From the NCBI GenBank assembly GCA_025350245.1, contig JANXYG010000007.1, positions 1,615 to 65,614 on the forward strand: a stretch of DNA of 64,000 nt, given 5' to 3'. This document shows, piece after piece, positions 1 through 64,000 of the stretch. Positions within the stretch are counted from its first letter, which is position 1. Each line of letters starts with the position of its first letter. The notes under the pieces were generated by a model. That model saw nothing but the letters and a program-made list of their open reading frames with translations, was not told the origin of the DNA and did no database searches. A program made the translations under genes and the position numbers. Source of the stretch: Betaproteobacteria bacterium. Lineage in GTDB: Bacteria > Pseudomonadota > Gammaproteobacteria > Burkholderiales > Ga0077523.

Positions 1-31
1 GGGGAAGTGACAGGTAGCCGCTTCTAACGGA

Positions 32-433
32 ATGAGCGAACTGACATACGACCCAGGCGAGCACAGGGCGAAGCATTGCTGGAACAATACTCATGCAGAA
101 GTAGTCCGGAATGGCTCGGCGGCGGTCGGCAAGTGCCCAAGCACGCTTGGCAAAGAGCAGGCTCGCAACCTGTTGGATGATGCAGAGTACGAAGGAAAGG
201 TGGCCGGCCAGCCAATCAGCGAAGTGCAGCCACAACGCATGTGGAACGTCCATCGGGGGGTTGTCTACGAGGCCGTGCCTACTCAGGCAGGGTCGTATCA
301 CGGATATCCTTGGTTCGGACGGCCGGGGCGAAATCGGCTCTCGCGCTCAGTGCGAGCCGCGCTAAAACAACGTGCGGAACAACAAGGTTTTGGTCGAGAA
401 TTTCGCGATTGGATGGCAACTCATGAAAGCTAG
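32..433 (+). CDS. hypothetical small protein (133 aa), possible ribonuclease-like toxin partner of the downstream ImmA/IrrE protein
   Basis: ORF track. The 3' end overlaps ATG 423 of the next ORF by 11 nt. GC is visibly lower than in neighbouring core genes. The segment AVPTQAGSYHGYPW...GRPGRNR weakly recalls RNase Sa (VLPTQSYGYYHEYTV...PGARTRGTRR); this comes from memory and is unverified. Confidence 0.5.
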   Translation: MSELTYDPGEHRAKHCWNNTHAEVVRNGSAAVGKCPSTLGKEQARNLLDDAEYEGKVAGQPISEVQPQRMWNVHRGVVYEAVPTQAGSYHGYPWFGRPGRNRLSRSVRAALKQRAEQQGFGREFRDWMATHES

Positions 434-1895
434 CCCGGTACTGCGCTTCGAGTTTTCGCCGGCTCAAGACCCCAATCTCCGGAATGATGGATGGGGCCAA
501 GGGACGCTTCAAGTGTATGGTCGACCCTACTGGTTCTTCAACTCCGAGAGTGATCCGCAGCCAGTGGAGTGGACTTGGGTAGACTTTCTAGAGCATGTTG
601 CCGAGATGTGGGGTTCCCTTATCGCGGAACAGGCATATCCATTTAGTTGGCTTGACGAAGCCACTCATCCAGGCGAGTTGTGGAAGGTCGCTGATCGGCG
701 CTGGGCGAAAATGGGGGGTACGGTCGCTGATCAGGAAGAGCCATTACTAGTAGCGTTCGATCGGCGACACAACTTGTCGGCGGCATGGAAGGGCATCGGC
801 TTACCCGCCTTGACTTGGTTTCGGGTTGGAGAGACGGTATGGCTTTGTCCCGAAGGAGGCGATCCAATTCGTGCTTCATTTCACGAATGTCGGAGTGCAC
901 TTTTGTCTTTTGGAAATGAACTCGCGGACGCCTACTCAGCTTCGAGCAATGCCCGCGTTGCTACCGCAGTAAGCGCGTGGCGGGGGCGAGGTGAAGTATT
1001 TCGTAGCCATTTTCCGGAGATTGCCACTGGACTGTCGCGAGATCAGCTCCTGTCAATTCAAGGTGGACAAAACGCATCTGGCTACTGGGAGTTCTTGAGC
1101 ACCTCCGATTGGGAGTCAGGCCAAGTCGCCGAAGGGGAGTTGCTTGCCGCAGCGAGGATGACTGCCGGCATACTCGATACCGCTTCGATTGGCAGAGTGG
1201 TTCGGGACATCCGCCGCCTGGGCAATCGTATTTGCGGGGAACTAGATACGCTGACTGCCAAGACTTCTGCCCACGTCTCTAGCGTCCAAGCTCGGTTTGC
1301 CTTCGAAGCTGGGTATTGCGCTGCAGACTTCTTTAAGGTGAGTTCTTCCATTACGAATCAAAAGTACGTAGATATTCGCGAGGTACTTGGAAGGCTGAAT
1401 GTTGGGTTGATCGATCTTGACTTAGGCACTAACAAAATAGACGCTGTTGCTATTTGGGGTACGCGTGGTCCGTATGTCGTACTGAATTCAGTGCGTAAAT
1501 ACGCAGAGAACGAGAAGCGGACCCGGATGACTTTAGCGCACGAACTATGTCACTTGCTGGTGGACCGAAAGGGCGGGCTTCCGTTTTGCGAAGTATTGGG
1601 TGGTCAGGTCGACGATTTTGTTGAGCGGCGAGCGAGCGCCTTCGCAGCCGAGCTTTTGCTACCACGTGAATCGGTGGAGTACGACTGGCGCCTCTGGCGT
1701 GACGGATTCCAGAATTTTTTGTTGATGCTGGGTCAGGTCTACGGAGTAAGTAAGTCAGTGGCCTGCGCCCAAATCCACAACTGCACCGTCTTCGCGAAGC
1801 TCGATCAGCTAGCGCAAGACTACGTAGAGAAACGCTTGCGCATCGAAGGGTACACAAATCCAGAGGCCGTCCGCGTTGTTGCTGGGGTTGTGTGA
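423..1895 (+). CDS. ImmA/IrrE-family (COG2856-like) zinc metallopeptidase domain protein with a large uncharacterised N-terminal region
   Basis: The C-terminal region has TLAHELCHLLVD (HEXXH) followed by ERRASAFAAELLLP, typical of ImmA/IrrE peptidases. The first ~380 aa are not recognisable. Start is ambiguous (ATG 423 vs GTG 372). Confidence 0.75.
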   Translation: MKASPVLRFEFSPAQDPNLRNDGWGQGTLQVYGRPYWFFNSESDPQPVEWTWVDFLEHVAEMWGSLIAEQAYPFSWLDEATHPGELWKVADRRWAKMGGTVADQEEPLLVAFDRRHNLSAAWKGIGLPALTWFRVGETVWLCPEGGDPIRASFHECRSALLSFGNELADAYSASSNARVATAVSAWRGRGEVFRSHFPEIATGLSRDQLLSIQGGQNASGYWEFLSTSDWESGQVAEGELLAAARMTAGILDTASIGRVVRDIRRLGNRICGELDTLTAKTSAHVSSVQARFAFEAGYCAADFFKVSSSITNQKYVDIREVLGRLNVGLIDLDLGTNKIDAVAIWGTRGPYVVLNSVRKYAENEKRTRMTLAHELCHLLVDRKGGLPFCEVLGGQVDDFVERRASAFAAELLLPRESVEYDWRLWRDGFQNFLLMLGQVYGVSKSVACAQIHNCTVFAKLDQLAQDYVEKRLRIEGYTNPEAVRVVAGVV

Positions 1896-1947
1896 GCCAC
1901 TCCTTCCGATCGATGGTCTTCCGACATCAGTTTTCCAATCCCGCCGA

Positions 1948-2400
1948 TCAGCCCATATCCTCCCGCACCGCATCGGCCCAGCAGTTGGGCGTTTCGTACA
2001 GCCTGACTCTTTCGAGCACCAGGTGATTGCCGTAGCGGTCGCGAAATGCCGGGTCGAGCAGCCGGAAGGCAACCACGGCCAGATGTTCGGCCGTCGGCGG
2101 CGAGTCGAACTCGATGGTGCGATGGCCGGGGATCGAGGCGAGGAAGGCACGCACGATGTCGTCGTCACGATGCACCAGGAATGCGTGGTCCCAACGCTCC
2201 ACCACTCGCTCGGCGGCAATGGCCTTGACCTCGGAAAAGTCCATGACCATGCCCTCGTTTGCCGCACCGTGGAGGCCGATCGGATCACCTGCGAGGGTGA
2301 CTTCGAGGGCGTAACGATGCCCGTGCAGGTGGCGGCAGAGATTATCGTGAGCGGCGATGCGGTGACCCGCATCGAACTCGAGACGGCGCGTGATGCGCAT
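1948..2400 (-). CDS. queD: 6-carboxy-5,6,7,8-tetrahydropterin synthase (QueD / PTPS family)
   Basis: 150-aa ORF with the FDAGHR...LHGHRY...E motif pattern and the size typical of QueD. Confidence 0.88.
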   Translation of the reverse strand: MRITRRLEFDAGHRIAAHDNLCRHLHGHRYALEVTLAGDPIGLHGAANEGMVMDFSEVKAIAAERVVERWDHAFLVHRDDDIVRAFLASIPGHRTIEFDSPPTAEHLAVVAFRLLDPAFRDRYGNHLVLERVRLYETPNCWADAVREDMG

Positions 2401-2508
2401 GGGATAGCGGCGCGGAAAAAAAACGCGCGAAGTGTAGCACCGGCCCGTCGCCGGGCCGGTTTTGCTGCTGGTATCGTTGTTCAGTTGGTCGGGGAGGGGC
2501 CGGACTTT

Positions 2509-2832
2509 TCAGGCGGCGCGGCGGTCGGCCACGCGTTTCTGAGGAGTGCGACTGGCGCTCGCTTCGGTCTTGAGGCGCCTGAACAGCACCGGTTCTTCGG
2601 CCTTGAGATAGCTCAGCACCTCGAAGTCGCCGCGCTTGACCCGCGACAGATCGATGCGATCGACATGCACGAGGCGCAGCAACTGGAGCACAGGTTTGGG
2701 CATGGTGCGACCACTCTCGTACCGCGATCCACCACTTTGGGTGACGCCGATCATGCCCCAGAACTCCTGCTGGTTCATGCCGAGCTTGTGGCGGATGTCA
2801 CGCGGATCATATAAACGGGTTTCTTTTTTCAT
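2509..2832 (-). CDS. XRE-family helix-turn-helix transcriptional regulator
   Basis: 107-aa ORF. The segment IRHKLGMNQQEFWGMIGVTQSGGSRYESGR matches the XRE HTH pattern. Confidence 0.75.
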   Translation of the reverse strand: MKKETRLYDPRDIRHKLGMNQQEFWGMIGVTQSGGSRYESGRTMPKPVLQLLRLVHVDRIDLSRVKRGDFEVLSYLKAEEPVLFRRLKTEASASRTPQKRVADRRAA

Positions 2833-3062
2833 GGGTGCCTCGTAGGATTTTTGTCATGCGTCGGTGGCCGCCGCTGTAGACACTTGGCTTTGAGCAAGCC
2901 GCGGGTCGATGAGTTCCATGCCAGCGGTATTGAAAAACGCGATCGGGGAGGCGCCCGGGTGCCAGGCAATGCGAGATCGGCAATTCGGCATGGCGCAGCA
3001 CCTCGGCGGCACGCGCCGGTTTGACCCGGTGTTTCGTGCACAGGTATATTCAGCAGGATATT

Positions 3063-3139
<77 letters not shown>

Positions 3140-3167
3140 ACAGACTGGCTCCACGCCGAACCTTTGT

Positions 3168-3243
3168 GTGCCCGTAGCTCAACGGATAGAGCACCTGCCT
3201 TCTAAGCAGGTGGTTGCGGGTTCGATTCCTGCCGGGCATGCCA
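3168..3243 (+). tRNA. tRNA-Arg (anticodon TCT)
   Basis: Acceptor GTGCCCG/CGGGCAT, anticodon loop CTTCTAA, GGTTCGATTCC T-arm, 3' CCA. Confidence 0.93.
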
Positions 3244-3393
3244 CCCCATAGGTTCGATGCAGCCAGGGTCGGCGCGGTCGTTTGTCCAGGCTGCTTCCGT
3301 CCAAGCTGTTCCTTGCCGCAAGCCAGGTTTTTGTCCATACTTCGGCGTCCTTTTGTGACTCGGATGCATCATCTTCGGGTTGCTCGGGTCGAT

Positions 3394-3470
3394 GGTGGCG
3401 GTAGCTCAGCTGGTAGAGTCCCGGATTGTGATTCCGGTCGTCGTGGGTTCGAGTCCCATCCGCCACCCCA
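3394..3470 (+). tRNA. tRNA-His (anticodon GTG), with extra 5' G(-1)
   Basis: GGTGGCGGTAGCTCAGC..., anticodon loop TTGTGAT, GGTTCGAGTCC T-arm, 3' CCCA. Confidence 0.93.
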
Positions 3471-3544
3471 GTTTCCGACGATTTCAACGGCCACCCCGGC
3501 CGTTTCGTATCTGATCGCGCTGTGCCGCGATCCTCGCCAACACT

Positions 3545-5136
<1,592 letters not shown>

Positions 5137-5140
<4 letters not shown>

Positions 5141-7044
5141 TCCAGCTCCGCGGCGTCACCCTGCTGCGCGGGGTCAAGCGGCTGCTCGATGGCGCCAGCC
5201 TGGCGGTGCATCCCGGCCAGAAGATCGGCATCATCGGCGGCAACGGTTGCGGCAAGTCGAGCCTGTTTCGCCTGCTGCTCAACGACCTTCACCCCGAAGC
5301 CGGCGACGTCTCCGTGCCGGCGCGCTGGGTCGTGGCCACGGTGGAGCAGGAGACCGAGGCGCTGGATCGGGTGGCGATCGAATTCGTCATCGACGGCGAC
5401 GCCGAGCTGCGGACCATCGAGCGTGAGCTTGCCGAGGCCGAAGCGGCGGAAGACGGCATGCGCCAGGGCGAGTTGCACGGGCGCCTGGGTGAGATCGACG
5501 GCTATGGCGCGCGGGCCCGCGCGGCCACTTTGCTGTCCGGTCTGGGCTTCGCGCAGGTCGATCATGTCCGGCCGGTGGCCGATTTCTCCGGCGGCTGGCG
5601 GGTGCGCCTTCAGGTGGCGCGTGCGCTCATGTCGCGCTCCGATCTGCTGCTGCTCGACGAGCCCACCAATCACCTCGACCTCGACGCCGTCATCTGGCTC
5701 GAGCAGTGGCTCAAGGCCTACCCCGGAACCTTGCTGGTCATCTCGCATGACCGCGAGTTTCTCGACAATGTCGTGGGCGCCGTGTGCCATTTCGAGAGCA
5801 AGCAGCTAAAACTCTATTCCGGCGGCTACTCCGATTTCGAGCGGGCACGAGCCGAAGCGCTCGATCAGCAGAACGCCCTGCATGTGAAGCAGCAGCGGCA
5901 GATCTCGCACCTGGAGTCGTACATCGAGCGCTTCCGTGCCAAGGCCACCAAAGCGCGGCAGGCGCAAAGCCGCATCAAGGCGCTCGACCGCATCAAGGTG
6001 GTGGCACGCGCGCAGGCGGATGCGCCCTTCGACTTCGAATTTGCCGATCCCGGTGGCGCCGCCGACCCGCTGCTGTTGCTCGAACATGTCGTCGGGGGCT
6101 ACGGCGGCACCCGCATTCTCGATGACGTGACGATCAACGTGCGCCCCGGTTCGCGCATCGGCCTGCTGGGCCGTAATGGTGCCGGCAAATCGACACTGAC
6201 CAAGCTGATGGCCGGCACCCTGCCGCCGATGACCGGCGAACGCCTTGAAGGCAAGGGGCTGCGCATCGGCTACTTTGCCCAGCACCAGCTCGAACAGCTT
6301 CGGTCCGACGACACGCCGCTACGCCACATGACCCGCCTCGATCCGCGAACCCGCGAGCAAGACCATCGCGATTTTCTCGGTGGCTTCGGTTTCCGGGGCG
6401 ACGAAGCCCTGATGCCCGTGGGGCCGATGTCCGGCGGCGAGAAGGCCCGGCTCGCGCTCGCCCTGATCGTGTACACCAAGCCGCATCTGCTGTTGCTGGA
6501 CGAGCCGACCAACCACCTGGATCTGGCGATGCGCGCCGCGTTGATGCTGGCGCTCCAGTCGTTCACCGGAGCGCTCGTGCTGGTGTCGCACGATCGCAGC
6601 CTGCTGCGCACGGCGGTCGATGAATTCCTGCTGGTGGCCGATGGCAAGGTGAGTCCGTTCGACGGTGATCTCGACGACTATCGCGACTGGTTGTCGGCCA
6701 AGCCCGCCGTCGCCAACAGCGCGCCGGGGCCGGCTCCCGACAGCGGTGCCTCGCGGCGGGACAAGCGCCGCGACGATGCCGTCGATCGCGGCCGGGCCGG
6801 GTCCCGGCGCAAGCCGCTGCAGCAGGAGATCACCACCGTGGATCGCGATCTGGCGCAACTTCAGGGGCAACGCCTTCAGCTTGAAAAGCGCCTCGCCGCG
6901 CCCGACATTCATCAAGGCGCGAATCGCCAATTGCTGGCCGATTGCACCCGCGATCTCGGGCAGGCAGGCGCCCGGATTCGGCAGCTCGAAGACCGCTGGC
7001 TTGTTCTTCACGAGCAGTTGGAGCAGTTCACCGACACGGTCTGA
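5137..7044 (+). CDS. yheS: ABC-F family ATPase (YheS-like) with C-terminal coiled-coil tail
   Basis: 635 aa, tandem ABC domains ([34 protein letters not shown] twice). GTG start overlaps the ybiT stop (GTGA). Confidence 0.85.
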
Positions 7045-7111
7045 GGTCGAAGCCGGATGTTGCTGGCCGGGAGAATCGTGCAGCCATCTCCACTACTGTA
7101 ACGGAGGCAAA

Positions 7112-8017
7112 GTGTTCAAGCGTATCGGACTATTCCTGATCACCAACCTGGCCGTGGTGTTCGTCCTGAGCATCACCGCGCAGTTGCTGGGCGTGAACCG
7201 CTGGCTCACCGCCAACGGCCTGAATCTCGGCGGCCTGCTGATGTTCTCGCTGCTGTTCGGTTTTGGCGGCGCCTTCATCTCGCTGGCGATTTCCAAATGG
7301 ATGGCCAAGCGCTCGACCGGCGCGCGCGTCATCGATGAGCCCCGCAACGCCACCGAGCGCTGGCTGGTGGATACCGTGGCGCGGCAGGCGCAGGCCGCCG
7401 GCATCGGCATGCCCGAAGTCGCCATCTACGAGGCACCCGAGATCAATGCGTTCGCCACCGGCATGAGCCGCAACAGCGCTCTGGTGGCGGTCAGCACCGG
7501 TTTGCTCAACAGCATGTCGAAAGACGAAGCCGAGGCAGTTCTCGGGCACGAGATCAGCCACGTGGCCAACGGCGATATGGTCACGCTCACCCTGATCCAG
7601 GGTGTGGTGAACACGTTCGTCATCTTCCTGTCGCGCGTGGTCGGCTACGTGGTCGACCGCGTCATCCTCAAGAACGACGGCCGCAACACCGGCATCGGCT
7701 TCTTCGTGGCGACCATGGTCACGGAAGTGCTGCTCGGCATCGTCGCCAGCATGATCGTGGCGTGGTTCAGCCGGCGCCGGGAATTTCGGGCGGATGCCGG
7801 TGGCGCAAACCTGGCCGGCCGCGACAAGATGGTCGGCGCCCTCCAGCGGCTCAAGCAGGCCTACGAGCCGGCGACCCTGCCCGAAGGGCTCCAGGCCTTC
7901 GGCATCTCAGGCGGCGGGCACGGCGGACTCAAGGCGCTGTTTCTCTCCCATCCGCCGCTGGATGACCGGATAGCGGCATTGCGCGCCACTGCCGCGAATT
8001 CGGCTGGTTCGCACTAA
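7112..8017 (+). CDS. htpX: membrane zinc metalloprotease HtpX
   Basis: [13 protein letters not shown]... N-terminus, [10 protein letters not shown] motif and transmembrane segments. GTG start at 7112 preceded by GGAGG at 7103-7107. The longer ORF from 6665 is rejected. Confidence 0.9.
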
Positions 8018-8033
8018 ATCACTGACCCAACTG

Positions 8034-8339
8034 ATGCGTAAATCACTTCGATATCCGAACCGCGCGCCGACTCACCCGGGCGCCATTCTTCGAGAGGACG
8101 TGTTGCCGGCAACCGGTCTCACGCGGGCGGAGGTTGCCCGGCGCCTGGGCGTGTCGCGGCTGTCGGTGTACGAGCTGCTGAACGAGAAGCGGGCGCTGTC
8201 GCCTGACATGGCGATGCGCCTGGGCCGGCTGCTCGGCGACGGGCCGGCGATCTGGCTGCGCATGCAGCAGACTCGCGACCTTTGGGCGCTTGAACAGCGC
8301 GGAGGCTATGAAGATATAGAGGCGCTCGCAGTGGCGTGA
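8034..8339 (+). CDS. higA: HigA-family antitoxin-like HTH protein (no adjacent HigB)
   Basis: 101 aa. HPGAILREDVL...GLTRAEVARRLGVSRLSVYELLNEKRALSPDMAMRL is the classic HigA/VapI pattern. Confidence 0.78.
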   Translation: MRKSLRYPNRAPTHPGAILREDVLPATGLTRAEVARRLGVSRLSVYELLNEKRALSPDMAMRLGRLLGDGPAIWLRMQQTRDLWALEQRGGYEDIEALAVA

Positions 8340-8436
8340 CGGTATTGGGCCAACCGCCAAGCGTGGAGCCAAGCCGGAGGCTTGGAAATGAATCGGCGCA
8401 GCATCGGATTGTCGCGATCCCCCATCGATAGCGATC

Positions 8437-8528
8437 AACCCCTTGTTTCCATGGCGCCCCGAACACGAATCGAACGTGTGACCTACCCCTTAGGAGGGGG
8501 TTGCTCTATCCACTGAGCTACCGGGGCG
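8437..8528. repeat. 92-bp direct repeat (distal att site of the island), identical by eye to 15789..15880
   Basis: Manual comparison: AACCCCTTGTTTCCA plus the full tRNA-Arg(CCT) sequence plus 1 nt is present at both positions. Flanks diverge immediately outside. Confidence 0.9.
8452..8527 (-). tRNA. tRNA-Arg (anticodon CCT), duplicated full-length copy at the distal island end
   Basis: The reverse complement gives GCCCCGGTAGCTCAGTGGATAGAGCAACCCCCTCCTAAGGGGTAGGTCACACGTTCGATTCGTGTTCGGGGCGCCA. The upstream (5') flank is island DNA, so expression is uncertain. Confidence 0.8.
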
Positions 8529-8825
8529 GGGTCACATGCTCGCCGCCTTTCGCCTTACCCATCACACGCTTAGGTTGAAAATCGAAGGCGCCCCGGCACG
8601 GGAACGGTAGCCCCGTTGACAGGCGTTTTCAAGCGTTGACTGTGATGGAACTGTGATGGAGTTTGCGGGACCGATGGCCATCACTCGCATCAACTGGCGG
8701 GCCGGTTGCCGGTCTCCCTCGCGCGCGCGCGTTTTGTCGGGCGGGAAGCCTCGCGCGCGTGCGCGCGCGTGCGTAATGGTCAGGAAACGCCAATAAACAA
8801 TCCTAAAGTATTGATTAACAATAAG

Positions 8826-9074
8826 TTATTTCAACTGACTGTTGTTTCCGGAAAGGGCTTCGATGGCTCGCACGATGGCGCGGCTGTAGCTCTCGCCTGG
8901 GCGCATCTGTGCCACGAGGGCTTCGTACTGGTCGGGCGTCAGCAGCAGGTCAATGCGGCGCACCCCGGCCTTCGCTTGGCGCTCTCGGAAGAGGCGTAAA
9001 TTGCGGCGATTTATGCCCTTGCGCTGTTTGCGCTGCTGTCGTTCCAGACGGGCCAGCCATGTCGTCCGGCTCAT
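8826..9074 (-). CDS. small basic hypothetical protein (82 aa), second gene of the island cargo operon
   Basis: Its ATG at 9074 overlaps the TGA stop (9071-9073) of the upstream cargo ORF (ATGA). The sequence is Arg/Lys-rich (MSRTTWLARLERQQRKQRKGINRRNLRLFRERQAKAG...). The longer ORF form to 9131 is rejected. Confidence 0.5.
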   Translation of the reverse strand: MSRTTWLARLERQQRKQRKGINRRNLRLFRERQAKAGVRRIDLLLTPDQYEALVAQMRPGESYSRAIVRAIEALSGNNSQLK

Positions 9075-10534
9075 TGACCGGGTTCGCCTTGCTCGCGGCG
9101 GATTCGGCCTTCTAGGAGCCGGTACACCCACGGGCTGAAGACAGCACCCTGGCTGGCTGCCTTGTACAGAGACGCCCGAAAGCTGGCGGCATCGAAATAC
9201 TGACTCTTGAGCAATTCATGTGTGCTGGCCATCTGGGCCAGGAGTGCCCCTGGTGACTCCGATTTCATCGCGAGTACGGCCATGCAGACCCATCGGGCAG
9301 CCGTGGCGCCGGTAGCGATAGTCCATGTCAGTTGCCTATCGTCGCCGCCGACGAAACTGGCAATCAGATATGTAGCCGATAGCGCCAATCCCTCAAGCAG
9401 CGCGTACCCGACCAGCTTAATGACATCGGTAATGGGGAGGCTGAGAATCTTGTCCTCGGAAAACACCGATTCCTTATAGGCAACACACTCCGCATATATC
9501 AGCGCATCCATCAGAGCCCATTCCAGCGTCGGCGAGAACAACCTTGGGTCACGTAGAAGCTTGTTGGCGATGGATTTGAGTTCATCGACCTTGGGTTCGA
9601 AACCGTACCGTGGAGCGCCAGACTTGCCTTCACCATTTTTCACAATGTGGAACATCCCGAAGTGCCGCCAAAGCTCTTCGTAGTCGCTGGTGAGAGAGGT
9701 GCGTTCTAGTTCCGGTCGCGTTGCTACGAGAGCTAGAAAATCAGTCGGCCAGAGACCGAACATGTCGTTACCTTCAAAGCCTTCAATTTTCTTTGGCAAA
9801 CGAAATGCTGGGCGAATGTCGCGGAGGAATCCAAGTTGACTGATAAGGTCTTCGCGAGCCTCGGGAGACACCGAGAGTCTTGCGGCGGAAGATGCCAATT
9901 CGTTGACGATGGTTGGCATCTGACCGATTTCGCCTGCGTGCTCTTCCCGGAGGGCATGTCTTAATTCATCTGCGCGCGAAGACAGAACCCACCACGGCGT
10001 TTCTACTCTCCCGGTGATGACCTTCATTCGGATATCGGACAGAGACAGAACCATGTAGCCGTGCTCGTCAGGCGCAATTCCGCTGTCGGCCAGTCCTCGG
10101 GGCGTACAGTAGAAATCCATGCTCAGCGGCGAACCGCTATGGACCCAGAGTTCGCGGAACTGGTCCTCTGCCACGGCTATCTCGATTGTGCATTTGGCGA
10201 GATGCCAAGAGTAGCCGACCCTTACCCTAAGCAACCCCGACAGTGCGGCCCCGACTAGCGCCCGATGGAGGTCATCGGACGTGCTTTCGTCGCCGGTGGG
10301 CGGTTCTTGCAGGTCGGGGTGCGACCCATCAGCACATACGATGCGAAGGGTTGCTAGGTGAGTCCGCAGAGGGCCCTTGACGCCTTCGACTGGCACTGGT
10401 CTATCGATATCGATGGGCCAATCGAGCGCAAGCTCGCCACAGAGGGTCGCTTGGCCATTGTCATGGGGAACATGCCATTCCTTCCCCAGTACGCCGCACC
10501 AGCCGCGCAGAATCTTAGATGGAGAGTTCTTCAT
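9071..10534 (-). CDS. hypothetical cargo protein (~487 aa) with two predicted C-terminal transmembrane helices
   Basis: Long ORF in a visibly low-GC stretch. Hydrophobic segments are VIKLVGYALLEGLALSATYLIASFV and LTWTIATGATAARWVCMAVLAM. No family recognised. Start taken at ATG 10534 (MKNSPSK...) and uncertain; the ORF-track start at 10813 runs through the repeat cluster. Confidence 0.6.
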   Translation of the reverse strand: MKNSPSKILRGWCGVLGKEWHVPHDNGQATLCGELALDWPIDIDRPVPVEGVKGPLRTHLATLRIVCADGSHPDLQEPPTGDESTSDDLHRALVGAALSGLLRVRVGYSWHLAKCTIEIAVAEDQFRELWVHSGSPLSMDFYCTPRGLADSGIAPDEHGYMVLSLSDIRMKVITGRVETPWWVLSSRADELRHALREEHAGEIGQMPTIVNELASSAARLSVSPEAREDLISQLGFLRDIRPAFRLPKKIEGFEGNDMFGLWPTDFLALVATRPELERTSLTSDYEELWRHFGMFHIVKNGEGKSGAPRYGFEPKVDELKSIANKLLRDPRLFSPTLEWALMDALIYAECVAYKESVFSEDKILSLPITDVIKLVGYALLEGLALSATYLIASFVGGDDRQLTWTIATGATAARWVCMAVLAMKSESPGALLAQMASTHELLKSQYFDAASFRASLYKAASQGAVFSPWVYRLLEGRIRREQGEPGQ

Positions 10535-10683
10535 GCTTGGTTCTGGAAAATCTACTTGGCATTGGCATCGAACGTGACCACGAGCATGCACACGCACAAC
10601 AGCGTTTTCACCATCGGCTCCCCTCAGAAGTAGATTCCCAGTGCGGACAGCAACAGTAGCAGGCGAACCAGCCACCCGCACCT

Positions 10684-10792
10684 GTTCCCGGAGTTCCCGC
10701 GATTCCCGCCACCTATATGGTTGGCGGGAATCGCGGGAAAATCGGGCGCTTCCTGGATTTCCCGAAATTTCCCACTGCGGGAATCGCGGGAA
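10684..10792. promoter_or_regulatory. repeat cluster (candidate iterons/operator)
   Basis: Perfect 17-bp inverted repeat: TTCCCGCGATTCCCGCC (10694-10710) and GGCGGGAATCGCGGGAA (10723-10739), separated by a 12-nt AT-rich spacer. A third 16-bp direct copy lies at 10777-10792. Several more TTCCC/GGGAA pentamers occur between them. Confidence 0.7.
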
Positions 10793-10796
10793 CATC

Positions 10797-12815
10797 TCAG
10801 GCGCTCCATACAAACTCCGAATCGACCATCACAAGGCGCCTTGCCTGGAGCCCCGTCAACGCCGCCGTGGCACGTTCGGTGCGCCGCTTCTGCTCACAGG
10901 TCAGATGCCGCCGTATCGCGTCTAGCGCATCCTCAAGCGGTACAGCGGGCTTCCCTTGGGGAAGTGAGTCCGGGGCGTCTGTCGGGCGTTCCTTTGACGC
11001 TGATTTGAGCAGTTCGGTAATGGCGTCCCATGCGACACGCTGATTCCCGCCCTTCGGTGGCATCGCCCGCTTTACCTCGCTCGGCGTGTCGTTGCGCGTG
11101 ACGACGCAGGAGGTTATCGGCTCGCCGTCGAGGTGATTGCCGATTTCGACCGGCCAAAGGGCGAACTCATGCGCGATGCCGTCGGCGCCATCCTTGGACT
11201 TGTCGATTCTCCAGGCTTGCCCGGTATCGGTCCGGATAACCTCGATGCTGGCGTCGAGGGCCGCAATCAGGCTCGAATGCCCGCGTAGTCCCCGGCTTGC
11301 ATCCTTGCCGGAGTGGTGAACCAGCAGAACCAACCCGCCGCAGCGACTCTGCAACGTCTTGGCTGCGTCGATGATGTGGCCCATGTCTGTGCTGCTGTTC
11401 TCGTCGGCGCCACTGGCGGCGCGGTTTAACGTGTCCACGACGAGAAGCCCCCCCGCGCAACCGGACGCCTGCACGGCATCGGCCAGAGACGTTACGTCAT
11501 CGCCCGCCAGCAGCCCGAACGGCTGCATCACGAACCGCAGCTTGTCGGGCATGGCCCGGTTCCGATGAAGTTCCCAGGCACGCACCCGCTGAGCGAATCC
11601 CGCTTCACCTTCGAGGGCGAGGTAGACGACAGGCGCGGCCATCCCCCGGCAGTCGAACCAGCGGGCACCGTCGGCCACGGCGGCGCACAGGTCAAGAGCA
11701 AGAAAGGATTTCCCGCTGCCACTGGCGCCAAAGATGCACGCCAACCCCGTAGCGGGCAGGACGCCACGCACCAGCCATTGCAGGGGCGGCGCCTTCGCAA
11801 CCGCGTCGGCGGCGAGCAGTCGGTAACGCATGCCGGGCGTTTTGGCATGGTCGAGCAGGTCCGCCAGGGCATCGCTGCCGTGCTCCGCTGCGTAGTCGTT
11901 GGCGTCGAAGTTGTTCGCCCTGTCCGATGGCATCACAACCCATGAGCCGTGCACTGCGAGGGCTACCTTTTCGGCGTTGGCTTCCTGGCCACGGTCTGGC
12001 ACCAGCACCAGCGGCAGAGCGCCATGAGCGTCCCGCAGTGCCCGTGCCACGGTCGCCATGCGCCCAGCCCCGAACGTCACCACGGCAGCGCAGCCCGTCG
12101 CGCGCCAGCATGCCCAGGCTTGCCCGATGCCTTCGACGATGAACACGCGGGCGGACTCCGCGATATCGCCCACGATGAACATGGAATCGGCAAACGACGC
12201 GCTGGGAAGGTTCAGCTTTTTGGCGGTACCGGGTGGCGGTATCAACTGGACCGTGCGCAATTCGCCATCGAGCGAGCGCGCCGGGACGACAAGCCAGCCC
12301 GAGACGCGATGGCCACTGACGTGCAGGGCATCCCCGGCAGGGACCAATCGCAATCCGTCGGCACCGCCGCGCTTCGCGATGACGTACGGGTGCGCCTCGG
12401 TTGCGGGTTCGCAGCGCGCCCAGAGTTCGCCGGGCGTCACTCCGGCCGCGTATGCGGGCCTTGGTTGCGATTGCGGGGCGTGGTCCGCGTGACGGTCCCG
12501 GCCGCGCTTGCTGGGCGCGTTGTAGCGCGGCTGAGGCGGCCTGCCGGGATGATGCCTACCGACGGACTGAGCCATGTGAATCAGCGTGCCAGCCGTTACG
12601 GGGCCGGGGCGCACCGAATGCCAAACGGTCGCGCAATCTCGCGCGGAATGAAAGTTTGACGCAGGTTCCGACCATGCTGTGAAATCATCGAGCGAGAGCC
12701 CGGAACTCTTTGCGGCCATGGCAATGACCACCCATTGTTCTCGCGGGCATGCGGGGTCAAGACTGCGAAGTGCGGACAGGGCGGTGTCGCGGTCAATCAT
12801 GCCCACCTCCGCCAT
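10797..12815 (-). CDS. island replication protein: PriCT-2-like N-terminus + Toprim primase + RepA/AAA_25-type helicase ATPase
   Basis: Motifs REQWVVIAMAAKSSGLSLDDFTAWSE (PriCT-2-like), VFIVEGIGQAWACW...LVPDRGQE (Toprim-like), Walker A GASGSGKS and Walker B LLVVDTL. Start may be M1 (12815) or M6 (12800). Confidence 0.82.
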   Translation of the reverse strand: MAEVGMIDRDTALSALRSLDPACPREQWVVIAMAAKSSGLSLDDFTAWSEPASNFHSARDCATVWHSVRPGPVTAGTLIHMAQSVGRHHPGRPPQPRYNAPSKRGRDRHADHAPQSQPRPAYAAGVTPGELWARCEPATEAHPYVIAKRGGADGLRLVPAGDALHVSGHRVSGWLVVPARSLDGELRTVQLIPPPGTAKKLNLPSASFADSMFIVGDIAESARVFIVEGIGQAWACWRATGCAAVVTFGAGRMATVARALRDAHGALPLVLVPDRGQEANAEKVALAVHGSWVVMPSDRANNFDANDYAAEHGSDALADLLDHAKTPGMRYRLLAADAVAKAPPLQWLVRGVLPATGLACIFGASGSGKSFLALDLCAAVADGARWFDCRGMAAPVVYLALEGEAGFAQRVRAWELHRNRAMPDKLRFVMQPFGLLAGDDVTSLADAVQASGCAGGLLVVDTLNRAASGADENSSTDMGHIIDAAKTLQSRCGGLVLLVHHSGKDASRGLRGHSSLIAALDASIEVIRTDTGQAWRIDKSKDGADGIAHEFALWPVEIGNHLDGEPITSCVVTRNDTPSEVKRAMPPKGGNQRVAWDAITELLKSASKERPTDAPDSLPQGKPAVPLEDALDAIRRHLTCEQKRRTERATAALTGLQARRLVMVDSEFVWSA

Positions 12816-13155
12816 TCGCCATCCAGCGATGCAGCTTTCGACGGTCCGCAGCGGTCAGGTGATAGATGCCGCGTTTCACCTCGAACCCATCGCGGTCGAA
12901 TACAGGCGTCCGAGTGCAGGGCAATTGCAGGCCGCGTTTGCGCAGTTCCAAGACAAGGTCCGGACCGTTCGAGCAACCTGCCTCGAAGTCGATGTGCTCA
13001 CGCGGCATCGGGCGGCGCAAAAGTCCGTTCAGCGCACGGAGGTGGCGAGGATTGGTCGTGCCTGTGAATCGACCATTGTCCGCCTGTGCGATAGACTGCG
13101 GATTCGGTTCGCGACGGCCACCACCTTCCCCAAGGTCCCCGGTGGCCGTCATCAT
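12793..13155 (-). CDS. hypothetical island protein (120 aa), possibly winged-helix DNA-binding
   Basis: ORF overlaps the neighbouring genes on both sides (operon-like). TNPRHLRALNGLLRRPMPREHID resembles conserved small proteins seen beside AlpA/primase genes in such islands (from memory). Confidence 0.5.
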   Translation of the reverse strand: MMTATGDLGEGGGRREPNPQSIAQADNGRFTGTTNPRHLRALNGLLRRPMPREHIDFEAGCSNGPDLVLELRKRGLQLPCTRTPVFDRDGFEVKRGIYHLTAADRRKLHRWMANGGGGHD

Positions 13156-13370
13156 TTCGTGCTCCCGCTGAGCAGCGCGCGCAGGTCAGACACCCGCCAT
13201 GCGAGCCGACCGTTTATGCGCAAGGGGGAGATAGGGCCGTTCCCGGAGCAAGCCCACTTCCGCAGGGTTTGGGGCTGCCGGTTGACCGTCCGGGCTGCCG
13301 GGGTGGTTGGCAGCGTGTCGCATTTCTCGGCCAATGCAGCCAAGACAGGAAACTTCTCGTCGCTCATCAT
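13152..13370 (-). CDS. AlpA/excisionase-type small HTH protein
   Basis: 72 aa. TPAARTVNRQPQTLRKWACSGNGPISPLRINGRLAWRVSDLRALL fits the AlpA/Xis-type HTH pattern. The position in the island is typical. Confidence 0.65.
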   Translation of the reverse strand: MMSDEKFPVLAALAEKCDTLPTTPAARTVNRQPQTLRKWACSGNGPISPLRINGRLAWRVSDLRALLSGSTK

Positions 13371-13557
13371 TTCTCCGTTGAGAGACGCGCCTAGGCGGGA
13401 TTGCCTATGTCGGCGCGTTGATGAGCGATTTGTGCGTTACGGCATGGCTAGCGGCAGGTTGCTGGAGATTGTGCCGGTACCTAGAACCAGCATTGATGCG
13501 GGTCTTGAAGGTGCGTGCCGTATCTGAGGCGACCCCACGCCGGTAGGTGGTGCCGGT

Positions 13558-14634
13558 TCATAGCGTTTCGGATAGGGAATCCCATTCGGCAGACCAGTCC
13601 GGGAAATGCTGGTCGATGAAGTTCCCGATGCGAACCTTGTTTGCTCGTCGCGTCGCCACGAGACACATGCCAACCATGGCGGGATTCCATGTTGACGGGA
13701 TGTTTCCCGCCTTGCCTATTGTCACGCGCGCGTGTTTGAGCCAAGCAGGCACATCCGATAGGGCCTTGTCGAGGTCGAGCCTTTTCAGTAGCGGCCAATC
13801 GCTTGCAATAAGTTCCGCTTTGGTCAACGCACGCTTCTGATAACCGCCATCTGGCGCAACCGCGCCGGCAGAACGAGCGTCGGGCTCATCCAGCAGATAC
13901 ATGGAGAATTCGGACTGCGACGCAAGCCAGCGATTGACCGGCGCAACAGCGGTGACCTCGTGCATCGTTGCAGGATGGCACGTATCACCGGCGTTGTAGC
14001 CACGTTGCCGGTCGCGAGGATGTAAGCGCGCCTGCGCCGCAAAGGCGTGTACCTGTTCAGGCACCGGGAAGTCGCTAGGGTCTGCGAAGTTGATTGGATT
14101 CCGTAGGGGAATCTTCCTGTCGGATACGGCAATGACCAGTAATTCTCGCCATCGCGGTATCGCTATCGGTGAGAGTTGGGCGAGTTCGGTCGCAACGTCA
14201 TCGAGGGAGACGATTCCCGCATTCCGTCGCGCTGCCAATTCGGCGGCTTCCTTGTTCCGGCGCTCCACCAATTTGTCCACGAGCGGACCCAACCCCATAG
14301 CGCGCAGTATCACGTCGGCATCGGCCGGGGTCACATACCAATCCCAAGGTTCCGCCTCCACTTCGGCGAGGTCTGAAGGCGGGGCATCGTTCTCGATGTG
14401 GTGCACATCCATGCTCCCATCTCGGACCAGTTCCAGAATGCGGGGAAGCACGAGCGGAATTCCGCTGTTTGGCTCTGGCGTGCCTTGCTCATTCAATGAC
14501 GCGATGATTATCTGGTGCAGCCTCTTGTCGAAGCCATCGTGCTGGTAGTCCGGATGCAGGTACGACACTGCTAAGGCAATCTCCATGGCCAACCTGGCAA
14601 GGTCAGGGCGGCTGTTGTCGTTCGTCGTATTCAT
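13558..14634 (-). CDS. hypothetical island protein (~358 aa)
   Basis: Long ORF between the integrase and alpA-like genes. Start taken at MNTTNDN (14634). No family recognised. Confidence 0.55.
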   Translation of the reverse strand: MNTTNDNSRPDLARLAMEIALAVSYLHPDYQHDGFDKRLHQIIIASLNEQGTPEPNSGIPLVLPRILELVRDGSMDVHHIENDAPPSDLAEVEAEPWDWYVTPADADVILRAMGLGPLVDKLVERRNKEAAELAARRNAGIVSLDDVATELAQLSPIAIPRWRELLVIAVSDRKIPLRNPINFADPSDFPVPEQVHAFAAQARLHPRDRQRGYNAGDTCHPATMHEVTAVAPVNRWLASQSEFSMYLLDEPDARSAGAVAPDGGYQKRALTKAELIASDWPLLKRLDLDKALSDVPAWLKHARVTIGKAGNIPSTWNPAMVGMCLVATRRANKVRIGNFIDQHFPDWSAEWDSLSETL

Positions 14635-14732
14635 CGCACCCCTTCGAGCGCAAACCTTCAAGAGGGGGCGCCAGACAGGCGGGCGAAGGTGTCCCGCTTT
14701 TCGAGCCGTCGCTCTAGTCTGGCGCTTGCTGG

Positions 14733-15725
14733 TCAGGCGAGCTTCTTCACCAATTCCGATGCCTTGAGGTGCGTGTAGCGTTTCAACATCTGGAGCGTCT
14801 TGTGTCCGCTGATGGCGGCAACCTCCATCGGGTTCAACCCGAGTTCAAAGAATCGTGACACGGCTTCATGCCGCAGGTCATGAAAGCGCAAGTCTTCGAT
14901 ATCCGCCGCATGTACAGTCCGGCGCCAGACGTTTTCTAGGCTGTCGGCACGCTTCCAGGTCCAGAACACCCGCCCGTCCTTGATGTGCCGGGGCAGGCCC
15001 GACAGGGCAGCAACGGCAGCGGTACTCAGGGGCACCTGACGGGCGTCGCCGGTCTTCGTGTCGTTCAGGGTCGCCACCCGCGCGGACAGGTCCACGTCGG
15101 CCCAATGCAGGGAGAGGATTTCGCCCATGCGCATGCCGGTCTCGATGGCGAAGCGCACCACGGGCGCGAGCATAGGCGCACGGGTTCCCTTGCATGCTTC
15201 CATCAGATGGGATTCTTCGGGGCCAGACAGGCGACGGTCGCGCCCTCTGGCCACCTGAGGACGCCTAACCAGTTTCGCCGGGTTCGCGACCATCGGGATG
15301 CCCCAGTCCTTCACGGCCACGTCGAACAGGTGCGACAGGGTGTTTAGCTCCTTGACCACGGTCGCCCCCGCGAGTCCTGCGGCTAGGCGCGCATCACGGT
15401 AGTCGGCAATGTGCGTACTGCGAATTGCGGCAAGTGAGAAGGCGCCGAAGTGTTGGCGTAGCTGGTTCAGCCGTTGGGCCTCGTTGCGGGCGGACTTCTT
15501 CATCGGCGTCACTTCCAGCCGGTAACGGTCGATGAGTTCCGCCATGGTCGTGCGTTCGGCCTCGGTGCGGTCAACGAAGATGCCCCGGTCCATCTCTGAT
15601 TCGAGGGTTCGCGCCCATCGTTTCGCATCTGACTTCGTGTCGAAACTCTTGGCGAGGGGTTTCAGCCCGGCCCGCCTCACCTGCACCTGCCACCTGCCGC
15701 TGTCCAGTTTGCGAAGATTTGCCAC
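14733..15725 (-). CDS. tyrosine-type site-specific recombinase (island integrase)
   Basis: C-terminal HDLRHEAVSRF...GHKTLQMLKRYTH motifs. GTG start at 15725 preceded by GGAGGTG. The longer ORF-track form (start 15818) would run into the tRNA repeat and is rejected. Confidence 0.9.
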   Translation of the reverse strand: MANLRKLDSGRWQVQVRRAGLKPLAKSFDTKSDAKRWARTLESEMDRGIFVDRTEAERTTMAELIDRYRLEVTPMKKSARNEAQRLNQLRQHFGAFSLAAIRSTHIADYRDARLAAGLAGATVVKELNTLSHLFDVAVKDWGIPMVANPAKLVRRPQVARGRDRRLSGPEESHLMEACKGTRAPMLAPVVRFAIETGMRMGEILSLHWADVDLSARVATLNDTKTGDARQVPLSTAAVAALSGLPRHIKDGRVFWTWKRADSLENVWRRTVHAADIEDLRFHDLRHEAVSRFFELGLNPMEVAAISGHKTLQMLKRYTHLKASELVKKLA

Positions 15726-15788
15726 TTCACACCTCCAACTGTGATGCAGGTGTGATGGAAAGGCTCCGGCGTCATGGTCGAGGCTGTT

Positions 15789-15880
15789 AACCCCTTGTTT
15801 CCATGGCGCCCCGAACACGAATCGAACGTGTGACCTACCCCTTAGGAGGGGGTTGCTCTATCCACTGAGCTACCGGGGCG
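15789..15880. repeat. 92-bp direct repeat (integrase-proximal att site)
   Basis: Identical by eye to 8437..8528. Confidence 0.9.
15804..15879 (-). tRNA. tRNA-Arg (anticodon CCT), copy retaining the chromosomal 5' flank
   Basis: Same 76-nt sequence as 8452..8527, anticodon loop CTCCTAA. The integrase gene lies immediately 3' of it. Confidence 0.93.
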
Positions 15881-16077
15881 AACGCCGCGGATTCTAGCCG
15901 AAGGGTGCCCTTCCAGCCGCCCGAAATCGGCAATTGTCGCCATCGAATCCGGGAATTGACCCTTGATTGCGAGGATCGGTCAGTGTTGCGGGCGGTAGGC
16001 CGTCTATATACTCCGGCGCATTGCTTGCTCTGATCCCGGACTGCACTCGGTTTCCCGACCCGTTCCCGACCCCATCC

Positions 16078-17790
16078 ATGCGCCAGTTCGTCACCCGCTT
16101 CCGGCCTTTTTTCCTCTACGCGGGGCTGTTCAGCTTCTTCATCAACCTGCTGCTGCTGGTGCCGTCGCTGTACATGCTGCAGGTGTTCGACCGGGTCATC
16201 CCCAGCCGTAGCGATGAGACGCTGGTGGTGCTCACGATCGGCTCTCTTGTCTGCCTGCTGATCATGATGGTGCTCGACCTGCTGCGTGCGCGGCTGCTGA
16301 CCAGCGCCGGGGTGGCGCTGGATCGCAAGCTCGGGCCGCAGGTGCTGTCGGGGCTGCTGTCGAATGCCCGCCGACCGGGGGCATCGGACTACAGCCTCGG
16401 CCTGCGCGACGTGAACACGCTGCGCACTTTCCTGACGGGCACCGGCATCTTCTCGCTGTTCGACGCGCCGTGGCTGCCGGTCTACCTGGTGGTCATCGCC
16501 TTGTTCCACCCCGTTCTCGGTATCGTTGCCCTGATCGGCGCGCTGCTGCTGCTGAGCCTGGGCTATCTCAACGAAAAGCTGACCCGCAAGAGCCTCGAAG
16601 GCCTGCAGTCCGAAGGACGCAAGGCCGGTCGTTTCATCGACCAGACCGTGCGCAATGCCGAGGTGGTCAACGCACTCGGCATGGTCGGCAACGTCACCCG
16701 CAAGTGGGAAGGTCTGAATCGCAGCGTGCTCGGATTGCAGATCTCCACCAGCCAGCTCGCGGGCATGGTCAGCGGCATCACCAAGTTCATGCGCCAGTTC
16801 GTTCAGGTTGCCATGCTCGGCACCGGCGCTTACCTCGTGATCGACCTGCATGTGACCGCCGGCGTGATGATGGCGTCCACGATCCTGCTCGGCCGGGCAT
16901 TGGCGCCGGTGGAAACCGCGATCGCCGGCTGGAAAAGCCTGGTCGATGCGCGCAGCGCCTATAACCGGCTGGATCGGCTGCTGGCGGAGAACCCCAACGA
17001 AAGCCCGGCCACCGAGCTGCCGACGCCGGCGGGCGATCTGGTCGTCGACAAGGTGGTTTTCGCGATCCGCGGCCAGGAGCGCCCGATCCTGCGCGGGGTC
17101 TCGTTTCAGATCAAGGCCGGTGAGTCGCTCGGTATCATCGGCCCCAGTGCCTCGGGTAAATCCACGCTCGCGCGCCTGATGGTCGGCATCTGGAAACCCG
17201 CCAGCGGTGTCGTGCGTCTGGACGGTGCCGACGTCGCGACATGGCCGCGTGAGCACCTCGGGCCCCACATGGGTTATCTCCCGCAGGACGTTGAACTCTT
17301 CTCCGGCACCGTCTCGGACAACATTGCCCGCATGGGCGCGGTCGATTCCGACGCCGTGATCGCCGCCGCGCACCGCGCCAACGCACACGAGATGATCCTG
17401 CGGCTGGCGAAAGGTTACGACACCGATGTCGGCGATGCCGGCAACACGCTATCCGGCGGTCAGCGGCAGCGGCTGGCGCTGGCTCGGGCGCTCTACGGCA
17501 ATCCGCGCCTGCTGGTGCTCGACGAGCCCAATGCCAACCTCGATGGCGAAGGCGAAGAAGCGCTGATGCGCACCATCCGCGACATCCGCGTTGACGGCGT
17601 CACCGTGATCGTGATCACCCATCGGCCGTCGCTGCTCGCGAACATCGACAAGGTGCTGGTCATGCGCGAGGGCCAGGTCGAGATGTTCGGACCGCGCGCC
17701 GAGGTCATCGCCAAGGTCACGCGCGGCGCCACGCCGGCCAATACGCCCACGCTGGTGGGCGGCCAAACAGCGCCTCGCGCCGAAGGCTAA
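16078..17790 (+). CDS. type I secretion system permease/ATPase (PrtD/LapB-type, no C39 peptidase domain)
   Basis: N-terminal transmembrane domain (LYMLQVFDRVIPS), Walker A GPSASGKST, LSGGQRQRLALARAL, LLVLDEPNANLD. Start at ATG 16078 (MRQFV...). Confidence 0.9.
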   Translation: MRQFVTRFRPFFLYAGLFSFFINLLLLVPSLYMLQVFDRVIPSRSDETLVVLTIGSLVCLLIMMVLDLLRARLLTSAGVALDRKLGPQVLSGLLSNARRPGASDYSLGLRDVNTLRTFLTGTGIFSLFDAPWLPVYLVVIALFHPVLGIVALIGALLLLSLGYLNEKLTRKSLEGLQSEGRKAGRFIDQTVRNAEVVNALGMVGNVTRKWEGLNRSVLGLQISTSQLAGMVSGITKFMRQFVQVAMLGTGAYLVIDLHVTAGVMMASTILLGRALAPVETAIAGWKSLVDARSAYNRLDRLLAENPNESPATELPTPAGDLVVDKVVFAIRGQERPILRGVSFQIKAGESLGIIGPSASGKSTLARLMVGIWKPASGVVRLDGADVATWPREHLGPHMGYLPQDVELFSGTVSDNIARMGAVDSDAVIAAAHRANAHEMILRLAKGYDTDVGDAGNTLSGGQRQRLALARALYGNPRLLVLDEPNANLDGEGEEALMRTIRDIRVDGVTVIVITHRPSLLANIDKVLVMREGQVEMFGPRAEVIAKVTRGATPANTPTLVGGQTAPRAEG

Positions 17791-17794
17791 GCTG

Positions 17795-19129
17795 ATGCTC
17801 CCGCGTCTGAAGCACTTCTTCCTGCCCGACATCGACGTAGAACACGCCGACGACGCACGCCGCATCGTTCGCGCCGGGCTGGCCGTCATCGCGGTGCTGG
17901 TGATCGTGATCGGCGGCTGGCTCGCGTTCGCGCCATTGTCCGGCGCGGTGATCGCGCCCGGCTTTCTGCGCGTCGATACCTATCGCAAGACCGTGCAGCA
18001 TCAGGAAGGTGGAATCGTCCGCGAAATCCTGGTGCGCGAGGGCCAGGTGGTGAAAGCGGGCGAGCCGCTGCTGATCCTGGGCGACGTGCGCGTCAGCGCC
18101 GGATTCGAATCCAACCGTACCCAGCTCGATGGCGAACTCGCACGGCAAGGCCGGTTGCAGGCCGAGCGCGACCTCACCTCCGTAGTCCGGTTCTCCGATT
18201 CGTTGGCCAAGAGATCGAAGGACGCCCGGGTTGCCGAGTTGATGCAGCGCGAGTCGGCGTTGTTCCGGGTGCGCCGCTCGGTACTCGACAGCCAGGTGCA
18301 GTTGCTTCATTCCCAGACCGGCGAAACCCGTGGCGAGATCGCGGCACTGGAAAGCGAGATCAAGGCCGACGACACCTCGATTCGCCTGCAACAGGAAGAA
18401 CTCGATGCCAACGAGCAGTTGATCGCGCAGGGCTTCATCAGCCGGGCGCATGTGCTCGGCCTGAAGCGCAACGTCGCCGACTATGAATCGCGCCGCGGCC
18501 AGAACATGGCCGAGCTCGCGAAGGCGCGCCAGAAGATCTCCGAGCTGGAACTGCGCATCCTCGGATTGCGCAACACCTACATGCAGCAGGCCGCGGACGA
18601 GCTGAAGGACAACACCGCCAAGGTGTTCGATCTGGAGGAGCGCATGCGCGCTTCGCAGGATGCATCCGACCGGCAGACCGTCACGGCGCCGGTCGCGGGG
18701 TCGGTCGTCGATCTCAAGGTGACCACGGTCGGGTTCACCGTCGGCCCGCGTGAACCGATGATGGACATCGTGCCGGCCAATCCCGATCTGATCGTCGAAG
18801 CTCGCATCCGCCCCGAAGACATCAACAACGTGAGCCAGGGCGCCAGTGCGGATGTCCGCCTCACCTCGTTCAAGCAGCGTCTGGTGCCGGTGGTTGCCGG
18901 CAAGGTGAGCTATGTCTCGGCCGACCGCCTGACCGAACGGCAGACCGGCTCTCCCTACTACGCGGCCTACATCCGGATCGATCCGGCGTCGCTCGCGGCG
19001 GCCGGCAATCTTCACCTGCAGGCCGGCATGCCGGCCGAGGTCTATGTGCGTACCGTCGCGCGCACGCCGCTGCTTTATCTGCTCGACCCGATCACGGGTT
19101 ACATCCGCAAGGCGATGCGCGAGCCCTGA
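17795..19129 (+). CDS. HlyD-family type I secretion membrane fusion protein
   Basis: 444 aa with an N-terminal transmembrane helix. TVQHQEGGIVREILVREGQVVKAGEPLLILGD and coiled-coil regions are typical of PrtE/LapC/HlyD. Confidence 0.9.
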   Translation: MLPRLKHFFLPDIDVEHADDARRIVRAGLAVIAVLVIVIGGWLAFAPLSGAVIAPGFLRVDTYRKTVQHQEGGIVREILVREGQVVKAGEPLLILGDVRVSAGFESNRTQLDGELARQGRLQAERDLTSVVRFSDSLAKRSKDARVAELMQRESALFRVRRSVLDSQVQLLHSQTGETRGEIAALESEIKADDTSIRLQQEELDANEQLIAQGFISRAHVLGLKRNVADYESRRGQNMAELAKARQKISELELRILGLRNTYMQQAADELKDNTAKVFDLEERMRASQDASDRQTVTAPVAGSVVDLKVTTVGFTVGPREPMMDIVPANPDLIVEARIRPEDINNVSQGASADVRLTSFKQRLVPVVAGKVSYVSADRLTERQTGSPYYAAYIRIDPASLAAAGNLHLQAGMPAEVYVRTVARTPLLYLLDPITGYIRKAMREP

Positions 19130-19367
19130 TCGTGTAGTACGTCCGGGCCGCAAGGGCTCGGACGGCAGCCCCCCAAGGCTGCTTCGGCAACACAAAACTA
19201 TCAATTAGTTAGATTTTCGGGCTACCATCGCGTGCAGGGTTTGCGGATGGCCCCGTCTCTGCGGTGAGTCCTGACTTTTCGGCGCATCACTCGTGCTGTA
19301 ATTCGTCCGTTCCAGGGCCGCGTTGTCGGCCCGGGTAACTCCCGATTTCGACCAAGGAGAGCCAACC

Positions 19368-22300
19368 ATGGCCAGCATCTTCGTTCGCAGCCCCTACGCG
19401 ATCGGTACCGACACCGACGACACCTTCGACCTGAGCGAGTGGAATCTTGCGGCACAGTTGTTCGGCGGTACCGGTAACGACAGCTATGTGCTGAACGCGC
19501 CGGATCAGCAGGTCATCGAGACCGCCGGGGCGGGCACCGATACGGTCAGGCTCGAATACGACGCCAACTACACGCTCGGCGCCAATGTCGAAAACGCGAT
19601 CCGGACGGCCGGCTCCTCGAGCACGGGACGGGTGCTCACCGGCAATACACGCAATAACGTGCTCACCGGCGATGCGCAGTTCGCCGGGGAGTTGATTGGC
19701 GGCGCCGGCGCCGACACCATGACCGGCGGCGCCGGCAACGACACCTATGGCGTCGACAACATCGGTGATCGCGTGATCGAGGCCGCGAGCAACGGGGTGG
19801 ACCTGGTGAATGCGTCGGTGAGCTTCACGCTCGGTGTCAACGTCGAGAACCTGCGGCTGTTCGGCCCGGGTACCAGCGGCACCGGCAACGCTCTGGCCAA
19901 CAGCATGATCGGCGCGAGCGGCAACGAAACCCTCTCCGGCCTCGGTGGCAACGACTCCCTGGAAGGGGGAACCGGCAACGACACCGTCCTCGGTGGCGAC
20001 GGCAACGACGAACTCGACGGTGGCACCGGCGCTGATCGGCTCGACGGCGGCGCCGGCAACGATCTGCTGGTCGGCCAGGAAGGTGCCGACACCCTGGTCG
20101 GCGGCGCCGGCGACGACAGCTACGTGCTCGACAATCTGCTCGACGCGGTGCCGGACACCGTGACCGAAGCCGCCAATGGCGGCAATGACATCGTGGCGTT
20201 CAATGCCAGCAACCCCGACACCTACATACTCCCGGCGAACGTGGAGTCGTTGTGGTTCCGGGGCGCCGCCGCTGTCGTCGGCATCGGCAATGCCAGCGGC
20301 AACCATATCCAGAGCGGGGCCGGCAACGACCGGCTCGAAGGTCTTGCGGGCAACGACGTGCTCGATGCCGGCGCGGGCAACGACACCATGATCGGCGGCA
20401 TCGGCAACGACAGTTATCACGTCGACACGGCGTTCGACGTGGTCGTCGAAGGGGTCGGCGCCGGGACCGACACCGTCTTCTCGCAGGTCAACTGGATTCT
20501 CGGCGACAACGTCGAGAACCTGGTGCTCATCGATACGCCCGACGCCCGCGTCGGCAAGGGCAACGCGCTGGCCAACAGCATCACCGGCAATTCGCTCGCC
20601 AACCGTCTCGAAGGCGGTGCCGGCAACGACGTGCTCGATGGCGGCACCGGCGCCGACCAGTTGGTGGGCGGCGACGGCAACGACACGTACTTCTTCGACA
20701 GCGGCAGCGATATCGCCGTGGAACTGTCAGGTGTCGGCAGCGGCACCGATATCGTCTTCACCAGCGCCAGCATCGTCCTCACCGACAACGTCGAGAACGT
20801 CACCCTTCAGGGCGCGCCCGGCACCAATCTGTCGGTGATCGGCAACCGGCTCGTCAACATCATCACCGGCGACGATGGCGACAACTATATCGATGGCGGT
20901 GGGGGGGCCGACCGTCTGATCGGCGGCAAGGGCGACGATGTCTACATGAACCGCAGCGGCGCCGCCGTGATCGAGGAAGCGGTCAACGCCGGCCGCGATC
21001 TGGTCTACAGCGGCACCAACTACACGCTCGGTGCCAATGTGGAAGATCTGTTCCTGCTGGCCGAAGGCGGCAACATCACCGGTACCGGCAACGCCCTCGA
21101 CAACCTGCTCCGTGGCACCAGCGGCAACAATGTCCTCGACGGGTCGGCCGGCAACGACGTGCTGTTCGGCAATGCCGGCTCCGACAATCTGAAGGGCGGG
21201 CTCGGCAACGACTATCTCGACGGCGGGCGCAACGACGACAGGCTCGATGGCGGTGCCGGCAACGACACCTACATCCTCGACAACCAGTTCGACACGGTGA
21301 TCGAACTGGCCAATGGCGGCACGGACGTCATCCGCAGTTCGGTCGATGTCGATTTGTCGGTCCTGTCCGCCAACGTCGAGAACGTCGAACTGCTCGACGG
21401 CGCGCGCAACGTGGTCGGCAACGCGCTGGGCAATTTCATCATCGGCAACAGCCGCGCCAATAATCTGGATGGCGGCGCCGGCAACGACGTGCTCGACGGC
21501 GGTGCCGGTGCCGACACGATGACCGGCGGCGCGGGCAACGACACCTTCGTCGTCGACAGTGCCGGCGATGATGTCAACGACACTGGTGTCGGCGCCGCGG
21601 GCGGGGTCGATCTGGTGCGCAGCAGTGTCACGTTCGACCTGAGTGCTGGCGCGGGCGTCGCCAACGTCGAAAACCTTCTGCTGCTCGGCAGCGGCAACGT
21701 GAACGGTACCGGCAACGCGCGCCCCAACACGCTCACCGGCAATGCCGGGAGCAATGCGCTCTTCGGTGGCGATGGCGCCGATACCGTGTTGGGGGGAGAC
21801 GGCAACGACACGCTCGACGGCGGCATCGGCAACGACAGTCTCGCGGGCGGCAAGGGCAACGACACCTACCTGGTCGATGCCCTGCTCGACAAGGTGGACG
21901 AGAAGGTCGGCGAGGGCACCGACGAGGTTCGGGTATCGATTGCCAGCGGAACGTACGTGCTTGCCGCCAACGTCGAGATCGGCACGATCGCCGCCGGGGC
22001 GGGATTGGGCACGCTCACCGGCAATGCCCTGGACAACGTGCTTACCGGCAATGCCATTGGCAATCGGCTCGAGGGCGGCGCGGGCAACGATCTGCTCAGC
22101 GGCGATGCCAATACCCCCTCCAACAATGACGTCGACACCATGGTCGGCGGCGCCGGCAACGATACCTTTATCGTCGATATCGATACCGACGTCGTGACCG
22201 AGCTTGCCGGGGGCGGCATCGATGAAATCATCTACTACGGCGGCAACGGCGGCTACAGCCTGAATACCCGCCCCGAGATCGAAAATCTCACGATCCGCTC

Positions 22301-24212
22301 GTCCGAAAGCGGGATCATCGTCGGTAACGACAAGGACAACGTGATCCGCGAGGAATCAGGCGCATCCGGCACGACCTATCAGGGCGGGCTGGGCAACGAC
22401 ACCATCATCCTGGCGTCCGCGAGAAACGCGAACGTCGACGGTGGCGCGGGCACAGCCGACCGGTTCGAGACCACGACGGCGAGCGGCACGTCGGTGCTCA
22501 ACATCGGCAACGTCGAAGCGATCGCCATCCGCATCGCGACAGCGGCGTCGACGCTGAGCTTCGCCGGCAGCACCGAGTCCACCACCGGCGGTACCACCCT
22601 GACCTTCACCGGTGGCGCCGGCGCCGGTGGTGTCGTCGCCAACAATTTGGCGGTCGACTTCAACGACATCACCATTGCCGATACCTCGCGCGATGTCACC
22701 CTCGACTATGCTGGCGCGGCGACCGTTTCGACACTGCACCTCACCCTGAGCAACGCCGGTTTCATCGACCCGCTCGATCCGACCAGCGTCGAAGTCGTGA
22801 CTCTCAACGACGCCGTCACCGATCTGCAATTGCGCAGCACCGGCAGCGCGGAGAACATCGCCAGTCTGGCGGGCACCACCCCGGGCTCGGTCACGATCTC
22901 GGGCGACGCCTCCCTGGCATTGCTCGGGCTCGCCGGGGGTGCCATCTTCAGCACCAACGGCTTCAGCGGCGAATCGCTCACGCTGCTGCTGGCCGATCCC
23001 AGCGGGGGAGCCGATACGCTCGATCTGGTCGTCGGCAACGGCGGTGCGTCGGCGGTGAATCCATCGAGCTTCACGCTGGCGCTCGACAGCGGGCCGGGCA
23101 CCAGCCTGGAGACCCTCAACCTCACGGCCGCCGACGCGATCGCCACCAGCCTGGTGCGGCTCGATGCCGACTACACCGATCTCACGGTGGTCCTGCACGG
23201 CACCGGCAACTCGAGTCTGAACCTTCAGACCGGCGATCTGCTCGCGATCGATGTCAACGACCTGGCCGGCGATCTGCAACTCACCACGGAGACCACCACC
23301 GGTGGCGGCGTGATCTTCAACGACACCGCCAACAAGGACGATCCCGGCGCCGTCGGCTATGGCATTACCCAGGGGGTGTTCCAGTTGCGCTTCGGTGGCG
23401 GCAACGACACCCTGAATTTCGGCAACAACCTCAACGAGAGGGTGTCGATCGACGGCGGCACCGCCGTCGGCGACAACGACGTGCTCAATGCCGACATCTC
23501 CACCCTGTTGCCGATCGACGGCGCGCCGATGATCAGCAACGTCGAGACCATCAATCTCACCATCGTGGCCGGCGCCACCGGCAACTTCGATGGTTCGCTG
23601 GTGCGCGACGCCGCCGCCGGCGGCACGGTGATCAACGTGAGTGGCGGCAACGGCAGCTCGGTGGTCACCCTGGACGAGATGAACGTCGGACTGGTCAATG
23701 GTTCGTCGTTCACCGGCACGCTCAACGTGTTCGCGCGCGATCCGCTCGGCGCCGGTGAGCTGACCGGCGGCACCACGCTGGTGGGGGGCGCAGGCAACGA
23801 TCAGTTACGCGGCGCCGGCAGCAACGACACCCTGGTGGGCAACGCCGGCAACGACACGCTGGCCGGCGGCGGTGGCGACGATGTCTTCGTGTTCACGGCG
23901 TCCAGTCTCGCGGCGCTCGGCGTGGAGACGATCACCGACTTCGCGACCGGAGGCGACACGGTCAAGCTCGACCTGGCGCTGTTCAACGATCTCGGGTCGG
24001 GCGTGGTCAGTGCCGGTCAGTTGTTGTTCTCGGCAACGGTGCCCGTGGCGGGCGCGGGCAACGACGGCAAGCTGGTCTACGTCAACGCCGGTGCCGACTG
24101 GGGCAAGCTCTACTACAACCCGGCGGGTGTCGCGGACATCGCGCAGATCGCCGAGCTCGGCGGCGGAACCACGCTCACGGCGGCCGACATCACTGTTGCC
24201 GTCATCGTGTAA
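19368..24212 (+). CDS. giant RTX-type (hemolysin-type calcium-binding repeat) protein, predicted T1SS substrate, paralog 1
   Basis: ATG 19368 preceded by AAGGAGA. Many GGxGNDxL nonapeptide repeats interleaved with Y.VD...D.V.E...G.D.V...NVENL modules. C-terminus GGDDVFVF...ITDFATGGDTVKLDL...KLYYNPAG...LTAADITV resembles the T1SS C-terminal target domain. Confidence 0.85.
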   Translation: MASIFVRSPYAIGTDTDDTFDLSEWNLAAQLFGGTGNDSYVLNAPDQQVIETAGAGTDTVRLEYDANYTLGANVENAIRTAGSSSTGRVLTGNTRNNVLTGDAQFAGELIGGAGADTMTGGAGNDTYGVDNIGDRVIEAASNGVDLVNASVSFTLGVNVENLRLFGPGTSGTGNALANSMIGASGNETLSGLGGNDSLEGGTGNDTVLGGDGNDELDGGTGADRLDGGAGNDLLVGQEGADTLVGGAGDDSYVLDNLLDAVPDTVTEAANGGNDIVAFNASNPDTYILPANVESLWFRGAAAVVGIGNASGNHIQSGAGNDRLEGLAGNDVLDAGAGNDTMIGGIGNDSYHVDTAFDVVVEGVGAGTDTVFSQVNWILGDNVENLVLIDTPDARVGKGNALANSITGNSLANRLEGGAGNDVLDGGTGADQLVGGDGNDTYFFDSGSDIAVELSGVGSGTDIVFTSASIVLTDNVENVTLQGAPGTNLSVIGNRLVNIITGDDGDNYIDGGGGADRLIGGKGDDVYMNRSGAAVIEEAVNAGRDLVYSGTNYTLGANVEDLFLLAEGGNITGTGNALDNLLRGTSGNNVLDGSAGNDVLFGNAGSDNLKGGLGNDYLDGGRNDDRLDGGAGNDTYILDNQFDTVIELANGGTDVIRSSVDVDLSVLSANVENVELLDGARNVVGNALGNFIIGNSRANNLDGGAGNDVLDGGAGADTMTGGAGNDTFVVDSAGDDVNDTGVGAAGGVDLVRSSVTFDLSAGAGVANVENLLLLGSGNVNGTGNARPNTLTGNAGSNALFGGDGADTVLGGDGNDTLDGGIGNDSLAGGKGNDTYLVDALLDKVDEKVGEGTDEVRVSIASGTYVLAANVEIGTIAAGAGLGTLTGNALDNVLTGNAIGNRLEGGAGNDLLSGDANTPSNNDVDTMVGGAGNDTFIVDIDTDVVTELAGGGIDEIIYYGGNGGYSLNTRPEIENLTIRSSESGIIVGNDKDNVIREESGASGTTYQGGLGNDTIILASARNANVDGGAGTADRFETTTASGTSVLNIGNVEAIAIRIATAASTLSFAGSTESTTGGTTLTFTGGAGAGGVVANNLAVDFNDITIADTSRDVTLDYAGAATVSTLHLTLSNAGFIDPLDPTSVEVVTLNDAVTDLQLRSTGSAENIASLAGTTPGSVTISGDASLALLGLAGGAIFSTNGFSGESLTLLLADPSGGADTLDLVVGNGGASAVNPSSFTLALDSGPGTSLETLNLTAADAIATSLVRLDADYTDLTVVLHGTGNSSLNLQTGDLLAIDVNDLAGDLQLTTETTTGGGVIFNDTANKDDPGAVGYGITQGVFQLRFGGGNDTLNFGNNLNERVSIDGGTAVGDNDVLNADISTLLPIDGAPMISNVETINLTIVAGATGNFDGSLVRDAAAGGTVINVSGGNGSSVVTLDEMNVGLVNGSSFTGTLNVFARDPLGAGELTGGTTLVGGAGNDQLRGAGSNDTLVGNAGNDTLAGGGGDDVFVFTASSLAALGVETITDFATGGDTVKLDLALFNDLGSGVVSAGQLLFSATVPVAGAGNDGKLVYVNAGADWGKLYYNPAGVADIAQIAELGGGTTLTAADITVAVIV

Positions 24213-24246
24213 CACGACACTGCAACCCTCGACTACCTGAACGAAC

Positions 24247-24277
24247 ACGGGGCGCCAGCGACGGGCCCCGTTTTCTT
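24247..24277 (+). terminator. rho-independent terminator-like hairpin after RTX paralog 1
   Basis: CGGGGC (24248-24253) pairs with GCCCCG (24265-24270), followed by TTTTCTT. Confidence 0.55.
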
Positions 24278-24371
24278 GGGCAACACTTCGCGAGCGGACG
24301 GTCCGCCCGCGGATTCACCGGTGAAGGCACATGGCGCGGCTTCACGGACATAGATCAACAGGAGCGACATC

Positions 24372-27300
24372 ATGGCCACCACCCGCATCGGCACCTTCGG
24401 CAACGACACCATCATCGGCGCCGTCAGCGGCGACACCCTCATCGGCTTCAGTGGCGATGACGTCTACGACCTCGGGGTCCTCACCTCAGGCAGTTTCTTC
24501 ATCGTCGAAGATGCCGGTGGCGGACACGACGCCGTCAAGGTCGCGTTCACCTTCACCTTGCCGGACAACGTCGAGGATCTGTTCCTCACCACGCTGACCG
24601 GCGGCCCCAACAATTTCAACGGCATCGGCAACGCGCTCGACAACCACATCGTCGGCAACATCGGCGACAACCAGCTCGATGGCGGCACCGGCAAGGACAC
24701 GCTCGAAGGCGGGCTGGGCAACGACATTTTCGTGGTCGACAACCTCGGCGACAAGACCATCGAGAACGCGGGCGAGGGCACCGATCGCGTCACCGCCAGC
24801 GTCACCTGGACGCTCGGCGCCAACATCGAGAACCTCACGCTGTCGGGCGGGCTCGCGATCAACGGCACCGGCAACGAGCTCGACAACCTCATCGTCGGCA
24901 ACGGCGCCGCTAATATCATCAATGCGCTGCTCGGCAACGATATCGTCTCGGCCGGGTCCGGCAACGACACCGTCGACGGCGGCGCGGGCAACGACTTGCT
25001 CGCCGGCCAGGCGGGCGATGACCGGATTCTGGGTGGATTTGGTAACGACACCCTCGACGGTGGCGCGGGCAATAACCAGTTGATCGGCGGCCTCGGCGAT
25101 GACCGCTATGTCGTGCTCAACGTCAACGGCGGCACCGACACCATCGTCGAGACGGCCAACGGCGGCAACGACACCGTCAGCACCGACCGCTCGGTGTTCA
25201 CGCTGCCCAACTTCGTCGAGAACCTGATCACCACGCTCACGACCGGCGCCACGCTGGTGGGTAACGCTCTCGACAATGCCATCACCGGTGCGAGCGGTGC
25301 CGACAACCTGTTCGGCGGCGCGGGCAACGACCTGCTCGACGGCAAGGGCGGGGGCGACACGATGACCGGCGGTACCGGCGACGACTTCTACCTCGTCGAG
25401 CAGGCCGGCGACTTGGTGGTGGAGCAGGCGAACGGCGGCAACGATCAAGTGTTCGTGAACGTCAACGACGCGGGCGCGGGCTTCCTCTACATCGCCACCG
25501 CGGAGGTCGAACGCATCACCCTGGCGCAGGGCTCGAGCACGACCAAGGTGCGCGGCAACGCTTCCGACAACATCATCATCGGCAACGCCGCCGACAACAC
25601 ACTCGAAGGCCAGGGCGGCAACGACCGGCTCGACGGCGGCGCCGGCAACGACACGCTCACCGGCGGCACCGGGAGCGACACGTATCTGCTGGATACGGTG
25701 AGCGATGTGGTGATCGAGGGCGCAAGCGCCGCCAACGAGAGAGACCTGGTCTTGTTCGCCGGCAGCGGCACCTACACGCTGACGACCAACGTCGAAGACG
25801 GCACCCTGACCGGCACCGGCAGCAGCCTCACCGGCAACACGCTGGGCAACATGCTCACCGGCAACGCGCTCAGCAACCTGCTCGATGGCGGTACCGGCAT
25901 CGACACGCTCGTTGGTGGCCTGGGCAACGACACCTACGTGGTGGACAACCTCAACGACCGCGTCACCGAGGGCCTCGGCGGCGGGATCGATCTGGTGCGC
26001 TCCAGCGCTGGTGGGAGCCCGTACATCCTCGGCGCCAACGTCGAGAATCTCGAGCTGCTGACGGCGGCCGGCGCCGTCAACGGCACCGGCAATGCGCTCG
26101 ACAACAGCATGACCGGCAACAGCAGCAACAACCTGCTCGACGGTGGCGCCGGCAGCGACCTGCTCATCGGGGGGGCGGGCAACGACACCTTGTTGGGCGG
26201 TACCGGCAACGATTCGATGGATGGCGGCACCGGCAATGACAGCATGCGCGGCGGCACCGGCAATGACACCTACACCGTCGACAGCGCGAGCGACATCGTT
26301 GTCGAGCTTGCCGGGCAGGGCACCGACGAGATCGACACGAGCATTGCCATCGACCTGACCCTTAATGCCGGGCTTGCCGGTATTGATCATGTCGTTCTGG
26401 CCAATGTTGCCGGCACGCCAACCAATGTCGATCCTCCAGTCAACCTGAAGGGCAATGCGCTCGACAACATTCTCGTCGGCAACAACCAGCGCAACGAGAT
26501 CCAGGGCGGCGCCGGCAACGATCTGCTGTGGTCCGACGCGCCCGGCAGCAGCGACGCCTTGGCCGACACGCTCATCGGCGGGGTCGGTAACGACCGCTAT
26601 GTTGTCAGCAATGACGCCGACGTCGTCACCGAGCTGGCCAACCAGGGAACCGATGTGGTCTTCAGCCGCACCGCCAACTTCACGCTGCCGGCCAATGTCG
26701 AACATCTCGAGATGCAGTTCGCCGCCGGCCCGAGCACGGGCACGGGCAACGAACTGGCCAACGTCATTGCCGGCAGCAGCTTCGACAACATCATCAACGG
26801 CCTCGCCGGTAATGATCGCCTGCTTGGCCTCGGCGGCAACGATTCGCTCACCGGCGGCACCGGCACCGACACGCTGGAAGGTGGCATCGGCAACGACACC
26901 TACAAGATCGACAGCCTCGCCGATGTGGTCATCGAAGCCGCCAACAGCGGTACCGATCTGGTGCAACTGGACGTCAACTTTGCCGCCAACACGCTCTACG
27001 ATCTGACCGCGAAGCACCTCGTGGCGGTCGAGAACGTTACGGTGCTGGGCGACCACGGCCTTCGCATCAACGGCAATCTGCTTGCCAATGTGATCAATGG
27101 CAGCAACGTCGGCAACGACGTCCTCAACGGCAAGGCCGGGAACGACCAGTTGTTCGGCAATGGCGGCAACGACACCCTGATCGGCGGGGACGGCAACGAT
27201 CTGCTCGACGGCGGTGCTGGCAACGACAGCATGAGCGGTGGGGCCGGCAACGATACCTACCGGGTGGACAGCAGCACCGATGTAGTCACCGAGGCGGCCA

Positions 27301-29591
27301 ACGGCGGTATCGATACGGTGGTACTGCAGTTGACCGGGCCTACGGTGCCGCCACAGTTCGTGCTCGGCGCCAATTTCGAGAACATCTCCATCGATGTGAG
27401 CAACAGCGACGCCGTCATCTACAACGTGACCGCCAACAATCTCGCCAACGCGATCGCGATCGATGCCGATGCCATCGCCGGCAGCACGCTGCATGCCCTT
27501 GGCGGCAACGACACGGTCACGGCCGCCAGACTCATCGGCGATCTGGACGGCGGCGACGGCACCGACTCGCTCGATGCAACGGTGCTGGTGGGCACGGCGA
27601 CTGGCAGCCTCACCGACTTCGAGGCGATCACGCTGCGCGGCAGCGGGGCAGGGGACGCCATCTTCACTGGGGCGATCACCGCCCCGACCACGCTGACCGT
27701 GACCGGGCTGTCGAACATCAGCGTCGCCGGCCTCGCGTATTCCGCGGGCACGACGGTGCAGCTCAACAACTTCGGCGCCACGCTCACCAGCATTGCGGTC
27801 GTGCCGCCTGCAGCGACGCTGACACTCGGGCTCACGGGCGCCAACACTGGCGCTGACCTACTCAACGTCGCTCTGAATGGGACTGATGCGGCGTTGGTCG
27901 ATACCGACCTCGGTGGTGCAATCGAGAAACTCGCCCTCCAGAGCGCCAGCGGCGTTAACGCTGTCGACGTGTCTGGCCTGGCCGACCTGAATGCGCTCAC
28001 CGGCCTGAGCATCACGGGCAACGCCAATGTCGTGGTCGGCGGCCTGGGCGGCAACGGGCTCGGCACCGGCGGTCTGACCGAAACGCTCGGCGTCGATCTC
28101 ACCGGCATCAGCGCCGGCGCGCTCGGACTCAACATCGCGGGTACGCTGTCCGGCGGCAACGACACCCTGACACTGCATCTGGACGGCGTGTTCATCGACG
28201 ACCTGCGCATCGGCCTGGGGGCGGAAGCGGACGTGCTTACGTTGCTCGCCGATTCTGTCGATCCATCGTTGTCGCGGGTCACGCTCTCTGGTCTCGCAGC
28301 ACCCAGCACCACCAACATCGGTGGCACTCGTGACATCGACGTGCGCGGCATCGACAGCACCACGATCAACATCACGCACACGGGCAAGGTGTCGGCGACT
28401 TTCGACGCCGGCGCTACGGTGGACGTGACCGGTGCGAGCGATGTGACGCTGACCGGTTCGGCGACGCTCGCCGACACGGTCAGCATGCACAACACGCTCA
28501 ACAACATCGACCGGATCGATCTCGGCGCCGGCAGCGGCGACGTGCTCAACGCCGATGTCGACGGGCTGGACGGCGCGACGACCGGGCGCCTGAGCATCAC
28601 CAACACCGAGATCATCAATCTCACCTTGTCCACCGGCAGCGCGTCGGTCGACGGCTTCTCGATGAGCGCCGGCACCAAGATCATCCTCGGCGCCAGCAGC
28701 GGCTCGCTCACCGTGACCAACGCGCTCGGCACCTACGACGCGACCGGCTTCTCCGGCCATCTGGTACTAAGCGGTGTGGCGCAGAGCTTCTTCGGCAACG
28801 TGATCGTGACCGCAGGGTCGGCGCAGGACGACACGCTGACCGGTTCCGGATCGTCGACCGGCGACGCCATCAGCGGCGGCGCCGGCAACGACACCATCTC
28901 GGGTCTGGCCGGCAACGACGCCCTCAACGGCAACACCGGCGACGACAGCATCGACGGCGGTGACGGCAACGATACGATCGACGCTGGCGACGGCAACGAC
29001 AGCGTGACCGGCGGCGACGGCAACGACACGATCGCGGGCGGAATCGGCAACGACACGCTGTCCGGCGGCCTGGGCAACGACTCGTTGACCGGCGGTGTCG
29101 GCGACGATTCGATCAGCGGCGGTGACGGCAACGACACCATGCTCGGTGGTGATGGCAACGACAGCATCGACGGCGGAAATGGCAACGACCGCATCGACGG
29201 CGGCCTCGGCAGCGACACCTATACCGGCGGAGCGGGTCTCGACCTCTTCGTGTTCGCAGCAGCACCGAACGGCACCGATATCGACACCGTCACCGACTTC
29301 TCGTCGGTGGACGATCTGGTGCTGCTCGACAAATCGGTGCTGGCATCGCTCGCGGCGGTGCCGACCGGTGCGCTCGGCACCGATCGGTTCTTCACCGACA
29401 CGACATTCGTGGACGTGAACACCGCTGGCGACGCGACCACCGGCGCCAACGATTTCATCAAGTACGAATCGAGCACCGGCAAGCTCTATTACGACGCCGA
29501 TGGCAACGGCGCCGGCGCGGCGGTGCAGATCGCGGTGTTCGGCGTTGGCACCCACCCGGCGCTGACGGCGGAGGATTTCACGGTGACGTGA
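24372..29591 (+). CDS. giant RTX-type calcium-binding repeat protein, predicted T1SS substrate, paralog 2
   Basis: 1739 aa with the same modular architecture. C-terminal run of GGDGNDTI-type repeats, then LDLFVF...VTDFSSVDDLVLLD...KLYYDADGNGAGAAVQIA...LTAEDFTVT. Confidence 0.85.
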   Translation: MATTRIGTFGNDTIIGAVSGDTLIGFSGDDVYDLGVLTSGSFFIVEDAGGGHDAVKVAFTFTLPDNVEDLFLTTLTGGPNNFNGIGNALDNHIVGNIGDNQLDGGTGKDTLEGGLGNDIFVVDNLGDKTIENAGEGTDRVTASVTWTLGANIENLTLSGGLAINGTGNELDNLIVGNGAANIINALLGNDIVSAGSGNDTVDGGAGNDLLAGQAGDDRILGGFGNDTLDGGAGNNQLIGGLGDDRYVVLNVNGGTDTIVETANGGNDTVSTDRSVFTLPNFVENLITTLTTGATLVGNALDNAITGASGADNLFGGAGNDLLDGKGGGDTMTGGTGDDFYLVEQAGDLVVEQANGGNDQVFVNVNDAGAGFLYIATAEVERITLAQGSSTTKVRGNASDNIIIGNAADNTLEGQGGNDRLDGGAGNDTLTGGTGSDTYLLDTVSDVVIEGASAANERDLVLFAGSGTYTLTTNVEDGTLTGTGSSLTGNTLGNMLTGNALSNLLDGGTGIDTLVGGLGNDTYVVDNLNDRVTEGLGGGIDLVRSSAGGSPYILGANVENLELLTAAGAVNGTGNALDNSMTGNSSNNLLDGGAGSDLLIGGAGNDTLLGGTGNDSMDGGTGNDSMRGGTGNDTYTVDSASDIVVELAGQGTDEIDTSIAIDLTLNAGLAGIDHVVLANVAGTPTNVDPPVNLKGNALDNILVGNNQRNEIQGGAGNDLLWSDAPGSSDALADTLIGGVGNDRYVVSNDADVVTELANQGTDVVFSRTANFTLPANVEHLEMQFAAGPSTGTGNELANVIAGSSFDNIINGLAGNDRLLGLGGNDSLTGGTGTDTLEGGIGNDTYKIDSLADVVIEAANSGTDLVQLDVNFAANTLYDLTAKHLVAVENVTVLGDHGLRINGNLLANVINGSNVGNDVLNGKAGNDQLFGNGGNDTLIGGDGNDLLDGGAGNDSMSGGAGNDTYRVDSSTDVVTEAANGGIDTVVLQLTGPTVPPQFVLGANFENISIDVSNSDAVIYNVTANNLANAIAIDADAIAGSTLHALGGNDTVTAARLIGDLDGGDGTDSLDATVLVGTATGSLTDFEAITLRGSGAGDAIFTGAITAPTTLTVTGLSNISVAGLAYSAGTTVQLNNFGATLTSIAVVPPAATLTLGLTGANTGADLLNVALNGTDAALVDTDLGGAIEKLALQSASGVNAVDVSGLADLNALTGLSITGNANVVVGGLGGNGLGTGGLTETLGVDLTGISAGALGLNIAGTLSGGNDTLTLHLDGVFIDDLRIGLGAEADVLTLLADSVDPSLSRVTLSGLAAPSTTNIGGTRDIDVRGIDSTTINITHTGKVSATFDAGATVDVTGASDVTLTGSATLADTVSMHNTLNNIDRIDLGAGSGDVLNADVDGLDGATTGRLSITNTEIINLTLSTGSASVDGFSMSAGTKIILGASSGSLTVTNALGTYDATGFSGHLVLSGVAQSFFGNVIVTAGSAQDDTLTGSGSSTGDAISGGAGNDTISGLAGNDALNGNTGDDSIDGGDGNDTIDAGDGNDSVTGGDGNDTIAGGIGNDTLSGGLGNDSLTGGVGDDSISGGDGNDTMLGGDGNDSIDGGNGNDRIDGGLGSDTYTGGAGLDLFVFAAAPNGTDIDTVTDFSSVDDLVLLDKSVLASLAAVPTGALGTDRFFTDTTFVDVNTAGDATTGANDFIKYESSTGKLYYDADGNGAGAAVQIAVFGVGTHPALTAEDFTVT

Positions 29592-29658
29592 TCGGGGCTC
29601 GACGGCATCAGGCGCTTTGATTGGCGACATCGCTCGGCGTCCCTCACCCTCGGTCCCT

Positions 29659-29889
29659 CCCGAGGGGAGAGGGAGGTCTCCTGCGCCCGAGGGGACAGGG
29701 AGGTCTGCTGCGCCCGAGGGAAGAGGGAGGTCTGCTGCGCCCGAGGGGAGAAGGAGGTCTGCTGCGCCCGAAGGGAGAGGGAGATCTGCGGTGCCTGAGG
29801 GAAGAGGGAGGTCTGCTGCGCCCGAAGGGAGAGGGAGATCTGCGGTGCCTGAGGGGAGAGGGAGGTCTGCGGTGCCTGAGGGGTTGGGG
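29659..29889. repeat. 27-bp tandem repeat array, 8 full units plus a partial unit (consensus CCCGAGGGGAGAGGGAGGTCTGCTGCG)
   Basis: Units delimited by hand at 29659, 29686, 29713, 29740, 29767, 29794, 29821 and 29848, with a partial unit from 29875. Units 5 and 7 are identical. No spacers. Confidence 0.9.
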
Positions 29890-30009
29890 ATGAGGGAAGC
29901 CCGAGCGGAGATTGCGCGGTTGTGGGCCAGTCTTGTGATTGATACAGTCATCTTGAGGCGTAGTAGCTGAATTTCATCGCTGATCAGGACGACTATCGGG
30001 GGAAGTGAC

Positions 30010-33000
30010 GTGGCGCAGACGATCCAGTTCGGTACCGAGGGCGACGACAGCATCGCCGTCGGCAGCGTGTTTCTCACCTACGTGGGCCTGGGCGGCAACG
30101 ACACCTACGCGTTGTCCGCCGCGCTCGGGTCTACGGTGCTGGTCGAGCAGGCGGGTGGCGGAATCGATACGGTGATCGCATCCGCCGCTGGCGCGATCAC
30201 GTTGCCGGACTTCATCGAGAACCTCATCCTGACCGGCGCGGCGGTCGATGCGACTGGCAATGTGCTCGACAACCGGATCGTCGGCAACGTCAACGCCAAC
30301 ACCTTCTTCGCCAGCGGCGGCAACGACACGCTGGTCGGTGGCGACGGCGACGACACCTATTTCGTCGATGCCGCGCTCGACCGGATCGAGGAACTCGCAG
30401 GGCCGGGTTCCGGCAACGACCTCGTCAGCACTTCAGTGACTTATCTGCTGCCGGTGAACGTGGAGCAGGGCACGGCAACCGGCGACAGCCGCGTCGACCT
30501 GACCGGCAATGCGAGCGACAACACTCTGACCGGGAGCGATGCCGTCAACCTCCTGTCCGGACGGGATGGAAACGACAGCGTCCTGGGGGGAGGCGGCAAC
30601 GACACCGTCCTGGGCGGGAACGGCAACGACAGTCTGGCCGGGGAAGACGGCAACGATCTGGTCGATGGCGGCAATGGCGACGACATCGTCGGGGGAGGGG
30701 CAGGCAACGACACCCTGATCGGTGGCGCGGGCAACGACGAGCTTCGCGGCGGCCTCGGCATCAATACCCTCATCGGTGGCAGCGGCAACGACACCTATTT
30801 CGTGACCCTCGCTGCGCTCGGATTCGACACCATCGTCGAAGCGGCCGGTGGCGGCATCGACACCCTGGTCAGCGACGTTCTTACCACGCTGCCGACCAAC
30901 GTCGAGAACCTCACCTACACCGGCGCGGCCGGTTTCACGATCGCCGGCAACGCGCTGAACAACCGGCTCATTGCCGGGGGTGATGTCGCGCGCGTGGCCA
31001 ACGACCTGATCGAGGGCTTTGCCGGCAACGACTGGATCGATGGCCGGGAGGGCGCCGACACCATGCGCGGTGGCGCCGGCAACGACGTCATGGTCGTGGA
31101 CAATATCGGCGATGTCGTGGTCGAGAAGGCGAACGAGGGTACCGATCTGGTCTACACCTCGTTGGCCGACACCACGCTATCGGACAACGTCGAGAACCTC
31201 AGCTTATTGGCAGGCACCGCGGCGCGGACAGGACGCGGCAATGCGCTCGCCAACGTCATCACCGGCAACACCGACGACAACTATCTGACCGGCGGCGCGG
31301 GTAACGACAGCCTGATCGGCAGTGGCGGCGCCGACAGCCTGTTCGGCGGCGCGGGCGATGATACCTATGTGATCGGCAACCCCACCTCGAGTGGGCAAGT
31401 GACGTCCCGCGTGTTCGAGAACAGCGATCCGGGCAGCGGTATCGACACCATCCGGATCGAGCAGTCGACCACCAACTTCACCATGCCCGATAACGTGGAG
31501 CGCGTGGTTGCGCTGCTGGCTGAGCGCGTCACCGGCAACCGGTCGGGCAACACCATCGAGGCCGGGAGCGGCGACAACGTCATCGATGGCGGGCACGGCA
31601 CCGACACGATGATCGGTGGCGATGGCAACGACTACTTTCGGGTGGACGCGAGCAATGTCGGCGGCGCCGCGGGTGACGTGGTCGTCGAACTCGCGAACGG
31701 CGGGTTCGACACGGTCGAAACGAAAGTCACGTTCACCCTGCCGGTCAACGTGGAGCAGATGTTCCTGCTCGCCGGTGCCGGTGCCCTGAATGGCACCGGC
31801 AACGCGCTCGACAACACGATCGGCGGCAATGCCAGCGCCAATACGCTGTCCGGCCTTGCTGGCAACGACCTCCTGTTAGGTGATCGCGGCAACGACATTC
31901 TGTTGGGCGGCGCCGGCAACGACACGCTCGACGGCGGTGGCGGCGATGACAACATGCAGGGCGGTATCGGTGATGATGAATATCGCGTCGATTCGCTCAA
32001 CGATATCGTCAACGAGGGGGTGAACGGCGGAAGCGACCTGATCCTGTCGACGATCTCGATCAATTTGCAGAACTATGCGCATGTCGAGTCGGCAATGCTA
32101 CTTGCCGGGAGCCGCGGCCTGACGCTGAGCGGCAGCGCCGCGGGCAACACACTGACCGGTAACGAGCGCAACAACTCGATCACCGGTCTTGGGGGCGACG
32201 ATGTGCTTCGGGGCGGCGCCGGGAACGATACGCTGATAGGTGGCGCCGGCAACGATACCTACTATGTGGATGCGACCGACGGGGATGGTGCTGGCGGCTT
32301 GGCCGACCAGGACACGTTGACCGAAATCACATTGGAAGGCACGGACACGGTCGTGTCGACCGGCACCTGGACCCTGGCCGACAATTTCGAGAACCTGATC
32401 CTCGGCCCCAGCAGCGATCAGGTGACCGGCAATTTCAGCGGAACCGGCAACGCGGCCAACAACCGTATCCAGGGCAACAACCTCAACAACGCGTTGAACG
32501 GTGCGGCCGGCAACGACACCCTGGTCGGCGGTGCGGGCGACGACAGCTACACCGTGGACGCTGTGGGCGACGTGGTTACCGAGACGGCGAACAACGGTAC
32601 CGATCACGTCACGCTGGCGAGTGCGGCGGTCGCGGCGAACTACCTGTTGCCGGCCAATGTCGAGAACGTCGACATGGCCTTCGGCGCATCGGCGCGCATC
32701 ACCGGCAACGCCCTGGCGAACACCATCACCGGCAACGCGCAGAACGACATCATCGACGGCCGCGAGGGCGATGACACGCTCACCGGCAATGCGGGCAACG
32801 ACACGCTGACCGGAGGCCTCGGTAACGACTCGATCGACGGGGGTGCCGGGCTCGATCTGATGACCGGTGGTGCGGGGGACGATACCTTCGTGGTGAGCAC
32901 CGGCGATGGCGCCTTCGGCGGCGGTCAGACGGCGCTGGAGGATCGCGTGATCGAAGCCGCCGGTGGTGGCACCGACCTCGTGGTGCTTGCCAACGCGGGT

Positions 33001-34896
33001 GCCGGCTACGCATTGCCGGATCAGGTCGAGAATCTCGACGTGAGCGTGGCGCTGGCCGACGGTTTCACCCTCTTCGCCAACGTTTTGGCCAACACCATCC
33101 GGATGGAAAGCATCGCCGGCGCGTCCAGCGTGTTTGCCGAGGGCGGCGACGACGTGGTCGATCTCGGTGACGTCGCCACCGGCGCATCGCTCACGCTGCG
33201 CGGCGGCCTCGGCGAAGATCGACTGTCGTTCACCGCCTCTGGCGCCACCGGTACGATCGACATGAACGGCTTCGAGACGGCGCGGATCGAGACCGGGATC
33301 CAGACCGTGTTCGGCGGAGCATCCGCGATCACCGGCCTGCGCGAGCTGACGGTCGTCGGCGTTGGCGATCTGACGTTGCCCGGATCACTCTCCACCAACT
33401 ATATCCTCGACGGCTACGGCGGCACGTTGACGCTTGCCGTGGCGGACGCCACACCCGGCACCGACACCATTCACCTGCGCGTCGTCGACACCACCGGCGC
33501 GTCGATCGGCGGCATGGAGGGGGTCGAACGCGTCATGATCGACAGTGCCACGGCGCAGGGAAGCATCACCAACCTGCTGACGGTGTTTCCGCTGGACGCA
33601 ACCCCCGGCCGAGTGTTCGAGGTCGGCGGTGCGGCGCCGCTGCTGCTTGCGGGTCTGGCCGACAACGCCCGGGTCGAACTCTCGGGCTATAGCAGCAACG
33701 CGTTCGACTTCACCATGGACGACGACGCGGGTGTCGATCGCCTCGGCATCGCGCTCGACGGATTCAACGGGACGATCGGTGCCGATCTCGGCAGCGGCCC
33801 GGACGAATTGACGTTGTCGAGTGGCGTAGCGGGGCTGCCGAATGCGCCGTCGGAGGTCCGATTCACGGGGCTGTTTTCGGATGATCAACTGGTGCTCACC
33901 GGGGCCGGCAATCTGACCGTGATCGATTCGGTGGCACAGCAGATCGTCATCCAGAATTACACCGGCGATCTCCAGTTCGATCCCGATGCGTTCGGCCAGT
34001 CGATCATCGTAAACGCCACAGCAGCAGGGCAAGGTTCACTGGCGCTCTTCGGCACCATCGGCAACGACACCTTCGACATGGGCAACACGCTCGATGGCAG
34101 CGACGTGATCGGCGGTCTTGCCGGCAACGACACCCTCACGGCGAACATCACCGGGCTCGTCGCCGGTACCACGGGACGCCTCAACATCCAGGTGGAGAAT
34201 GTCTTTTTCACCATCGACGCCGGGAGTACCACTACCTCGCTCGACATGGACAGCGTGGTGTCATTCCCGACACCGTCGACGTTCGCTGTGACTGGCGGCG
34301 GGGGCGGCGTTGGCAGTGTCAATACCCTCGACGTCCAGAACGCCTCCGACAACTGGAACTTCAACGGGTACACCGGCACGTTGACGTTTTCGAGCCGCAG
34401 CGACATAGCGGCAACCGTCACCGGCACCGGTGGCAACGACTCGTTCACCGGGCGCGATGCCGCCGACAGCTTCTCGGGCGGGGGTGGCAACGACACCCTC
34501 TCCGGTGGCCTGGGCAACGACACGCTGACCGGTGGCGCCGGCGCCGACATCTTCGTGCTCGGCGATCTGTTCACGTTCTCCGGCGATCCGCAGGCGCCGA
34601 ACATCGACACCATCACCGATTTCGATGCGGCAGACATTCTGCAACTTAAAGGTGATTCGCTCGATTCGCTCTTCGGCAATCTGCCGAAAGATGTGCTGGG
34701 GGTGCAAGCTCCAGGTGCTTTCTTCGCTGCTCCGGGTGCAACCACCGCCGCCGCCGCCGATGACCGCGTCATCTACAACACGACCAACGGCAACCTGTAC
34801 TACGACGTCGATGGCATCGGCGGCGTGGCGTCGATACAGATCGCCACACTCACGGGTGCGCCAGCACTGACGGCGGCGGATATCGTGGTGACGTAG
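30010..34896 (+). CDS. giant RTX-type calcium-binding repeat protein, predicted T1SS substrate, paralog 3
   Basis: 1628 aa from a GTG start. Same architecture; C-terminus GGAGADIFVL...ITDFDAADILQLKGD...NLYYDVDGIGGVASIQIA...LTAADIVVT. Confidence 0.85.
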   Translation: MAQTIQFGTEGDDSIAVGSVFLTYVGLGGNDTYALSAALGSTVLVEQAGGGIDTVIASAAGAITLPDFIENLILTGAAVDATGNVLDNRIVGNVNANTFFASGGNDTLVGGDGDDTYFVDAALDRIEELAGPGSGNDLVSTSVTYLLPVNVEQGTATGDSRVDLTGNASDNTLTGSDAVNLLSGRDGNDSVLGGGGNDTVLGGNGNDSLAGEDGNDLVDGGNGDDIVGGGAGNDTLIGGAGNDELRGGLGINTLIGGSGNDTYFVTLAALGFDTIVEAAGGGIDTLVSDVLTTLPTNVENLTYTGAAGFTIAGNALNNRLIAGGDVARVANDLIEGFAGNDWIDGREGADTMRGGAGNDVMVVDNIGDVVVEKANEGTDLVYTSLADTTLSDNVENLSLLAGTAARTGRGNALANVITGNTDDNYLTGGAGNDSLIGSGGADSLFGGAGDDTYVIGNPTSSGQVTSRVFENSDPGSGIDTIRIEQSTTNFTMPDNVERVVALLAERVTGNRSGNTIEAGSGDNVIDGGHGTDTMIGGDGNDYFRVDASNVGGAAGDVVVELANGGFDTVETKVTFTLPVNVEQMFLLAGAGALNGTGNALDNTIGGNASANTLSGLAGNDLLLGDRGNDILLGGAGNDTLDGGGGDDNMQGGIGDDEYRVDSLNDIVNEGVNGGSDLILSTISINLQNYAHVESAMLLAGSRGLTLSGSAAGNTLTGNERNNSITGLGGDDVLRGGAGNDTLIGGAGNDTYYVDATDGDGAGGLADQDTLTEITLEGTDTVVSTGTWTLADNFENLILGPSSDQVTGNFSGTGNAANNRIQGNNLNNALNGAAGNDTLVGGAGDDSYTVDAVGDVVTETANNGTDHVTLASAAVAANYLLPANVENVDMAFGASARITGNALANTITGNAQNDIIDGREGDDTLTGNAGNDTLTGGLGNDSIDGGAGLDLMTGGAGDDTFVVSTGDGAFGGGQTALEDRVIEAAGGGTDLVVLANAGAGYALPDQVENLDVSVALADGFTLFANVLANTIRMESIAGASSVFAEGGDDVVDLGDVATGASLTLRGGLGEDRLSFTASGATGTIDMNGFETARIETGIQTVFGGASAITGLRELTVVGVGDLTLPGSLSTNYILDGYGGTLTLAVADATPGTDTIHLRVVDTTGASIGGMEGVERVMIDSATAQGSITNLLTVFPLDATPGRVFEVGGAAPLLLAGLADNARVELSGYSSNAFDFTMDDDAGVDRLGIALDGFNGTIGADLGSGPDELTLSSGVAGLPNAPSEVRFTGLFSDDQLVLTGAGNLTVIDSVAQQIVIQNYTGDLQFDPDAFGQSIIVNATAAGQGSLALFGTIGNDTFDMGNTLDGSDVIGGLAGNDTLTANITGLVAGTTGRLNIQVENVFFTIDAGSTTTSLDMDSVVSFPTPSTFAVTGGGGGVGSVNTLDVQNASDNWNFNGYTGTLTFSSRSDIAATVTGTGGNDSFTGRDAADSFSGGGGNDTLSGGLGNDTLTGGAGADIFVLGDLFTFSGDPQAPNIDTITDFDAADILQLKGDSLDSLFGNLPKDVLGVQAPGAFFAAPGATTAAAADDRVIYNTTNGNLYYDVDGIGGVASIQIATLTGAPALTAADIVVT

Positions 34897-34942
34897 CCTG
34901 AGCAATGCAGTTATGCAGGCCTGACCCCATCAAGATAAAGAC

Positions 34943-35617
34943 CTACGTCTCCGCCCACAACCGCACCAGGTTGTGATAAATCGCGGTCAGCGTCGCCAGT
35001 TCTGGTGCGTCTGGTTCGCGCTTGCGCAGGCCGATGATGGCGAGGTCGAGTTCGAACAACAGCTTTCGCTGCTCGGCGCCGCGCACCAGGCTTTGCACCC
35101 AGAACACAGCGGCGTGGCGCACGCCGCGAGTGACCGCCGTCACTTGGTGCAAGGTGGTCGACGGATAGATGAACGCGCTGCCGGCGACGAGCTTCACGCG
35201 GTGATAGCCATGCAGGGCGTCGCGCATTTCCAGTTCGCCGCCGTCGTAGCTGTCGGGCGGTGACAGGAACAACGTCAGCGATACATCCGAGCGCAACGGG
35301 GTGCCGGCGGCCATGATGGCGTTGTCGACGTGAGCGCCGTAGCTCATGCCAGTCTGGTATTCGTTCACCAGTGCCGGGGAGATGTGGCGGGGCAGGGTGG
35401 CGGAATAGAACATCGCGCTGGCGTCGAGCGCCCGGCGGACGATGGCCTGCAGGCGTTCGGCTTCGGGCGAGCCGGTGCGCATCTGGCGGTTGTCCTTCAC
35501 CGGCCGGGCCTGGACGCCGGCGGTGGCCCGCCCATCGTCGAAAACGACTGCCGGCAGGAGCCGCCCGATCTCGGCGAGGGCGTCGGCGGTCAGGACGTTG
35601 GCGATCTCGAGCAACAC
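34943..35617 (-). CDS. ybiX: Fe(II)/2-oxoglutarate-dependent PKHD-type hydroxylase (YbiX/PiuC family)
   Basis: 224 aa. YQTGMSYGAHVDNA...GGEL...H motif pattern and size match the YbiX/PiuC family. Confidence 0.82.
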   Translation of the reverse strand: MLLEIANVLTADALAEIGRLLPAVVFDDGRATAGVQARPVKDNRQMRTGSPEAERLQAIVRRALDASAMFYSATLPRHISPALVNEYQTGMSYGAHVDNAIMAAGTPLRSDVSLTLFLSPPDSYDGGELEMRDALHGYHRVKLVAGSAFIYPSTTLHQVTAVTRGVRHAAVFWVQSLVRGAEQRKLLFELDLAIIGLRKREPDAPELATLTAIYHNLVRLWAET

Positions 35618-35666
35618 GACAAGGCTCCAGAATGGTAGTCAGGTCGAGTAGCATACGCACCCTCTC

Positions 35667-37574
35667 ATGCCCCTGCTAACCCTCGACGCCGTCAGCCACG
35701 CCTACGGCCACGTCCCCCTGCTCGATCACGCCGACCTCGTGATCGATCCCGGCCATCGGCTTGGGCTGATCGGTCGCAACGGCACCGGCAAGTCGACCCT
35801 GATGCGGGTGCTGAGCGGCGAACTGATTCCCGATGACGGCAAGGTGTGGCGCTCACCAGGCCTCAGGGTGGCGCTGGTGCTCCAGGAACCCGAGCTGCGC
35901 GAAACCGACACCGTGTTCGAGGCCGTTGCCGACGGGTTGGGGGAGGTGAGTGCGGCCATCGTCGACTACCACCATGTGGTGGCCAGCCTGTCAGATGCCG
36001 CCACCGATGCCGATGCAGCCCTGACTCACCTGTCCGAGTTGCAAGCCGTGCTCGAAGCGGGTGATGGCTGGCGAGCCAAGTCCCGGGTGGATGCCACGCT
36101 GTCGAAGTTGTCGCTCGACGCCGAGCGCACCATCGGCACCTTGTCGGGCGGCCTGCGCAAGCGTGTGGCGCTCGCGCGGGCCATGGTGGCCGAGCCCGAT
36201 CTGCTGCTGCTCGACGAGCCCACCAACCATCTCGACATCGATTCCATCCAATGGCTCGAAGAGGCGCTCGACAGCTTCCCGGGGGCGCTGCTGGTGGTCA
36301 CGCACGACCGGCGCTTTCTCGACCGGGTGACGAAGCAGATTCTCGAACTCGATCGCGGCCACTTGACGTCGTTCGACGGCAATTTCAGCGAATACCGTCG
36401 GCGCAAGGACGAGATGCTGGCCGCCGAAGCGGTCATGCAGGAAAAGTTCGACAAGGTGCTGGCGCAGGAGGAGGTCTGGATCCGCAAGGGCATCGAGGCG
36501 CGCCGCACCCGCAACGAAGGCCGGGTGCGGCGGCTGGAGTCGCTGCGCATCGAGCGCTCGCGCCGGCGTGATCAGTCCGGCCAGGTGAAGCTGGAGATCG
36601 ACGCGGGAGAGCGCTCGGGCAAGGTGGTGGCCGAGTTCTTCGACGTGGTCAAGAAGTACGACGGCCGCCCCATCATCGGCGGCTTCTCGATGCGCCTGCT
36701 GCGCGGTGATCGCATCGGGCTGGTTGGGCCCAACGGCGCCGGCAAGAGCACGTTCATCAAGCTGCTGCTGGGCGAGATCGAGCCCGACGGCGGCAGCATC
36801 AAGCGCGGCACCAAGCTTGAGGTGGCCTACTACGATCAGTTTCGCGAGCAGCTCGATCCCGAGGCGTCGGTCGTGGACGTGATCAGCCCGGGCTCCGACT
36901 GGGTGCAGATTGGCACCCAGCGCCGGCATGTGATGAGCTACCTCGGCGACTTTCTGTTTGCTCCCGAACGCGCGCGCTCGCCGGTGAAGTCGCTGAGCGG
37001 CGGTGAGCGCAACCGGCTGCTGATGGCGCGGTTGTTCGCCCGGCCGGCCAATCTGCTGGTGCTGGACGAGCCGACCAACGACCTGGATGTCGACACTCTC
37101 GAACTGCTGGAAGAGCTGATCGACAACTACGACGGTACGGTGTTGCTGGTGAGCCACGACCGGGCGTTTCTCGACAATGTGGTCACGCAAGTCATCGCCT
37201 TCGAGGGCAACGGCAAGCTGACCGAGTATGTCGGCGGCTACCAAGACTGGGTACGGCAGCGCCCGTCCGACGGCGCCACCGCGACTGGCCCGAAGGACAA
37301 GGGCGACAAGGGCGATCGGCCGTTGCGGCAGCGGCCCGCCAAGGCGACGCTGTCGTTCAAGGAGATCAAGGAGATCGAAGGTTTGCCGACCCGCATCGAG
37401 CAGTTCGAAGCGGAGCAGGCCAGCTTGTCGGGGTTGCTGGCCTCGGGAGAGCTATACCGGACCGATCCGGCCGGTGCCAAGCTGGCCGGGGAGAAATTCG
37501 TGGCCGTCGAGAAGGCGCTCGCCGTGGCCTATGAGCGCTGGCAGTTGCTCGAAGAAAAGCAGAAGGGCGCCTGA
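35667..37574 (+). CDS. uup: ABC-F family ATPase Uup
   Basis: 635 aa with tandem ABC domains (GRNGTGKST, GPNGAGKST). The C-terminal coiled-coil tail and the length match Uup. Confidence 0.88.
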   Translation: MPLLTLDAVSHAYGHVPLLDHADLVIDPGHRLGLIGRNGTGKSTLMRVLSGELIPDDGKVWRSPGLRVALVLQEPELRETDTVFEAVADGLGEVSAAIVDYHHVVASLSDAATDADAALTHLSELQAVLEAGDGWRAKSRVDATLSKLSLDAERTIGTLSGGLRKRVALARAMVAEPDLLLLDEPTNHLDIDSIQWLEEALDSFPGALLVVTHDRRFLDRVTKQILELDRGHLTSFDGNFSEYRRRKDEMLAAEAVMQEKFDKVLAQEEVWIRKGIEARRTRNEGRVRRLESLRIERSRRRDQSGQVKLEIDAGERSGKVVAEFFDVVKKYDGRPIIGGFSMRLLRGDRIGLVGPNGAGKSTFIKLLLGEIEPDGGSIKRGTKLEVAYYDQFREQLDPEASVVDVISPGSDWVQIGTQRRHVMSYLGDFLFAPERARSPVKSLSGGERNRLLMARLFARPANLLVLDEPTNDLDVDTLELLEELIDNYDGTVLLVSHDRAFLDNVVTQVIAFEGNGKLTEYVGGYQDWVRQRPSDGATATGPKDKGDKGDRPLRQRPAKATLSFKEIKEIEGLPTRIEQFEAEQASLSGLLASGELYRTDPAGAKLAGEKFVAVEKALAVAYERWQLLEEKQKGA

Positions 37575-37576
37575 TT

Positions 37577-37704
37577 GCGCAGCGCAGCCTGGGGGTGCCG
37601 AACGAAGGGATCCTTGAAACGGAGGGGCAGCGCCCACAGGGTCCCCCGAGGACGCTGCGCCCCCTTCGAGGGGGAAGGCGAAGCGCAGCGCAGCCTGGGG
37701 GTGG
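37577..37704. repeat. REP/MITE-like intergenic repeat (copy A), internally palindromic
   Basis: The core 37617-37704 is the reverse complement of 43753-43840 with 3 mismatches in 88 nt (hand alignment). GCGCAGCGCAGCCTGGGGGTG occurs at both 37577-37597 and 37683-37703. It contains the CCCCCTTCGAGGGGG palindrome. Confidence 0.75.
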
Positions 37705-37857
37705 GCGTCAAAATGTGCCCAAGTGGAGATTGGGCTTTGTGAATCGCCTTCGCTTGGGTAGACTGCGAAGCGTACTGAAAGGTGGCGCAATCGTCACCCT
37801 CAGGGCGGAAACCGGCCACCGGTTGCTGCGCCCACACACTTTTGCCGTCGGCCTGCC

Positions 37858-39303
37858 TTGCGGTCGCCGTGCCACAGCGGAGAAATCACCCTGACACAGT
37901 TTTCAGATCTCGGCCTTGCGGACGAACTCCTTCGTGCCGTTTCCGAAGAAGGCTACACCGAACCGACGCCGATCCAGGCCAAGGCCATTCCCGCCATCCT
38001 GCTCGGACAAGACGTCATGGGCGCCGCGCAAACCGGCACCGGCAAGACGGCGGGGTTCACGTTGCCGTTGCTGCAGCGGCTCAAGCCGCACGCCAACACC
38101 AGCACCTCGCCGGCGCGCCATCCGGTACGCGCACTCATCCTGACACCCACGCGCGAGCTTGCCGCCCAGGTGCACGACAGCGTCAAGACCTACGGCAAAT
38201 ACCTGACATTGCGCAACGCCGTGGTCTACGGCGGCGTCAACATCGACCCCCAGATCAAGGAGCTGCGGGCCGGCGTCGAGATCCTCGTCGCCACGCCCGG
38301 CCGATTGCTCGATCACGTCCAGCAGCGCACGGTCAATCTCGGCCAGGTCGAGTTCCTGGTGCTCGACGAGGCCGATCGCATGCTCGACATGGGCTTCATG
38401 CCCGACATCAAGCGCATCATGGCGTTGCTGCCCAAGCGGCGGCAGAGCCTGCTGTTCTCGGCTACGTTTTCCGACGAGATCCGCCGGCTGGCCGACGGTC
38501 TGCTCAACCAGCCGGTGCTGCTCGAAGTCGCCCGGCGCAATGCCGTCACCGAAACCGTCACCCACGAGATGTACCGGTGCACCGAAAGCCGCAAGCGCGA
38601 CCTCCTGGCGCGTCTGGTTCAAGAGCGCAACCTGCGCCAGGTGCTGGTGTTCGTCCGTACCCGGTTCGGCGCGAATCGTCTGGCCCACCAACTGGTGCGC
38701 GACGGCATCGACGCCACCGCCATCCACTCCGACCGCACGCAGCAGGAGCGCATGGAAGCCCTGGCCGCCTTCAAGGAAGGCAAGGTCAGGGTGCTGGTTG
38801 CCACCGACATCGCCGCCCGCGGTCTCGACATCGACCATCTGCCTTGCGTCATCAATTTCGAATTGCCGCATACCCCGGAAGACTACGTGCATCGCATCGG
38901 TCGCACCGGGCGTGCAGGCTTGTCGGGTGAGGCCATTTCGCTGGTCTGCGAGCAGGAGCGCGAACACCTCGAGCGCATCGAGAAGCTGCTCAAGGCCAAG
39001 ATCGAGGAAAAGACGCTCGCCGGCTTCGACGGCAGTGCCCGTGCCGAAGCCGCCCCCGAGCGCGAAGCCCGCCGCGGCGCGCCGGGCTCGGCCGCACCCC
39101 GGCGCGAACGAGAGCGCGAACGGGCACCGGCCGCTCGCCCGGCACGCACGGCAACCCCGAAAGATCCGCTGTTCAACCAGCCCTACGAGCCCTCGCAGCC
39201 CCAATCCGCGGCACCCGTTGCCCTGGTGCAGCGCCAGGGCGGCCCCAAACGCCAGGTTGCCGCACTCTTCCTGCCACCGGTCGCGGTGGAACAGGAAGGC
39301 TGA
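37858..39303 (+). CDS. rhlE: DEAD-box ATP-dependent RNA helicase (RhlE-like) with basic C-terminal tail
   Basis: FSDLGL...[14 protein letters not shown] (Q motif), [25 protein letters not shown]. The exact start is uncertain (TTG 37858, or a downstream non-ATG codon near 37891). Confidence 0.88.
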
Positions 39304-39329
39304 ACCTGACAGGCTGCTAGTCGCCGGGC

Positions 39330-40169
39330 ATGGATTTGCAGATTCCGCCACGCCTGCGGGCCTTGCTCGACGGCCCCGAAGAGGCGGTATGTCTCGCCGA
39401 AGCGGCACTGCTGGTGGCTGCCGGCGAATACCGTGATCTCGACGTCACCGACTATCTCGGCCGTCTCCAGACCTATGCCGATGCGGTGTGCGCCCGGCTC
39501 GAACCCGATGCCGCCACCGAAGAACGACTGTCGGCCCTGAACCAGTATCTGTTCCAGGAACTCGGGTTCGGCCCGGATGCCGACAACTTCTACGACCCGC
39601 GCAACAGTTTCCTCAACGAAGTGCTCGAGCGTCGTCGTGGCATCCCCATCAGCCTGTCCATCGTCTACATCGCGGTCGGGCGCCGGCTCGGCCTCGACCT
39701 GAAGGGGGTCTCGTTTCCGGGGCATTTCCTGGTCAAATGCCAAGTCGACGGCGGCGTGGTCGTGCTCGACCCCTATCACGGGGGCGCGTCGCTCTCGCTC
39801 GAAGATCTGCAGCAGCGCCTGCGCGAGGCGCGCGGCGGCGAGGTGTCGCGCGCCATCGTCTCCGAGATGCTGGTCGCGGCGGCACCGCGCGAAATTCTGC
39901 TGCGGATGCTGCGCAACCTCAAGGGCATCTACTTCAAACAGTCGCTGTGGCCGGCCGCGCTCTGGGTGCTCGAATGGATCGTCGGCGTCGGGCCACACCA
40001 GGCCGAGGAGATTCGCGATCGCGGCATCGTGTACGAGGCCCTGGAGTGCTGGCGCCCGGCGGCCGCCGACTACGAGCGGTATCTCGCGTTGTCGCCCAAG
40101 ACCGCCGATGCCGACACCGTGCGCGAACGCGCGGTCGAGATGCGCAAGCGCATCGCCCGCCTCAACTGA
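39330..40169 (+). CDS. SirB1/YchA-like transglutaminase-like + TPR protein (UPF0162 family)
   Basis: 279 aa. RRRGIPISLSIVYIAVGRRLGLDLKGVSFPGHFLVK is the characteristic motif of this family (from memory). Confidence 0.7.
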   Translation: MDLQIPPRLRALLDGPEEAVCLAEAALLVAAGEYRDLDVTDYLGRLQTYADAVCARLEPDAATEERLSALNQYLFQELGFGPDADNFYDPRNSFLNEVLERRRGIPISLSIVYIAVGRRLGLDLKGVSFPGHFLVKCQVDGGVVVLDPYHGGASLSLEDLQQRLREARGGEVSRAIVSEMLVAAAPREILLRMLRNLKGIYFKQSLWPAALWVLEWIVGVGPHQAEEIRDRGIVYEALECWRPAAADYERYLALSPKTADADTVRERAVEMRKRIARLN

Positions 40170-40250
40170 TGCCGCTCGCTCGCTGCTTGCCGCGGGTCGC
40201 TGCGGCAAGCGCCCCGTTCACGCTCGTGCCGACGCACCGGAGGCTCCGCC

Positions 40251-41207
40251 TTGCCCGATAACGACGAACTGATCACCGCCTTCGAGAACCGCGTCCGCAA
40301 GCGCTATCGGCACCTGTCGCGCTGGGCACAGCGCGAGCACGTCGACTGCTTCCGTGTCTACGATCGCGACATACCCGAGCTGGCGTTCGCCGTCGACGTC
40401 TACGGCGAGCGCGCGTTGCTGCAGCAGTATCTGCGCGACGCCGATGCGCCCGTCGACACTGACTGGCTCGAAGCTCTGTGCACCGCCGCGGCGCGCGCTC
40501 TCGATCGAACGCCGGCCGCGGTCACCATCAAGCTCCGGCGCAAACTGAACCGGCGTGAAGACCAGCATCAGCCTTCCGGGCACGACGGCGACATCATCGT
40601 GGTTCGCGAGGGCGGTGCCAGGTTTCTCGTCAACCTCGAAGCCTATCTCGACACCGGCCTGTTTCTCGATCATCGACGCACGCGGGCCCTGGTGCGCGAT
40701 CGAGCCGCCGGCCGGCGTGTGCTCAACCTGTTCTGCTACACCGGCAGTTTCAGCGTCCAGGCGGCGCTCGGCGGTGCCGGCGAGACCGTCAGCATCGATC
40801 TGTCGAACACCTACCTCGCCTGGGCGAAGCGCAACTTCGATCTGAACGGACTCGATCCGCAGCGGCATCGGTTGGAGCGCGGCGACGTACGCGCGTGGCT
40901 CACGGCAGCCGGGATGGGGGGCGAGCGCTTCGGACTGATCGTGCTCGATCCGCCGGCCTATTCGAGCTCGAAGAAGATGGATCGCACGTTCGATGTGCAG
41001 CGCGACCACGTGGACCTGGTGCTGGCCGCCGCAGCGCTGCTCGAGCCGGCGGGCGAACTGTTGTTCTCGACCAATCTGCGCGCTTTTCGGCTGGATGCCG
41101 CAGCGTTGTCGGCGTTCGTGGTGGAAGACATATCAGCCAGAACGATTCCCGAGGATTTCCGCGACCAGCGGGTGCACCGTTGCTGGCTGTTGCGCCGGGC
41201 CGGCTGA
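40251..41207 (+). CDS. class I SAM-dependent rRNA methyltransferase resembling the RlmK (m7G2069) half of RlmKL
   Basis: YLDTGLFLDHR, NLFCYTGSFSV, LDPPAYSSSKKMDRTFDVQRDH resemble the E. coli RlmL C-terminal domain as recalled. TTG start. Confidence 0.75.
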   Translation: MPDNDELITAFENRVRKRYRHLSRWAQREHVDCFRVYDRDIPELAFAVDVYGERALLQQYLRDADAPVDTDWLEALCTAAARALDRTPAAVTIKLRRKLNRREDQHQPSGHDGDIIVVREGGARFLVNLEAYLDTGLFLDHRRTRALVRDRAAGRRVLNLFCYTGSFSVQAALGGAGETVSIDLSNTYLAWAKRNFDLNGLDPQRHRLERGDVRAWLTAAGMGGERFGLIVLDPPAYSSSKKMDRTFDVQRDHVDLVLAAAALLEPAGELLFSTNLRAFRLDAAALSAFVVEDISARTIPEDFRDQRVHRCWLLRRAG

Positions 41208-41228
41208 CCCGATCGACGCCGTGCGGGG

Positions 41229-42107
41229 TCAGAACACCCGGATGACGCGCCCCACCGGGACTGTTGCCGTTGGGGTCGCGCGCGGGTATTCGCGATCGGC
41301 ACCACCCGCCAGCGGCGGCTTCGACGGACTCAGCGCGCTGCTATTGTCGTCGATGCTGTCGTCGCCATCGAACTCATGGTCGGTTTCGCGCGGCGGGTTG
41401 CCGTCGTAGATGAGATTGCGACGCCGCTGCAGATAGGCATCGCGCAGGAAGTCGTAGCGGTCTACCGCTGCCTGTTCGAACAACTTCTCGGCCGGCAGCA
41501 ACAGGGCACGGGCATCGAGCAAGCGCAGGCCGGCCGCGACATTGCGCGGCGGTACGTCGGTGACACGCCAGACCGGGTCGATGTACGAATCGACGTATCG
41601 GCCGACACTGTCGCGTACCGTGCTCGGGCCCAGGAACGGCAGCACCAGATAGGGGCCGGACGGCAGGCCCCAGACCGCCAGTGTCTGACCGAAATCCTCC
41701 GACCGCTTGGTGATGCCGCGCATGCCGGCCACGTCGACCAGGCCGAGGCCGCCGAACACGGTGTTGGCCATGAGCCGCACGCCGTCGCGCGAGGCGTTGG
41801 TTGCCTTGCCTTGCAGCAGATCGTTGGCGACCACGATGACATCGTCGAGGTTGCTGAAGAAGTTGTGAACACCGGTGCGCATGAACTGCGGTACCACGGT
41901 GGCGTACACCCGCGCGACCGGCTTGAATGCGTATCGGTCGCCGAGGTCGTTGAACGTGTAGACCGCTCGATTGATGGGTTCGAACGGATCCGCCGCGTGG
42001 CGGGGACCCTGGGTCGCACAGGCGGACAGGCTCGATGCCAGGAGCAGCGAAGCCAGGAGTCGCCGGGGGCGGGCGGCGGGGAGGCGGCGATGGAGGGACG
42101 GGCGCAT
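41229..42107 (-). CDS. mlaA: MlaA/VacJ family outer-membrane lipoprotein
   Basis: Signal peptide with lipobox LSAC. INRAVYTFND...FFSNL...GLGLVDVA...DFGQTLAVWG...GPYLVLPFLGPSTVRD is typical of MlaA. Start at ATG 42107. Confidence 0.85.
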   Translation of the reverse strand: MRPSLHRRLPAARPRRLLASLLLASSLSACATQGPRHAADPFEPINRAVYTFNDLGDRYAFKPVARVYATVVPQFMRTGVHNFFSNLDDVIVVANDLLQGKATNASRDGVRLMANTVFGGLGLVDVAGMRGITKRSEDFGQTLAVWGLPSGPYLVLPFLGPSTVRDSVGRYVDSYIDPVWRVTDVPPRNVAAGLRLLDARALLLPAEKLFEQAAVDRYDFLRDAYLQRRRNLIYDGNPPRETDHEFDGDDSIDDNSSALSPSKPPLAGGADREYPRATPTATVPVGRVIRVF

Positions 42108-42153
42108 GAAGTACAAATTATAGCGGGCGGGAGTTTGCAAACCTTTAATGATT

Positions 42154-42248
42154 GCTTAGCATGCGCCTACGTATGCAGCATTCACGCGTCCTACATCACC
42201 GGGCAGAACCTCCGCATCGACGGCGGTTCGTATCCCGGCACCTTCTGA
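42154..42248 (+). pseudogene. remnant of the 3' end of a short-chain dehydrogenase/reductase (SDR) gene
   Basis: The frame ending at 42248 reads ...CSIHASYITGQNLRIDGGSYPGTF*, the canonical SDR C-terminus. Upstream, the same frame is antisense to mlaA, so only about 30 codons remain. Confidence 0.4.
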
Positions 42249-42270
42249 CCTCCCCGCGGAGAATCCGATC

Positions 42271-43749
42271 ATGAATGCCCCTCTTCCTCTCGAGACCCTG
42301 AAGCTGCGCGATCCGTCGCTGTTCCGGCAGCAATGCCATATCGGCGGCGATTGGCTCGATGCCGACGCGAAGGGCACGATTCCGGTGGTGAATCCGGCCA
42401 CCGGCGGCGTGCTCGGCACCATCCCGAAGATGGGCGCCGACGAAACCCGCCGCGCCATCGATGCCGCCGCCACCGCGTTGCCGGCCTGGCGCGCACGCCC
42501 CGCCAAAGACCGCGCGGCGATCCTGCGCAAATGGTTCGACCTGATGCTCGCCAACGCCGACGACCTGGCCGCGATCATGACGGCCGAGCAGGGCAAGCCG
42601 CTGGCGGAATCGAAGGGCGAGATCGTCTATGCGGCGTCGTTCATCGAGTGGTTCGCCGAGGAAGGCAAACGCGTCTACGGCGACGTGATCCCCACGGTCA
42701 TGGGCGACCGGCGGCTGATCGTGATCAAGCAACCCGTGGGCGTGTGCGCGGCCATCACGCCCTGGAATTTTCCGGCGGCGATGATCACCCGCAAGGCCGG
42801 GCCGGCGTTGGCGGCGGGCTGCACGATGGTGCTGAAGCCCGCGACCCAGACGCCGTTCTCGGCGCTGGCCCTGGCGGTGCTGGCCGAGCGTGCCGGCGTG
42901 CCGGCCGGCGTGTTCAGCGTGGTAACCGGCGTTTCGGCGGCGATCGGCGGCGAGATGACCTCCAACCCCGTGGTGCGCAAGCTCACCTTCACCGGTTCCA
43001 CCGAGGTCGGCCGCGTCCTCATGAAGCAGTGCGCCGACACCATCAAGAAAATGTCGCTCGAACTCGGTGGCAACGCCCCGTTCATCGTCTTCGACGACGC
43101 CGACCTCGATGCGGCCGTCGACGGCGCCATGGCATCGAAGTATCGCAATGCCGGCCAGACCTGCGTTTGCGCCAATCGCCTTCTGGTGCAGGACGCCGTG
43201 TACGACACCTTCGTCGCCAAGCTCGCTGCCAAGGTCGGCGAGCTGAAGGTCGGCAACGGTGCCGACGCCGGCATCACCACCGGCCCGCTGATCGACCAGG
43301 CAGCGGTCGACAAGGTCGAGGAACACGTCGCCGATGCCGTGGCCAAGGGGGCGAGGGTGGTTGTCGGCGGCAAACGACACGCGCTCGGCGGTCTTTTTTA
43401 CGAACCGACCATCCTGACGGGTGTCGACACCACCATGAAGGTGACACGCGAAGAGACCTTCGGGCCGGTTGCCCCGATCTTCCGGTTCAGCACCGAAGCC
43501 GAGGCTATCGCCATGGCCAACGACACCGAATTCGGTCTCGCGTCGTATTTCTACGCACGCGACATCGGGCGTGTGTGGCGCGTGGCCGAGGCCATCGAAT
43601 CCGGCATGGTCGGCATCAACGTGGGCATCATCTCCAACGAGGTCGCGCCGTTTGGCGGCGTCAAGCAGTCCGGCCTGGGGCGAGAAGGGTCGAAGTACGG
43701 CATCGACGAATACCTGGAGATCAAGTATCTGTGTATCGGCGGCATGTGA
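42271..43749 (+). CDS. gabD: NAD(P)-dependent succinate-semialdehyde dehydrogenase
   Basis: 492 aa aldehyde dehydrogenase (ITPWNFP, ELGGNAP, catalytic GQTCVCANR), with an N-terminal region typical of GabD. Confidence 0.88.
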   Translation: MNAPLPLETLKLRDPSLFRQQCHIGGDWLDADAKGTIPVVNPATGGVLGTIPKMGADETRRAIDAAATALPAWRARPAKDRAAILRKWFDLMLANADDLAAIMTAEQGKPLAESKGEIVYAASFIEWFAEEGKRVYGDVIPTVMGDRRLIVIKQPVGVCAAITPWNFPAAMITRKAGPALAAGCTMVLKPATQTPFSALALAVLAERAGVPAGVFSVVTGVSAAIGGEMTSNPVVRKLTFTGSTEVGRVLMKQCADTIKKMSLELGGNAPFIVFDDADLDAAVDGAMASKYRNAGQTCVCANRLLVQDAVYDTFVAKLAAKVGELKVGNGADAGITTGPLIDQAAVDKVEEHVADAVAKGARVVVGGKRHALGGLFYEPTILTGVDTTMKVTREETFGPVAPIFRFSTEAEAIAMANDTEFGLASYFYARDIGRVWRVAEAIESGMVGINVGIISNEVAPFGGVKQSGLGREGSKYGIDEYLEIKYLCIGGM

Positions 43750-43752
43750 CTT

Positions 43753-43840
43753 CCACCCCCAGGCTACGCTGCGCTTCGCCTTCCCCCTCGAAGGGGGCGC
43801 AGCGTCCTCGGGGGGCCCTGTGGGCGCTGGCCCTCCGTTT
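43753..43840. repeat. REP/MITE-like intergenic repeat (copy B, inverted relative to copy A)
   Basis: Hand alignment to the reverse complement of 37617-37704. A degenerate third copy lies around 45521-45640. Confidence 0.75.
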
Positions 43841-43888
43841 GCCGAACTTCCCGCTTCGCTCACGCGGACTCGCTACGCTTCTGCGCCG

Positions 43889-44530
43889 TCAGTCTGTTGG
43901 CGGCGAGCGCAGCATGGCCAGCGCCTTCATGAATCGCGTCGCGTTGCCCGAGACTGTCGCTGCTCCGTCGCCCGGACGATAGAGCGCGGACCCGAGCCCG
44001 AAACCGCTGGCGCCGGCCTGCCAGTAGCCGGCCATCGTCTCGGGTGTGATGCCCCCGACCGGCAGCACCGGTACCTCCTTGGGCAACACCGCTCTCATGG
44101 CTCGCAGCACCGATGGCGGGTTCGCCTCGGCCGGAAACAGCTTGATGCCGTCGGCGCCGGCCGCGATCATCGCGAACGCTTCGGTCGGTGTGGCAAACCC
44201 CGGCAGGCACACCATGCCGCGCTTCTTCGCTTCCTCGACCACCGCCGCATCCGCGTGAGGCATCACCACCAGACGGCCACCGGCGTCGGCGATGCGCGCG
44301 ACCTGGGTGGTGTCCATCACCGTGCCGCCGCCGATCAGCAGGGCTTCGCCGAAGCGGCCCGCGAGCAACGCGATGCTGGTGAACGCATCGGGTGAGTTCA
44401 TCGGCACCTCGATGACGGAAAAGCCGGCATCCCGCAGCACGACGCCCACGTCCACCACCTCGGCCGGGTTGATGCCGCGCAGGATCGCCACCAGCGGGCA
44501 GCGCTCCAGCCAGGGTTGCAGGCGGGCCAT
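43889..44530 (-). CDS. dgoA: 2-dehydro-3-deoxy-6-phosphogalactonate aldolase
   Basis: 213 aa. PLVAILRGI...IEVPLNSP-type KDPG/KDPGal aldolase motifs. Its start overlaps the dgoK stop by 1 nt. Confidence 0.82.
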   Translation of the reverse strand: MARLQPWLERCPLVAILRGINPAEVVDVGVVLRDAGFSVIEVPMNSPDAFTSIALLAGRFGEALLIGGGTVMDTTQVARIADAGGRLVVMPHADAAVVEEAKKRGMVCLPGFATPTEAFAMIAAGADGIKLFPAEANPPSVLRAMRAVLPKEVPVLPVGGITPETMAGYWQAGASGFGLGSALYRPGDGAATVSGNATRFMKALAMLRSPPTD

Positions 44531-45423
44531 CAGGGCAGGCCCGCTTCGCGCACCTGCGCGAGCCGGAAGATGCCGCGGGTCGCAGCGCCATCGGCATCCA
44601 CGACCGCCACGGTGCGACCCATCGCTTCGAGGGCGCGGCGATAGCGGCGTGCCAGGCCGTGTGTGCCGACCACGTGCACGGGTGAGTCGTCGCCCGCCGC
44701 GGCGAGCAGTTCGTGGCCGATCAGCACCCCCGACAGATACTCGCGTGCGGCATTGCCGCCGAGATTGTCGATGAGGGTCCGGGCACGTACGCCGAAGATA
44801 TGGTGCAGCAACCCGCCCTTGTCGCGCGCCCGTTCCACCCCGGTATCGAATGCGGTGTCGTCATCGTCGCCGTCGGTCATGGTGCGGCCGAGGATGCTGT
44901 GCTTGCGCAGTAACGCAAAGGTTTCTCCGGTCATGTGCGTCGAGAACGAGAGGATGCGGCCGCCGGCGAGCGCGGCCCACTTGCTGTGGGTGCCCGGCAG
45001 GCAGACGGTGCAGCGGCCGCCGTCGATCGGTTCCATGATGCCCAGCAGTTGCGTTTCCTCGCCGCGCATCACGTCCGGAACACCGGCGGCGTCTTCGGTG
45101 GCGAGTCCGGGAACGATCCAGGCCTTGCGCCGCGAGCCCCAGCCGATCTCCTGCATGGCGGCTGCGATCTCGGTCAGACCTGCCGGGACGCGCACGTAGG
45201 GAACTTCCTTCCATCCCTGGCGGCTGCCGATCATCCCACTCATCACGATGCGTGGACGACGCGCATCGATCCACTCCGGCAACTGCGAATCGATCACGTC
45301 GGCAAACCCGCCGCTGGAGATCGCCATTACCCCCATGGCGGCTTCGCGCCGCTCGAGGATGCGGCCGCCATCATCGAGCAGATAGGCCCGGAACGAGGTG
45401 GTGCCCCAATCGATCGCGATCAT
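44530..45423 (-). CDS. dgoK: 2-dehydro-3-deoxygalactonokinase
   Basis: 297 aa. The MIAIDWGTTSFRAYLLD N-terminus and PGTHSKW motif are typical of DgoK. Confidence 0.82.
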   Translation of the reverse strand: MIAIDWGTTSFRAYLLDDGGRILERREAAMGVMAISSGGFADVIDSQLPEWIDARRPRIVMSGMIGSRQGWKEVPYVRVPAGLTEIAAAMQEIGWGSRRKAWIVPGLATEDAAGVPDVMRGEETQLLGIMEPIDGGRCTVCLPGTHSKWAALAGGRILSFSTHMTGETFALLRKHSILGRTMTDGDDDDTAFDTGVERARDKGGLLHHIFGVRARTLIDNLGGNAAREYLSGVLIGHELLAAAGDDSPVHVVGTHGLARRYRRALEAMGRTVAVVDADGAATRGIFRLAQVREAGLP

Positions 45424-45647
45424 CGGCCGGTGTCCGGGCGCACCAACTCGTTCAGGGACATCGGGGGAACTCCGGATCGGGGAAACGCGGAGCTTACTTC
45501 ACCTGCCGGATGAGATGAGAAACGCCCCCCGAGCCTTCGCTGCGCTTCGCCCTCCCCTCAATGGGGGCCAATGCACTTGGCAGCGGCCCGGCGCGCACTG
45601 AGCGCGCACCCCGGATGGATGGTACGGCGAAGCCTGGGGGGGGGTGA

Positions 45648-46511
45648 TCACAGCAGAAATGCCTCGACTGCGGTGATCTGGTCGTCGGCCATGAGCATCG
45701 GCGCGTGGCCGGCACCAGCGAACTCGGCGAACCGCGAACCGGCGGGGGCCGTGGCCATCATCTGCCGCGCTGTATCTGGTGGCAGCAGGTCGGATTCGGC
45801 GCCGCGCACCAACAGCACGGGCGCTCGCACGGCGTTCCACACCGGCCACAGGGCGACGTCGGTGAGCGGTGCGCGCAACGCGTCGCCGATGGCGGGATCG
45901 TAGGCGAGGCCGAGCTTCCCGTGGTCGCGCTGGCGAGCGCTGTGGCGCGCGAGATGTTGCCACTGCGCGTCGGTCAGTGGTCCGAATGGCGCACAGATTT
46001 GCCGCAGGTACTGTTCCAGTTGAGGCAGCCCGTCGAACGCGGGATCGACACCGACGTAGCTGGCGAGACGTTCGAGTGCCGCTTTCGGAACCAGCGGACC
46101 GACATCGTTCATCACCAGGCGCCGTATCGGGTTGCCCGGCTGGGCTGCCAGGAACATGCCGATCAGGCCGCCCATCGACGTGCCCACCCAGTCGACGGTC
46201 TCGACGCCGGCGCGGGCGATCAGCGCGGCCATGTCGGAGAGGTACAGGGGATAGCCGTAGTCGCCGGGATGGGGCAGCCAGGGGCTTTCGCCTCGCCCGG
46301 CGATATCGGGGCAGATCACGCGGCAACGCTTGGCGAGATGCGCGGCGAGCGGGTCGAAATCGCGGCTGTTGCGGGTCAGACCGTGGACGCAGACGACCAC
46401 ATGCGGATGGTCCGGCTCACCCCATTCGCGGTAGGTGATGCGATGGAACCCGTGAGGGCCAAGGCAGGAGAGAGAGTTGGTACGCATGGCGGATGTCGGC
46501 GCTGCCGGCAT
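45648..46511 (-). CDS. alpha/beta-fold hydrolase
   Basis: HVVVCVHGLTRNSRDFD and the nucleophile elbow GTSMGG. Start is either ATG 46511 (overlapping the cytochrome c stop as TGATG) or ATG 46487. Confidence 0.78.
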   Translation of the reverse strand: MPAAPTSAMRTNSLSCLGPHGFHRITYREWGEPDHPHVVVCVHGLTRNSRDFDPLAAHLAKRCRVICPDIAGRGESPWLPHPGDYGYPLYLSDMAALIARAGVETVDWVGTSMGGLIGMFLAAQPGNPIRRLVMNDVGPLVPKAALERLASYVGVDPAFDGLPQLEQYLRQICAPFGPLTDAQWQHLARHSARQRDHGKLGLAYDPAIGDALRAPLTDVALWPVWNAVRAPVLLVRGAESDLLPPDTARQMMATAPAGSRFAEFAGAGHAPMLMADDQITAVEAFLL

Positions 46512-47089
46512 CAGTCGAGATTCGCCGCGTACTGCGCGAGTCTTTCGAGATCCTCGTCGAACAGGGTGCGCACCACGCTTTGCATATTGCCGGCGTCGTT
46601 GGTGCGGCGCTTGTACTTGAAGTCCATCAACTGCTTCAGGATGTAGTCGTAGTGCTGGCCGGCGACACGCGGCACTTCGTTCTGGCCGGAGAATCCGCCC
46701 AGATGGCACATCGGGCACAGGGCGTTGTCGGCAACCTTCTTGCCCTCGACAACCTTGGCGCTGTCGGCCTTGAAACCTGTCGACTTCGCTTTCTGCGACG
46801 CGAACCAGTAGCCGAGATCGTTCATCTGCTGCTTGGTCAGGTTGGTCGCCTGCGGCGACATCAGCTCGTTCTGCCGGCGCCCTTCCTTGTAGTCCTTGAG
46901 TTGCAGATAGATATAGCGTTGCGTCTGCCCGGCCAGGTTGGGAAAGATCGGCGCGACGGAGTTTCCGTCCGCCCCGTGACAGGCTGCGCAGACCGCGGCA
47001 GCGATCGCCTTGCCCTCTTCAGCGCCTGCCCATGCACCTGCCGGCGCGAGCGCTACGACAGTCAGAAGTGCTGCGAAGGTGTGCTTCAT
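46511..47089 (-). CDS. di-haem c-type cytochrome (cytochrome c4-like), predicted periplasmic
   Basis: Signal peptide MKHTFAALLTVVALAPAGAWA and two CxxCH motifs (CAACH, CPMCH). Lies directly downstream of the PQQ dehydrogenase gene. Confidence 0.85.
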   Translation of the reverse strand: MKHTFAALLTVVALAPAGAWAGAEEGKAIAAAVCAACHGADGNSVAPIFPNLAGQTQRYIYLQLKDYKEGRRQNELMSPQATNLTKQQMNDLGYWFASQKAKSTGFKADSAKVVEGKKVADNALCPMCHLGGFSGQNEVPRVAGQHYDYILKQLMDFKYKRRTNDAGNMQSVVRTLFDEDLERLAQYAANLD

Positions 47090-47111
47090 CGATCCATCCT
47101 GGTAGTGTCGA

Positions 47112-47145
47112 CAAGAAAATGGGCTGCCCGCAGGCAGCCCATTTT
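47112..47145 (-). terminator. hairpin with U-run between the PQQ dehydrogenase and cytochrome c genes (possible partial terminator)
   Basis: GGGCTGCC (47121-47128) pairs with GGCAGCCC (47133-47140), flanked by AAAAT/ATTTT. On the minus strand the stem is followed by TTTTCTT. Confidence 0.5.
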
Positions 47146-47171
47146 CGACCTGCAGACCGAGCAACGCTCGA

Positions 47172-48902
47172 TCAGGGCAGCGCAAACACGAAGTAGCTGT
47201 TACCGCGCTTGAAGTCGAGCTGCGTGTTGCCACCCGCGGCAACGCCGATATATTGCTTGCCGCCCACGGTGTACGAGATGGGCGGGCTGTTGGCGCCGGC
47301 GCCGACGTTGAACGACCACAGCTTGGTACCCAGCTTTGCATCATAGGCATTGAACGAGCCGTTGCCTTCTCCGGTGAAGACCAGGTCGCCACCGGTTGCC
47401 AATGCGCCCCCCATCAGCGGCTGGTCGGTGTCGGCCTTCCACGCCATCTTGCCGGTGTCGAGGTTGACAGCGGCCAGACGACCCCATTGCTTCTCGGTCG
47501 GGACGATCTTGAAGGCGCCACCGAGCCACAGCTTGTCGCCACCGGGGTAACCGGCTTCCTCGACGTGATACGTCATGGGCTGGTGCAGGTTGGCAGCGTA
47601 GGCCAGGTGCAATTTCGGATTGACGGCCATCGGGCTCCACTCCACGCCGCCGTTGGCGCCGGGCAGCATCCGCGCGCCGTTGGCAGTGGGCAGAACCCAC
47701 ATGTTTTCCTGCGGGATCATGGCGTCGGAGAAGCGGATCAGTTCGAGCGTCTTGGCGTCGTGGACGTAGACATGCCCGGTCTTGCCGCCATGGATGACGA
47801 CCTTCTGCATCTTGCCGTCCTTGCCCTTGGCTTCTGTGATCACGGGCGGGGATACGGCGTCGAGGTCCCAGACGTCGTGGGCCACATACTGGAAGTGGCT
47901 CTTGTAGGCGCCGCTGTCGAGGTCGACGGCAACGATGGAGTCGGTGAACAGGTTGTCGCCCGGGCGGATATCGCCGTAAAGGTCGGGCGACGGGTTGCCC
48001 ACCACGAAGTAGACCGTGCGGCTGGCAAGGTCGACCGCGGGGGTCATCCACACGCCGCCGCCGAGGGTCTGAAAGAAGTCGCTGCCGTTCTTGGCGAGCA
48101 GTTCTTTCTCTTTGCCGATGTTGCGCAGCAGATCGCGGCCGGTGGCATCGTGGGTGGCCCAGACGCCTTCATGGCTCTTATCGGGGATGGTGTTGAAGGT
48201 CCAGAGCAGGTTGCCGGTCTTGGCGTCGAACGCCTTGACGAAGCCGCGGATGCCGTATTCGCCGCCGTTGGTGCCGATCAGCACCTTGCCGTCGACAACG
48301 GTCGGCGCCATGGTTTCGCTGTAGCCTTTTTCGGGGTCGGCGATCTCGGTTTCCCAGACCACCTTGCCGGACTTGGCGTCGAGCGCGACCAGCTTGGCGT
48401 CGAGGGTGCCCATGAACAGCAGGTCGCCATAGGCGGCGACACCGCGATTGTTGGGGCCGCAGCAGTAGGTGGTGACCGGACCCATCTTGTGCTTGTAGTG
48501 CCAGAACTCCTCGCCCGTCACGGCGTCGATCGCATAGACGTGGTTGTAGGAGGTGGTGAGGAACATCACGCCATTGACCACCAGCGGCGCGGTTTCCATC
48601 GATTCCATCACGGCGGTCTGGAAGACGAAGGCCGGGCGCAGCTTGGCGACATTGCCGGTGTTGATCTGCTTGGCCGGGTAGAAGCGGGTCTGCGCGTAGT
48701 TGCCATTGGAGTGCAGCCAATGATTGGCGTCGGTGGGCGACTTGTTCAGCAGGTCTTGCGTGACGGTGACCAGATTCTTCGACATCGCCTTGCCGGACAC
48801 CGTGGACTGACCGGAGATTTCGTCGCCGGCGAACGTGGTGGAACACATACCAGCCAGTGCGAGCGCGGCAGACAGGGCAGTGATACGGGACTTGAGCTTC
48901 AT
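47172..48902 (-). CDS. PQQ-dependent alcohol dehydrogenase, methanol/ethanol family (quinoprotein)
   Basis: Signal peptide, vicinal Cys pair ([10 protein letters not shown]) and W-rich beta-propeller repeats. ATG 48902 is preceded by GAGGAG. The HDVWDLDAV segment contains a D-x-D pattern. Confidence 0.9.
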
Positions 48903-48987
48903 GCTGACTCCTCTCGGTAGTTTTAGAAGGCCTGCGTTGGTGGCCGCACGAGATCGGGGCACATCCACGCACCACGGCTGTTGGCTG

Positions 48988-49057
48988 CGCCCGCGGCTCG
49001 ACCTTGATATGAGCCGCAATTCCGCCCGCGGCTCGACCTTGATATGAGCCGCAATTC
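48988..49057. repeat. perfect 35-bp tandem duplication (CGCCCGCGGCTCGACCTTGATATGAGCCGCAATTC x2)
   Basis: Copies counted by hand at 48988-49022 and 49023-49057, in the divergent intergenic region between the PQQ dehydrogenase and ankyrin genes. Confidence 0.9.
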
Positions 49058-49117
49058 ATATGAGTACCGATTGCGGGCGCGAAGACTATAGTCAACAATC
49101 CGGCCCCGCACAATCCC

Positions 49118-49840
49118 ATGACAACGTTGGAGTTTTTATCCATGCACCCACCGTCGAAGCGTGCCCTCCCACAGCTTGCAATGTTCGTTTTCGGCATTTT
49201 GATCGCGGGGTTTTCATACGCCCAGAACAACATGGGCGGGTCCGATTCAGACGCTGACCAGTACAACCTCAATGCCCAGTTGCTGGCAGTGGCGAAGAAG
49301 GGCGATGCCGAACGGGTGCGCGGCCTGCTCGGCCGGGGTGCGGCGATCAATTCCCGCAACCGCAACGGCGAAACCCCGCTCATGCTGTTCGCCAGGAAAG
49401 GCGAGGCTGAAATGGTGAACGACCTGCTCGATCGCGGCGCCAGCGTGAATCTGGCGGCCGTGAACGGCACCACTCCTCTGATGGCGGCTGCGTTCGAGGG
49501 CTTCGCCGATATCGCCGCGCGACTTCTGGACGCGGGTGCCGACGTGGGCGCGCAAGACCAGTTGCGCAAAACGGCGATGGTTTACGCGGCCGGGGCAGGG
49601 CGCACGCCGGTGGTTGCGCTGTTGCTAGACCACGGCGTCGGCGTGGACCAAAGGTTCGACCATGATCTCACCGCGCTGATGTGGGCGGCCGGCTACGGCA
49701 ACACGGAAACGGTCGGGTTGCTGCTGGATCGTGGCGCGGATACGAGGGCGCGCGATGATCGCGGCAAGACCGCCCTGGACATCGCGACCGACGGCAAGCA
49801 CGGCGAGGCGATCGGCCTGCTGCAAGCGGCAATGCAATAG
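49118..49840 (+). CDS. ankyrin-repeat protein with N-terminal signal peptide (predicted periplasmic)
   Basis: Hydrophobic N-terminus LPQLAMFVFGILIAGFSYA, followed by about 6 repeats of G.TPLM.AA..G....V..LL..GA. Start is ATG 49118 or ATG 49142. Confidence 0.8.
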   Translation: MTTLEFLSMHPPSKRALPQLAMFVFGILIAGFSYAQNNMGGSDSDADQYNLNAQLLAVAKKGDAERVRGLLGRGAAINSRNRNGETPLMLFARKGEAEMVNDLLDRGASVNLAAVNGTTPLMAAAFEGFADIAARLLDAGADVGAQDQLRKTAMVYAAGAGRTPVVALLLDHGVGVDQRFDHDLTALMWAAGYGNTETVGLLLDRGADTRARDDRGKTALDIATDGKHGEAIGLLQAAMQ

Positions 49841-50193
49841 CGCGCAGGTCGCGCGGCCCGGTCACACTTCGGGCGGATGCGCCTCGCGTGCGCGATCGGC
49901 GGCGTCACGCGTCCGGTTCGAAGGCCCTGCCGATATGGCGGTCGACCGATGGATGCCGGCAGAGAGGAGGCGCAGAATCGAAGGTGCGATGCGCGGGCAA
50001 CTACCGGCCTCCAGACCCGCCCGATCAGATCAGGTTGTCGGATGATTGTCCGCGCATCGCACCGGACCTTATAGCGAGAGGTGTGCCAACCAGCCCCCCG
50101 TCGGGGCCATCCCCGGTCCCGTTCGGGCGTGCCTTGCCCGCGGGCGTCCGGTAAACTCGCGGCCTTTTTCAAGGTACGGGTCCGGTCCAAGGC

Positions 50194-51444
50194 ATGGCAC
50201 TCATCGTCCAGAAGTACGGCGGCACGTCCGTTGGATCACCCGAACGCATCCGCGCGGTGGCGCAGCGCGTCGCCAAGTGGCGCCGCGGCGGCCATCAGGT
50301 GGTCGTGGTGGTCTCGGCCATGAGCGGCGAGACCAACCGGCTGATCGCGCTCGCGCGTCAGATCGATCCCGACCCCGACTCGCGCGAACTCGATGTCATC
50401 GCCAGCACCGGTGAGCAGGTCACGATCGGTCTGGCCGCCATGGCGCTGCGCAGCTTCGGCATCGAGGCCCGCTCCTACACCGGTACCCAGGTCCGAATCC
50501 TCACCGACAGCGCGTTCGGCAAGGCGCGCATCGTCGAAATCGACGATGCGCGCTTGCGCGCGGATCTCGACGCCGGTGTAGTACCGGTGGTGGCCGGGTT
50601 CCAGGGCGTTGACGCCGCCGGCAACATCACCACCCTCGGGCGTGGCGGTTCCGATACCACCGGCGTTGCCCTCGCGGCGGCATTGCACGCCGACGAGTGC
50701 CAGATCTACACCGACGTCGATGGCGTTTACACCACCGATCCCCGGATCGTGGCCGAAGCCCGCCGGCTGCACACCGTCACCTTCGAGGAGATGCTCGAAC
50801 TGGCGAGCCTCGGCTCCAAGGTGCTGCAGATCCGGGCGGTCGAGTTCGCGGGCAAGTACCAGGTGCGGCTGCGGGTACTCTCCAGTCTCACCGATCCGGA
50901 TCTGCCGCTGGCGGAAGAATCGGTGTCCGGCACCCTGATCACGTTCGAGGAAGACGAGAAAATGGAACAGGCGCTCATCAGTGGTATTGCCTTCGCGCGC
51001 GACGAGGCGAAGTTGACGGTGACCGGCGTGCCCGATCGCCCCGGTATCGCCTACGCCATCCTGGGGCCGGTGGGCGACGCCAACATCGATGTCGACATGA
51101 TCATCCAGAACGCATCGGTCGAAGGCACCACGGATTTCTCGTTCACGGTGCCGCGCGGCGACTACCAGAAGGCGATGGCGATCCTGGAGACCGTTCGCAC
51201 CCACATGGGCGCCCGCGCGATCCTCGGCGACAACCGCATCTGCAAGGTGTCGATGGTGGGGGTGGGAATGCGCTCGCACGTGGGCATCGCGAGCCGGATG
51301 TTCCGCACGCTGGCCGAGGAGGGCATCAACATCCAGATGATTTCCACCTCGGAGATCAAGATCTCGGTGGTGGTCGACGAGAAGTACCTGGAACTCGCGG
51401 TGCGGGTGCTGCACAAGGAGTTCGGCCTGGAGCAGGCCGGCTGA
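50194..51444 (+). CDS. lysC: aspartate kinase (monofunctional class)
   Basis: [20 protein letters not shown]-terminus with C-terminal ACT domains; 416 aa. Confidence 0.92.
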
Positions 51445-51517
51445 GGCGGCCTTTCGGCCGCGCCGGGTAGTCGGGTTTGACCGGCAGGGCGCCGCCCACT
51501 ACACTTAGCGGGCTTCT

Positions 51518-51610
51518 GGAGATGTGACCGAGCGGCCGAAGGTGCTCCCCTGCTAAGGGAGTATGCGGGCAAAACCTGCATCCAGGGTTCGAATCCCTGC
51601 GTCTCCGCCA
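51518..51610 (+). tRNA. tRNA-Ser (anticodon GCT), long variable arm
   Basis: GGAGATGTGACCGAGCGG..., anticodon loop CTGCTAA, long extra arm, GGTTCGAATCC, 3' CCA. Confidence 0.92.
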
Positions 51611-51636
51611 GACAGCAACAGCAACAACAGCACATA

Positions 51637-51713
51637 GCGCCCGTAGCTCAGTTGGATAGAGTACCTGGCTACGAACCAGGGGGTCGTGGGTTCGAATCCT
51701 GCCGGGCGCGCCA
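51637..51713 (+). tRNA. tRNA-Arg (anticodon ACG)
   Basis: GCGCCCGTAGCTCAGTTGGATAGAG, anticodon loop CTACGAA, GGTTCGAATCC, 3' CCA. Confidence 0.93.
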
Positions 51714-51871
51714 AACACACATAGGCTTGCAGAAATGCAGGCCTTTGTCGTTTCTGCCGCGGCCAGGATCCGCCCGGCAACGTGCAACACCGGGTCTTGT
51801 CGCACGCCACCGGCATCGTCCCGCCTGCACGCACCGGGGTGCTAACATCCTCCGGAGTTGCCGGGGGGCGC

Positions 51872-54647
51872 ATGGCTTTAGAACAACAAGCGCGAAAGAC
51901 CATCGATCGCCTGCTCGCTGCTGCGGGCTGGGCCGTTCAGGACTTCAAGGTCGCCGATATCCATGCTGCCCGCGGCGTGGCGCTGCGCGAGTTCGCACTG
52001 AACGCCGGCTTCGGCTTTGCCGACTACTTGCTGTACATCGACGGCAAGGCTGCGGGCGTCATCGAAGCCAAGAGGGAGGGTGCCACGCTCACCGGCGTGG
52101 AAGTGCAATCCGGCAAGTACGCCCAAGGCCTGCCCGCGAGCCTGCCGGCCTGGCGCCGCCCGCTACCCTTCCTGTACGAATCCACCGGCATCGAGACGCA
52201 CTTCACCAACGGTCTGGACCCCGAGCCCAGGGCGCGCAACGTCTTTGCCTTCCACAAGCCCGAGACGCTCCTCCAGTGGCTGCGAGAGTTGCCACAGGCG
52301 ACCGTGCCTGAGCACCGGCCCTGCGCCCGCCGCGAACCAGGCCGCCTTTGCCCCTGCCACCTTCCTCACCCGTGTGCGCACGATGCCCGAACTGGTCACG
52401 GAGTGGGGCGAACACAAGCTGTGGCCGGCCCAGATCACGGCCATCCGGAGCCTGGAGCAGAGCCTCGCCCAGGGCCGGCCGCGCGCCCTGATCCAGATGG
52501 CCACCGGCAGCGGCAAGACCTTCACCGCCATCAGCTTCATCTACCGGCTCATCAAGTACGCCAATGCGCGCCGGGTGCTGTTTCTGGTGGACCGCGGCAA
52601 CCTCGGCCGACAGACCAAGAAGGAGTTCGACCAGTACGTCTCGCCCGTCAACAATTTCAAGTTCGGTGAGGAATACATCGTCCAGCACCTGACCGACAAC
52701 ACTCTCGACAAGAGTGCACGAGTGGTCATCTGCACGATCCAGCGCATGTTCAGCATGCTCAAGGGCCGCGAGCTGCCGGCCGACCTGGAGGAGGAGTCCG
52801 GCGCCGGGCTCGACAGCCTTTTCCGGGCTGCCGACCCCATCGACTACAACCCGCTGCTCCCGATCGAGACCTTCGACATCATCGTCACCGACGAAGCGCA
52901 CCGCTCCATCTACAACCTGTGGCGGCAGGTGCTGGAGTATTTCGACGCCAGCCTCATCGGCCTCACCGCTACGCCGAGCAAGCAGACCTTCGGGTTTTTC
53001 AATCGCAACCTGGTGATGGAATACGGCCACGAGCAGGCGGTGGCAGACGGCGTCAACGTGAACTACGACGTCTACCGCATCCGCACGCAGGTGAGCGAGG
53101 CCGGGAGCAAGGTCGAATCCGGCTACTACGTGGACTTTCGCGACAAGCTCACCCGCAAGGTGCGCTGGGAGCAACTGGACGAAGAGTTTGCCTACGACCC
53201 TAACCGGCTGGATCGTGACGTGGTGGCCGTGGACCAGATCCGCACGCTGGTGCAAACCTTTCGGGACAAGCTGCCCACCGAGATCTTTCCGGGCCGCACG
53301 GAGGTGCCCAAGACGCTCATCTTCGCCAAGGACGACAGCCACGCCGAAGACATCGTCAAGATCGTGCGCGAGGAGTTCGGCAAGGGCAACGAATTCGCGC
53401 AGAAGATCACCTACCGCACTACCGGCGAGACGCCCGAACGCCTGATCGCTGCCTTTCGCAACAGCTACCACCCCAGGGTGGCCGTGACCGTCGACATGAT
53501 TGCCACCGGCACTGACATCAAGCCGCTGGAAATCGTGATGTTCATGCGTGCGGTGAAGAGCCGCAGCTTCTTCGAGCAGATGAAGGGCCGCGGCGTGCGC
53601 GTGATCAGCCCGGCCGACCTGCAAAGTGTGACGCCCGACGCCAAGGCCAAGGATCACTTCGTCATCGTCGACTGCGTGGGGGTGTGCGAGCAGGACATGA
53701 CCGACTCCCGGCCCATGGACCGAAAAAAGACCGTACCACTGGAGAAGCTGTTGCAGGCCGTGGCGCTGGGCAACACCGATCCCGACGTGCTTTCCTCGGT
53801 GGCCGCCCGGCTTGCGCGCCTGGAGAAGGACCTCCCGCCTGCTGACCAGGACCGCATCACCCTGGCCGCTGGCGGCCTCACACTCAAGGACATGGCCCGC
53901 GGCCTCGTCAACGCGATGGCGCCAGACCAGCCTCCCGAGCAGGCCGTTGCCGCCGTTCAGGCCGCGATCAAGCCATTTTCCAATCCGGCGCTGCGCGAAC
54001 TGATCGTCACCCTGAAGAAGCAGAACGAACAGGTCATCGACACCGTCACCGAGGACGAACTGATCGAAGCCGGCTTCTCCGAAGCCGCCCGCGAGCGAGC
54101 ACGCAAGATCGTTGGCACCTTCGAGCAGTTCATCGAGCAGCACAAGGATGAGATCACCGCATTGCAGCTCCTCTACAACCGTCCGACCAGGGCGCCGCTG
54201 AAGTTCGAAGACCTGAAGTCATTGGCCGACGCACTACATGCCCCGCCGCACCTGATTAGCGAATCCGCGCTGTGGCAGGCCTACGCCGCCCTGGACAAGT
54301 CGAAGGTCAAGGGTGCGAGCACGAGGCGCATCCTCACCGACCTGGTTTCACTGGTGCGGTATGCGATGCATCAGGAAAATGAACTGGTGCCATACCCGGA
54401 GCGCGTTGCTGCCAACTTCAAGGCGTGGATGGCGCAGCAGCAAGCAGCGGGCAGGGCGTTCAGCGACGAGCAGCACTGGTGGCTGGAGAAGATGGCCGAG
54501 CACATCGCCTCCAACCTCGGACTCGATGCGGAGGATTTCGAGCTGTCGCCGTTCAACCAGCAGGGTGGGTTGGGCAAGGTGCATCAGCTCTTCGGGGCCG
54601 AGTTGACTAACGTGATCGAGGCGATGAATCGGGAGTTGGCGGCGTGA
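51872..54647 (+). pseudogene. hsdR: type I restriction enzyme R subunit (HsdR, EcoEI/type IB-like C-terminus), apparently frameshifted near 52290-52330
   Basis: The N-terminal nuclease domain (MALEQQARKTIDRLL..ADYLLY..VIEAKREG) is in the frame of ORF 51782..52669. The helicase part (LWPAQ..MATGSGKT..TDEAHRS) and the EcoEI_R_C-like tail are in the frame of ORF 52017..54647. Confidence 0.75.
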
Positions 54648-55900
54648 CCGTAGCAACCGAAGTCATCACGGCGGCAGCCGGCTTGGTTCCGTTGACCCAA
54701 GCGGTCGAGATCAATCCGCGTCCAGAGCGCGGCGCGCTTTCCGACGACCTCGAGGTATCGTTTGTACCCATGGCTGCCGTCGGAGCGGCCACTGGGCGGA
54801 TGGACCCTTCCACGGTCCGTCCATTTGCCGAAGTGAAAAAGGGCTACACGTTGTTCCGGGAAAACGATGTGCTCTTCGCCAAGATCACGCCCTGCATGGA
54901 AAACGGAAAGATGGCCGTAGCCCGCGGCCTTCGGAACCGCGTCGGCTGCGGTTCAACCGAGTTCCACGTGCTGCGACCTCGGCCGGGCGTCGACCCGCGG
55001 TACGTCTATCACTTCGTGTCGAGTGCGCGTTTCCGAGCCGAGGCTGCGCATCACATGACGGGCGCCGTCGGTCAGAAGCGCGTGCCCACTGCATTTCTTG
55101 AGCAGTGTGAGATCCCGTTACCCAATCTGGGCGCGCAGCGTCGCATCGTCGCTGAAATCGATAAGCAGTTTTCCCGTCTCGACGAAGCCGTCGTCAACCT
55201 CAAGCGCGCCAAGGTGAACCTTGCGCACTATGAGCGAGCGACGATCCAGCACTTTACGCGACCGTCATCGTTCGAGGTGGCAACGCAGGGAGCTGCCTCA
55301 GACGTCGCGGTTTCGCTAGACAACATGCGAGGGCCGGTCAACAAGGCGGAACGGGCAAAACGGTCGGGCAAAGTCCCCTACCTCGGGGCCAACGGACAAA
55401 CTGGATGGATTGACGAGGCCCGCTTCGACGAAGAACTCGTGCTCGTAGTTGAGGACGAGACCTTTGTCGGACGTACGGCACCATTCAGCTACTACTTTTC
55501 AGGGAAGTGTTGGGTCAACAATCACACGCACGTTTTGAGAGCACGGCGGGACGTTGTACTGCCGGAGTACCTGAACTTCGCGCTCTCGTACTACGCGTTC
55601 ATCCCGCTCACGACGGGATCTACAGGGCGTCGCAAGCTGACAAAAGCTGCGCTTATGAGCGCGCCCATTGCCTTGCCAGATCTGCAAACTCAAGTCCAAA
55701 TCCTGGAGGAAGTTGAACGGCGAGTTTCGATTGCTCGCAGCGTAAAGTCCGAGGTGGAGACTTGCTTGGCGCGAGCAGAGGTACTGCGGCAGAGGGTTCT
55801 TGCCGAATCCTTTGCAGTGACGCGTCGTTCCGAATCGCAGCCAAGGCCCAACGATCGACTGCATGGAGGTAAACATGAAGCTGGTGCGTGCGCGGGGTAA
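54644..55900 (+). CDS. hsdS: type I restriction-modification specificity subunit HsdS (two target-recognition domains)
   Basis: GTG start overlaps the hsdR stop. ITPCMENGK, STEFHVLR and two conserved coiled-coil regions (QRRIVAEIDKQFSRLDEAV; VQILEEVERRVS...LRQRVLAESF). The second TRD is visibly lower in GC. Confidence 0.8.
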   Translation: MTVATEVITAAAGLVPLTQAVEINPRPERGALSDDLEVSFVPMAAVGAATGRMDPSTVRPFAEVKKGYTLFRENDVLFAKITPCMENGKMAVARGLRNRVGCGSTEFHVLRPRPGVDPRYVYHFVSSARFRAEAAHHMTGAVGQKRVPTAFLEQCEIPLPNLGAQRRIVAEIDKQFSRLDEAVVNLKRAKVNLAHYERATIQHFTRPSSFEVATQGAASDVAVSLDNMRGPVNKAERAKRSGKVPYLGANGQTGWIDEARFDEELVLVVEDETFVGRTAPFSYYFSGKCWVNNHTHVLRARRDVVLPEYLNFALSYYAFIPLTTGSTGRRKLTKAALMSAPIALPDLQTQVQILEEVERRVSIARSVKSEVETCLARAEVLRQRVLAESFAVTRRSESQPRPNDRLHGGKHEAGACAG

Positions 55901-55997
55901 GAACTTTCGGTCTGTTGAAGACAGTGGAGAGATCGAGATTCCCCCGACGACCGGCATTGACTCCGAGAACGTCAAGCGACTACGCGGCGCTCATTGA
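55875..55997 (+). pseudogene. 40-codon remnant resembling the N-terminus of an AAA/OLD-type ATPase
   Basis: GGAGGT RBS, then ATG 55875: MKLVRARGKNFRSVEDSGEIEI..., a typical opening of AAA_15/AAA_21/OLD-family ATPases. The ORF stops before any Walker A motif. It overlaps the hsdS 3' end. Confidence 0.35.
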
Positions 55998-56084
55998 GCC
56001 CAAGGGCTGACGGGCTCCAATCGCGAGGAGTATGGCCTTTCGTTCCTCAAGCCTATGGGAGAGAATGCGGCAGAGGTGCCTGCG

Positions 56085-57008
56085 ATGACTTCAGAACATA
56101 CGGTTGAACTAGCTACATTGCGCTTCGAGGGGAAACGCTTCGAGGGCCATGCCCTCGACGTCGAGTGTACCCAAGAGCTGCTTGCCTATCGCACGCTGGT
56201 GCTTGAGTGTGCCAAGGAACTTTGGCGACGCGAGAACCCGAAGCGCATGCGCCTGCCAAAGCGGTTCGACGACGGTTTTCGCCTCGAATTCGACAAAGTG
56301 CTGCCGGGATCGGCCGCATTGCCGCTTCGCCGAGTGCGCGACGTCGTCCAGGTGGAATTCGAGTTCGGTGACGAGTTCGATGAGGCGGCGGCGCTAATCG
56401 ATCAGGCCATCTCAGCAGCAGATCGCGACGAATTGCTGCCCGAGCGACTTCCGTCGAACGTGGTTCCGCTGTTTCGAGAATTCGGTAGGACGATGCGACC
56501 AGAAGAGACGCTCTTCGTTCGATCAGGACGAAGCACGACAGAGGCGGTCTACGGCGAGCGAGCGCGCCGACGCTTGGCCGAGTGGGTGGATCCCACGTTC
56601 GAGGATACCGTCAGTCTTGTCGGCGAGGTTCGCATGGCCAACGTTGGCCCAGGCTCATTCAAGTTGCAACTGCCTGACGGTGGCCCTCTGATCGACGGCA
56701 GGTTCGACGGCAGCCATGAATTCGTCGTTCTGGAGGCACTGAGGAACCATCGGAGTGCTCAGTTGCGAGTCGAAGGTGTGGCCGAATTCTCGACCCGTGA
56801 TCGACAGATGAGGCGAATCGTTCGTGTGGATCGCGTGGAGGTCGCCCTGCATTCGACCGCGACGTTCGACGAGTCGGCCAAGCCGATCTGGGAGGAACTG
56901 ACTTCCATCGGGCAGGGAGCACCCGCAGGAACGTGGGATACCGTACCCGATGATCTTTCGACACGCATCGACGAGGTTGTGTATGGCGCCACGAGCGAGC
57001 GTCGTTGA
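56085..57008 (+). CDS. hypothetical protein (~307 aa), upstream partner of the PIN protein
   Basis: ORF 56055..57008. The preferred start ATG 56085 is preceded by GAGGTG. Its stop overlaps the PIN start (TTGA). No family recognised. GC is lower than in the core. Confidence 0.6.
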   Translation: MTSEHTVELATLRFEGKRFEGHALDVECTQELLAYRTLVLECAKELWRRENPKRMRLPKRFDDGFRLEFDKVLPGSAALPLRRVRDVVQVEFEFGDEFDEAAALIDQAISAADRDELLPERLPSNVVPLFREFGRTMRPEETLFVRSGRSTTEAVYGERARRRLAEWVDPTFEDTVSLVGEVRMANVGPGSFKLQLPDGGPLIDGRFDGSHEFVVLEALRNHRSAQLRVEGVAEFSTRDRQMRRIVRVDRVEVALHSTATFDESAKPIWEELTSIGQGAPAGTWDTVPDDLSTRIDEVVYGATSERR

Positions 57009-57415
57009 GGTCGGTGTTCGTTGAGACCGGCTACTGGGTAGCGGTTTTAGACCCGAACGACCATCTCCATGAACGCGCGCGAAATGTGTCGGCGGCGCTT
57101 GGCAAGGTGAGGCTGGTCACGACGGAAATGGTGCTCTCCGAATTGCTTGCCGCGCTGTCGAGACTGCCGGTTCGGCAATATGCGATCGAAGGCGTCGATC
57201 GCATTCGCGCCAACCCCAATGTGGAGGTCATTCCACAGACTTCTCTGCAGTTCGCCCGTGCATACGACATGTACAGACGACGCACCGACAAGGAGTGGAG
57301 CCTTGCTGATTGCGCTTCGTTCGAGGTGATGCAGACACGCGCGATCACGGAAGCGCTCGCGCATGACGCACATTTCGAACAGGCAGGATTTGTCGCCTTG
57401 CTCCGCGGCGGTTGA
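57005..57415 (+). CDS. PIN-domain (VapC-like) ribonuclease
   Basis: VFVETGYWVAVLD...LVTTEMVLSELL...WSLADCASFEVM...ALAHDAHFEQAGF matches the PIN acidic-residue pattern, with Glu in place of the usual first Asp. Start is TTG 57005 or GTG 57014. Confidence 0.78.
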   Translation: MRSVFVETGYWVAVLDPNDHLHERARNVSAALGKVRLVTTEMVLSELLAALSRLPVRQYAIEGVDRIRANPNVEVIPQTSLQFARAYDMYRRRTDKEWSLADCASFEVMQTRAITEALAHDAHFEQAGFVALLRGG

Positions 57416-57442
57416 TCTTGCAGTCAATAGTTGTGTCACTGG

Positions 57443-57569
57443 CGTGGTTGATCTTTGGTCAACCACGCATGTTCAGGTACCGGAACCGTTCAGGTTTCGT
57501 GAACAACGAAGAAATTTGAACAAATCGCAGGTACCGTTCAGAATACCGCGGTGTTCACAAAACGTGAAC
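57443..57569. promoter_or_regulatory. intergenic hairpin plus repeated GTTCA/TGAAC-type motifs (candidate operator of the downstream AbiE-like pair)
   Basis: 9-bp stem hairpin at 57443-57467. CAGGTACCG occurs at 57474 and 57528, and CCGTTCAG at 57486 and 57534. Palindrome GTTCAC-N5-GTGAAC lies at 57553-57569. Confidence 0.4.
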
Positions 57570-57580
57570 GAGTTCGAAAA

Positions 57581-58633
57581 ATGAACATAACAGAGGAAGA
57601 TGCCTGCCTTGATGGGGCCAAGACGGCCCTGGAGCGCATCGGCCTCAAGGTGGCAACGGTCCGGCCGCCGCCAAAAGTGCCACGCGATCGGACGGACGCC
57701 TGGCTGCGAATCGGGCGCGGGAAGGAGGGGGCGGGCTATCTGGTCGAGGTCAAATGCGGCTTGACTGCCGGCACTGTGGGAGCAGTCGTCGCGCAACTGC
57801 GCGACCGCGCGACCCAGACAGGCTGGCCGACGTTGCTCGTCACTCACCATCTGACCGCGCCCGTGGCCGACGCACTACGCGAGCGCGGCCAGCAGTTCGC
57901 GGACGCGGCCGGCAATGTCTACCTCAACGCTCCGGGCCTGTATGTCTATGTGGCGGGGTTTCGGCCCAAAGCGCGGGCAGTCACCGTCAGAGGAGGTGCC
58001 ACCAACACCGCTAACGGCCTGAAGATCCTCTTCGCTCTGCTCTGCGATCCAACGCTGGCGCAGGCGCCGCAGCGCACGCTTGCCGTGGCAGCCAACGTCG
58101 CCCTGGGGGCTGTGCCTGCTGCCTTGCGAGCTTTGCAGGCCGAAGGCCATGTCGCGGCGCTGAACAAGCAACGTCATTTTCGGGGCACCAAACGCCTGCT
58201 CGATGAGTGGGCGCATGGCTACGCACGCCGCCTGCGACCCAAGACCTTGCTCGCGACCTACACCACCGAACGCTTCGACACCTGGCCTAAATGGGCCCTC
58301 GATCCGGCAGAAGTTCGTTGGGGCGGGGAGTCGGCGGCGGCGCTGCTCACGAAGTACCTGCGCCCGGGCGTTCTGACCCTGTACGCGGACCGGCTCCCGC
58401 CGCGCGTCATGGTGGCGCAGCAATTGATCAAGGAGGATCGCCCGCCAGCACAACGCTATGTCGAGGTGCGGCGCCCGTTCTGGGGCGCTCGGCTCAACGA
58501 GCAGGCACGGCCGGACATCGTGCCCCTGGTCCTGGTGTATGCAGACCTGCTGGCCACCAACGATGGTCGCTGCATCGAGACGGCGCAGAAGATCTACGAG
58601 GATCACCTTGCTCGACTTCTCCCGGCTGCCTGA
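57581..58633 (+). CDS. AbiEi-like putative antitoxin/regulator with an N-terminal PD-(D/E)xK-like segment and a wHTH-like middle region
   Basis: TDAWLRI...GYLVEVK (D...ExK pattern); NGLKILFALLCDP...LAVAANVALGAVPAALRALQAEGHV (wHTH-like). It overlaps the downstream NTase gene. The family assignment is an inference. Start is ATG 57581 (GTG 57551 also possible). Confidence 0.5.
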   Translation: MNITEEDACLDGAKTALERIGLKVATVRPPPKVPRDRTDAWLRIGRGKEGAGYLVEVKCGLTAGTVGAVVAQLRDRATQTGWPTLLVTHHLTAPVADALRERGQQFADAAGNVYLNAPGLYVYVAGFRPKARAVTVRGGATNTANGLKILFALLCDPTLAQAPQRTLAVAANVALGAVPAALRALQAEGHVAALNKQRHFRGTKRLLDEWAHGYARRLRPKTLLATYTTERFDTWPKWALDPAEVRWGGESAAALLTKYLRPGVLTLYADRLPPRVMVAQQLIKEDRPPAQRYVEVRRPFWGARLNEQARPDIVPLVLVYADLLATNDGRCIETAQKIYEDHLARLLPAA

Positions 58634-59441
58634 GCTCGGTCTCCATGCAGCAGTGGTGGCCGATGTTCAGGCTGCCGGTGCCCCGCTGGGCATCCACCCC
58701 TTGATCGTGGGGGCGTTTGCTCGCGACCTGCATCTCGTCCACGCCCATGGACTGGCGATCCAGCGGCAGACCGAGGATATTGACCTGGCGCTGGCCGTGC
58801 CGGACTGGCAAGCCTTCGACGAGCTGAAGGCCCGCCTGGTGGCCTCGGGCAAATTCGGGGCGTCCGGAACGGCACATCGATTTCGTCATGGTTCGGTCCC
58901 GGTTGATCTCGTACCTTTCGGACCGGTGGAATCCGCAGACCGACGGATTGCCTGGCCGCCGGATGGCGACCCGATACTGGACGTTTTCGGATTTCGGGAG
59001 GCGCAGCGAACGGCGGTTCCCGCTGCGCTTGCAGGCGGCGTACAGACGAGTGTCGTCTCGCTGCCAGCGCTCGCGCTCCTCAAGCTCGTATGCTGGAACG
59101 ACCGACACCTGACCACACCGGGGAAAGATGCGTCCGATCAGCAACTGATCGTTGCGAACTATCTCCCGGCCGGCAATCAGGATCGCCTCTGGAGCGAATT
59201 CGTCCACTGGACCCAGGCTGACGACTTCGAGTACGAGCCAGCGGGCGCACGGATGCTCGGCAGGGACATCGCCGCCTTGCTGGATGATCGCGGCCACGCA
59301 CGGATCGCAGCGCTGCTTGCAACCCAGGCAGACGCCACGCATCCTGCCCCGTTGCCCTTCCAGATGAACAATGCTGCCCCCGAACGTGCGCGCGCGATGC
59401 TCGCTGCCATGCTCGAGGGATTGACCGAGAACCGCGCATGA
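58608..59441 (+). CDS. nucleotidyltransferase, AbiEii/AbiGii-toxin-like
   Basis: IVGAFARDLHL...RQTEDIDLALAV fits the G[AG]x(n)DxD NTase motif. TTG 58608 is preceded by GAGGA. It overlaps the upstream gene by 26 nt. Confidence 0.55.
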   Translation: MLDFSRLPELGLHAAVVADVQAAGAPLGIHPLIVGAFARDLHLVHAHGLAIQRQTEDIDLALAVPDWQAFDELKARLVASGKFGASGTAHRFRHGSVPVDLVPFGPVESADRRIAWPPDGDPILDVFGFREAQRTAVPAALAGGVQTSVVSLPALALLKLVCWNDRHLTTPGKDASDQQLIVANYLPAGNQDRLWSEFVHWTQADDFEYEPAGARMLGRDIAALLDDRGHARIAALLATQADATHPAPLPFQMNNAAPERARAMLAAMLEGLTENRA

Positions 59442-60945
59442 ACGCTTCCACCCTCGTCTAGAAGCTCTGGAACTACTGCAACGTTTTGCGCGACGACGGG
59501 ATGAGCTACGGCGACTACGTCGAGCAGCTCACCTACCTGCTGTTTCTCAAGATGGCCGACGAGCGGTCGCGGCCGCCGTACAGCCAGCCGAGCCTGGTGC
59601 CTGCGCGATACGCCTGGAGCGAGTTGCTCGCGCGCGACGGCGATGCACTGTTCGACCACTACCGCCACACGCTCGAAGCGCTGGGCAACGAGAAGGGGTC
59701 TCTCGCGCTGATCTTCAACAAGGCGCAGAACAAATTCCAGGATCCGGCCAAGCTGCGGCGTGTGATCGTCGACCTGATCGACGCCGAGAACTGGTCGTCG
59801 ATGAGCGCCGACGTGAAGGGCGACGCCTACGAGGGCCTGCTCGAGAAGAACGCGCAGGACACCAAGAGCGGTGTCCGGCCAGTACTTCACGCCTCGAGCC
59901 CTGATCGCCGCGATGGTGGACTGCATCGCACCCCGGCCGGGCGAGCGTGTGTGCGACCCCGCATGCGGCACCGACGGCTTTCTCTTCACCGCGCACAACT
60001 ACATCGTCCACCATCACCCGAACCTCACCAAGGACGAGAAACGGCACCTGAAGGAAGGCGCGTTCCGCGGCTGGGAGCTGGTGCAGGGCACCGCCCGTGT
60101 GTGCGCGATGAACCGTGCTGCTGCACGGCATCGGCTCGGACAAGCAGGTGCCCGTGGCTGTGACCGACGCGCTGGCAGCAGACCCCGGGGAGCGCTTCAA
60201 CGTGGTGCTCGCCAATCCGCCCTTCGGCAAGAAGAGCAGCACCATGATCGTCGGCGACGGCGGCAAGACCACCACCGAGAAGGACATCATCGAGCGCGAC
60301 GACTTCTGGGCCACCACGTCCAACAAGCAACTGAACTTCGTGCAGCACATCAAGACGCTGCTCAAACCCCACGGCCGCGCCGCGGTGGTCATCCCCGACA
60401 ACGTGCTGTTCGAAGGCGGCGCCGGCGAGACCATCCGCCGCAAGCTCCTGCACGAGTGTGACGTGCACACGCTGCTGCGCCTGCCCACGGGCTTGTTCTA
60501 CGCTCAGGGTGTGAAGGCGAACGTCCTGTTCTTCGACAAGAAGCCCGCTTCGGAATCGCCGTGGACCCGAAAGCTCTGGATCTACGACCTGCGCACCAAC
60601 AAGCACTTCACGCTCAAGACCAACCCGCTCAAGCGCGAAGACCTGGATGAGTTCGTGCGGTCCTACAACCCGGCCAACCGTCACGACCGCAAGGCCGCGG
60701 GGAGCGCCAAGCAACCCGACGGCCGCTGGCGCGTCTACGACTACGACGAGCTGGTTGCCCGCGACAAGGCGAGCCTGGACATCTTCTGGCTCAAGGACGA
60801 CTCGCTCGCCGAGTCCGACAATCTGCCGCCGCCGGACGTCATCGCTCAGGAGATCGTCGACGACCTGGAGGCGGCGCTGGAGCAGTTCCGGCTGATTGCG
60901 GCCGACCTGCGGGTCGGGGCGAAGGCGGCGGGAGAAGGCGGATAA
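59438..60945 (+). pseudogene. hsdM: type I restriction-modification methyltransferase HsdM, disrupted (in-frame TAG at codon 8 plus two 1-nt frameshifts)
   Basis: MNASTLV-TAG(59459-59461)-KLWNYCNVLRDDGMSYGDYVEQLTYLLFLKM. The frame changes near 59866-59876 (KSG | GQYFTPRALI) and near 60111-60116 (CAMN | LLLHGIG). The NPPF motif (VLANPPFGKK) is in the third frame. Confidence 0.82.
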
Positions 60946-61016
60946 GCCATCCTTGCGATATCCTTCGGTCGCCCGCATTCGGCCGCGCACCAGTTCCGAA
61001 CCATAAGGACATTCCC

Positions 61017-61814
61017 ATGCCCACCCAGCAACTGATCTACGAAAGTGCAGTCCCGGTTTCCAGCGCCCGCCACAGCGCCTGGTTCGTCGAGGTCGGGGGC
61101 AGCTATGCGTTCGCCCGCCACGTCAACTCGCTGCCGTTGATGGCGGTCGAGTTTCCGAACGCCGCCGTTGAATACCCCATCATCTTCGCGGGTGACGACG
61201 ACAGCATCATGCCGGCGGTGATCCTCGGGCTGCGCACGGGCGAGAACCTGTTCGTGGGCGACGCGGATCAGTGGGCCGGGAAGTACGTGCCGGCGTTTGC
61301 ACGCCGCTACCCATTCGTGTTCTCACGTAGCGACGACGGCAATACGTTCACGTTGTGCATCGACGAGTCCTTCAAGGGCCTCAATCGAGACAGCAGGGGG
61401 GCTGCGCTGTTCGATGCCGAAGGCAAGCCCACCGCCTATGTGCAGAACGTGCTTGCGTTCCTGCAGGAGTATCAGGCGCAGTTCGAGCGTACCCAGGCGT
61501 TCTGCCGGAAACTGAAACAACTCGGCCTGCTCGATCCGATGCAGGCGCAGATCACCACCGGTGGCGGCGAGAAACTGTCGCTCGGCGGCTTCCAGGCGGT
61601 GAACCGCGAGCGCCTGAAGGCGCTGTCGGGTGACGTGCTGGCCGAACTCGCCAGGACCGACGAACTCGACCTCGTCTATCTGCACCTGCATTCGATGCGC
61701 AACTTGCAGGCGATGGTCGAACGCCTGGCCGGCGGAACTACCACCGCGGTCGGCGATGCCCGGCCAGTCGAGCCTGTCGCACCTGCCGACACGGCGGCGC
61801 CGAACCTGCACTGA
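61017..61814 (+). CDS. SapC family protein
   Basis: 265 aa. Pattern ...LPLMAVEFPNAAVEYPIIF...PAVILGL...YVPAFARRYPF... is typical of SapC (from memory). Confidence 0.75.
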   Translation: MPTQQLIYESAVPVSSARHSAWFVEVGGSYAFARHVNSLPLMAVEFPNAAVEYPIIFAGDDDSIMPAVILGLRTGENLFVGDADQWAGKYVPAFARRYPFVFSRSDDGNTFTLCIDESFKGLNRDSRGAALFDAEGKPTAYVQNVLAFLQEYQAQFERTQAFCRKLKQLGLLDPMQAQITTGGGEKLSLGGFQAVNRERLKALSGDVLAELARTDELDLVYLHLHSMRNLQAMVERLAGGTTTAVGDARPVEPVAPADTAAPNLH

Positions 61815-61901
61815 GAGCCTCCCCCAGGTTTGACTGGTCGGCGCCTGGACCATAAAAGTGCGGAAACACCATCCGCCGCGATCAGGGAGGACAAGACCCG
61901 C

Positions 61902-63086
61902 ATGTTCAGACTCGCGAGCCTGATGCTGGCTGCCGTGCGCGATCGCGTGTCGGTGTGCTGCGTCGCGGTGTGCGCCGCCATCGTGTTGGCAGCCTGCAGC
62001 CGGGCGGAATCGCAGCCGGCGTCGCAGCCGGTCAAGGTGGAGCCCGGCCGCGTGATCTTCGTCCCCGGCAGCCCCCAGTTGTCCGTATTGACTTACGCCG
62101 AAGCGGTGGATGCGCCGCCGCTCGGGGCGCGCATCCCCGGCCGCCTCGTGTGGGACGAGGAACACACGGTACGCCTGTTTCCGGCTTTCGCCGGGCGCGT
62201 CGTCCACATCCATGCGAAGCCCGGTGACACCGTCAAGGTTGGCCAGGCGCTGGCCGAGATCACGTCGCCCGACTTCGCCGAAGCCCAGGGCGCCGCGAAC
62301 AAGGCCGCCAGCGAGCTTGCGCTTGCCGAAAAGAATCTCGCGCGCGTGCGGCTGCTGGTCGACAACGGGGTCGCGCCGCAGAAGGATCTCGCGGTGGCGG
62401 AAAACGAGCAGGCCACCAAGCGCGCCGGATTGGAGCAGAGCACCGCCCGGGTCAAACTCTACGGTGGCGGTTCGCACATCGATGCGAGCCTGATCCTGCG
62501 CTCGCCGATCGCGGGCCGGGTGGTCGATCGCAATATCAATCCGGGCGAGGAACTGCGGCCCGACATGAGCACCGCCAATGCGCCGGCGCTGTTCGTGGTC
62601 ACCGATCCGTCGCGGCTCTGGCTGCTGCTCGACGCGACCGAGCGCGATCTGCCGGCGCTGTCGGTGGGTGAGGCTGTGAGCTTCGGCTCCACGGCCTGGC
62701 CCGGTCAGACTTTTTCCGCCAAGGTGATCGCCATCAGCGATTTCGTCGACCCGCAGACCCGCACGATCAAGGTGCGCTGCATCGTCGACAACCAGGATCG
62801 GCGCCTGAAGGGCGAGATGTACGTCAACAGCGAAGTCCAGGGCCCCGCGCGCGCAGGCAGGGCTGTCCCCGCGAAGGCGGTGTTCGTGCTCGGCAAGCAG
62901 CACTACCTGTTCGCGGAGGAGGCACCGGGCCGCTTCGTCCGGGTTGCCGTGGAAGCGGTCGAGGATCGGGGCGGTGCCGTGATCGTGATCCAGGGTCTGC
63001 CGCAGAAGCAGCGGATCGTGGTCGACGGCAGCCTGTTCCTGCAGCAGATCCTGGCGCAGAAAGGCGGGGATCGAGGCGTTAGATGA
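61902..63086 (+). CDS. efflux RND transporter periplasmic adaptor subunit (CzcB/CusB-like)
   Basis: Lipoprotein-type signal (LAAC) with HlyD_D23/biotinyl-lipoyl-like segments (VHIHAKPGDTVKVGQALAEITSPD; LRSPIAGRVVDRNINPGE). Its stop overlaps the downstream RND pump start. Confidence 0.83.
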   Translation: MFRLASLMLAAVRDRVSVCCVAVCAAIVLAACSRAESQPASQPVKVEPGRVIFVPGSPQLSVLTYAEAVDAPPLGARIPGRLVWDEEHTVRLFPAFAGRVVHIHAKPGDTVKVGQALAEITSPDFAEAQGAANKAASELALAEKNLARVRLLVDNGVAPQKDLAVAENEQATKRAGLEQSTARVKLYGGGSHIDASLILRSPIAGRVVDRNINPGEELRPDMSTANAPALFVVTDPSRLWLLLDATERDLPALSVGEAVSFGSTAWPGQTFSAKVIAISDFVDPQTRTIKVRCIVDNQDRRLKGEMYVNSEVQGPARAGRAVPAKAVFVLGKQHYLFAEEAPGRFVRVAVEAVEDRGGAVIVIQGLPQKQRIVVDGSLFLQQILAQKGGDRGVR

Positions 63087-64000
63087 TGATCCGGCGCCTC
63101 ATTTCGGTGGCGCTCACGCAGCCGATGCTGGTCCTGATCGGGTTCGCCGTGTTCGTCGTCGCCGGGCTCATCGCGTTCAAGAATCTGCCGATCGAGGCGT
63201 TCCCGGACGTGACCGACACGCAGGTGACGGTCATCACGCTTTACCCCGGCCGGGCGGCCGAGGAGGTGGAGCGTCAGGTGACGATTCCGCTGGAGGTGGT
63301 GCTGGCCGGCATGCCCAACTCGGTGCGCATGTTCTCGCACACACAGTTCGGCCTGTCGTTCATCATCCTCACGTTCAACGACAAGGCCGACCCGTACTTC
63401 GCGCGCCAGCAGGCGATGGAACGGTTGCGCGAGGCCGACCTGCCTCGCGGTGTCACGCCGGCGCTGGCGCCGCTCAGCACGCCCATCGGCGAGGTTTACC
63501 GCTACACCCTGAAGTCGGGCACCGCGACCTCGCGCGAACTGCGCACGCTGCAGGACTGGGTCGTGGTGCGCAAGCTCAAGCTGATCCCCGGCGTGGCGGA
63601 CGTCGTGAGTCTCGGCGGCCTGGTGCAGCAGTACGAAGTGAATCCCGATCTCGCACGGTTGCGCGACTACAAGGTCACCTTGCAGCAGTTGTTCGATGCG
63701 CTCGGGCGCGGCAATGCCAACGCCGGCGGCGGCTATACCGAACAGGGTCAGCAGCAGTACCTGATCCGTGGCATCGGCCTGCTGCGCTCGCCCGACGAGA
63801 TCGGCAATATCGTCGTGGCGGAGCACGGCGGCGTGCCGGTGCTGGTGAAGGATGTGGCCGAGGTGAACATCGGCAACATGCCGCGGCAGGGGATCGTCGG
63901 TCTCAACCAGGACGACGACGTGACCAGCGGGATCGTGCTCATGCGCAAGGGCGAGATTCCGGGCGTGGTGCTGGCGGCGGTCAAGGCGAAGGTGGAGCAG
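63083..64000 (+). CDS. heavy-metal-efflux (CzcA/CusA family) RND transporter, 5' partial (runs off the window)
   Basis: My own translation from ATG 63083: MMIRRLISVALTQPMLVLIGFAVFVVAGLIAFKNLPIEAFPDVTDTQVTVITLYPGRAAEEVERQVTIPLE..., typical of HME-RND pumps. No stop before the window end. Confidence 0.85.
   Translation, partial: MMIRRLISVALTQPMLVLIGFAVFVVAGLIAFKNLPIEAFPDVTDTQVTVITLYPGRAAEEVERQVTIPLEVVLAGMPNSVRMFSHTQFGLSFIILTFNDKADPYFARQQAMERLREADLPRGVTPALAPLSTPIGEVYRYTLKSGTATSRELRTLQDWVVVRKLKLIPGVADVVSLGGLVQQYEVNPDLARLRDYKVTLQQLFDALGRGNANAGGGYTEQGQQQYLIRGIGLLRSPDEIGNIVVAEHGGVPVLVKDVAEVNIGNMPRQGIVGLNQDDDVTSGIVLMRKGEIPGVVLAAVKAKVEQ

What the first reader, a model, noticed from the sequence alone, without database searches (positions are those of the whole stretch)
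32..1895. Edge-of-window module: small RNase-Sa-like(?) protein overlapping a 490-aa ImmA/IrrE protease with a novel N-terminal domain
The two ORFs overlap by 11 nt and are visibly lower in GC than the adjacent queD. ORF2 ends in a clear ImmA/IrrE HEXXH peptidase domain, preceded by ~380 aa that I cannot assign. ImmA/IrrE proteases normally pair with an adjacent XRE repressor. Here the closest XRE gene (2509..2832) is on the other strand, beyond queD. ORF1 has local similarity to microbial guanyl-specific RNases: CPSTLGKEQARNLL / AVPTQAGSYHGYPW / GRPGRNR compared with RNase Sa CLSALPPEATDTLNLI / VLPTQSYGYYHEYTV / PGARTRGTRR. This comes from memory and is weak. The hypothesis is a toxin plus a protease-fused immunity or sensor protein. 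The window starts at the module, so upstream partners are unseen.
Basis: inference. Interest (0 to 1): 0.62.

Follow-up and report, generated by a model that had tools for sequence, protein, structure and literature searches.

The report
Small protein plus protease: likely toxin-antitoxin pair
This is a widespread, uncharacterised two-gene bacterial operon that looks like a toxin-antitoxin or phage-defence pair: a small basic protein of unknown fold, always followed by a zinc protease with a large unknown N-terminal domain; the proposed RNase Sa likeness does not hold.

Summary
The described sequence features are real. ORF1 (32..433, 133 aa) overlaps ORF2 (423..1895, 490 aa) by 11 nt. Both sit in a 1.9-kb low-GC islet between a tRNA-Ser gene, just left of the window, and queD. 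ORF2 ends in an intact ImmA/IrrE (M78) HEXXH peptidase. Its first ~320 aa match no family or solved structure.

The two genes form a strict, co-evolving operon across many phyla. All 52 testable loci found through ORF1 have an ORF2 homolog directly downstream. About 73% of 111 gene junctions overlap. The pairwise-identity matrices of the two proteins correlate at r = 0.83.

The ORF2 scaffold also pairs with other upstream genes. One is a bona fide RelE toxin. There the scaffold carries the N-terminal 60 aa of RelE's usual HTH antitoxin, so the scaffold stands in the antitoxin's place.

My best explanation is a Rosmer-like toxin-antitoxin or defence module, with ORF1 a new-fold toxin and ORF2 a protease-bearing antitoxin or sensor (confidence about 0.6). 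Toxicity itself is untested.

The RNase Sa idea fails. The profile match has 2.7% probability, the catalytic Glu and His are absent, and no fold match was found. No prophage immunity region is present, and the nearby HTH gene is not part of the module.

The parts
1..31 (+). 5' leader of the operon. It continues leftwards outside the window to a tRNA-Ser(UGA) gene that ends about 41 nt before position 1.
   Evidence: L001 is 100% identical to the window, and window position 1 equals L001 position 69. L089 is 97.5% identical and carries tRNA-Ser(tga) at 6406..6493. No sigma-70-like promoter was found in the 99 nt upstream of ORF1.
32..433 (+). ORF1: a 133-aa basic protein (pI 9.0) of an unnamed family. 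It is the candidate toxin or effector.
   Evidence: - No hit in Pfam, NCBIfam, PHROGs or PADLOC.
- 312 clusters at 50% identity, and all 150 listed are stand-alone proteins of 79-220 aa.
- dN/dS is 0.05-0.27.
- The AF2 model has pLDDT 86 and pTM 0.82, with no significant PDB or BFVD match.
- Residues Y6, K14, H15, C35, P36, G76, Y79, H90, P93 and W127 are conserved in at least 90% of 88 sequences.
423..433 (+). 11-nt overlap of the ORF1 stop region with the ORF2 start, suggesting translational coupling.
   Evidence: In 111 related loci, 81 junctions overlap. The commonest overlaps are 11 nt (27 loci) and 4 nt (26 loci). Most of the rest have gaps of 15 nt or less.
423..1391 (+). ORF2 N-terminal domain (aa 1-323), of unknown family. 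It has a beta-rich start, then helical and beta segments, with many invariant Trp residues.
   Evidence: - No family hit when scanned alone.
- AF2 pLDDT is mostly above 90.
- The only PDB matches with high Foldseek probability are M78-containing proteins aligned over 173-192 columns, so the N-terminal domain finds no match; the aligned residue range is not shown.
- W37, W50, W63, W94 and W186 are invariant in 63 homologs.
1392..1895 (+). ORF2 C-terminal ImmA/IrrE (M78) zinc metallopeptidase domain with helical tail. HELCH is at nt 1539..1553.
   Evidence: - Pfam PF06114, E 7e-10.
- PADLOC RmrA E 9e-13 and CapP E 3e-10, through the peptidase core only.
- Foldseek matches CapP 7t5t (E 5e-4) and PprI/IrrE 8slm.
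- H373, E374, H377, D381, E401 and E410 are invariant.

Best explanation
ORF1 and ORF2 form a self-contained, horizontally mobile two-gene operon of the toxin-antitoxin or abortive-defence kind. Its closest relatives are systems whose antitoxin carries an ImmA/IrrE zinc peptidase (RosmerTA-like).

ORF1 is a small basic protein with a new fold and a conserved Lys-His...Cys...His set. It is the growth-inhibiting effector.

ORF2 is acidic, with a new ~320-aa N-terminal domain and an active-looking M78 peptidase. It holds ORF1 in check after coupled translation. It probably acts as the switch: on a trigger such as phage infection or damage, proteolysis by or of ORF2 frees or activates ORF1.

Neither protein shows a DNA-binding domain, so control would be post-translational rather than by operator binding.

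Shown:
- gene structure
- obligate pairing
- co-evolution
- purifying selection
- intact catalytic residues
- partner swapping on the ORF2 scaffold, including a real RelE toxin

Inferred:
- ORF1 toxicity
- physical neutralisation by ORF2
- the protease's substrate
- the trigger
For: 1. Obligate pairing.
Iterating the profile raised this to 68.
- Conversely, of 55 metagenome loci found through ORF1, 52 have an ORF2 homolog directly downstream, 3 are at contig ends, and none is unpaired.
- Over all loci, 93 have both genes full length.

2. Operon signature. 81 of 111 junctions overlap.

3. Co-evolution and charge.
- Pairwise identity matrices of the two proteins correlate at r = 0.83, Mantel p = 0.001.
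- Median pI is 8.8 for ORF1 and 5.4 for ORF2.
- ORF1 is the better conserved partner, at 40% against 32% mean identity.

4. Autonomy and mobility.
- Flanking genes differ from locus to locus and there is no conserved third gene.
- The pair is spread over Pseudomonadota, Planctomycetota, Chlorobiota, Acidimicrobiia, Myxococcota, Desulfobacterota and others.
- In the window it is a low-GC islet next to a tRNA.
- On plasmids it lies next to VapC/Phd and MazEF modules.

5. The ORF2 scaffold stands where an antitoxin stands.
- In L073 a PF06296 RelE gene (E 2e-49) overlaps a 551-aa ORF2 homolog.
- The first 60 aa of that homolog are 65-70% identical to the N-terminal half of 105-aa HTH proteins.
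- Those HTH proteins are the overlapping downstream partners of RelE genes.
- Two further partner types recur, each with a matching N-terminal extension or its own upstream gene. L053 and L067 carry a DUF6575-type extension. L072 and L077 have a different upstream gene.

6. The peptidase core is closest to RmrA antitoxins and to the 'spr1629 family repressor/antitoxin' model. Zn-peptidase antitoxins paired with diverse toxins are experimentally established in RosmerTA (bioRxiv 10.1101/2022.05.11.491447; PMC10440598).

7. Several loci keep an intact ORF2 beside only a 3' remnant of ORF1: L021, L033, L035 and L044. Others have no ORF1 at all: L016 and L052.
Against: - No experiment or expression data exists. 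Only sediment metagenome DNA runs hold the sequence.
- ORF1 has no recognisable toxin domain, and no fusion to polymorphic-toxin carriers was seen.
- Its best structural matches include HigB, ParE and CDI chains, but only at E 0.8-2 and TM below 0.3, which is noise level.
- Gene decay runs both ways. Four loci have an apparently intact ORF1 with a broken ORF2: L060, L074, L110 and L129. Two of these are frameshift splits that could be assembly errors, and the L129 ORF1 lacks its last ~7 aa.
- Enrichment of defence genes among the neighbours is modest.
- Canonical RmrA has an HTH, and ORF2 does not.
Confidence: 0.6

Rival explanations
1. Protease-substrate regulatory switch of the ImmR/ImmA, CapH/CapP or DdrO/IrrE kind. 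ORF1 would be a non-toxic regulator, perhaps a DNA binder of unrecognised fold. ORF2 would cleave it on a stress signal to switch on other genes.
For: - Gene order, small protein first and M78 protease second with overlap, is the same as immR-immA and capH-capP (established knowledge; PMC10440598 for ImmA/ImmR).
- The best structural matches of the peptidase are CapP and PprI/IrrE.
- ORF1 is basic and ends in two helices.
Against: - ORF1 has no HTH or other DNA-binding family match and no fold match.
- No cargo gene or operon is conserved beside the pair, so there is nothing obvious to regulate.
- The same scaffold pairs with a RelE toxin and carries that toxin's antitoxin N-terminus.
Confidence: 0.15
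2. Reversed polarity: the ORF2 protease is the toxin and the small upstream ORF1 is its antitoxin. This was predicted in 2009 for COG2856-Xre pairs and proposed for the Brucella ZnMP/HTH-Xre pair.
For: - Antitoxin-first is the commonest type II gene order.
- COG2856 proteases were predicted to be toxins (PMC2701414), and the Brucella pair was interpreted that way (PMC10538038).
- Four loci keep ORF1 with a broken ORF2.
Against: - ORF2 homologs occur intact without any ORF1 (L016, L052) or beside ORF1 remnants (L021, L033, L035, L044).
- ORF1 was never found without ORF2 next to it.
- In L073 the upstream partner is RelE, an undisputed toxin family, and the ORF2 homolog carries antitoxin sequence.
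- Zn-peptidase proteins are the antitoxins in tested RosmerTA systems, where the rmrA deletion could not be transformed (bioRxiv 10.1101/2022.05.11.491447).
- ORF1 is basic and ORF2 is acidic.
Confidence: 0.1
3. One reading: ORF1 is a guanyl-specific microbial RNase of the RNase Sa/T1/barnase family.
For: A colinear local alignment exists: Cys35, a helix, GVVYE...PTQ..YHGY against RNase Sa Cys7, a helix, GVVFQ...PTQ..YHEY. BLASTP gives 13/37 identities. The predicted secondary structure is alpha plus an antiparallel beta meander.
Against: - hhalign probability is 2.7%.
- A profile search of all PDB sequences finds no RNase even at E up to 10.
- Foldseek finds no RNase among the listed PDB matches and nothing with E below 0.001.
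- Catalytic Glu54 aligns with a Gly that is at least 90% conserved, and the QNRE guanine-binding loop falls in a gap.
- The region holding catalytic His85 has no counterpart, because ORF1 is helical there.
- The PTQ motif is not conserved within the ORF1 family.
Confidence: 0.03

Closest known systems
RosmerTA (RmrT/RmrA) and the 'ImmA/Rosmer zone' of the NetFlax toxin-antitoxin network
   Same: - A two-gene module in which the antitoxin carries an ImmA/IrrE zinc peptidase and the toxin is a small protein of variable, often unknown, family.
- Toxin-first order is common (58% in NetFlax node D25, PMC10440598).
- The ORF2 peptidase core scores best against RmrA models (E 9e-13).
- The scaffold swaps partners, as Rosmer antitoxins do.
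   Different: - RmrA-type proteins are about 360-400 aa and often have an N-terminal HTH (PADLOC profile lengths; PMC10440598).
- ORF2 has no HTH. Instead it has an unrelated ~320-aa N-terminal domain, and it matches only positions ~157-312 of the RmrA profiles.
- The ORF1 family is not among the PADLOC RmrT models.
- No defence phenotype has been tested.
ImmR/ImmA (ICEBs1), CapH/CapP (CBASS regulators) and DdrO/IrrE (Deinococcus)
   Same: An M78 HEXXH peptidase of the same fold (Foldseek CapP 7t5t, PprI 8slm). The small partner is encoded directly upstream and overlapping, as in immR-immA and capH-capP.
   Different: In those systems the partner is an XRE-type HTH repressor that controls neighbouring genes. 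ORF1 has no HTH, and no neighbouring cargo is conserved. The only nearby HTH gene (2509..2832) is on the other strand, beyond queD, and is absent from related loci.
Canonical RelE (PF06296) / HTH-antitoxin modules
   Same: Toxin-first, overlapping genes. One ORF2-family member (L073) sits exactly in the antitoxin position and keeps the antitoxin's N-terminal 60 aa.
   Different: In the window the upstream gene is ORF1, not RelE. The HTH half of the antitoxin is replaced by the N-domain plus M78 scaffold.
RNase Sa / N1-T1 microbial ribonucleases
   Same: A short local string resemblance only.
   Different: No significant similarity, the catalytic residues are absent, and no fold match was found.

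Membership tests
ImmA/IrrE (Pfam PF06114, MEROPS M78) metallopeptidase - ORF2 C-terminal domain | Profile match above the curated cut-off | tested here: met
   PF06114 scores 39.2 bits against a cut-off of 22, E 7e-10, aa 324-451.
ImmA/IrrE (Pfam PF06114, MEROPS M78) metallopeptidase - ORF2 C-terminal domain | HEXXH zinc site plus a downstream acidic ligand, conserved | tested here: met
   H373, E374, H377, D381, E401 and E410 are invariant in 63 homologs. The fold matches CapP and PprI.
RosmerTA (RmrA antitoxin / RmrT toxin) | Antitoxin with a Zn-peptidase domain next to a small toxin gene | tested here: met
   The definition is taken from bioRxiv 10.1101/2022.05.11.491447.
RosmerTA (RmrA antitoxin / RmrT toxin) | RmrA architecture: full-length match to RmrA models, usually with an N-terminal HTH | tested here: not met
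   Only the peptidase core aligns, to profile positions ~157-312 of 357-400. No HTH family hits ORF2.
RosmerTA (RmrA antitoxin / RmrT toxin) | Toxicity of the small partner, neutralisation by the peptidase protein, and phage defence | not testable with these tools
   This needs expression and phage challenge experiments.
Type II-like toxin-antitoxin module | Two adjacent co-oriented genes, usually overlapping, inherited as a unit | tested here: met
Type II-like toxin-antitoxin module | Patchy, mobile distribution, with partner swapping among toxin and antitoxin families | tested here: met
Type II-like toxin-antitoxin module | Asymmetric decay: toxin lost and antitoxin kept | tested here: inconclusive
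   About 6-8 loci have an intact ORF2 with ORF1 missing or reduced to a remnant. Four loci show the reverse.
ImmR/ImmA-type repressor-antirepressor pair | Partner is an XRE/cI-type HTH repressor | tested here: not met
   ORF1 has no HTH match. The RsaL-like HTH at 2509..2832 is not conserved with the pair.
RNase Sa / N1-T1 microbial RNase | Significant sequence or profile similarity | tested here: not met
   hhalign probability 2.7%. The PDB profile search finds no RNase at E up to 10.
RNase Sa / N1-T1 microbial RNase | Catalytic Glu54, Arg69 and His85, and the guanine-binding loop | tested here: not met
   Glu54 aligns to conserved Gly91. The QNRE loop falls in a gap. The His85 region is absent.
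RNase Sa / N1-T1 microbial RNase | The alpha plus beta N1/T1 fold | tested here: not met
   A Foldseek PDB search with a pLDDT-86 model finds no match below E 0.001 and no RNase among the 50 listed.

The most novel reading that the evidence does not exclude
The ORF2 body, a new N-terminal domain plus an M78 protease, would be a general-purpose 'hub' antitoxin or sensor scaffold with no DNA-binding domain. It would control unrelated toxins through interchangeable N-terminal adaptors: none for ORF1, a RelE-antitoxin N-terminus in L073, and a DUF6575-type domain in L053 and L067. ORF1 would be a toxin with a previously unseen fold and mechanism. Together they would form a protease-gated abortive-infection family that no current defence or TA catalogue covers.
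Probability: 0.35. Interest if true: 0.7.

Novelty: new variant of a known kind. Interest (0 to 1): 0.55.

Why it matters
If confirmed, this adds three things:
- a new toxin family of about 300 sequence clusters with no recognisable fold
- a new antitoxin architecture for the peptidase-containing (Rosmer-like) branch of toxin-antitoxin and phage-defence systems
- a natural experiment in which the HTH of a classical RelE antitoxin has been replaced by a protease scaffold

The last point bears directly on an open question: what the ImmA/IrrE protease does in such antitoxins. The options are sensing, self-cleavage or toxin processing. In this family, operator binding cannot be the answer.

Public annotation calls the two genes only 'hypothetical protein' and 'ImmA/IrrE family metallo-endopeptidase'.

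Tried and rejected
- **RNase Sa homology of ORF1.** Rejected on sequence, catalytic residues and fold.
- **Prophage immunity region.** No phage or integrase genes lie next to the pair here or in relatives. Neither ORF1 nor the ORF2 N-domain matches any of 50,697 phage records.
- **The RsaL-like HTH (2509..2832) as the missing repressor partner.** It is not conserved with the pair in other loci.
- **ORF1 as the C-terminal domain of polymorphic toxins.** All 150 listed representatives are stand-alone proteins of 79-220 aa.
- **A tRNA-derived att repeat bounding the islet.** No copy of the tRNA-Ser 3' end occurs in the window at up to 3 mismatches.
- **Expression evidence.** Only DNA metagenome runs hold the sequence.
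- **Promoter search upstream of ORF1.** Nothing above background.
- **Prior description in the NetFlax supplement.** Six RefSeq accessions of ORF2-family members were searched in the held files and none was found. The held files may be incomplete.
- **Family scans of alternative upstream partners.** The L053, L067, L072 and L077 partners and the distant ORF1-like proteins with the Y-E-P-N-P-K-H-K motif found nothing. My impression that the L072 and L077 partners look GNAT-like is therefore unsupported.
Full report
**1. What is in the sequence**

- ORF1 runs 32..433 (+, ATG, 133 aa). ORF2 runs from the ATG at 423 to 1895 (490 aa). They overlap by 11 nt.
- GC is 0.51-0.59 across 1..1900 and 0.61-0.70 beyond.
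- ORF2 residues 324-451 match Pfam Peptidase_M78 (ImmA/IrrE) above the curated cut-off. HELCH lies at residues 373-377.
- Downstream, on the other strand, lie queD (PTPS family, 1948..2400) and an RsaL-like HTH_92 gene (2509..2832). A tRNA-Pro/Arg/His cluster follows.
- ORF1 hits nothing in Pfam, NCBIfam, PHROGs or PADLOC. Neither does ORF2 residues 1-326 scanned alone.

**2. What lies to the left of the window**

- Contigs identical to the window (L001-L003) extend only 68 nt further and start inside the 3' end of a tRNA gene.
- A 97.5%-identical scaffold (L089) shows the order PEPCK, an exonuclease, a tRNA U5-methyltransferase, Bax1-I, tRNA-Ser(UGA), then ORF1-ORF2.
- The tRNA ends about 41 nt before window position 1.
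- The module is therefore complete in the window. It is a 1.9-kb low-GC islet between tRNA-Ser and queD.
- It has no integrase, no phage genes, and no tRNA-derived repeat on its right side.

**3. Both genes are real and belong together**

- ORF1 has 26 close homologs. It has 312 representative clusters at 50% identity, and all 150 listed are stand-alone proteins of 79-220 aa.
- dN/dS is 0.05-0.27 for both genes.
- ORF2 has more than 300 homologs. The 120 best listed mostly cover 90-100% of the query, N-terminal domain included.
- A scan of species-representative genomes gave 80 loci across many phyla. Iterating the profile raised this to 68.
- In the reverse direction, 55 metagenome loci were found through ORF1 alone. 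Of these, 52 have an ORF2 homolog immediately downstream, 3 end at the contig edge, and none is unpaired.
- Of 111 junctions, 81 overlap, most often by 11 nt or 4 nt.
- Pairwise identity matrices of the two proteins correlate at r = 0.83, Mantel p = 0.001.
- ORF1 proteins are basic (median pI 8.8) and ORF2 proteins acidic (median 5.4).
- The 148 flanking genes sampled are heterogeneous. Polysaccharide-synthesis genes recur. A few defence or TA genes occur: PtuA/AriA-type ATPases, a type I specificity subunit, AbiEi and PIN.
- No third gene is conserved, and no phage or integrase family is among the 25 commonest.
- Neither ORF1 nor the ORF2 N-terminal domain matches any of 50,697 phage records. 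ORF1 is found on 3 of 72,556 plasmids, where the annotated pair sits next to VapC/Phd or MazEF modules.

**4. Structure**

- The ORF1 model is confident (pLDDT 86, pTM 0.82). It has an extended N-terminus, a beta-hairpin, a helix, a three-stranded meander and two C-terminal helices.
- Foldseek finds nothing significant for ORF1 in the PDB (best E 0.47) or in BFVD (best E 0.2).
- Several RelE, ParE, HigB and CDI chains appear among the top PDB hits. Their E values are 0.8-2 and TM scores below 0.3, so I treat this as noise.
- The ORF2 model has pLDDT 90.9. Its only high-probability PDB matches are three M78-containing proteins (CapP 7t5t, PprI/IrrE 8slm and the M. tuberculosis regulator 6cz6), aligned over 173-192 columns.
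- The first ~320 residues of ORF2 therefore find no match.
- H373, E374, H377, D381, E401 and E410 are invariant in 63 homologs. So are many Trp residues of the N-terminal domain.

**5. The RNase Sa idea**

- hhalign probability is 2.7%. A profile search of all PDB sequences returns no RNase at E up to 10.
- Catalytic Glu54 aligns to a Gly that is at least 90% conserved. The guanine-binding QNRE loop falls in a gap. The His85 segment has no counterpart.
- The PTQ motif is not conserved within the ORF1 family.
- The residues that are conserved across 88 family members are Y6, K14, H15, C35, P36, G76, Y79, A81, H90, P93 and W127.

**6. Which partner is which**

The strongest clue comes from ORF2-family members with other upstream genes.

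- In Thiohalocapsa (L073), a PF06296 RelE gene (E 2e-49) overlaps a 551-aa ORF2 homolog.
- That homolog's extra N-terminal 60 residues are 65-70% identical to the N-terminal half of 105-aa HTH_3 proteins.
- Those HTH proteins are the overlapping downstream partners of RelE genes, that is, their usual antitoxins. One Lamprocystis copy is an orphan.
- So here the N-domain plus M78 scaffold has replaced the HTH half of a classical antitoxin.
- In Sulfuricella (L053) and Amycolatopsis (L067), a different ~150-aa upstream protein is conserved between the two loci.
- It goes with a homologous ~150-190-aa N-terminal extension on the scaffold, which in L067 matches DUF6575 at E 8e-14.
- Two Acetobacteraceae loci (L072, L077) share a third type of upstream gene.
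- More distant scaffold relatives pair with distant ORF1-like proteins carrying the motif Y-E-P-N-P-K-H-K ... C-P ... W-H-G-Y-P.

Decay is only mildly asymmetric.

- An intact ORF2 occurs with only a 3' remnant of ORF1 in L021, L033, L035 and L044, and with no ORF1 in L016 and L052.
- An apparently intact ORF1 occurs with a broken ORF2 in L060, L074, L110 and L129.
- I count this as inconclusive.

**7. Interpretation**

- The pair behaves as an autonomous, mobile, translationally coupled two-gene module.
- The large acidic protein occupies the antitoxin position, and the small basic protein is the obligate partner that is never found alone.
- Zn-peptidase antitoxins paired with toxins of diverse or unknown family are established experimentally as RosmerTA and as the ImmA hub of the NetFlax network (bioRxiv 10.1101/2022.05.11.491447; PMC10440598).
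- The ORF2 peptidase core is closest to those models.
- I therefore propose a Rosmer-like TA or defence module in which ORF1 is a toxin of new fold and ORF2 a protease-bearing antitoxin or sensor without a DNA-binding domain.
- It is not a canonical RmrA. Only the peptidase core aligns, and the HTH is absent.
- ORF1 toxicity, binding between the two proteins, the protease's substrate and the trigger are all inferences.
- Rivals are a non-toxic protease-substrate switch (0.15) and reversed polarity (0.10). The RNase Sa version is essentially excluded (0.03).

**8. Novelty and verdict**

- Public records call the genes 'hypothetical protein' and 'ImmA/IrrE family metallo-endopeptidase'.
- No model in the four family libraries searched covers ORF1 or the N-terminal domain.
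- I found no description in the papers searched. The literature search was limited.
- The finding is a new variant of a known kind, of moderate interest (0.55).
The general hypothesis is supported by comparative genomics. The RNase-specific part is not.

Noticed in passing
window 8455..15879: A ~7.4-kb integrative islet. It runs from tRNA-Arg(CCT) at 8455..8527 (-) to a second tRNA with an identical Rfam score at 15807..15879 (-). It holds a tyrosine integrase (14733..15818, -), an int-alpA RNA (14655..14724, -, 72 bits), a PriCT-2/Toprim/AAA_25 primase-helicase (10797..12815, -) and proteins with no family hit: 580 aa, 367 aa and, if the ORF is real, 282 aa. GC dips to 0.51-0.55 around 9200-10000. 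It looks like a small satellite-like or integrative element.
   Followed up: partly
just left of the window (L001 1..27; L089 6406..6493): tRNA-Ser(UGA) ends about 41 nt before window position 1. Independent assemblies break inside its 3' end. The L089 scaffold repeats 55 nt of it across an N gap, which looks like a k-mer overlap artefact or strain heterogeneity at this site.
   Followed up: partly
window 2509..2832 (-) and 1948..2400 (-): An RsaL-like HTH_92 protein (E 2e-25, with weak MqsA-antitoxin similarity) lies next to queD. It is not conserved with the ORF1-ORF2 pair elsewhere, and its own role was not examined.
   Followed up: no
L019 (62..1495 and 2346..4174); L063 2346..3938; L106 2612..3913; L085: Some genomes carry two copies of the module or of the ORF2 homolog, either in tandem or on the same contig. 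Others carry a degenerate ORF2-like gene just upstream of an intact pair.
   Followed up: no
L073 1498..5145 (-) and 7424..8995 (-): The RelE-partnered ORF2 homolog is flanked by a 1215-aa P-loop protein with the motif GSFGSGKSHF, which by eye resembles BREX PglY/BrxC-type ATPases, and by a 523-aa P-loop protein. This hints at a defence island. It was not scanned against families.
   Followed up: no
L021 4897..5613: In Ectothiorhodospira shaposhnikovii, a zeta-toxin-family P-loop kinase gene (E 3e-9) lies just upstream of an ORF2 homolog that retains only a 30-aa ORF1 remnant.
   Followed up: no
window 51518..51710 (+): Two adjacent tRNA genes, one with a long variable arm (90 nt). Not examined further.
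   Followed up: no

Follow-up and report, generated by a model that had tools for sequence, protein, structure and literature searches.

Within the window, by which we mean the whole analysed stretch of 64,000 nucleotides of a Betaproteobacteria bacterium contig, a repeat search, ARAGORN and Rfam delimited an island of 7,352 bp that is bounded by perfect 92-nt direct repeats carrying tRNA-Arg(CCT). The proposed layout of the island runs from the integrase (int) through an int-alpA RNA, orf367, an AlpA-like gene, orf120, a primase-helicase, iterons, the cargo and gene B to the attachment repeat (att). The features are listed below; L018 and L020 are sister islands.

8437..8528: left attachment repeat of 92 nt, 100% identical to the right copy at a spacing of 7352
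8452-8527, minus strand: complete tRNA-Arg(CCT) in the left repeat (ARAGORN and Rfam tRNA)
8529..8825: non-coding island end from gene B to att, kept in L018
8639-8660: ACTGTGATGGA doublet, present again near the opposite island end at 15738-15759 (repeat search)
8713-8770: alternating (GC)n tracts in the non-coding island end (repeat search)
8826..9074, minus strand: gene B, an 82-aa basic protein, backbone gene of the island family
9071..10534, minus strand: gene A, a 487-aa cargo protein with an ATG start
9077..10560: swapped cargo cassette holding gene A alone, the sole stretch without DNA similarity to L018 and L020 (MAFFT, blastn)
10552..10614, minus strand: truncated leader ORF, MVKTLLCVCMLVVTFDANAK followed by its stop, with a GGGGAG Shine-Dalgarno
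10624..10809, minus strand: candidate 61-aa ORF with a hydrophobic C-terminal tail, overlapping the iterons and retained in the sister islands
10687..10796: iteron-like repeats, with GCGGGAATCGCGGGAA in both direct and inverted orientation, almost unchanged in L018 and L020
10797..12815, minus strand: primase-helicase of 672 aa, PriCT_2, Toprim_3 and AAA_25 (Pfam and PHROG matches)
12793..13155, minus strand: orf120, backbone gene between the AlpA-like gene and the primase, 91% identity in L018
13152..13370, minus strand: AlpA/excisionase-like HTH protein of 72 aa, weak matches only, 69% identity in L018
13558..14661, minus strand: orf367, integrase-adjacent, GC 0.585
14655..14724, minus strand: int-alpA RNA motif, Rfam RF02996, full-length (72.2 bits against a gathering score of 35.8)
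14733..15818, minus strand: tyrosine integrase (Phage_integrase, Pfam, E=1e-27)
15789..15880: right copy of the 92-nt repeat (repeat search, ARAGORN, Rfam)
15804-15879, minus strand: complete tRNA-Arg(CCT) in the right repeat (ARAGORN and Rfam)

The primase-helicase shows 82% identity in both L018 and L020 and about 30% identity to phage primase-helicases, and the iteron-like repeats are the probable replication origin. The AlpA-like protein was assigned by two weak matches (HTH_17 in Pfam, E=0.051; PHROG 66 excisionase, E=0.013). The position of orf367 is taken by an unrelated gene in L015, which is a different island, and a literature search on the int-alpA motif yielded nothing of use. Because the listed GTG of the integrase falls within the tRNA copy, its true start probably lies further downstream. 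No match to the whole island was obtained by megablast against a plasmid collection, and neither gene A nor the primase nor gene B matched anything in the scanned viral contigs. Contig L021, which consists of the island alone, was considered as evidence for a circular form and rejected, as its ends fall inside the 92-nt repeats. The island is probably a phage satellite; as it has neither capsid or packaging genes nor a demonstrated helper phage, this lifestyle is an inference.

Genes A and B had been described in the original prediction as a low-GC, two-gene operon of unknown function, and its gene coordinates and the ATGA overlap, in which the TGA stop of gene A meets the ATG of gene B at 9071-9074, proved exact. 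The pair was also correctly placed downstream of the primase-helicase (10797-12815) and its repeat cluster (10687-10796). The low GC content applies to gene A (0.570) and not to gene B, which at 0.614 equals the island average; the window as a whole has 0.642. Compared with the primase (GC 0.660, GC3 0.75), the GC and GC3 (0.62) of gene A mark it as foreign. It is a real gene, as judged from 124 homologous clusters, most of about 480-500 aa with a matching start position. The 574- or 580-aa start given by automatic gene callers was rejected as an over-call, since it extends into backbone and iteron DNA. A signal peptide was not found in the gene A sequence, and a scan for promoters and terminators around both genes gave nothing above shuffled expectation.

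Comparison with the sister islands revealed how gene A is set into the backbone. On both sides of a dissimilar block of 1.48 kb the DNA is 82-86% identical to L018 and L020 (blastn), with the blastn gap at 5309/5323-6804 of the reverse-complemented island, corresponding to 9077 to 10558-10572 of the window. Similarity stops about 25 nt upstream of the gene A ATG and restarts 2 nt before the ATG of gene B, and CAATG is found at both junctions. The cargo was cleanly exchanged as a cassette, with a kept leader stub on one side and the gene B start codon on the other. The leader ORF, whose stop codon lies 17 nt before the gene A ATG, is what remains, by comparison with the ORFs of L018 and L020, of the signal-peptide start in their secreted-protein cargo gene. 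In place of gene A, L018 and L020 have two genes, whose predicted products are a small protein of secreted or lipoprotein-like type and a PEP-CTERM/Lcl_C protein. The variable slot distal to the replication genes, which had been proposed beforehand, is therefore real, as the sister islands hold other genes there; the expectation that known defence genes would occupy it was not borne out, the alternative cargo being the secreted or lipoprotein-like and PEP-CTERM/Lcl_C genes. Since this alternative cargo is without known defence genes, the slot may hold accessory genes generally. A gene A homologue of 36% identity lies at the equivalent distal position of the unrelated island L015, where the order is int, AlpA, a PriCT_1/AAA_25 primase, a 62-aa ORF and the homologue.

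The family of gene A is rare, comprising 124 clusters at E<=1e-3 (23 at E<1e-30) among 1.84 billion representatives. Protein homology searches for relatives gave 12 matches with gene A and six with a profile query (alignment A1). Three loci with relatives were found in metagenome contigs; contigs of GTDB species representatives yielded none, whether the query was the single protein or profile A2, and tblastn of gene A, P0004 and P0053 detected no family member in 50,697 phage or 72,556 plasmid records. The earlier statement that gene A has no recognisable domain holds across Pfam (E<=0.1), PHROGs, NCBIfam, PADLOC and PDB sequences. Neither gene A nor gene B hit any of the PADLOC-DB v2.0.0 families at E<=1, nothing meaningful came from searching PDB sequences with either protein, as a single sequence or as a profile, and 40 aligned gene A family members searched against Pfam at E<=1 pointed to no recurring family. 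The AlphaFold (AF2) model of gene A is confident (pLDDT 86.1, pTM 0.80), and Foldseek with this model returned nothing at E<=0.001 from PDB or BFVD. An OB-fold/SSB identity of the N-terminal domain was also considered on account of weak Foldseek matches and was dropped because these were insignificant.

The protein consists of a variable N-terminal beta domain (residues ~9-174) and a conserved all-alpha C-terminal domain. Mean pairwise identity in the family rises from 15% in the N-terminal domain through 25% in the middle to 35% in the C-terminal domain, which contains an invariant R413-W414 and a near-invariant E380. Within the C-terminal domain lies a hydrophobic helical hairpin at about 367-424. 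The two C-terminal hydrophobic helices of the original prediction are thus present, and they are marginal as transmembrane segments in the window protein, with 19-residue Kyte-Doolittle maxima of 1.59 and 1.36, both below the classical threshold of 1.6. In most family members the first arm reaches 1.5-2.45 and is the most hydrophobic segment. The second arm has about 11-13 hydrophobic residues followed by the invariant Arg-Trp, which is short for a bilayer span. The 6-residue tip holds on average 0.12 Lys+Arg against 1.10 Asp+Glu per sequence and is flanked on either side by Lys/Arg-rich stretches, a charge distribution that fits a hairpin with both ends in the cytoplasm. Although the hairpin is hydrophobic and its polar tip free of Lys/Arg charge, one arm is short for a bilayer, and the term membrane effector used at first is better read as a candidate property; the hairpin could instead pack inside a soluble bundle or serve as an oligomer interface.

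Twelve independent contexts of gene A homologues were compared by raw counts of their neighbours, and recognised or candidate defence genes were found in six of them. Near the homologues of L004 and L013 are type I restriction-modification, DUF2726, PDC-M36A and a PDC-S37/Hhe/Mokosh-like helicase, while L010 and L012 carry SLFN_AlbA_2 with type I or type III restriction-modification and PDC-M54A. L016 contains GmrSD and an S24 repressor gene from which the family member is divergently oriented, and in L003 PDC-S31 lies nearby. In a Castellaniella caeni prophage (L014), a truncated family member of 308 aa adjoins the S24 repressor within the immunity region, and L001 and L002 have no recognised defence genes near the homologue. 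In the window island, L015, L014 and L003 the gene occupies a cargo or immunity position of a mobile element. The homologues of L012 and L016 are 63% identical to each other and have different neighbours, a sign of independent mobility. The defence-type setting that had been suggested for gene A is borne out by these neighbourhoods, which resemble defence islands or are prophage immunity regions.

Taken together, gene A is a testable candidate phage-defence gene, since it is foreign and unannotated, has an unmatched predicted fold and has relatives among anti-phage genes. The reading that we favour, and hold tentatively, sees it as a stand-alone candidate for defence or abortive infection that may act on membranes and occupies the cargo slot of a minimal island resembling PICMI. 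Its role would most likely be to defend against phages by abortive infection or superinfection exclusion. Gene A would have been taken up as a promoterless cassette between the replication origin and gene B; its fast-evolving N-terminal beta domain may sense a phage-derived cue, and the conserved C-terminal helical domain would be the effector, with the hairpin (E380, loop, R413-W414) anchoring in or inserting into the inner membrane and thereby compromising it.

A more far-reaching form of this proposal, which we consider unlikely, would make gene A the founder of a new class of single-protein abortive-infection effectors, with an unseen fold and a hypervariable beta sensor fused to a helical domain whose E380/R413-W414 hairpin enters the inner membrane conditionally and permeabilises it. 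It would further place the island in a new PICMI-like satellite lineage of high-GC proteobacteria, in which a fixed promoter, Shine-Dalgarno and leader form an "expression dock" for promoterless cassettes.

Among the alternatives, the one that fares best, at a distinctly lower probability than the favoured reading, is that gene A is a general accessory "moron", acting for instance on the envelope or on host physiology, and that the slot is a general cargo dock. The predicted secreted or lipoprotein-like and PEP-CTERM/Lcl_C cargo of the sister islands would suit this, as would the missing PADLOC match and the two contexts (L001 and L002) free of recognised defence genes; however, half of the 12 contexts do contain recognised or candidate defence genes, and the positions in the window island, L015, L014 and L003 are those of mobile-element cargo or immunity genes. 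The combination of a variable N-terminal with a conserved C-terminal domain is moreover the typical pattern of sensor-effector immune proteins, and gene A has no signal peptide.

The family might also consist of effector or accessory subunits of multi-gene systems, with a PDC-S37-like helicase or SLFN_AlbA_2 as partner and the window copy as an orphan, which we regard as improbable. Pairings of this kind recur at deep divergence: L004 and L013 both have a 58- or 64-aa ORF, a helicase of ~1500 aa (38.5% identical) and the homologue (45%), SLFN_AlbA_2 and the homologue occur together in L010 and L012 (43% and 40%), and a 223- or 261-aa protein is common to L004 and L010 (48%). Yet spacing and orientation vary among the loci, these partners are absent from the window, L015, L016, L014 and L001-L003, and the two homologues of 63% identity keep different company.

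Gene B bears on a further alternative. The 82-aa Arg/Lys-rich protein announced at the outset was confirmed, with 19 Arg+Lys (23%) against 7 Asp+Glu. Its homologues, of 81-87% identity, were found only in the sister islands, with other cargo upstream, and tblastn for gene B at the fetched gene A homologue loci found it in none of the 12 other contexts. Gene B accordingly belongs to the backbone of this island family, and the two-gene module first assumed does not stand: sister islands without gene A keep gene B, and the other gene A homologues do without it. A dedicated operon module of both genes was rejected, as co-occurrence failed in either direction, and their translational coupling exists only because the cassette junction sits 2 nt before the gene B start codon. 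Gene B is probably a small DNA-binding regulator. Its AF2 monomer (pLDDT 70) has a long basic N-terminal helix, a short segment and two helices, with a coil at 35-45 and helices at 46-55 and 62-79 (model numbering; protein residue = +1), and the pattern RRIDLLL, helix, P-G-E-S, helix is reminiscent of ribbon-helix-helix proteins (CopG/Arc/MetJ) by sequence resemblance only. A check for the ribbon-helix-helix fold found no match in Pfam, PDB sequences or Foldseek, seven homologues searched against Pfam at loose thresholds showed no recurring family, and the matches to PHROG 536 "transcriptional regulator" (E=0.023) and NCBIfam UrfF (E=0.041) are weak and below any cut-off.

It is very unlikely that genes A and B form a toxin-antitoxin or addiction pair in which a membrane toxin and a ribbon-helix-helix antitoxin would keep the island stable. 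The ATGA overlap, the hydrophobic hairpin of gene A and the small, basic gene B product with its strand-helix-G-x-S-helix pattern would agree with such a pair, but the conserved co-occurrence expected of a type II system was not found: gene B persists at 81-87% identity where gene A is missing, it neighbours no other fetched homologue locus, the downstream partners of the homologues are diverse or absent, and the antitoxin fold is without a Pfam, PDB or Foldseek match. Least probable of all is a role of gene A in the life cycle of the island (interference with a helper phage, redirection of packaging or sensing of induction), to which the small size, the phage-type replication module and the lack of any other candidate for helper exploitation might point, since gene A is low-GC foreign DNA that is absent from sister islands with the same backbone and has homologues outside such islands, in a prophage and amid restriction-modification and other defence genes.

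If the favoured reading is correct and gene A protects against phages, it would represent a new single-gene immune family with a fold unmatched in PDB and BFVD, and the contrast between its variable and its conserved domain gives clear predictions for sensor and effector. For annotation, two likely errors are corrected, namely the over-long 574-aa call and the reading of genes A and B as a single module.

Several known systems can be compared with gene A and its island. Prophage immunity regions contain genes for exclusion, among them lambda rexAB and morons of the sieB type. The resemblance to these is one of position, as gene A family members lie beside S24 repressors in the Castellaniella caeni prophage and in L016, whereas no sequence or structural similarity to the gene A family was detected. 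Colicin pore domains, the diphtheria toxin T domain and Bcl-2/Bax form pores under certain conditions and otherwise keep a hydrophobic hairpin buried. Gene A is similar to these, as a functional analogy only, in having an all-alpha domain with a central hydrophobic hairpin and a polar/acidic tip without Lys/Arg, but it has no structural match in PDB. With the SLATT, CBASS and Pycsar 2TM effectors it shares a helix-flanked hydrophobic helical hairpin and defence neighbourhoods, and Foldseek gave one weak match, below significance (probability 0.51, E 0.23), to a protein described as "SMODS and SLOG-associating 2TM effector domain". In contrast to these effectors, gene A matches no SLATT or other Pfam or PADLOC model, is without a nucleotide-signal synthase partner and combines a short second arm with its own large beta domain at the N-terminus.

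P4-like satellites have about 11 kb and a defence hotspot between psu and int (PMC9122126; PMC10085698). The island resembles them as a tRNA-integrated element with a tyrosine integrase, an AlpA-like protein (by weak matches), a primase-helicase and a variable locus with foreign low-GC cargo. It differs in its size of 7.35 kb and in its slot, which lies between the origin and gene B. Psu, Delta and Sid had no match among six island ORFs (gene B, gene A, primase, orf120, AlpA-like, orf367) searched with Pfam and PHROGs; the integrase was scanned against Pfam only. All that came up was the integrase, the primase-helicase and the weak HTH_17/excisionase match. Membership of the P4-like group was therefore rejected on the scanned ORFs, and the label P4-like given originally is too specific: the minimalist synteny of PICMI fits better.

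PICMI satellites occur in Vibrionaceae, carry defence systems including the new UP2 in the slot between prim and att, and possess a DUF3987/DUF5906 primase and an integration site next to fis (PMC10803314). Neither this primase nor a fis-adjacent site is found in the island, whose primase is of the PriCT_2/Toprim_3/AAA_25 type and whose attachment site is tRNA-Arg(CCT). It further differs in its additional distal backbone gene (gene B), its int-alpA RNA motif and its high-GC, non-Vibrio host, for which no helper phage is known. It does combine int, alpA and prim in one place without morphogenesis genes in 7-8 ORFs, the alpA assignment being weak. Size (~6-7 kb) and the absence of capsid and packaging genes are likewise shared, as is the order of int, an int-adjacent unknown gene, alpA, one small gene, primase, cargo and att, in which orf120 takes the up1 position. 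In both, accessory or defence genes lie between the primase and the attachment site. With another replication module, attachment site and host group, the island would thus carry the idea of a cargo slot in minimalist satellites beyond the PICMI of Vibrionaceae.

Gene A (487 aa) and gene B (82 aa) lie at the distal end of an island of 7,352 bp. The direct repeats that flank it (8437-8528 and 15789-15880) are perfect, 92 nt long, and each include a complete tRNA-Arg(CCT) gene. Every island gene is carried on the minus strand, and the features are given below in transcription order.

14733-15818, minus strand: tyrosine integrase (Phage_integrase, E=1e-27), first gene to be transcribed
14655-14724, minus strand: int-alpA RNA motif (Rfam RF02996), just downstream of the integrase gene; full-length match of 72 bits (gathering score 35.8)
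13558-14661, minus strand: orf367, adjoining the integrase gene; low GC (0.585), no family match
13152-13370, minus strand: AlpA/excisionase-like protein of 72 aa, weak matches only
12793-13155, minus strand: orf120, between the AlpA-like gene and the primase
10797-12815, minus strand: primase-helicase (PriCT_2/Toprim_3/AAA_25)
10687-10796: iteron-like repeats between the primase-helicase gene and gene A
10552-10614, minus strand: stub ORF of 20 codons (MVKTLLCVCMLVVTFDANAK, then stop) with a strong, retained GGGGAG Shine-Dalgarno sequence; its stop lies 17 nt before the ATG of gene A
9071-10534, minus strand: gene A, ATG start
8826-9074, minus strand: gene B
Distal end: about 300 bp of non-coding DNA after gene B, then the att repeat

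The original prediction had placed both ORFs exactly, and it was also right about their ATGA overlap (9071-9074, TGA stop of gene A and ATG of gene B) and the Arg/Lys-rich composition of gene B (19 Arg+Lys, 23%, versus 7 Asp+Glu). The low GC content ascribed to the pair holds for gene A (0.570, GC3 0.62, compared to 0.660 and GC3 0.75 for the primase and 0.642 for the window), whereas gene B (0.614) is not below the island average. Neither gene gave a match at meaningful thresholds in Pfam, PADLOC v2, PHROGs or NCBIfam. Versions of gene A with 574 or 580 aa proposed by gene callers were rejected as over-calls, which extend upstream into backbone and iteron DNA.

The island was compared with two sister islands, L018 and L020. 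Both have the same iterons, a gene B homologue and the primase-helicase, which is 82% identical; L018 covers more upstream sequence and also encodes the AlpA-like protein (69% identical) and orf120 (91% identical) and likewise terminates in tRNA-Arg. DNA identity is 82-86% on both sides of the cargo, and none was detected across 9077 to ~10560. The left breakpoint lies about 17 codons into a secreted-protein gene, which left the stub ORF in the window; judged by its sequence, the stub is the retained signal-peptide start of the sister islands' cargo gene. The right breakpoint lies 2 nt before the gene B ATG, so that the stop codon of gene A consists of backbone sequence and its coupling to gene B results from the position of the junction only. 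CAATG is present at both junctions. Taken together, the breakpoints and the loss of identity indicate that gene A was acquired on a 1.48-kb cassette that essentially lacks a promoter, and conserved upstream signals presumably drive its expression. Since the leader is common to all three islands and is followed by complete divergence, it may serve as a fixed "expression dock" behind which cargo is exchanged.

A variable cargo slot, as had been proposed, therefore exists. The defence genes expected as alternative occupants were not found in L018 and L020; between iterons and gene B these encode a protein of 139 or 124 aa that has a signal peptide or lipobox and, on the other strand, a PEP-CTERM protein of 230 or 220 aa, of which the L018 copy also weakly matches Lcl_C. 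The comparison further reduces the proposed two-gene module to gene A, as gene B is kept in sister islands without gene A and was absent from all other fetched loci with gene A homologues (tblastn).

Homologues of gene B are few and all close (81-87% identical), and the gene is conserved at the distal island end, adjoining the att-proximal non-coding region. Its AlphaFold model is of moderate confidence (pLDDT 70) and contains a long basic N-terminal helix (2-34), a coil (35-45) and helices 46-55 and 62-79 (model numbering; protein residue = model residue + 1). The segment RRIDLLL-TPDQYEALVAQM-RPGES-YSRAIVRAIEAL can be read as resembling the ribbon-helix-helix pattern of strand, helix, G-x-S and helix; profile, PDB and Foldseek searches gave no match supporting this fold. 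The most economical guess is that the gene B product would act for the island either as a regulator that binds DNA or as an accessory factor in recombination.

Several further features of the island were observed. A putative 61-aa ORF (10624-10809, minus strand) with the hydrophobic tail WLVRLLLLLSALGIYF overlaps the iterons and the primase stop and is retained in L018 and L020; it may be protein-coding or merely reflect conserved origin DNA. Doublets of the ACTGTGATGGA type near both island ends (8639-8660 and 15738-15759) are candidate integrase arm-binding sites, and alternating (GC)n tracts (8713-8770) lie between gene B and att. The longest integrase ORF begins with a GTG within the tRNA-Arg copy, and the other tRNA copy also reads MFGAPWKQGV; translation probably begins ~30 codons further on, near VANLRKL. 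In the window island orf367 separates the int-alpA motif from the AlpA-like gene, and a literature search returned nothing on the function of this motif. Phage genomes encode relatives of the primase-helicase (~30% identical), consistent with a phage-parasitic or phage-derived replicon. A metagenome contig of 7,324 nt (L021, 1-7324), reported from four samples, matches the island, and nothing beyond it, at 99.99% identity. Its ends fall within the 92-nt repeats, where repeat-induced assembly breaks are expected, and it was therefore dropped as evidence for an excised circular form, being uninformative either way.

When 1.84 billion representative proteins were searched exhaustively with HMMER, gene A fell into a family of 124 clusters at E<=1e-3 (81 at E<=1e-10, 23 at E<=1e-30), most members having 480-510 aa and an alignment starting at the same point. 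Among 40 aligned members no Pfam family was common to any two. Members were not detected in GTDB species-representative genomes (pattern scan), in IMG/VR or among 50,697 phage and 72,556 plasmid records; the family is thus rare and known mostly from metagenome assemblies. With the family alignment, AlphaFold2 gave a confident model (pLDDT 86.1, pTM 0.80; numbering one less than in the protein, as the query lacked Met1), which predicts a beta-rich domain (8-173) and an all-alpha domain with three long consecutive helices (334-363, 366-395 and 399-423). Foldseek searches of PDB and BFVD returned nothing at E<=0.001; the best matches were insignificant OB-fold ones to the N-terminal domain, and one non-significant match was to a "SMODS and SLOG-associating 2TM effector domain" protein (probability 0.51). 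PDB sequence and profile searches also returned nothing. As modelled, the family is novel and structurally unmatched.

In most members hydrophobicity peaks in the helix at ~372-396 (19-residue Kyte-Doolittle mean 1.5-2.45; the window protein has 1.59). Next come a tip of six residues, polar or acidic and hardly ever basic (0.12 Lys+Arg versus 1.10 Asp+Glu per sequence), and a W-ITTG-T--RW segment. Lys and Arg are abundant in both flanks of the hairpin. This charge pattern agrees with a hairpin whose two ends are cytoplasmic. The second arm comprises only ~11-13 hydrophobic residues before an invariant Arg-Trp, and the first contains a conserved Glu, so that three readings are possible: the hairpin could be a true membrane anchor, it could belong to a soluble bundle, as its core or as an oligomer interface, or, by analogy to the conditionally inserting hairpins of colicin and diphtheria toxin T domains, it could insert conditionally. 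We infer that gene A may act at the membrane.

To analyze the genomic associations of gene A, 12 independent contexts of its homologues were examined, the window island included:

Window island: gene A in the cargo slot of the int/primase island
L015: unrelated island with P4-type integrase, AlpA and PriCT_1/AAA_25 primase; homologue in the same distal slot
L004: type I R-M S subunit, DUF2726 and PDC-M36A (PDC, PADLOC candidate-defence family); directly upstream a 58-aa ORF and a ~1500-aa PDC-S37/Hhe/Mokosh-like helicase
L013: upstream a 64-aa ORF and a helicase related to that of L004
L010/L011: SLFN_AlbA_2, a PDC-M54A-like 1772-aa protein, type III-like methylase and helicase
L012: SLFN_AlbA_2 and a complete type I R-M system
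L016: homologue divergent from an S24 repressor gene, GmrSD nearby
L014: Castellaniella caeni prophage immunity region; a 308-aa form without the N-terminal domain adjoins an S24 repressor gene
L003: AlpA-like gene upstream, PDC-S31 (DUF2971-like) downstream
L001: thermonuclease and ADP-ribosylglycohydrolase
L002: PRiA4_ORF3 and IS66 transposase
Contig of homologue P0130: AAA_5 ATPase and SAM-synthetase-like gene

Recognised or candidate defence genes occur in six of the 12 contexts (L004, L013, L010/L011, L012, L016 and L003), and four are cargo or immunity positions of mobile elements (window island, L015, L014 and L003, the last belonging to both groups). Some neighbours recur at deep divergence (L004 5242-11530, L013 571-7380, L010 886-10074, L012 233-2850). 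The L004 and L013 helicases, each accompanied by the small 58/64-aa ORF, share 38.5% identity; for the SLFN_AlbA_2 proteins in L010 and L012 the value is 43%, and for a 223/261-aa protein of unknown function common to L004 and L010 it is 48%. These could be alternative partners or reflect common island ancestry. Their presence and orientation differ among loci, however, and the homologues of L012 and L016 are 63% identical yet have different neighbours; we therefore consider gene A more likely to be self-contained than to belong to a fixed multi-gene system.

The cargo slot thus holds a foreign gene with defence-type genomic associations. We infer a defence role of gene A and a satellite lifestyle of the island; an anti-phage function of gene A, broadly along the lines proposed, has in our estimate slightly less than an even chance. 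The initial observation was correct and its interpretation right in part. Gene A is a candidate both solid and specific, although such candidates are now found often.

Outside the island, a low-GC (0.52-0.56) gene pair (32-1895, plus strand) adjoins a tRNA Pro/Arg/His cluster. A 133-aa ORF overlaps the gene of a 507-aa protein with a C-terminal Peptidase_M78 (ImmA/IrrE) domain and PADLOC RmrA and CapP matches (E down to 9e-13); the pair may be another mobile or defence-related module. A HigA/Xre-type HTH gene (8034-8339, plus strand) abuts the left tRNA-Arg copy, and an RsaL-like/MqsA-like HTH gene (2509-2832, minus strand) lies near the other tRNA cluster.

Membership in the P4-like satellites, as originally assigned, was not borne out, since psu, delta and sid were not found among six island ORFs scanned with Pfam and PHROGs and the integrase scanned with Pfam; the idea of a variable defence hotspot (PMC9122126) carries over by analogy. 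The minimalist satellites of Vibrionaceae (PICMI) differ from the island in their primase (DUF3987/DUF5906 versus PriCT_2/Toprim_3/AAA_25), integration site (fis versus tRNA-Arg(CCT)) and host group, and the island has in addition gene B and the int-alpA RNA motif. The gene order of PICMI, int, iolg/icg, alpA, up1, prim and up2 (PMC10803314), agrees with that of the island, a match in architecture only. The position of orf367, occupied in the unrelated island L015 by a non-homologous 189-aa gene, may be a second variable slot matching iolg/icg, and the prim-att locus of PICMI carries defence systems, among them the new system UP2 (PMC10803314).

Follow-up and report, generated by a model that had tools for sequence, protein, structure and literature searches.

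The anticodon nuclease PrrC, which joins an ABC-ATPase-like protein to a nuclease, belongs to the type Ic RM locus EcoprrI; its gene is an RNase effector gene placed inside the type I hsd operon. In VapBC modules, a small antitoxin (~70–100 aa) with an N-terminal RHH, AbrB, Phd or HTH domain is encoded directly upstream of a PIN toxin, and translation of the two overlapping genes is coupled. VapC20, the toxin of VapBC20 from M. tuberculosis, is a 23S rRNA-specific endonuclease (PDB 5wzf). AbiE, a type IV toxin–antitoxin (TA) and abortive-infection system, is likewise found as an embedded two-gene module. Two further precedents come from a survey of genes embedded in defence loci (Payne et al., bioRxiv 10.1101/2024.01.29.577857). 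PDC-M32 is a phage defence candidate of PADLOC-DB v2 (CAS_00128, FAM_01821>>FAM_00608; bioRxiv 10.1101/2024.01.29.577857), a cassette of two overlapping genes, and the PDC systems are listed as candidates found through their embedding in defence loci. HEC-03, an Hma-embedded pair of an ABC ATPase and a PIN protein, was chosen for testing in the same study; here a VapC-like PIN has a large non-VapB partner and was found via embedding in a DNA-modification defence system.

We analysed a pair of genes, A and PIN, that form an overlapping cassette within a type I restriction-modification (RM) locus. The window, that is, the whole stretch of 64,000 nt that was analysed, holds the following features at this locus:

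51518..51713, forward strand: tRNA-Ser(GCT) and tRNA-Arg(ACG), directly 5' of the island (ARAGORN)
51881..54647, forward strand: hsdR, restriction subunit (type I), EcoEI_R_C domain (Pfam); frameshift at ~52307–52358
54644..55900, forward strand: hsdS, specificity subunit, ORF unbroken (Pfam Methylase_S, 5e-20)
56085..57008 (including the stop codon), forward strand: gene A, enlarged antitoxin-like protein of 307 aa (ORF; start as in public gene calls)
56085..56594, forward strand: A residues 1–170, N-terminal alpha/beta domain common to PDC-M32A (AF2 model)
56595..56849, forward strand: A residues 171–255, predicted OB-like five-stranded barrel, b1-b2-b3-helix-b4-b5 (strand order of the model)
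56877..57005, forward strand: A residues 265–307, VapB-like C-terminal tail, PIWEELTSIGQGAPAGTWDTVPDDLSTRIDEVVYG… (homologue consensus and small-antitoxin HMM)
57005..57415, forward strand: PIN (VapC20-like), putative toxin of 136 aa (Pfam PIN PF01850 and VapC20 homology)
57023..57025, forward strand: PIN codon 7 (GAG, Glu), the first catalytic Asp position (alignment of 84 relatives)
57581..59441, forward strand: AbiEi_2 (57581–58633) and AbiEii nucleotidyltransferase (58608–59441) (Pfam, 7.5e-37 and 6.9e-8)
59438..60945, forward strand: hsdM, methyltransferase; two frameshifts, near 59860 and 60105

The first-pass annotation had described a 307-aa ORF (56085–57008) that overlaps a 136-aa PIN ORF (57005–57415) by TTGA, and this arrangement was borne out: the TTG start of PIN (57005–57007) overlaps the TGA stop of A (57006–57008). 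Alternative starts are an ATG at 56055, which would extend A to 317 aa (ORF 56055–57008), and a GTG at 57014 for PIN. The placement of the pair between hsdS and hsdM was likewise confirmed by Pfam-annotated ORFs, and the position recurs in related genomes. An identical A-PIN pair was found on several independent metagenome contigs, and both A and PIN are real genes.

The RM system around the pair is dead in the window genome. Comparison by tblastn with intact orthologues, which are 82–87% identical, spread hsdR over two frames (residues 4–145 in frame 2, residues 165–930 in frame 3) and hsdM over three, in agreement with the earlier description of both genes as broken; the Pfam domains HsdM_N and N6_Mtase fall on separate ORFs of hsdM. 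Assembly error is an unlikely source of these frameshifts. Three ORFs of ~1630–1740 aa elsewhere in the window are without breaks, so that indels are not rife in the assembly, and the gene calls of the MAG contig L003 split hsdM into the same two ORFs. The lower GC content noted at first reading was also recovered (0.58–0.60 over 55001–58000, compared with ~0.64–0.68 in the flanks). A-PIN probably shares a transcript with the hsd genes.

An AbiEi/AbiEii pair, absent from the first-pass annotation, shares the hsdS–hsdM gap with A-PIN and lies directly downstream of it. Its gene calls are 350 and 277 aa long, and a 53-nt imperfect inverted repeat (57469–57588) takes in the intergenic stretch 5' of AbiEi and runs into the beginning of that gene. 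The AbiE proteins are unrelated to A-PIN and constitute a separate module, which the orthologous loci L131, L132 and L136 lack.

Protein A had initially been taken to belong to no recognisable family, a view that the profile searches overturned. The PADLOC HMM for PDC-M32A (PDLC04575) matched A at 6.2e-45 over profile positions 5–252 of 375, covering residues 18–263 of the 317-aa ORF (~8–253 of the 307-aa A); the first ~250 residues of A are also assigned to phrog_30544, and A carries the tail of small antitoxins. PDC-M32A was the only match in the PADLOC search, and searches of Pfam and NCBIfam with A returned none. Overall, relatives of A amount to 1246 cluster representatives at E≤1e-3, and to 421 proteins in a second database. 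The module formed by the N-domain and the OB barrel occurs in phages (phrog_30544 and BFVD matches); a tblastn search of phage records gave no match, no related loci were found in the viral contigs searched, and the plasmid search returned only three distant matches, all of them canonical PDC-M32.

The similarity of A to M32A stops at residue ~253. Canonical M32A proteins are ~375–400 aa long and end in a different, ~120-aa C-terminal domain instead of the A tail, and their canonical partner, M32B, matches no Pfam family and bears no relation to PIN. For example, the M32A partners in Limnohabitans and Rhodococcus match M32B at 1e-49 and 2e-41, whereas the window PIN did not match M32B even at E≤10. 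The idea that M32B might be a cryptic PIN was ruled out by BLASTP and hhalign (probability 0.3%). Searches of Pfam and NCBIfam with the long-type M32A, M32B and the tail profile found nothing significant, and neither did PDB sequence searches with these three and with A.

An AF2 model of A based on a 100-sequence alignment reached a pLDDT of 92.1 and superseded a single-sequence AlphaFold model with a pLDDT of 42.7. Foldseek found no PDB fold match to this model at E≤1e-3. The best partial matches in the PDB and BFVD were all OB folds (LysRS/AspRS N-domain, RPA32, Stn1, SSB, RecJ and ExoVII), with ~85–90 aligned columns and E-values of ~5e-3 to 5e-2, which are weak for an OB assignment (≥4.7e-3). 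Since the fold search gave no query coordinates, we infer from the strand order of the model that these matches lie at residues 171–255. The structure-based fold search that had been proposed for A thus yielded partial matches for an OB-like barrel and left the N-domain, in which F14, G16, R18, W47, S76, P119 and P123 are conserved, without a structural relative. A lead to DUF6575, a name taken from a BFVD match, was dropped: the term occurs in Vassallo et al. 2022, where we found no link from it to a named system or to the A family.

The C-terminal tail connects A to TA modules. Full-length A homologues share the tail consensus PIWE…P.DL..NLDHYLYG, and 99 of the best 150 homologues are ~300-aa proteins with the PIWE…NLDHYLYG end; the window A has a degenerate version, RIDEVVYG as against NLDHYLYG. 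An HMM whose 90 input sequences were all small antitoxins from outside the M32A family matched the A segment alone among the 852 window ORFs, with a modest E-value of 7.6e-5. We also scanned genomes with a degenerate DNA pattern for D...NLDHYLYG, which by design yields a sample skewed to perfect NLDHYLYG tails, and obtained 120 sites, mostly in proteins of 55–165 aa. Among ten sampled tail proteins, three to five had N-domains matching ParD-type RHH, CopG-type RHH or Phd/YefM, and one matched DUF2281 only at E=0.078. Antitoxins that consist of the OB barrel and the tail alone also exist. The ORF downstream of the tail genes usually begins 1 nt before the stop (NTGA, a 4-nt overlap), and 88 of 101 such ORFs are homologues of the window PIN. 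The tail/PIN pair is widespread, and the tail was without a Pfam family in the searches made.

By these comparisons, ordinary small antitoxins (RHH, ParD or Phd-type) of the same PIN subfamily have tails homologous to that of A. Since this module pairs with the same PIN subfamily in many small antitoxins, we infer that in A it would bind and block PIN. In the neighbourhoods sampled, a check suggested at first reading, the pairing with PIN held across most tail genes, and PDC-M32A had a different canonical partner, M32B. Tail homology and PIN pairing together support the original suggestion of a non-canonical PIN-based, toxin–antitoxin-like module with a large partner. We consider it fairly probable that A-PIN is a VapBC-type (type II-like) TA module with an enlarged antitoxin. 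Like VapBC, it has the partner gene directly upstream with a 4-nt overlap. In contrast to VapBC antitoxins, A has 307 aa and no recognisable DNA-binding domain, and instead carries a ~170-aa domain of unrecognised fold and the OB-like barrel; no operator-like repeat was seen at A-PIN.

The predicted toxin is well supported as a PIN protein. It matched Pfam PF01850 at 2.7e-10 (41.3 bits, with a cut-off of 23.6) and is homologous over its full length to M. tuberculosis VapC20 (5wzf, 2.2e-11); the NCBIfam match was a weak VapC (E=0.0076), and PADLOC returned none. E46, D95, D102 and D121 are conserved, and E46, D102 and D121 are catalytic. The acidic active site is incomplete, as compared with VapBC toxins, through a conservative change: the first catalytic position is Asp in 82 of the 84 PIN relatives and Glu in none of them, and is Glu7 in the window. 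The earlier statement that both genes are intact holds for them as ORFs and fails at this catalytic position. Because Glu stands in for a catalytic Asp and the start codon is TTG, the toxin is probably weakened, and D7E may be what attenuates it; since the change keeps a carboxylate, activity may remain.

These features raise the possibility, which we judge somewhat unlikely, that the module is a decaying remnant in the window genome, with PIN catalytically dead or weak and A without a current function. Glu7 is unique among the 84 relatives and is joined by the TTG start, the adjoining hsdR and hsdM are frameshifted, and in three related loci (L136/137, L138-140 and L130) PIN has been lost or pseudogenised by nonsense mutations and A is full length. 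At the VapC20 Asp that aligns with position 7, another deposited VapC20 sequence, 5wz4, has Ala. However, neither window ORF is truncated and both recur unchanged in several independent samples, the carboxylate is retained, and every other conserved PIN residue is present. The decay of PIN before A also supports the VapBC-type reading, being the order expected if PIN is the harmful partner.

We examined the genomic contexts of related loci to see how closely the pair is tied to restriction. The order hsdR-hsdS-A-PIN-hsdM, with intact hsd genes, was found in L131, L132/133 and L136, where A begins 18–33 nt after hsdS. A composite hsdR-hsdS-[A-PIN]-hsdM island of this kind would have brought the A-PIN module into the window genome. 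Such a recurrent position in the same orientation could indicate an abortive-infection system that works together with the type I RM complex as PrrC does with EcoprrI, in which the A N-domain and OB barrel would dock on or monitor Hsd, and phage anti-restriction proteins or RM failure would free PIN. PDC-M32 itself came to light because it lies inside BREX, DISARM or type I RM loci, and transcriptional coupling of PIN genes to those for type I RM subunits was noted earlier (PMC5499597). We nonetheless regard this coupling as very unlikely. Since the hsdR/hsdM orthologues are 82–87% identical, the shared hsdS–hsdM position may stem from one ancestral insertion inherited with RM. The pair also lies among housekeeping genes, outside RM, in Ramlibacter and in most of the distant loci examined, and in the window A and PIN persist with dead RM genes. 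The analogy with PrrC that had been drawn from the position, with PIN as a predicted RNase, is one of position only: A-PIN has no sequence or domain homology to PrrC (Pfam, NCBIfam, PADLOC) and, in contrast to it, also occurs outside RM loci. The expected linkage of A homologues to defence loci was found for close ones, which lie in hsd loci, and others stand alone. HEC-03 differs from A-PIN in its partner, an ABC ATPase, whereas A lacks an ATPase motif and ends in the VapB-like tail.

A further alternative is plain addiction by post-segregational killing: the module would only keep the mobile RM/defence island in place, without phage sensing, and the large N-terminal part of A would be an autoregulatory domain of an unusual kind that binds DNA or RNA. 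It has been proposed that TA modules gather in defence islands and stabilise them (PMC5499597). Elsewhere the tail family is joined to the DNA-binding domains of classical antitoxins, OB barrels are able to bind nucleic acid, and the module lies scattered in genomes as ordinary TA pairs do. However, we found neither an operator palindrome nor a promoter-like site upstream of A, so that, with no DNA-binding domain either, classical autoregulation of A-PIN is not evident. The reuse of the N-domain/OB module with the unrelated M32B, its presence in phages and its recurrent embedding in defence loci are more typical of a defence module than of a simple autoregulator, and we consider plain addiction unlikely.

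In the preferred reading, that of a VapBC-type module whose antitoxin is enlarged, PIN would act as a VapC20-like ribonuclease and, by homology, most likely cut rRNA or tRNA, stopping translation. The N-domain and OB barrel, which occupy the place of the DNA-binding domain in ordinary antitoxins, would form a regulatory or sensing module, possibly a nucleic-acid-binding one, and would time toxin release upon phage infection or loss of the locus. An extension that we put forward as rather unlikely is that the N-domain and OB barrel are a portable sensor that serves two or more unrelated effectors, defining a modular sensor-adaptor-effector family of phage defence. The VapB-like tail would then link the sensor to a VapC20-like PIN, and the ~120-aa adaptor would link it to M32B, so that a classical antitoxin tail would have been repurposed as a leash between sensor and toxin. 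In the Betaproteobacteria clade, the portable sensor might additionally monitor the surrounding type I RM complex.

For the window genome, the biological importance of the pair is modest, since its RM system is dead and its toxin has a catalytic-site change. For the family, our analysis links the PDC-M32 defence candidate to a widespread PIN/antitoxin-tail pair, the two having been catalogued apart until now. The PIN-coupled ~300-aa class comprises at least 99 cluster representatives among the best 150 matches, and the PADLOC PDC-M32 rule would miss this branch because it requires both A and B. PDC-M32A gains a testable logic, in which a conserved ~250-residue module is combined with exchangeable C-terminal adaptors and exchangeable toxins. 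If this module senses infection, A-PIN would be another case of a TA pair serving as a triggerable immune switch, and one of simple modular design.

Between hsdS and hsdM lie two overlapping open reading frames, as the first-pass annotation had it: protein A (307 aa) and PIN, a VapC20-like protein. They are joined by a TTGA in which the TTG start of PIN shares bases with the TGA stop of A. The gene order is lysC, tRNA-Ser and tRNA-Arg, hsdR, hsdS, the A-PIN pair, AbiEi_2/AbiEii, hsdM and a SapC-family gene, with the following features:

51518-51713, tRNA-Ser(GCT) and tRNA-Arg(ACG), immediately upstream of hsdR
51881-52306 and 52359-54644, hsdR, in two frames
54644-55900, hsdS, upstream of the pair
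56055-57008, + strand, ORF of A; the ATG at 56085, chosen by public gene calls, gives the 307-aa product
57005-57415, + strand, ORF of PIN, 136 aa, TTG start at 57005; Pfam PF01850 (2.7e-10)
57581-59441, + strand, AbiEi_2/AbiEii pair, in the hsdS-hsdM gap directly after PIN
59438-59872, 59844-60113 and 60097-60909, hsdM, in three frames

The frames of hsdR and hsdM were obtained by tblastn with intact orthologues (82-87% identical) and bear out the earlier description of both genes as broken. The reported GC drop was also recovered (0.58-0.60 over 55-58 kb vs about 0.65 around), while the AbiE pair in the same gap had gone unmentioned. The breaks are probably real rather than assembly artefacts, because three long ORFs (about 1630-1740 aa) elsewhere in the window run without a break and the gene calls of an independent MAG contig divide hsdM into the same two ORFs. 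The long ORFs (1629, 1739 and 1628 aa) follow one another at 19323-34896 on the + strand, and served as evidence against an indel-rich assembly. We conclude that the restriction-modification (RM) system of this genome is dead.

Pfam and NCBIfam searches with A returned no match, in line with the initial view that it had no recognisable family; PADLOC-DB qualifies that view, since residues ~8-253 match PDC-M32A (PDLC04575, 6.2e-45; profile positions 5-252 of 375). PDC-M32, a two-gene cassette (M32A and M32B; FAM_01821>>FAM_00608), belongs to a set of 145 phage defence candidates, all untested, that were drawn from genes lying inside BREX, DISARM and type I RM loci (Payne et al., bioRxiv 10.1101/2024.01.29.577857). 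An exhaustive HMMER search (E<=1e-3) yielded 1246 cluster representatives of the A family. Among the best 150 of these, 99 are of about 300-315 aa and alignable with A end to end, whereas a class of about 375-400 aa aligns to residue ~250 and then continues into a different domain of ~120 aa. Canonical PDC-M32, on Limnohabitans and Rhodococcus plasmids, combines an A protein of 377-401 aa with an overlapping B protein of 139-143 aa. These B proteins match PDC-M32B strongly and Pfam not at all, whereas the window PIN has no M32B match even at E<=10; kinship of M32B with this PIN family was ruled out by profile-profile comparison (probability 0.3%). In PHROGs, A and M32B fall into phrog_30544 and phrog_31579, two families with no assigned function. 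Long-type M32A-like and M32B-like proteins are encoded by phages and prophages, Leptospira phage LE1 among them (BFVD entries A0A8S5QA00, Q6NE06 and A0A8S5T657; phrog_30544, phrog_31579). One BFVD match is labelled DUF6575, a domain found among validated E. coli defence systems (Vassallo et al. 2022); a tie between this match and those systems was sought and not established. Protein P0127 (405 aa) extends ~100 residues past its DHxYxYG tail, with CxxC pairs (zinc-ribbon-like) in the extension, and would represent a third C-terminal architecture of the family.

Members of the ~300-aa class share a strongly conserved C-terminal motif, PIWE…(v)P.eEW.kvP.DL..NLDHYLYG.pK, which is degenerate in the window protein (PIWEELTSIGQGAPAGTWDTVPDDLSTRIDEVVYG). 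A scan for DNA that encodes D...NLDHYLYG, with each species represented by one genome, gave at least 120 sites. Among the matches listed, the bearers of this tail are mostly small proteins of 55-165 aa, and only 18 are matched by the M32A N-domain model. Ten small bearers were sampled: the N-terminus matches a ParD-type RHH in one (2.8e-7), a CopG-type RHH in another (3.4e-6) and Phd/YefM in one (4.9e-6, just below Pfam's cut-off); one weakly matches DUF2281 (E=0.078), and one is an OB barrel plus tail with no other domain. At most of the loci among the matches listed, the next ORF starts 1 base before the stop of the tail gene (NTGA) and encodes 132-148 aa, and phmmer identifies 88 of 101 such ORFs as homologous to the window PIN (E to 2.5e-44). 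The small bearers with antitoxin-type N-termini and the PIN homologues downstream argue, at the sequence level, that the tail is an antitoxin module, portable and reserved for this PIN subfamily. When an HMM of the tail was trained solely on 90 small antitoxins not belonging to the M32A family, it matched a single one of 852 window ORFs, at the tail of A (E=7.6e-5).

The AlphaFold model of A (100-sequence alignment) has a pLDDT of 92.1 and a pTM of 0.73. Its best PDB matches are to LysRS/AspRS N-domains, RPA32, Stn1/CST and an engineered OBody, OB folds in every case; they are partial (about 85-90 columns) and weak (E>=4.7e-3; none <=1e-3). Query coordinates are not reported by the fold search; we infer an OB-like barrel at residues 171-255 from the predicted strand order there, b1-b2-b3-helix-b4-b5, which is that of the OB fold. 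For residues 1-170, the N-domain, no structural relative was detectable in the PDB. Among predicted viral structures, three matches are nearly full-length (E about 1e-9), including a Leptospira phage LE1 protein, and the remaining ones are again OB folds, e.g. SSB, RecJ and ExoVII. Because antitoxins made of OB barrel and tail occur without the N-domain (loci L056, L092, L063 and L124), A is built of three modules: N-domain, OB barrel and tail. In locus L104 (oriented coordinates about 240-1582), two tandem barrel-tail antitoxin genes with a PIN gene between them represent the minimal module duplicated locally.

The closest solved relative of PIN is M. tuberculosis VapC20 (5wzf, 2.2e-11, full length), deposited as a 23S rRNA-specific endonuclease. 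Across 84 aligned relatives, E46, D95, D102 and D121 are conserved, and position 7 is Asp in 82 and Glu in none. The window PIN has Glu here (codon GAG, 57023-57025), so the description of both genes as intact holds only at the ORF level. The site aligns with an Asp of VapC20; another VapC20 deposition (5wz4) has Ala there. Glu7 is not a read error, as eight contigs from different sequencing runs encode the identical 136-aa protein. Given the dead RM system, the D7E change and the TTG start, the module may be attenuated in this genome. In related loci, PIN has a premature stop beside a full-length A in L136/L137 (FADTG*W; L136 7927-8331) and in Polaromonas L138-L140 (…VEVVP*TS, 7927-8330), and is gone from L130, where A stands alone. 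This recurrent toxin-first decay fits PIN as the harmful partner.

Close homologues of A are 59-83% identical, and the named ones are mostly Betaproteobacteria. Their settings are as follows:

L131, L132/L133 and L136: hsdR-(insert)-hsdS-A-PIN-hsdM, with A beginning 18-33 nt past hsdS; hsdR full-length in all, hsdM full-length in L133 and L136, split in L132 and shorter in L131
L134/L135 (Ramlibacter): standalone, in housekeeping surroundings
L138-L140 (Polaromonas): beside genes for a ResIII helicase and an N6/N4 DNA methyltransferase, which may form a type III-like RM locus
L130: A without PIN

A-PIN may be functionally coupled to the RM complex in the manner of PrrC, the RNase of a type I RM locus; the standalone copies indicate that such coupling is not required. 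Transcriptional coupling between PIN-type toxin-antitoxin genes and type I RM subunits had been described before (Matelska et al. 2017, PMC5499597). A single ancestral insertion, passed on with the RM locus, can account for the shared position, since hsdR and hsdM of the embedded loci share 82-87% identity with the window fragments and A only 62-74%. In distant loci of the ~300-aa class from other phyla, ten neighbours were checked: two encode a helicase or a PLD nuclease, and most are housekeeping genes.

The RM backbone shared by these loci has further cargo at other junctions: AbiE in the window and, between hsdR and hsdS, MNT/HepT-like nucleotidyltransferase pairs in L131 (5800-6907) and an AAA_14/DUF4143 ATPase in L136 (3869-5311); hsd operon junctions seem to be insertion hotspots. 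The AbiE pair is missing from L131, L132 and L136. An imperfect inverted repeat of 53 nt, with GGTACCG…TTCAG direct repeats, lies at 57469-57588 across its upstream intergenic region (57416-57580) and the AbiEi start, and is plausibly an AbiEi operator. The hsdS-A spacing is 184 nt in the window (55901-56084) vs 18-33 nt in the orthologous loci, and gene callers place a 40-aa ORF in this gap (L004 2315-2437). Upstream of A we found neither an operator-like repeat nor a sigma-70-like promoter, consistent with transcription of A by read-through from the hsd operon. The orthologous island of L131 adjoins gyrB, whereas the window hsdR follows tRNA genes, which marks the RM-toxin-antitoxin island as mobile; a search of the stretch covered here showed no integrase.

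The best-supported reading of these comparisons is that the pair would be a module of VapBC type whose antitoxin is enlarged. The pairing and the tail uphold the original proposal of a non-canonical PIN toxin-antitoxin with a large partner, which may also act as a sensor. As the tail-PIN pairing and the antitoxin-type N-domains of other tail bearers suggest, the tail would neutralise the VapC20-like RNase, and the N-domain/OB module would stand in place of the usual antitoxin DNA-binding domain. Canonical PDC-M32 differs in reusing this module with another C-terminal adaptor and an unrelated partner. We favour a regulatory or sensing role for the N-domain/OB module, possibly through nucleic-acid binding; a plain autoregulatory or addiction role is conceivable.

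The N-terminal family was already catalogued, as PADLOC PDC-M32A and phrog_30544, and PIN toxin-antitoxin pairs, also as insertions within type I RM loci, were known before. New, as far as our searches show, are the branch of the M32A family that bears the tail and is coupled to PIN, and the recognition of its C-terminus as a widespread antitoxin tail that no Pfam family covered in these searches. From these two follows a third new element, the co-swapping of adaptor and effector.
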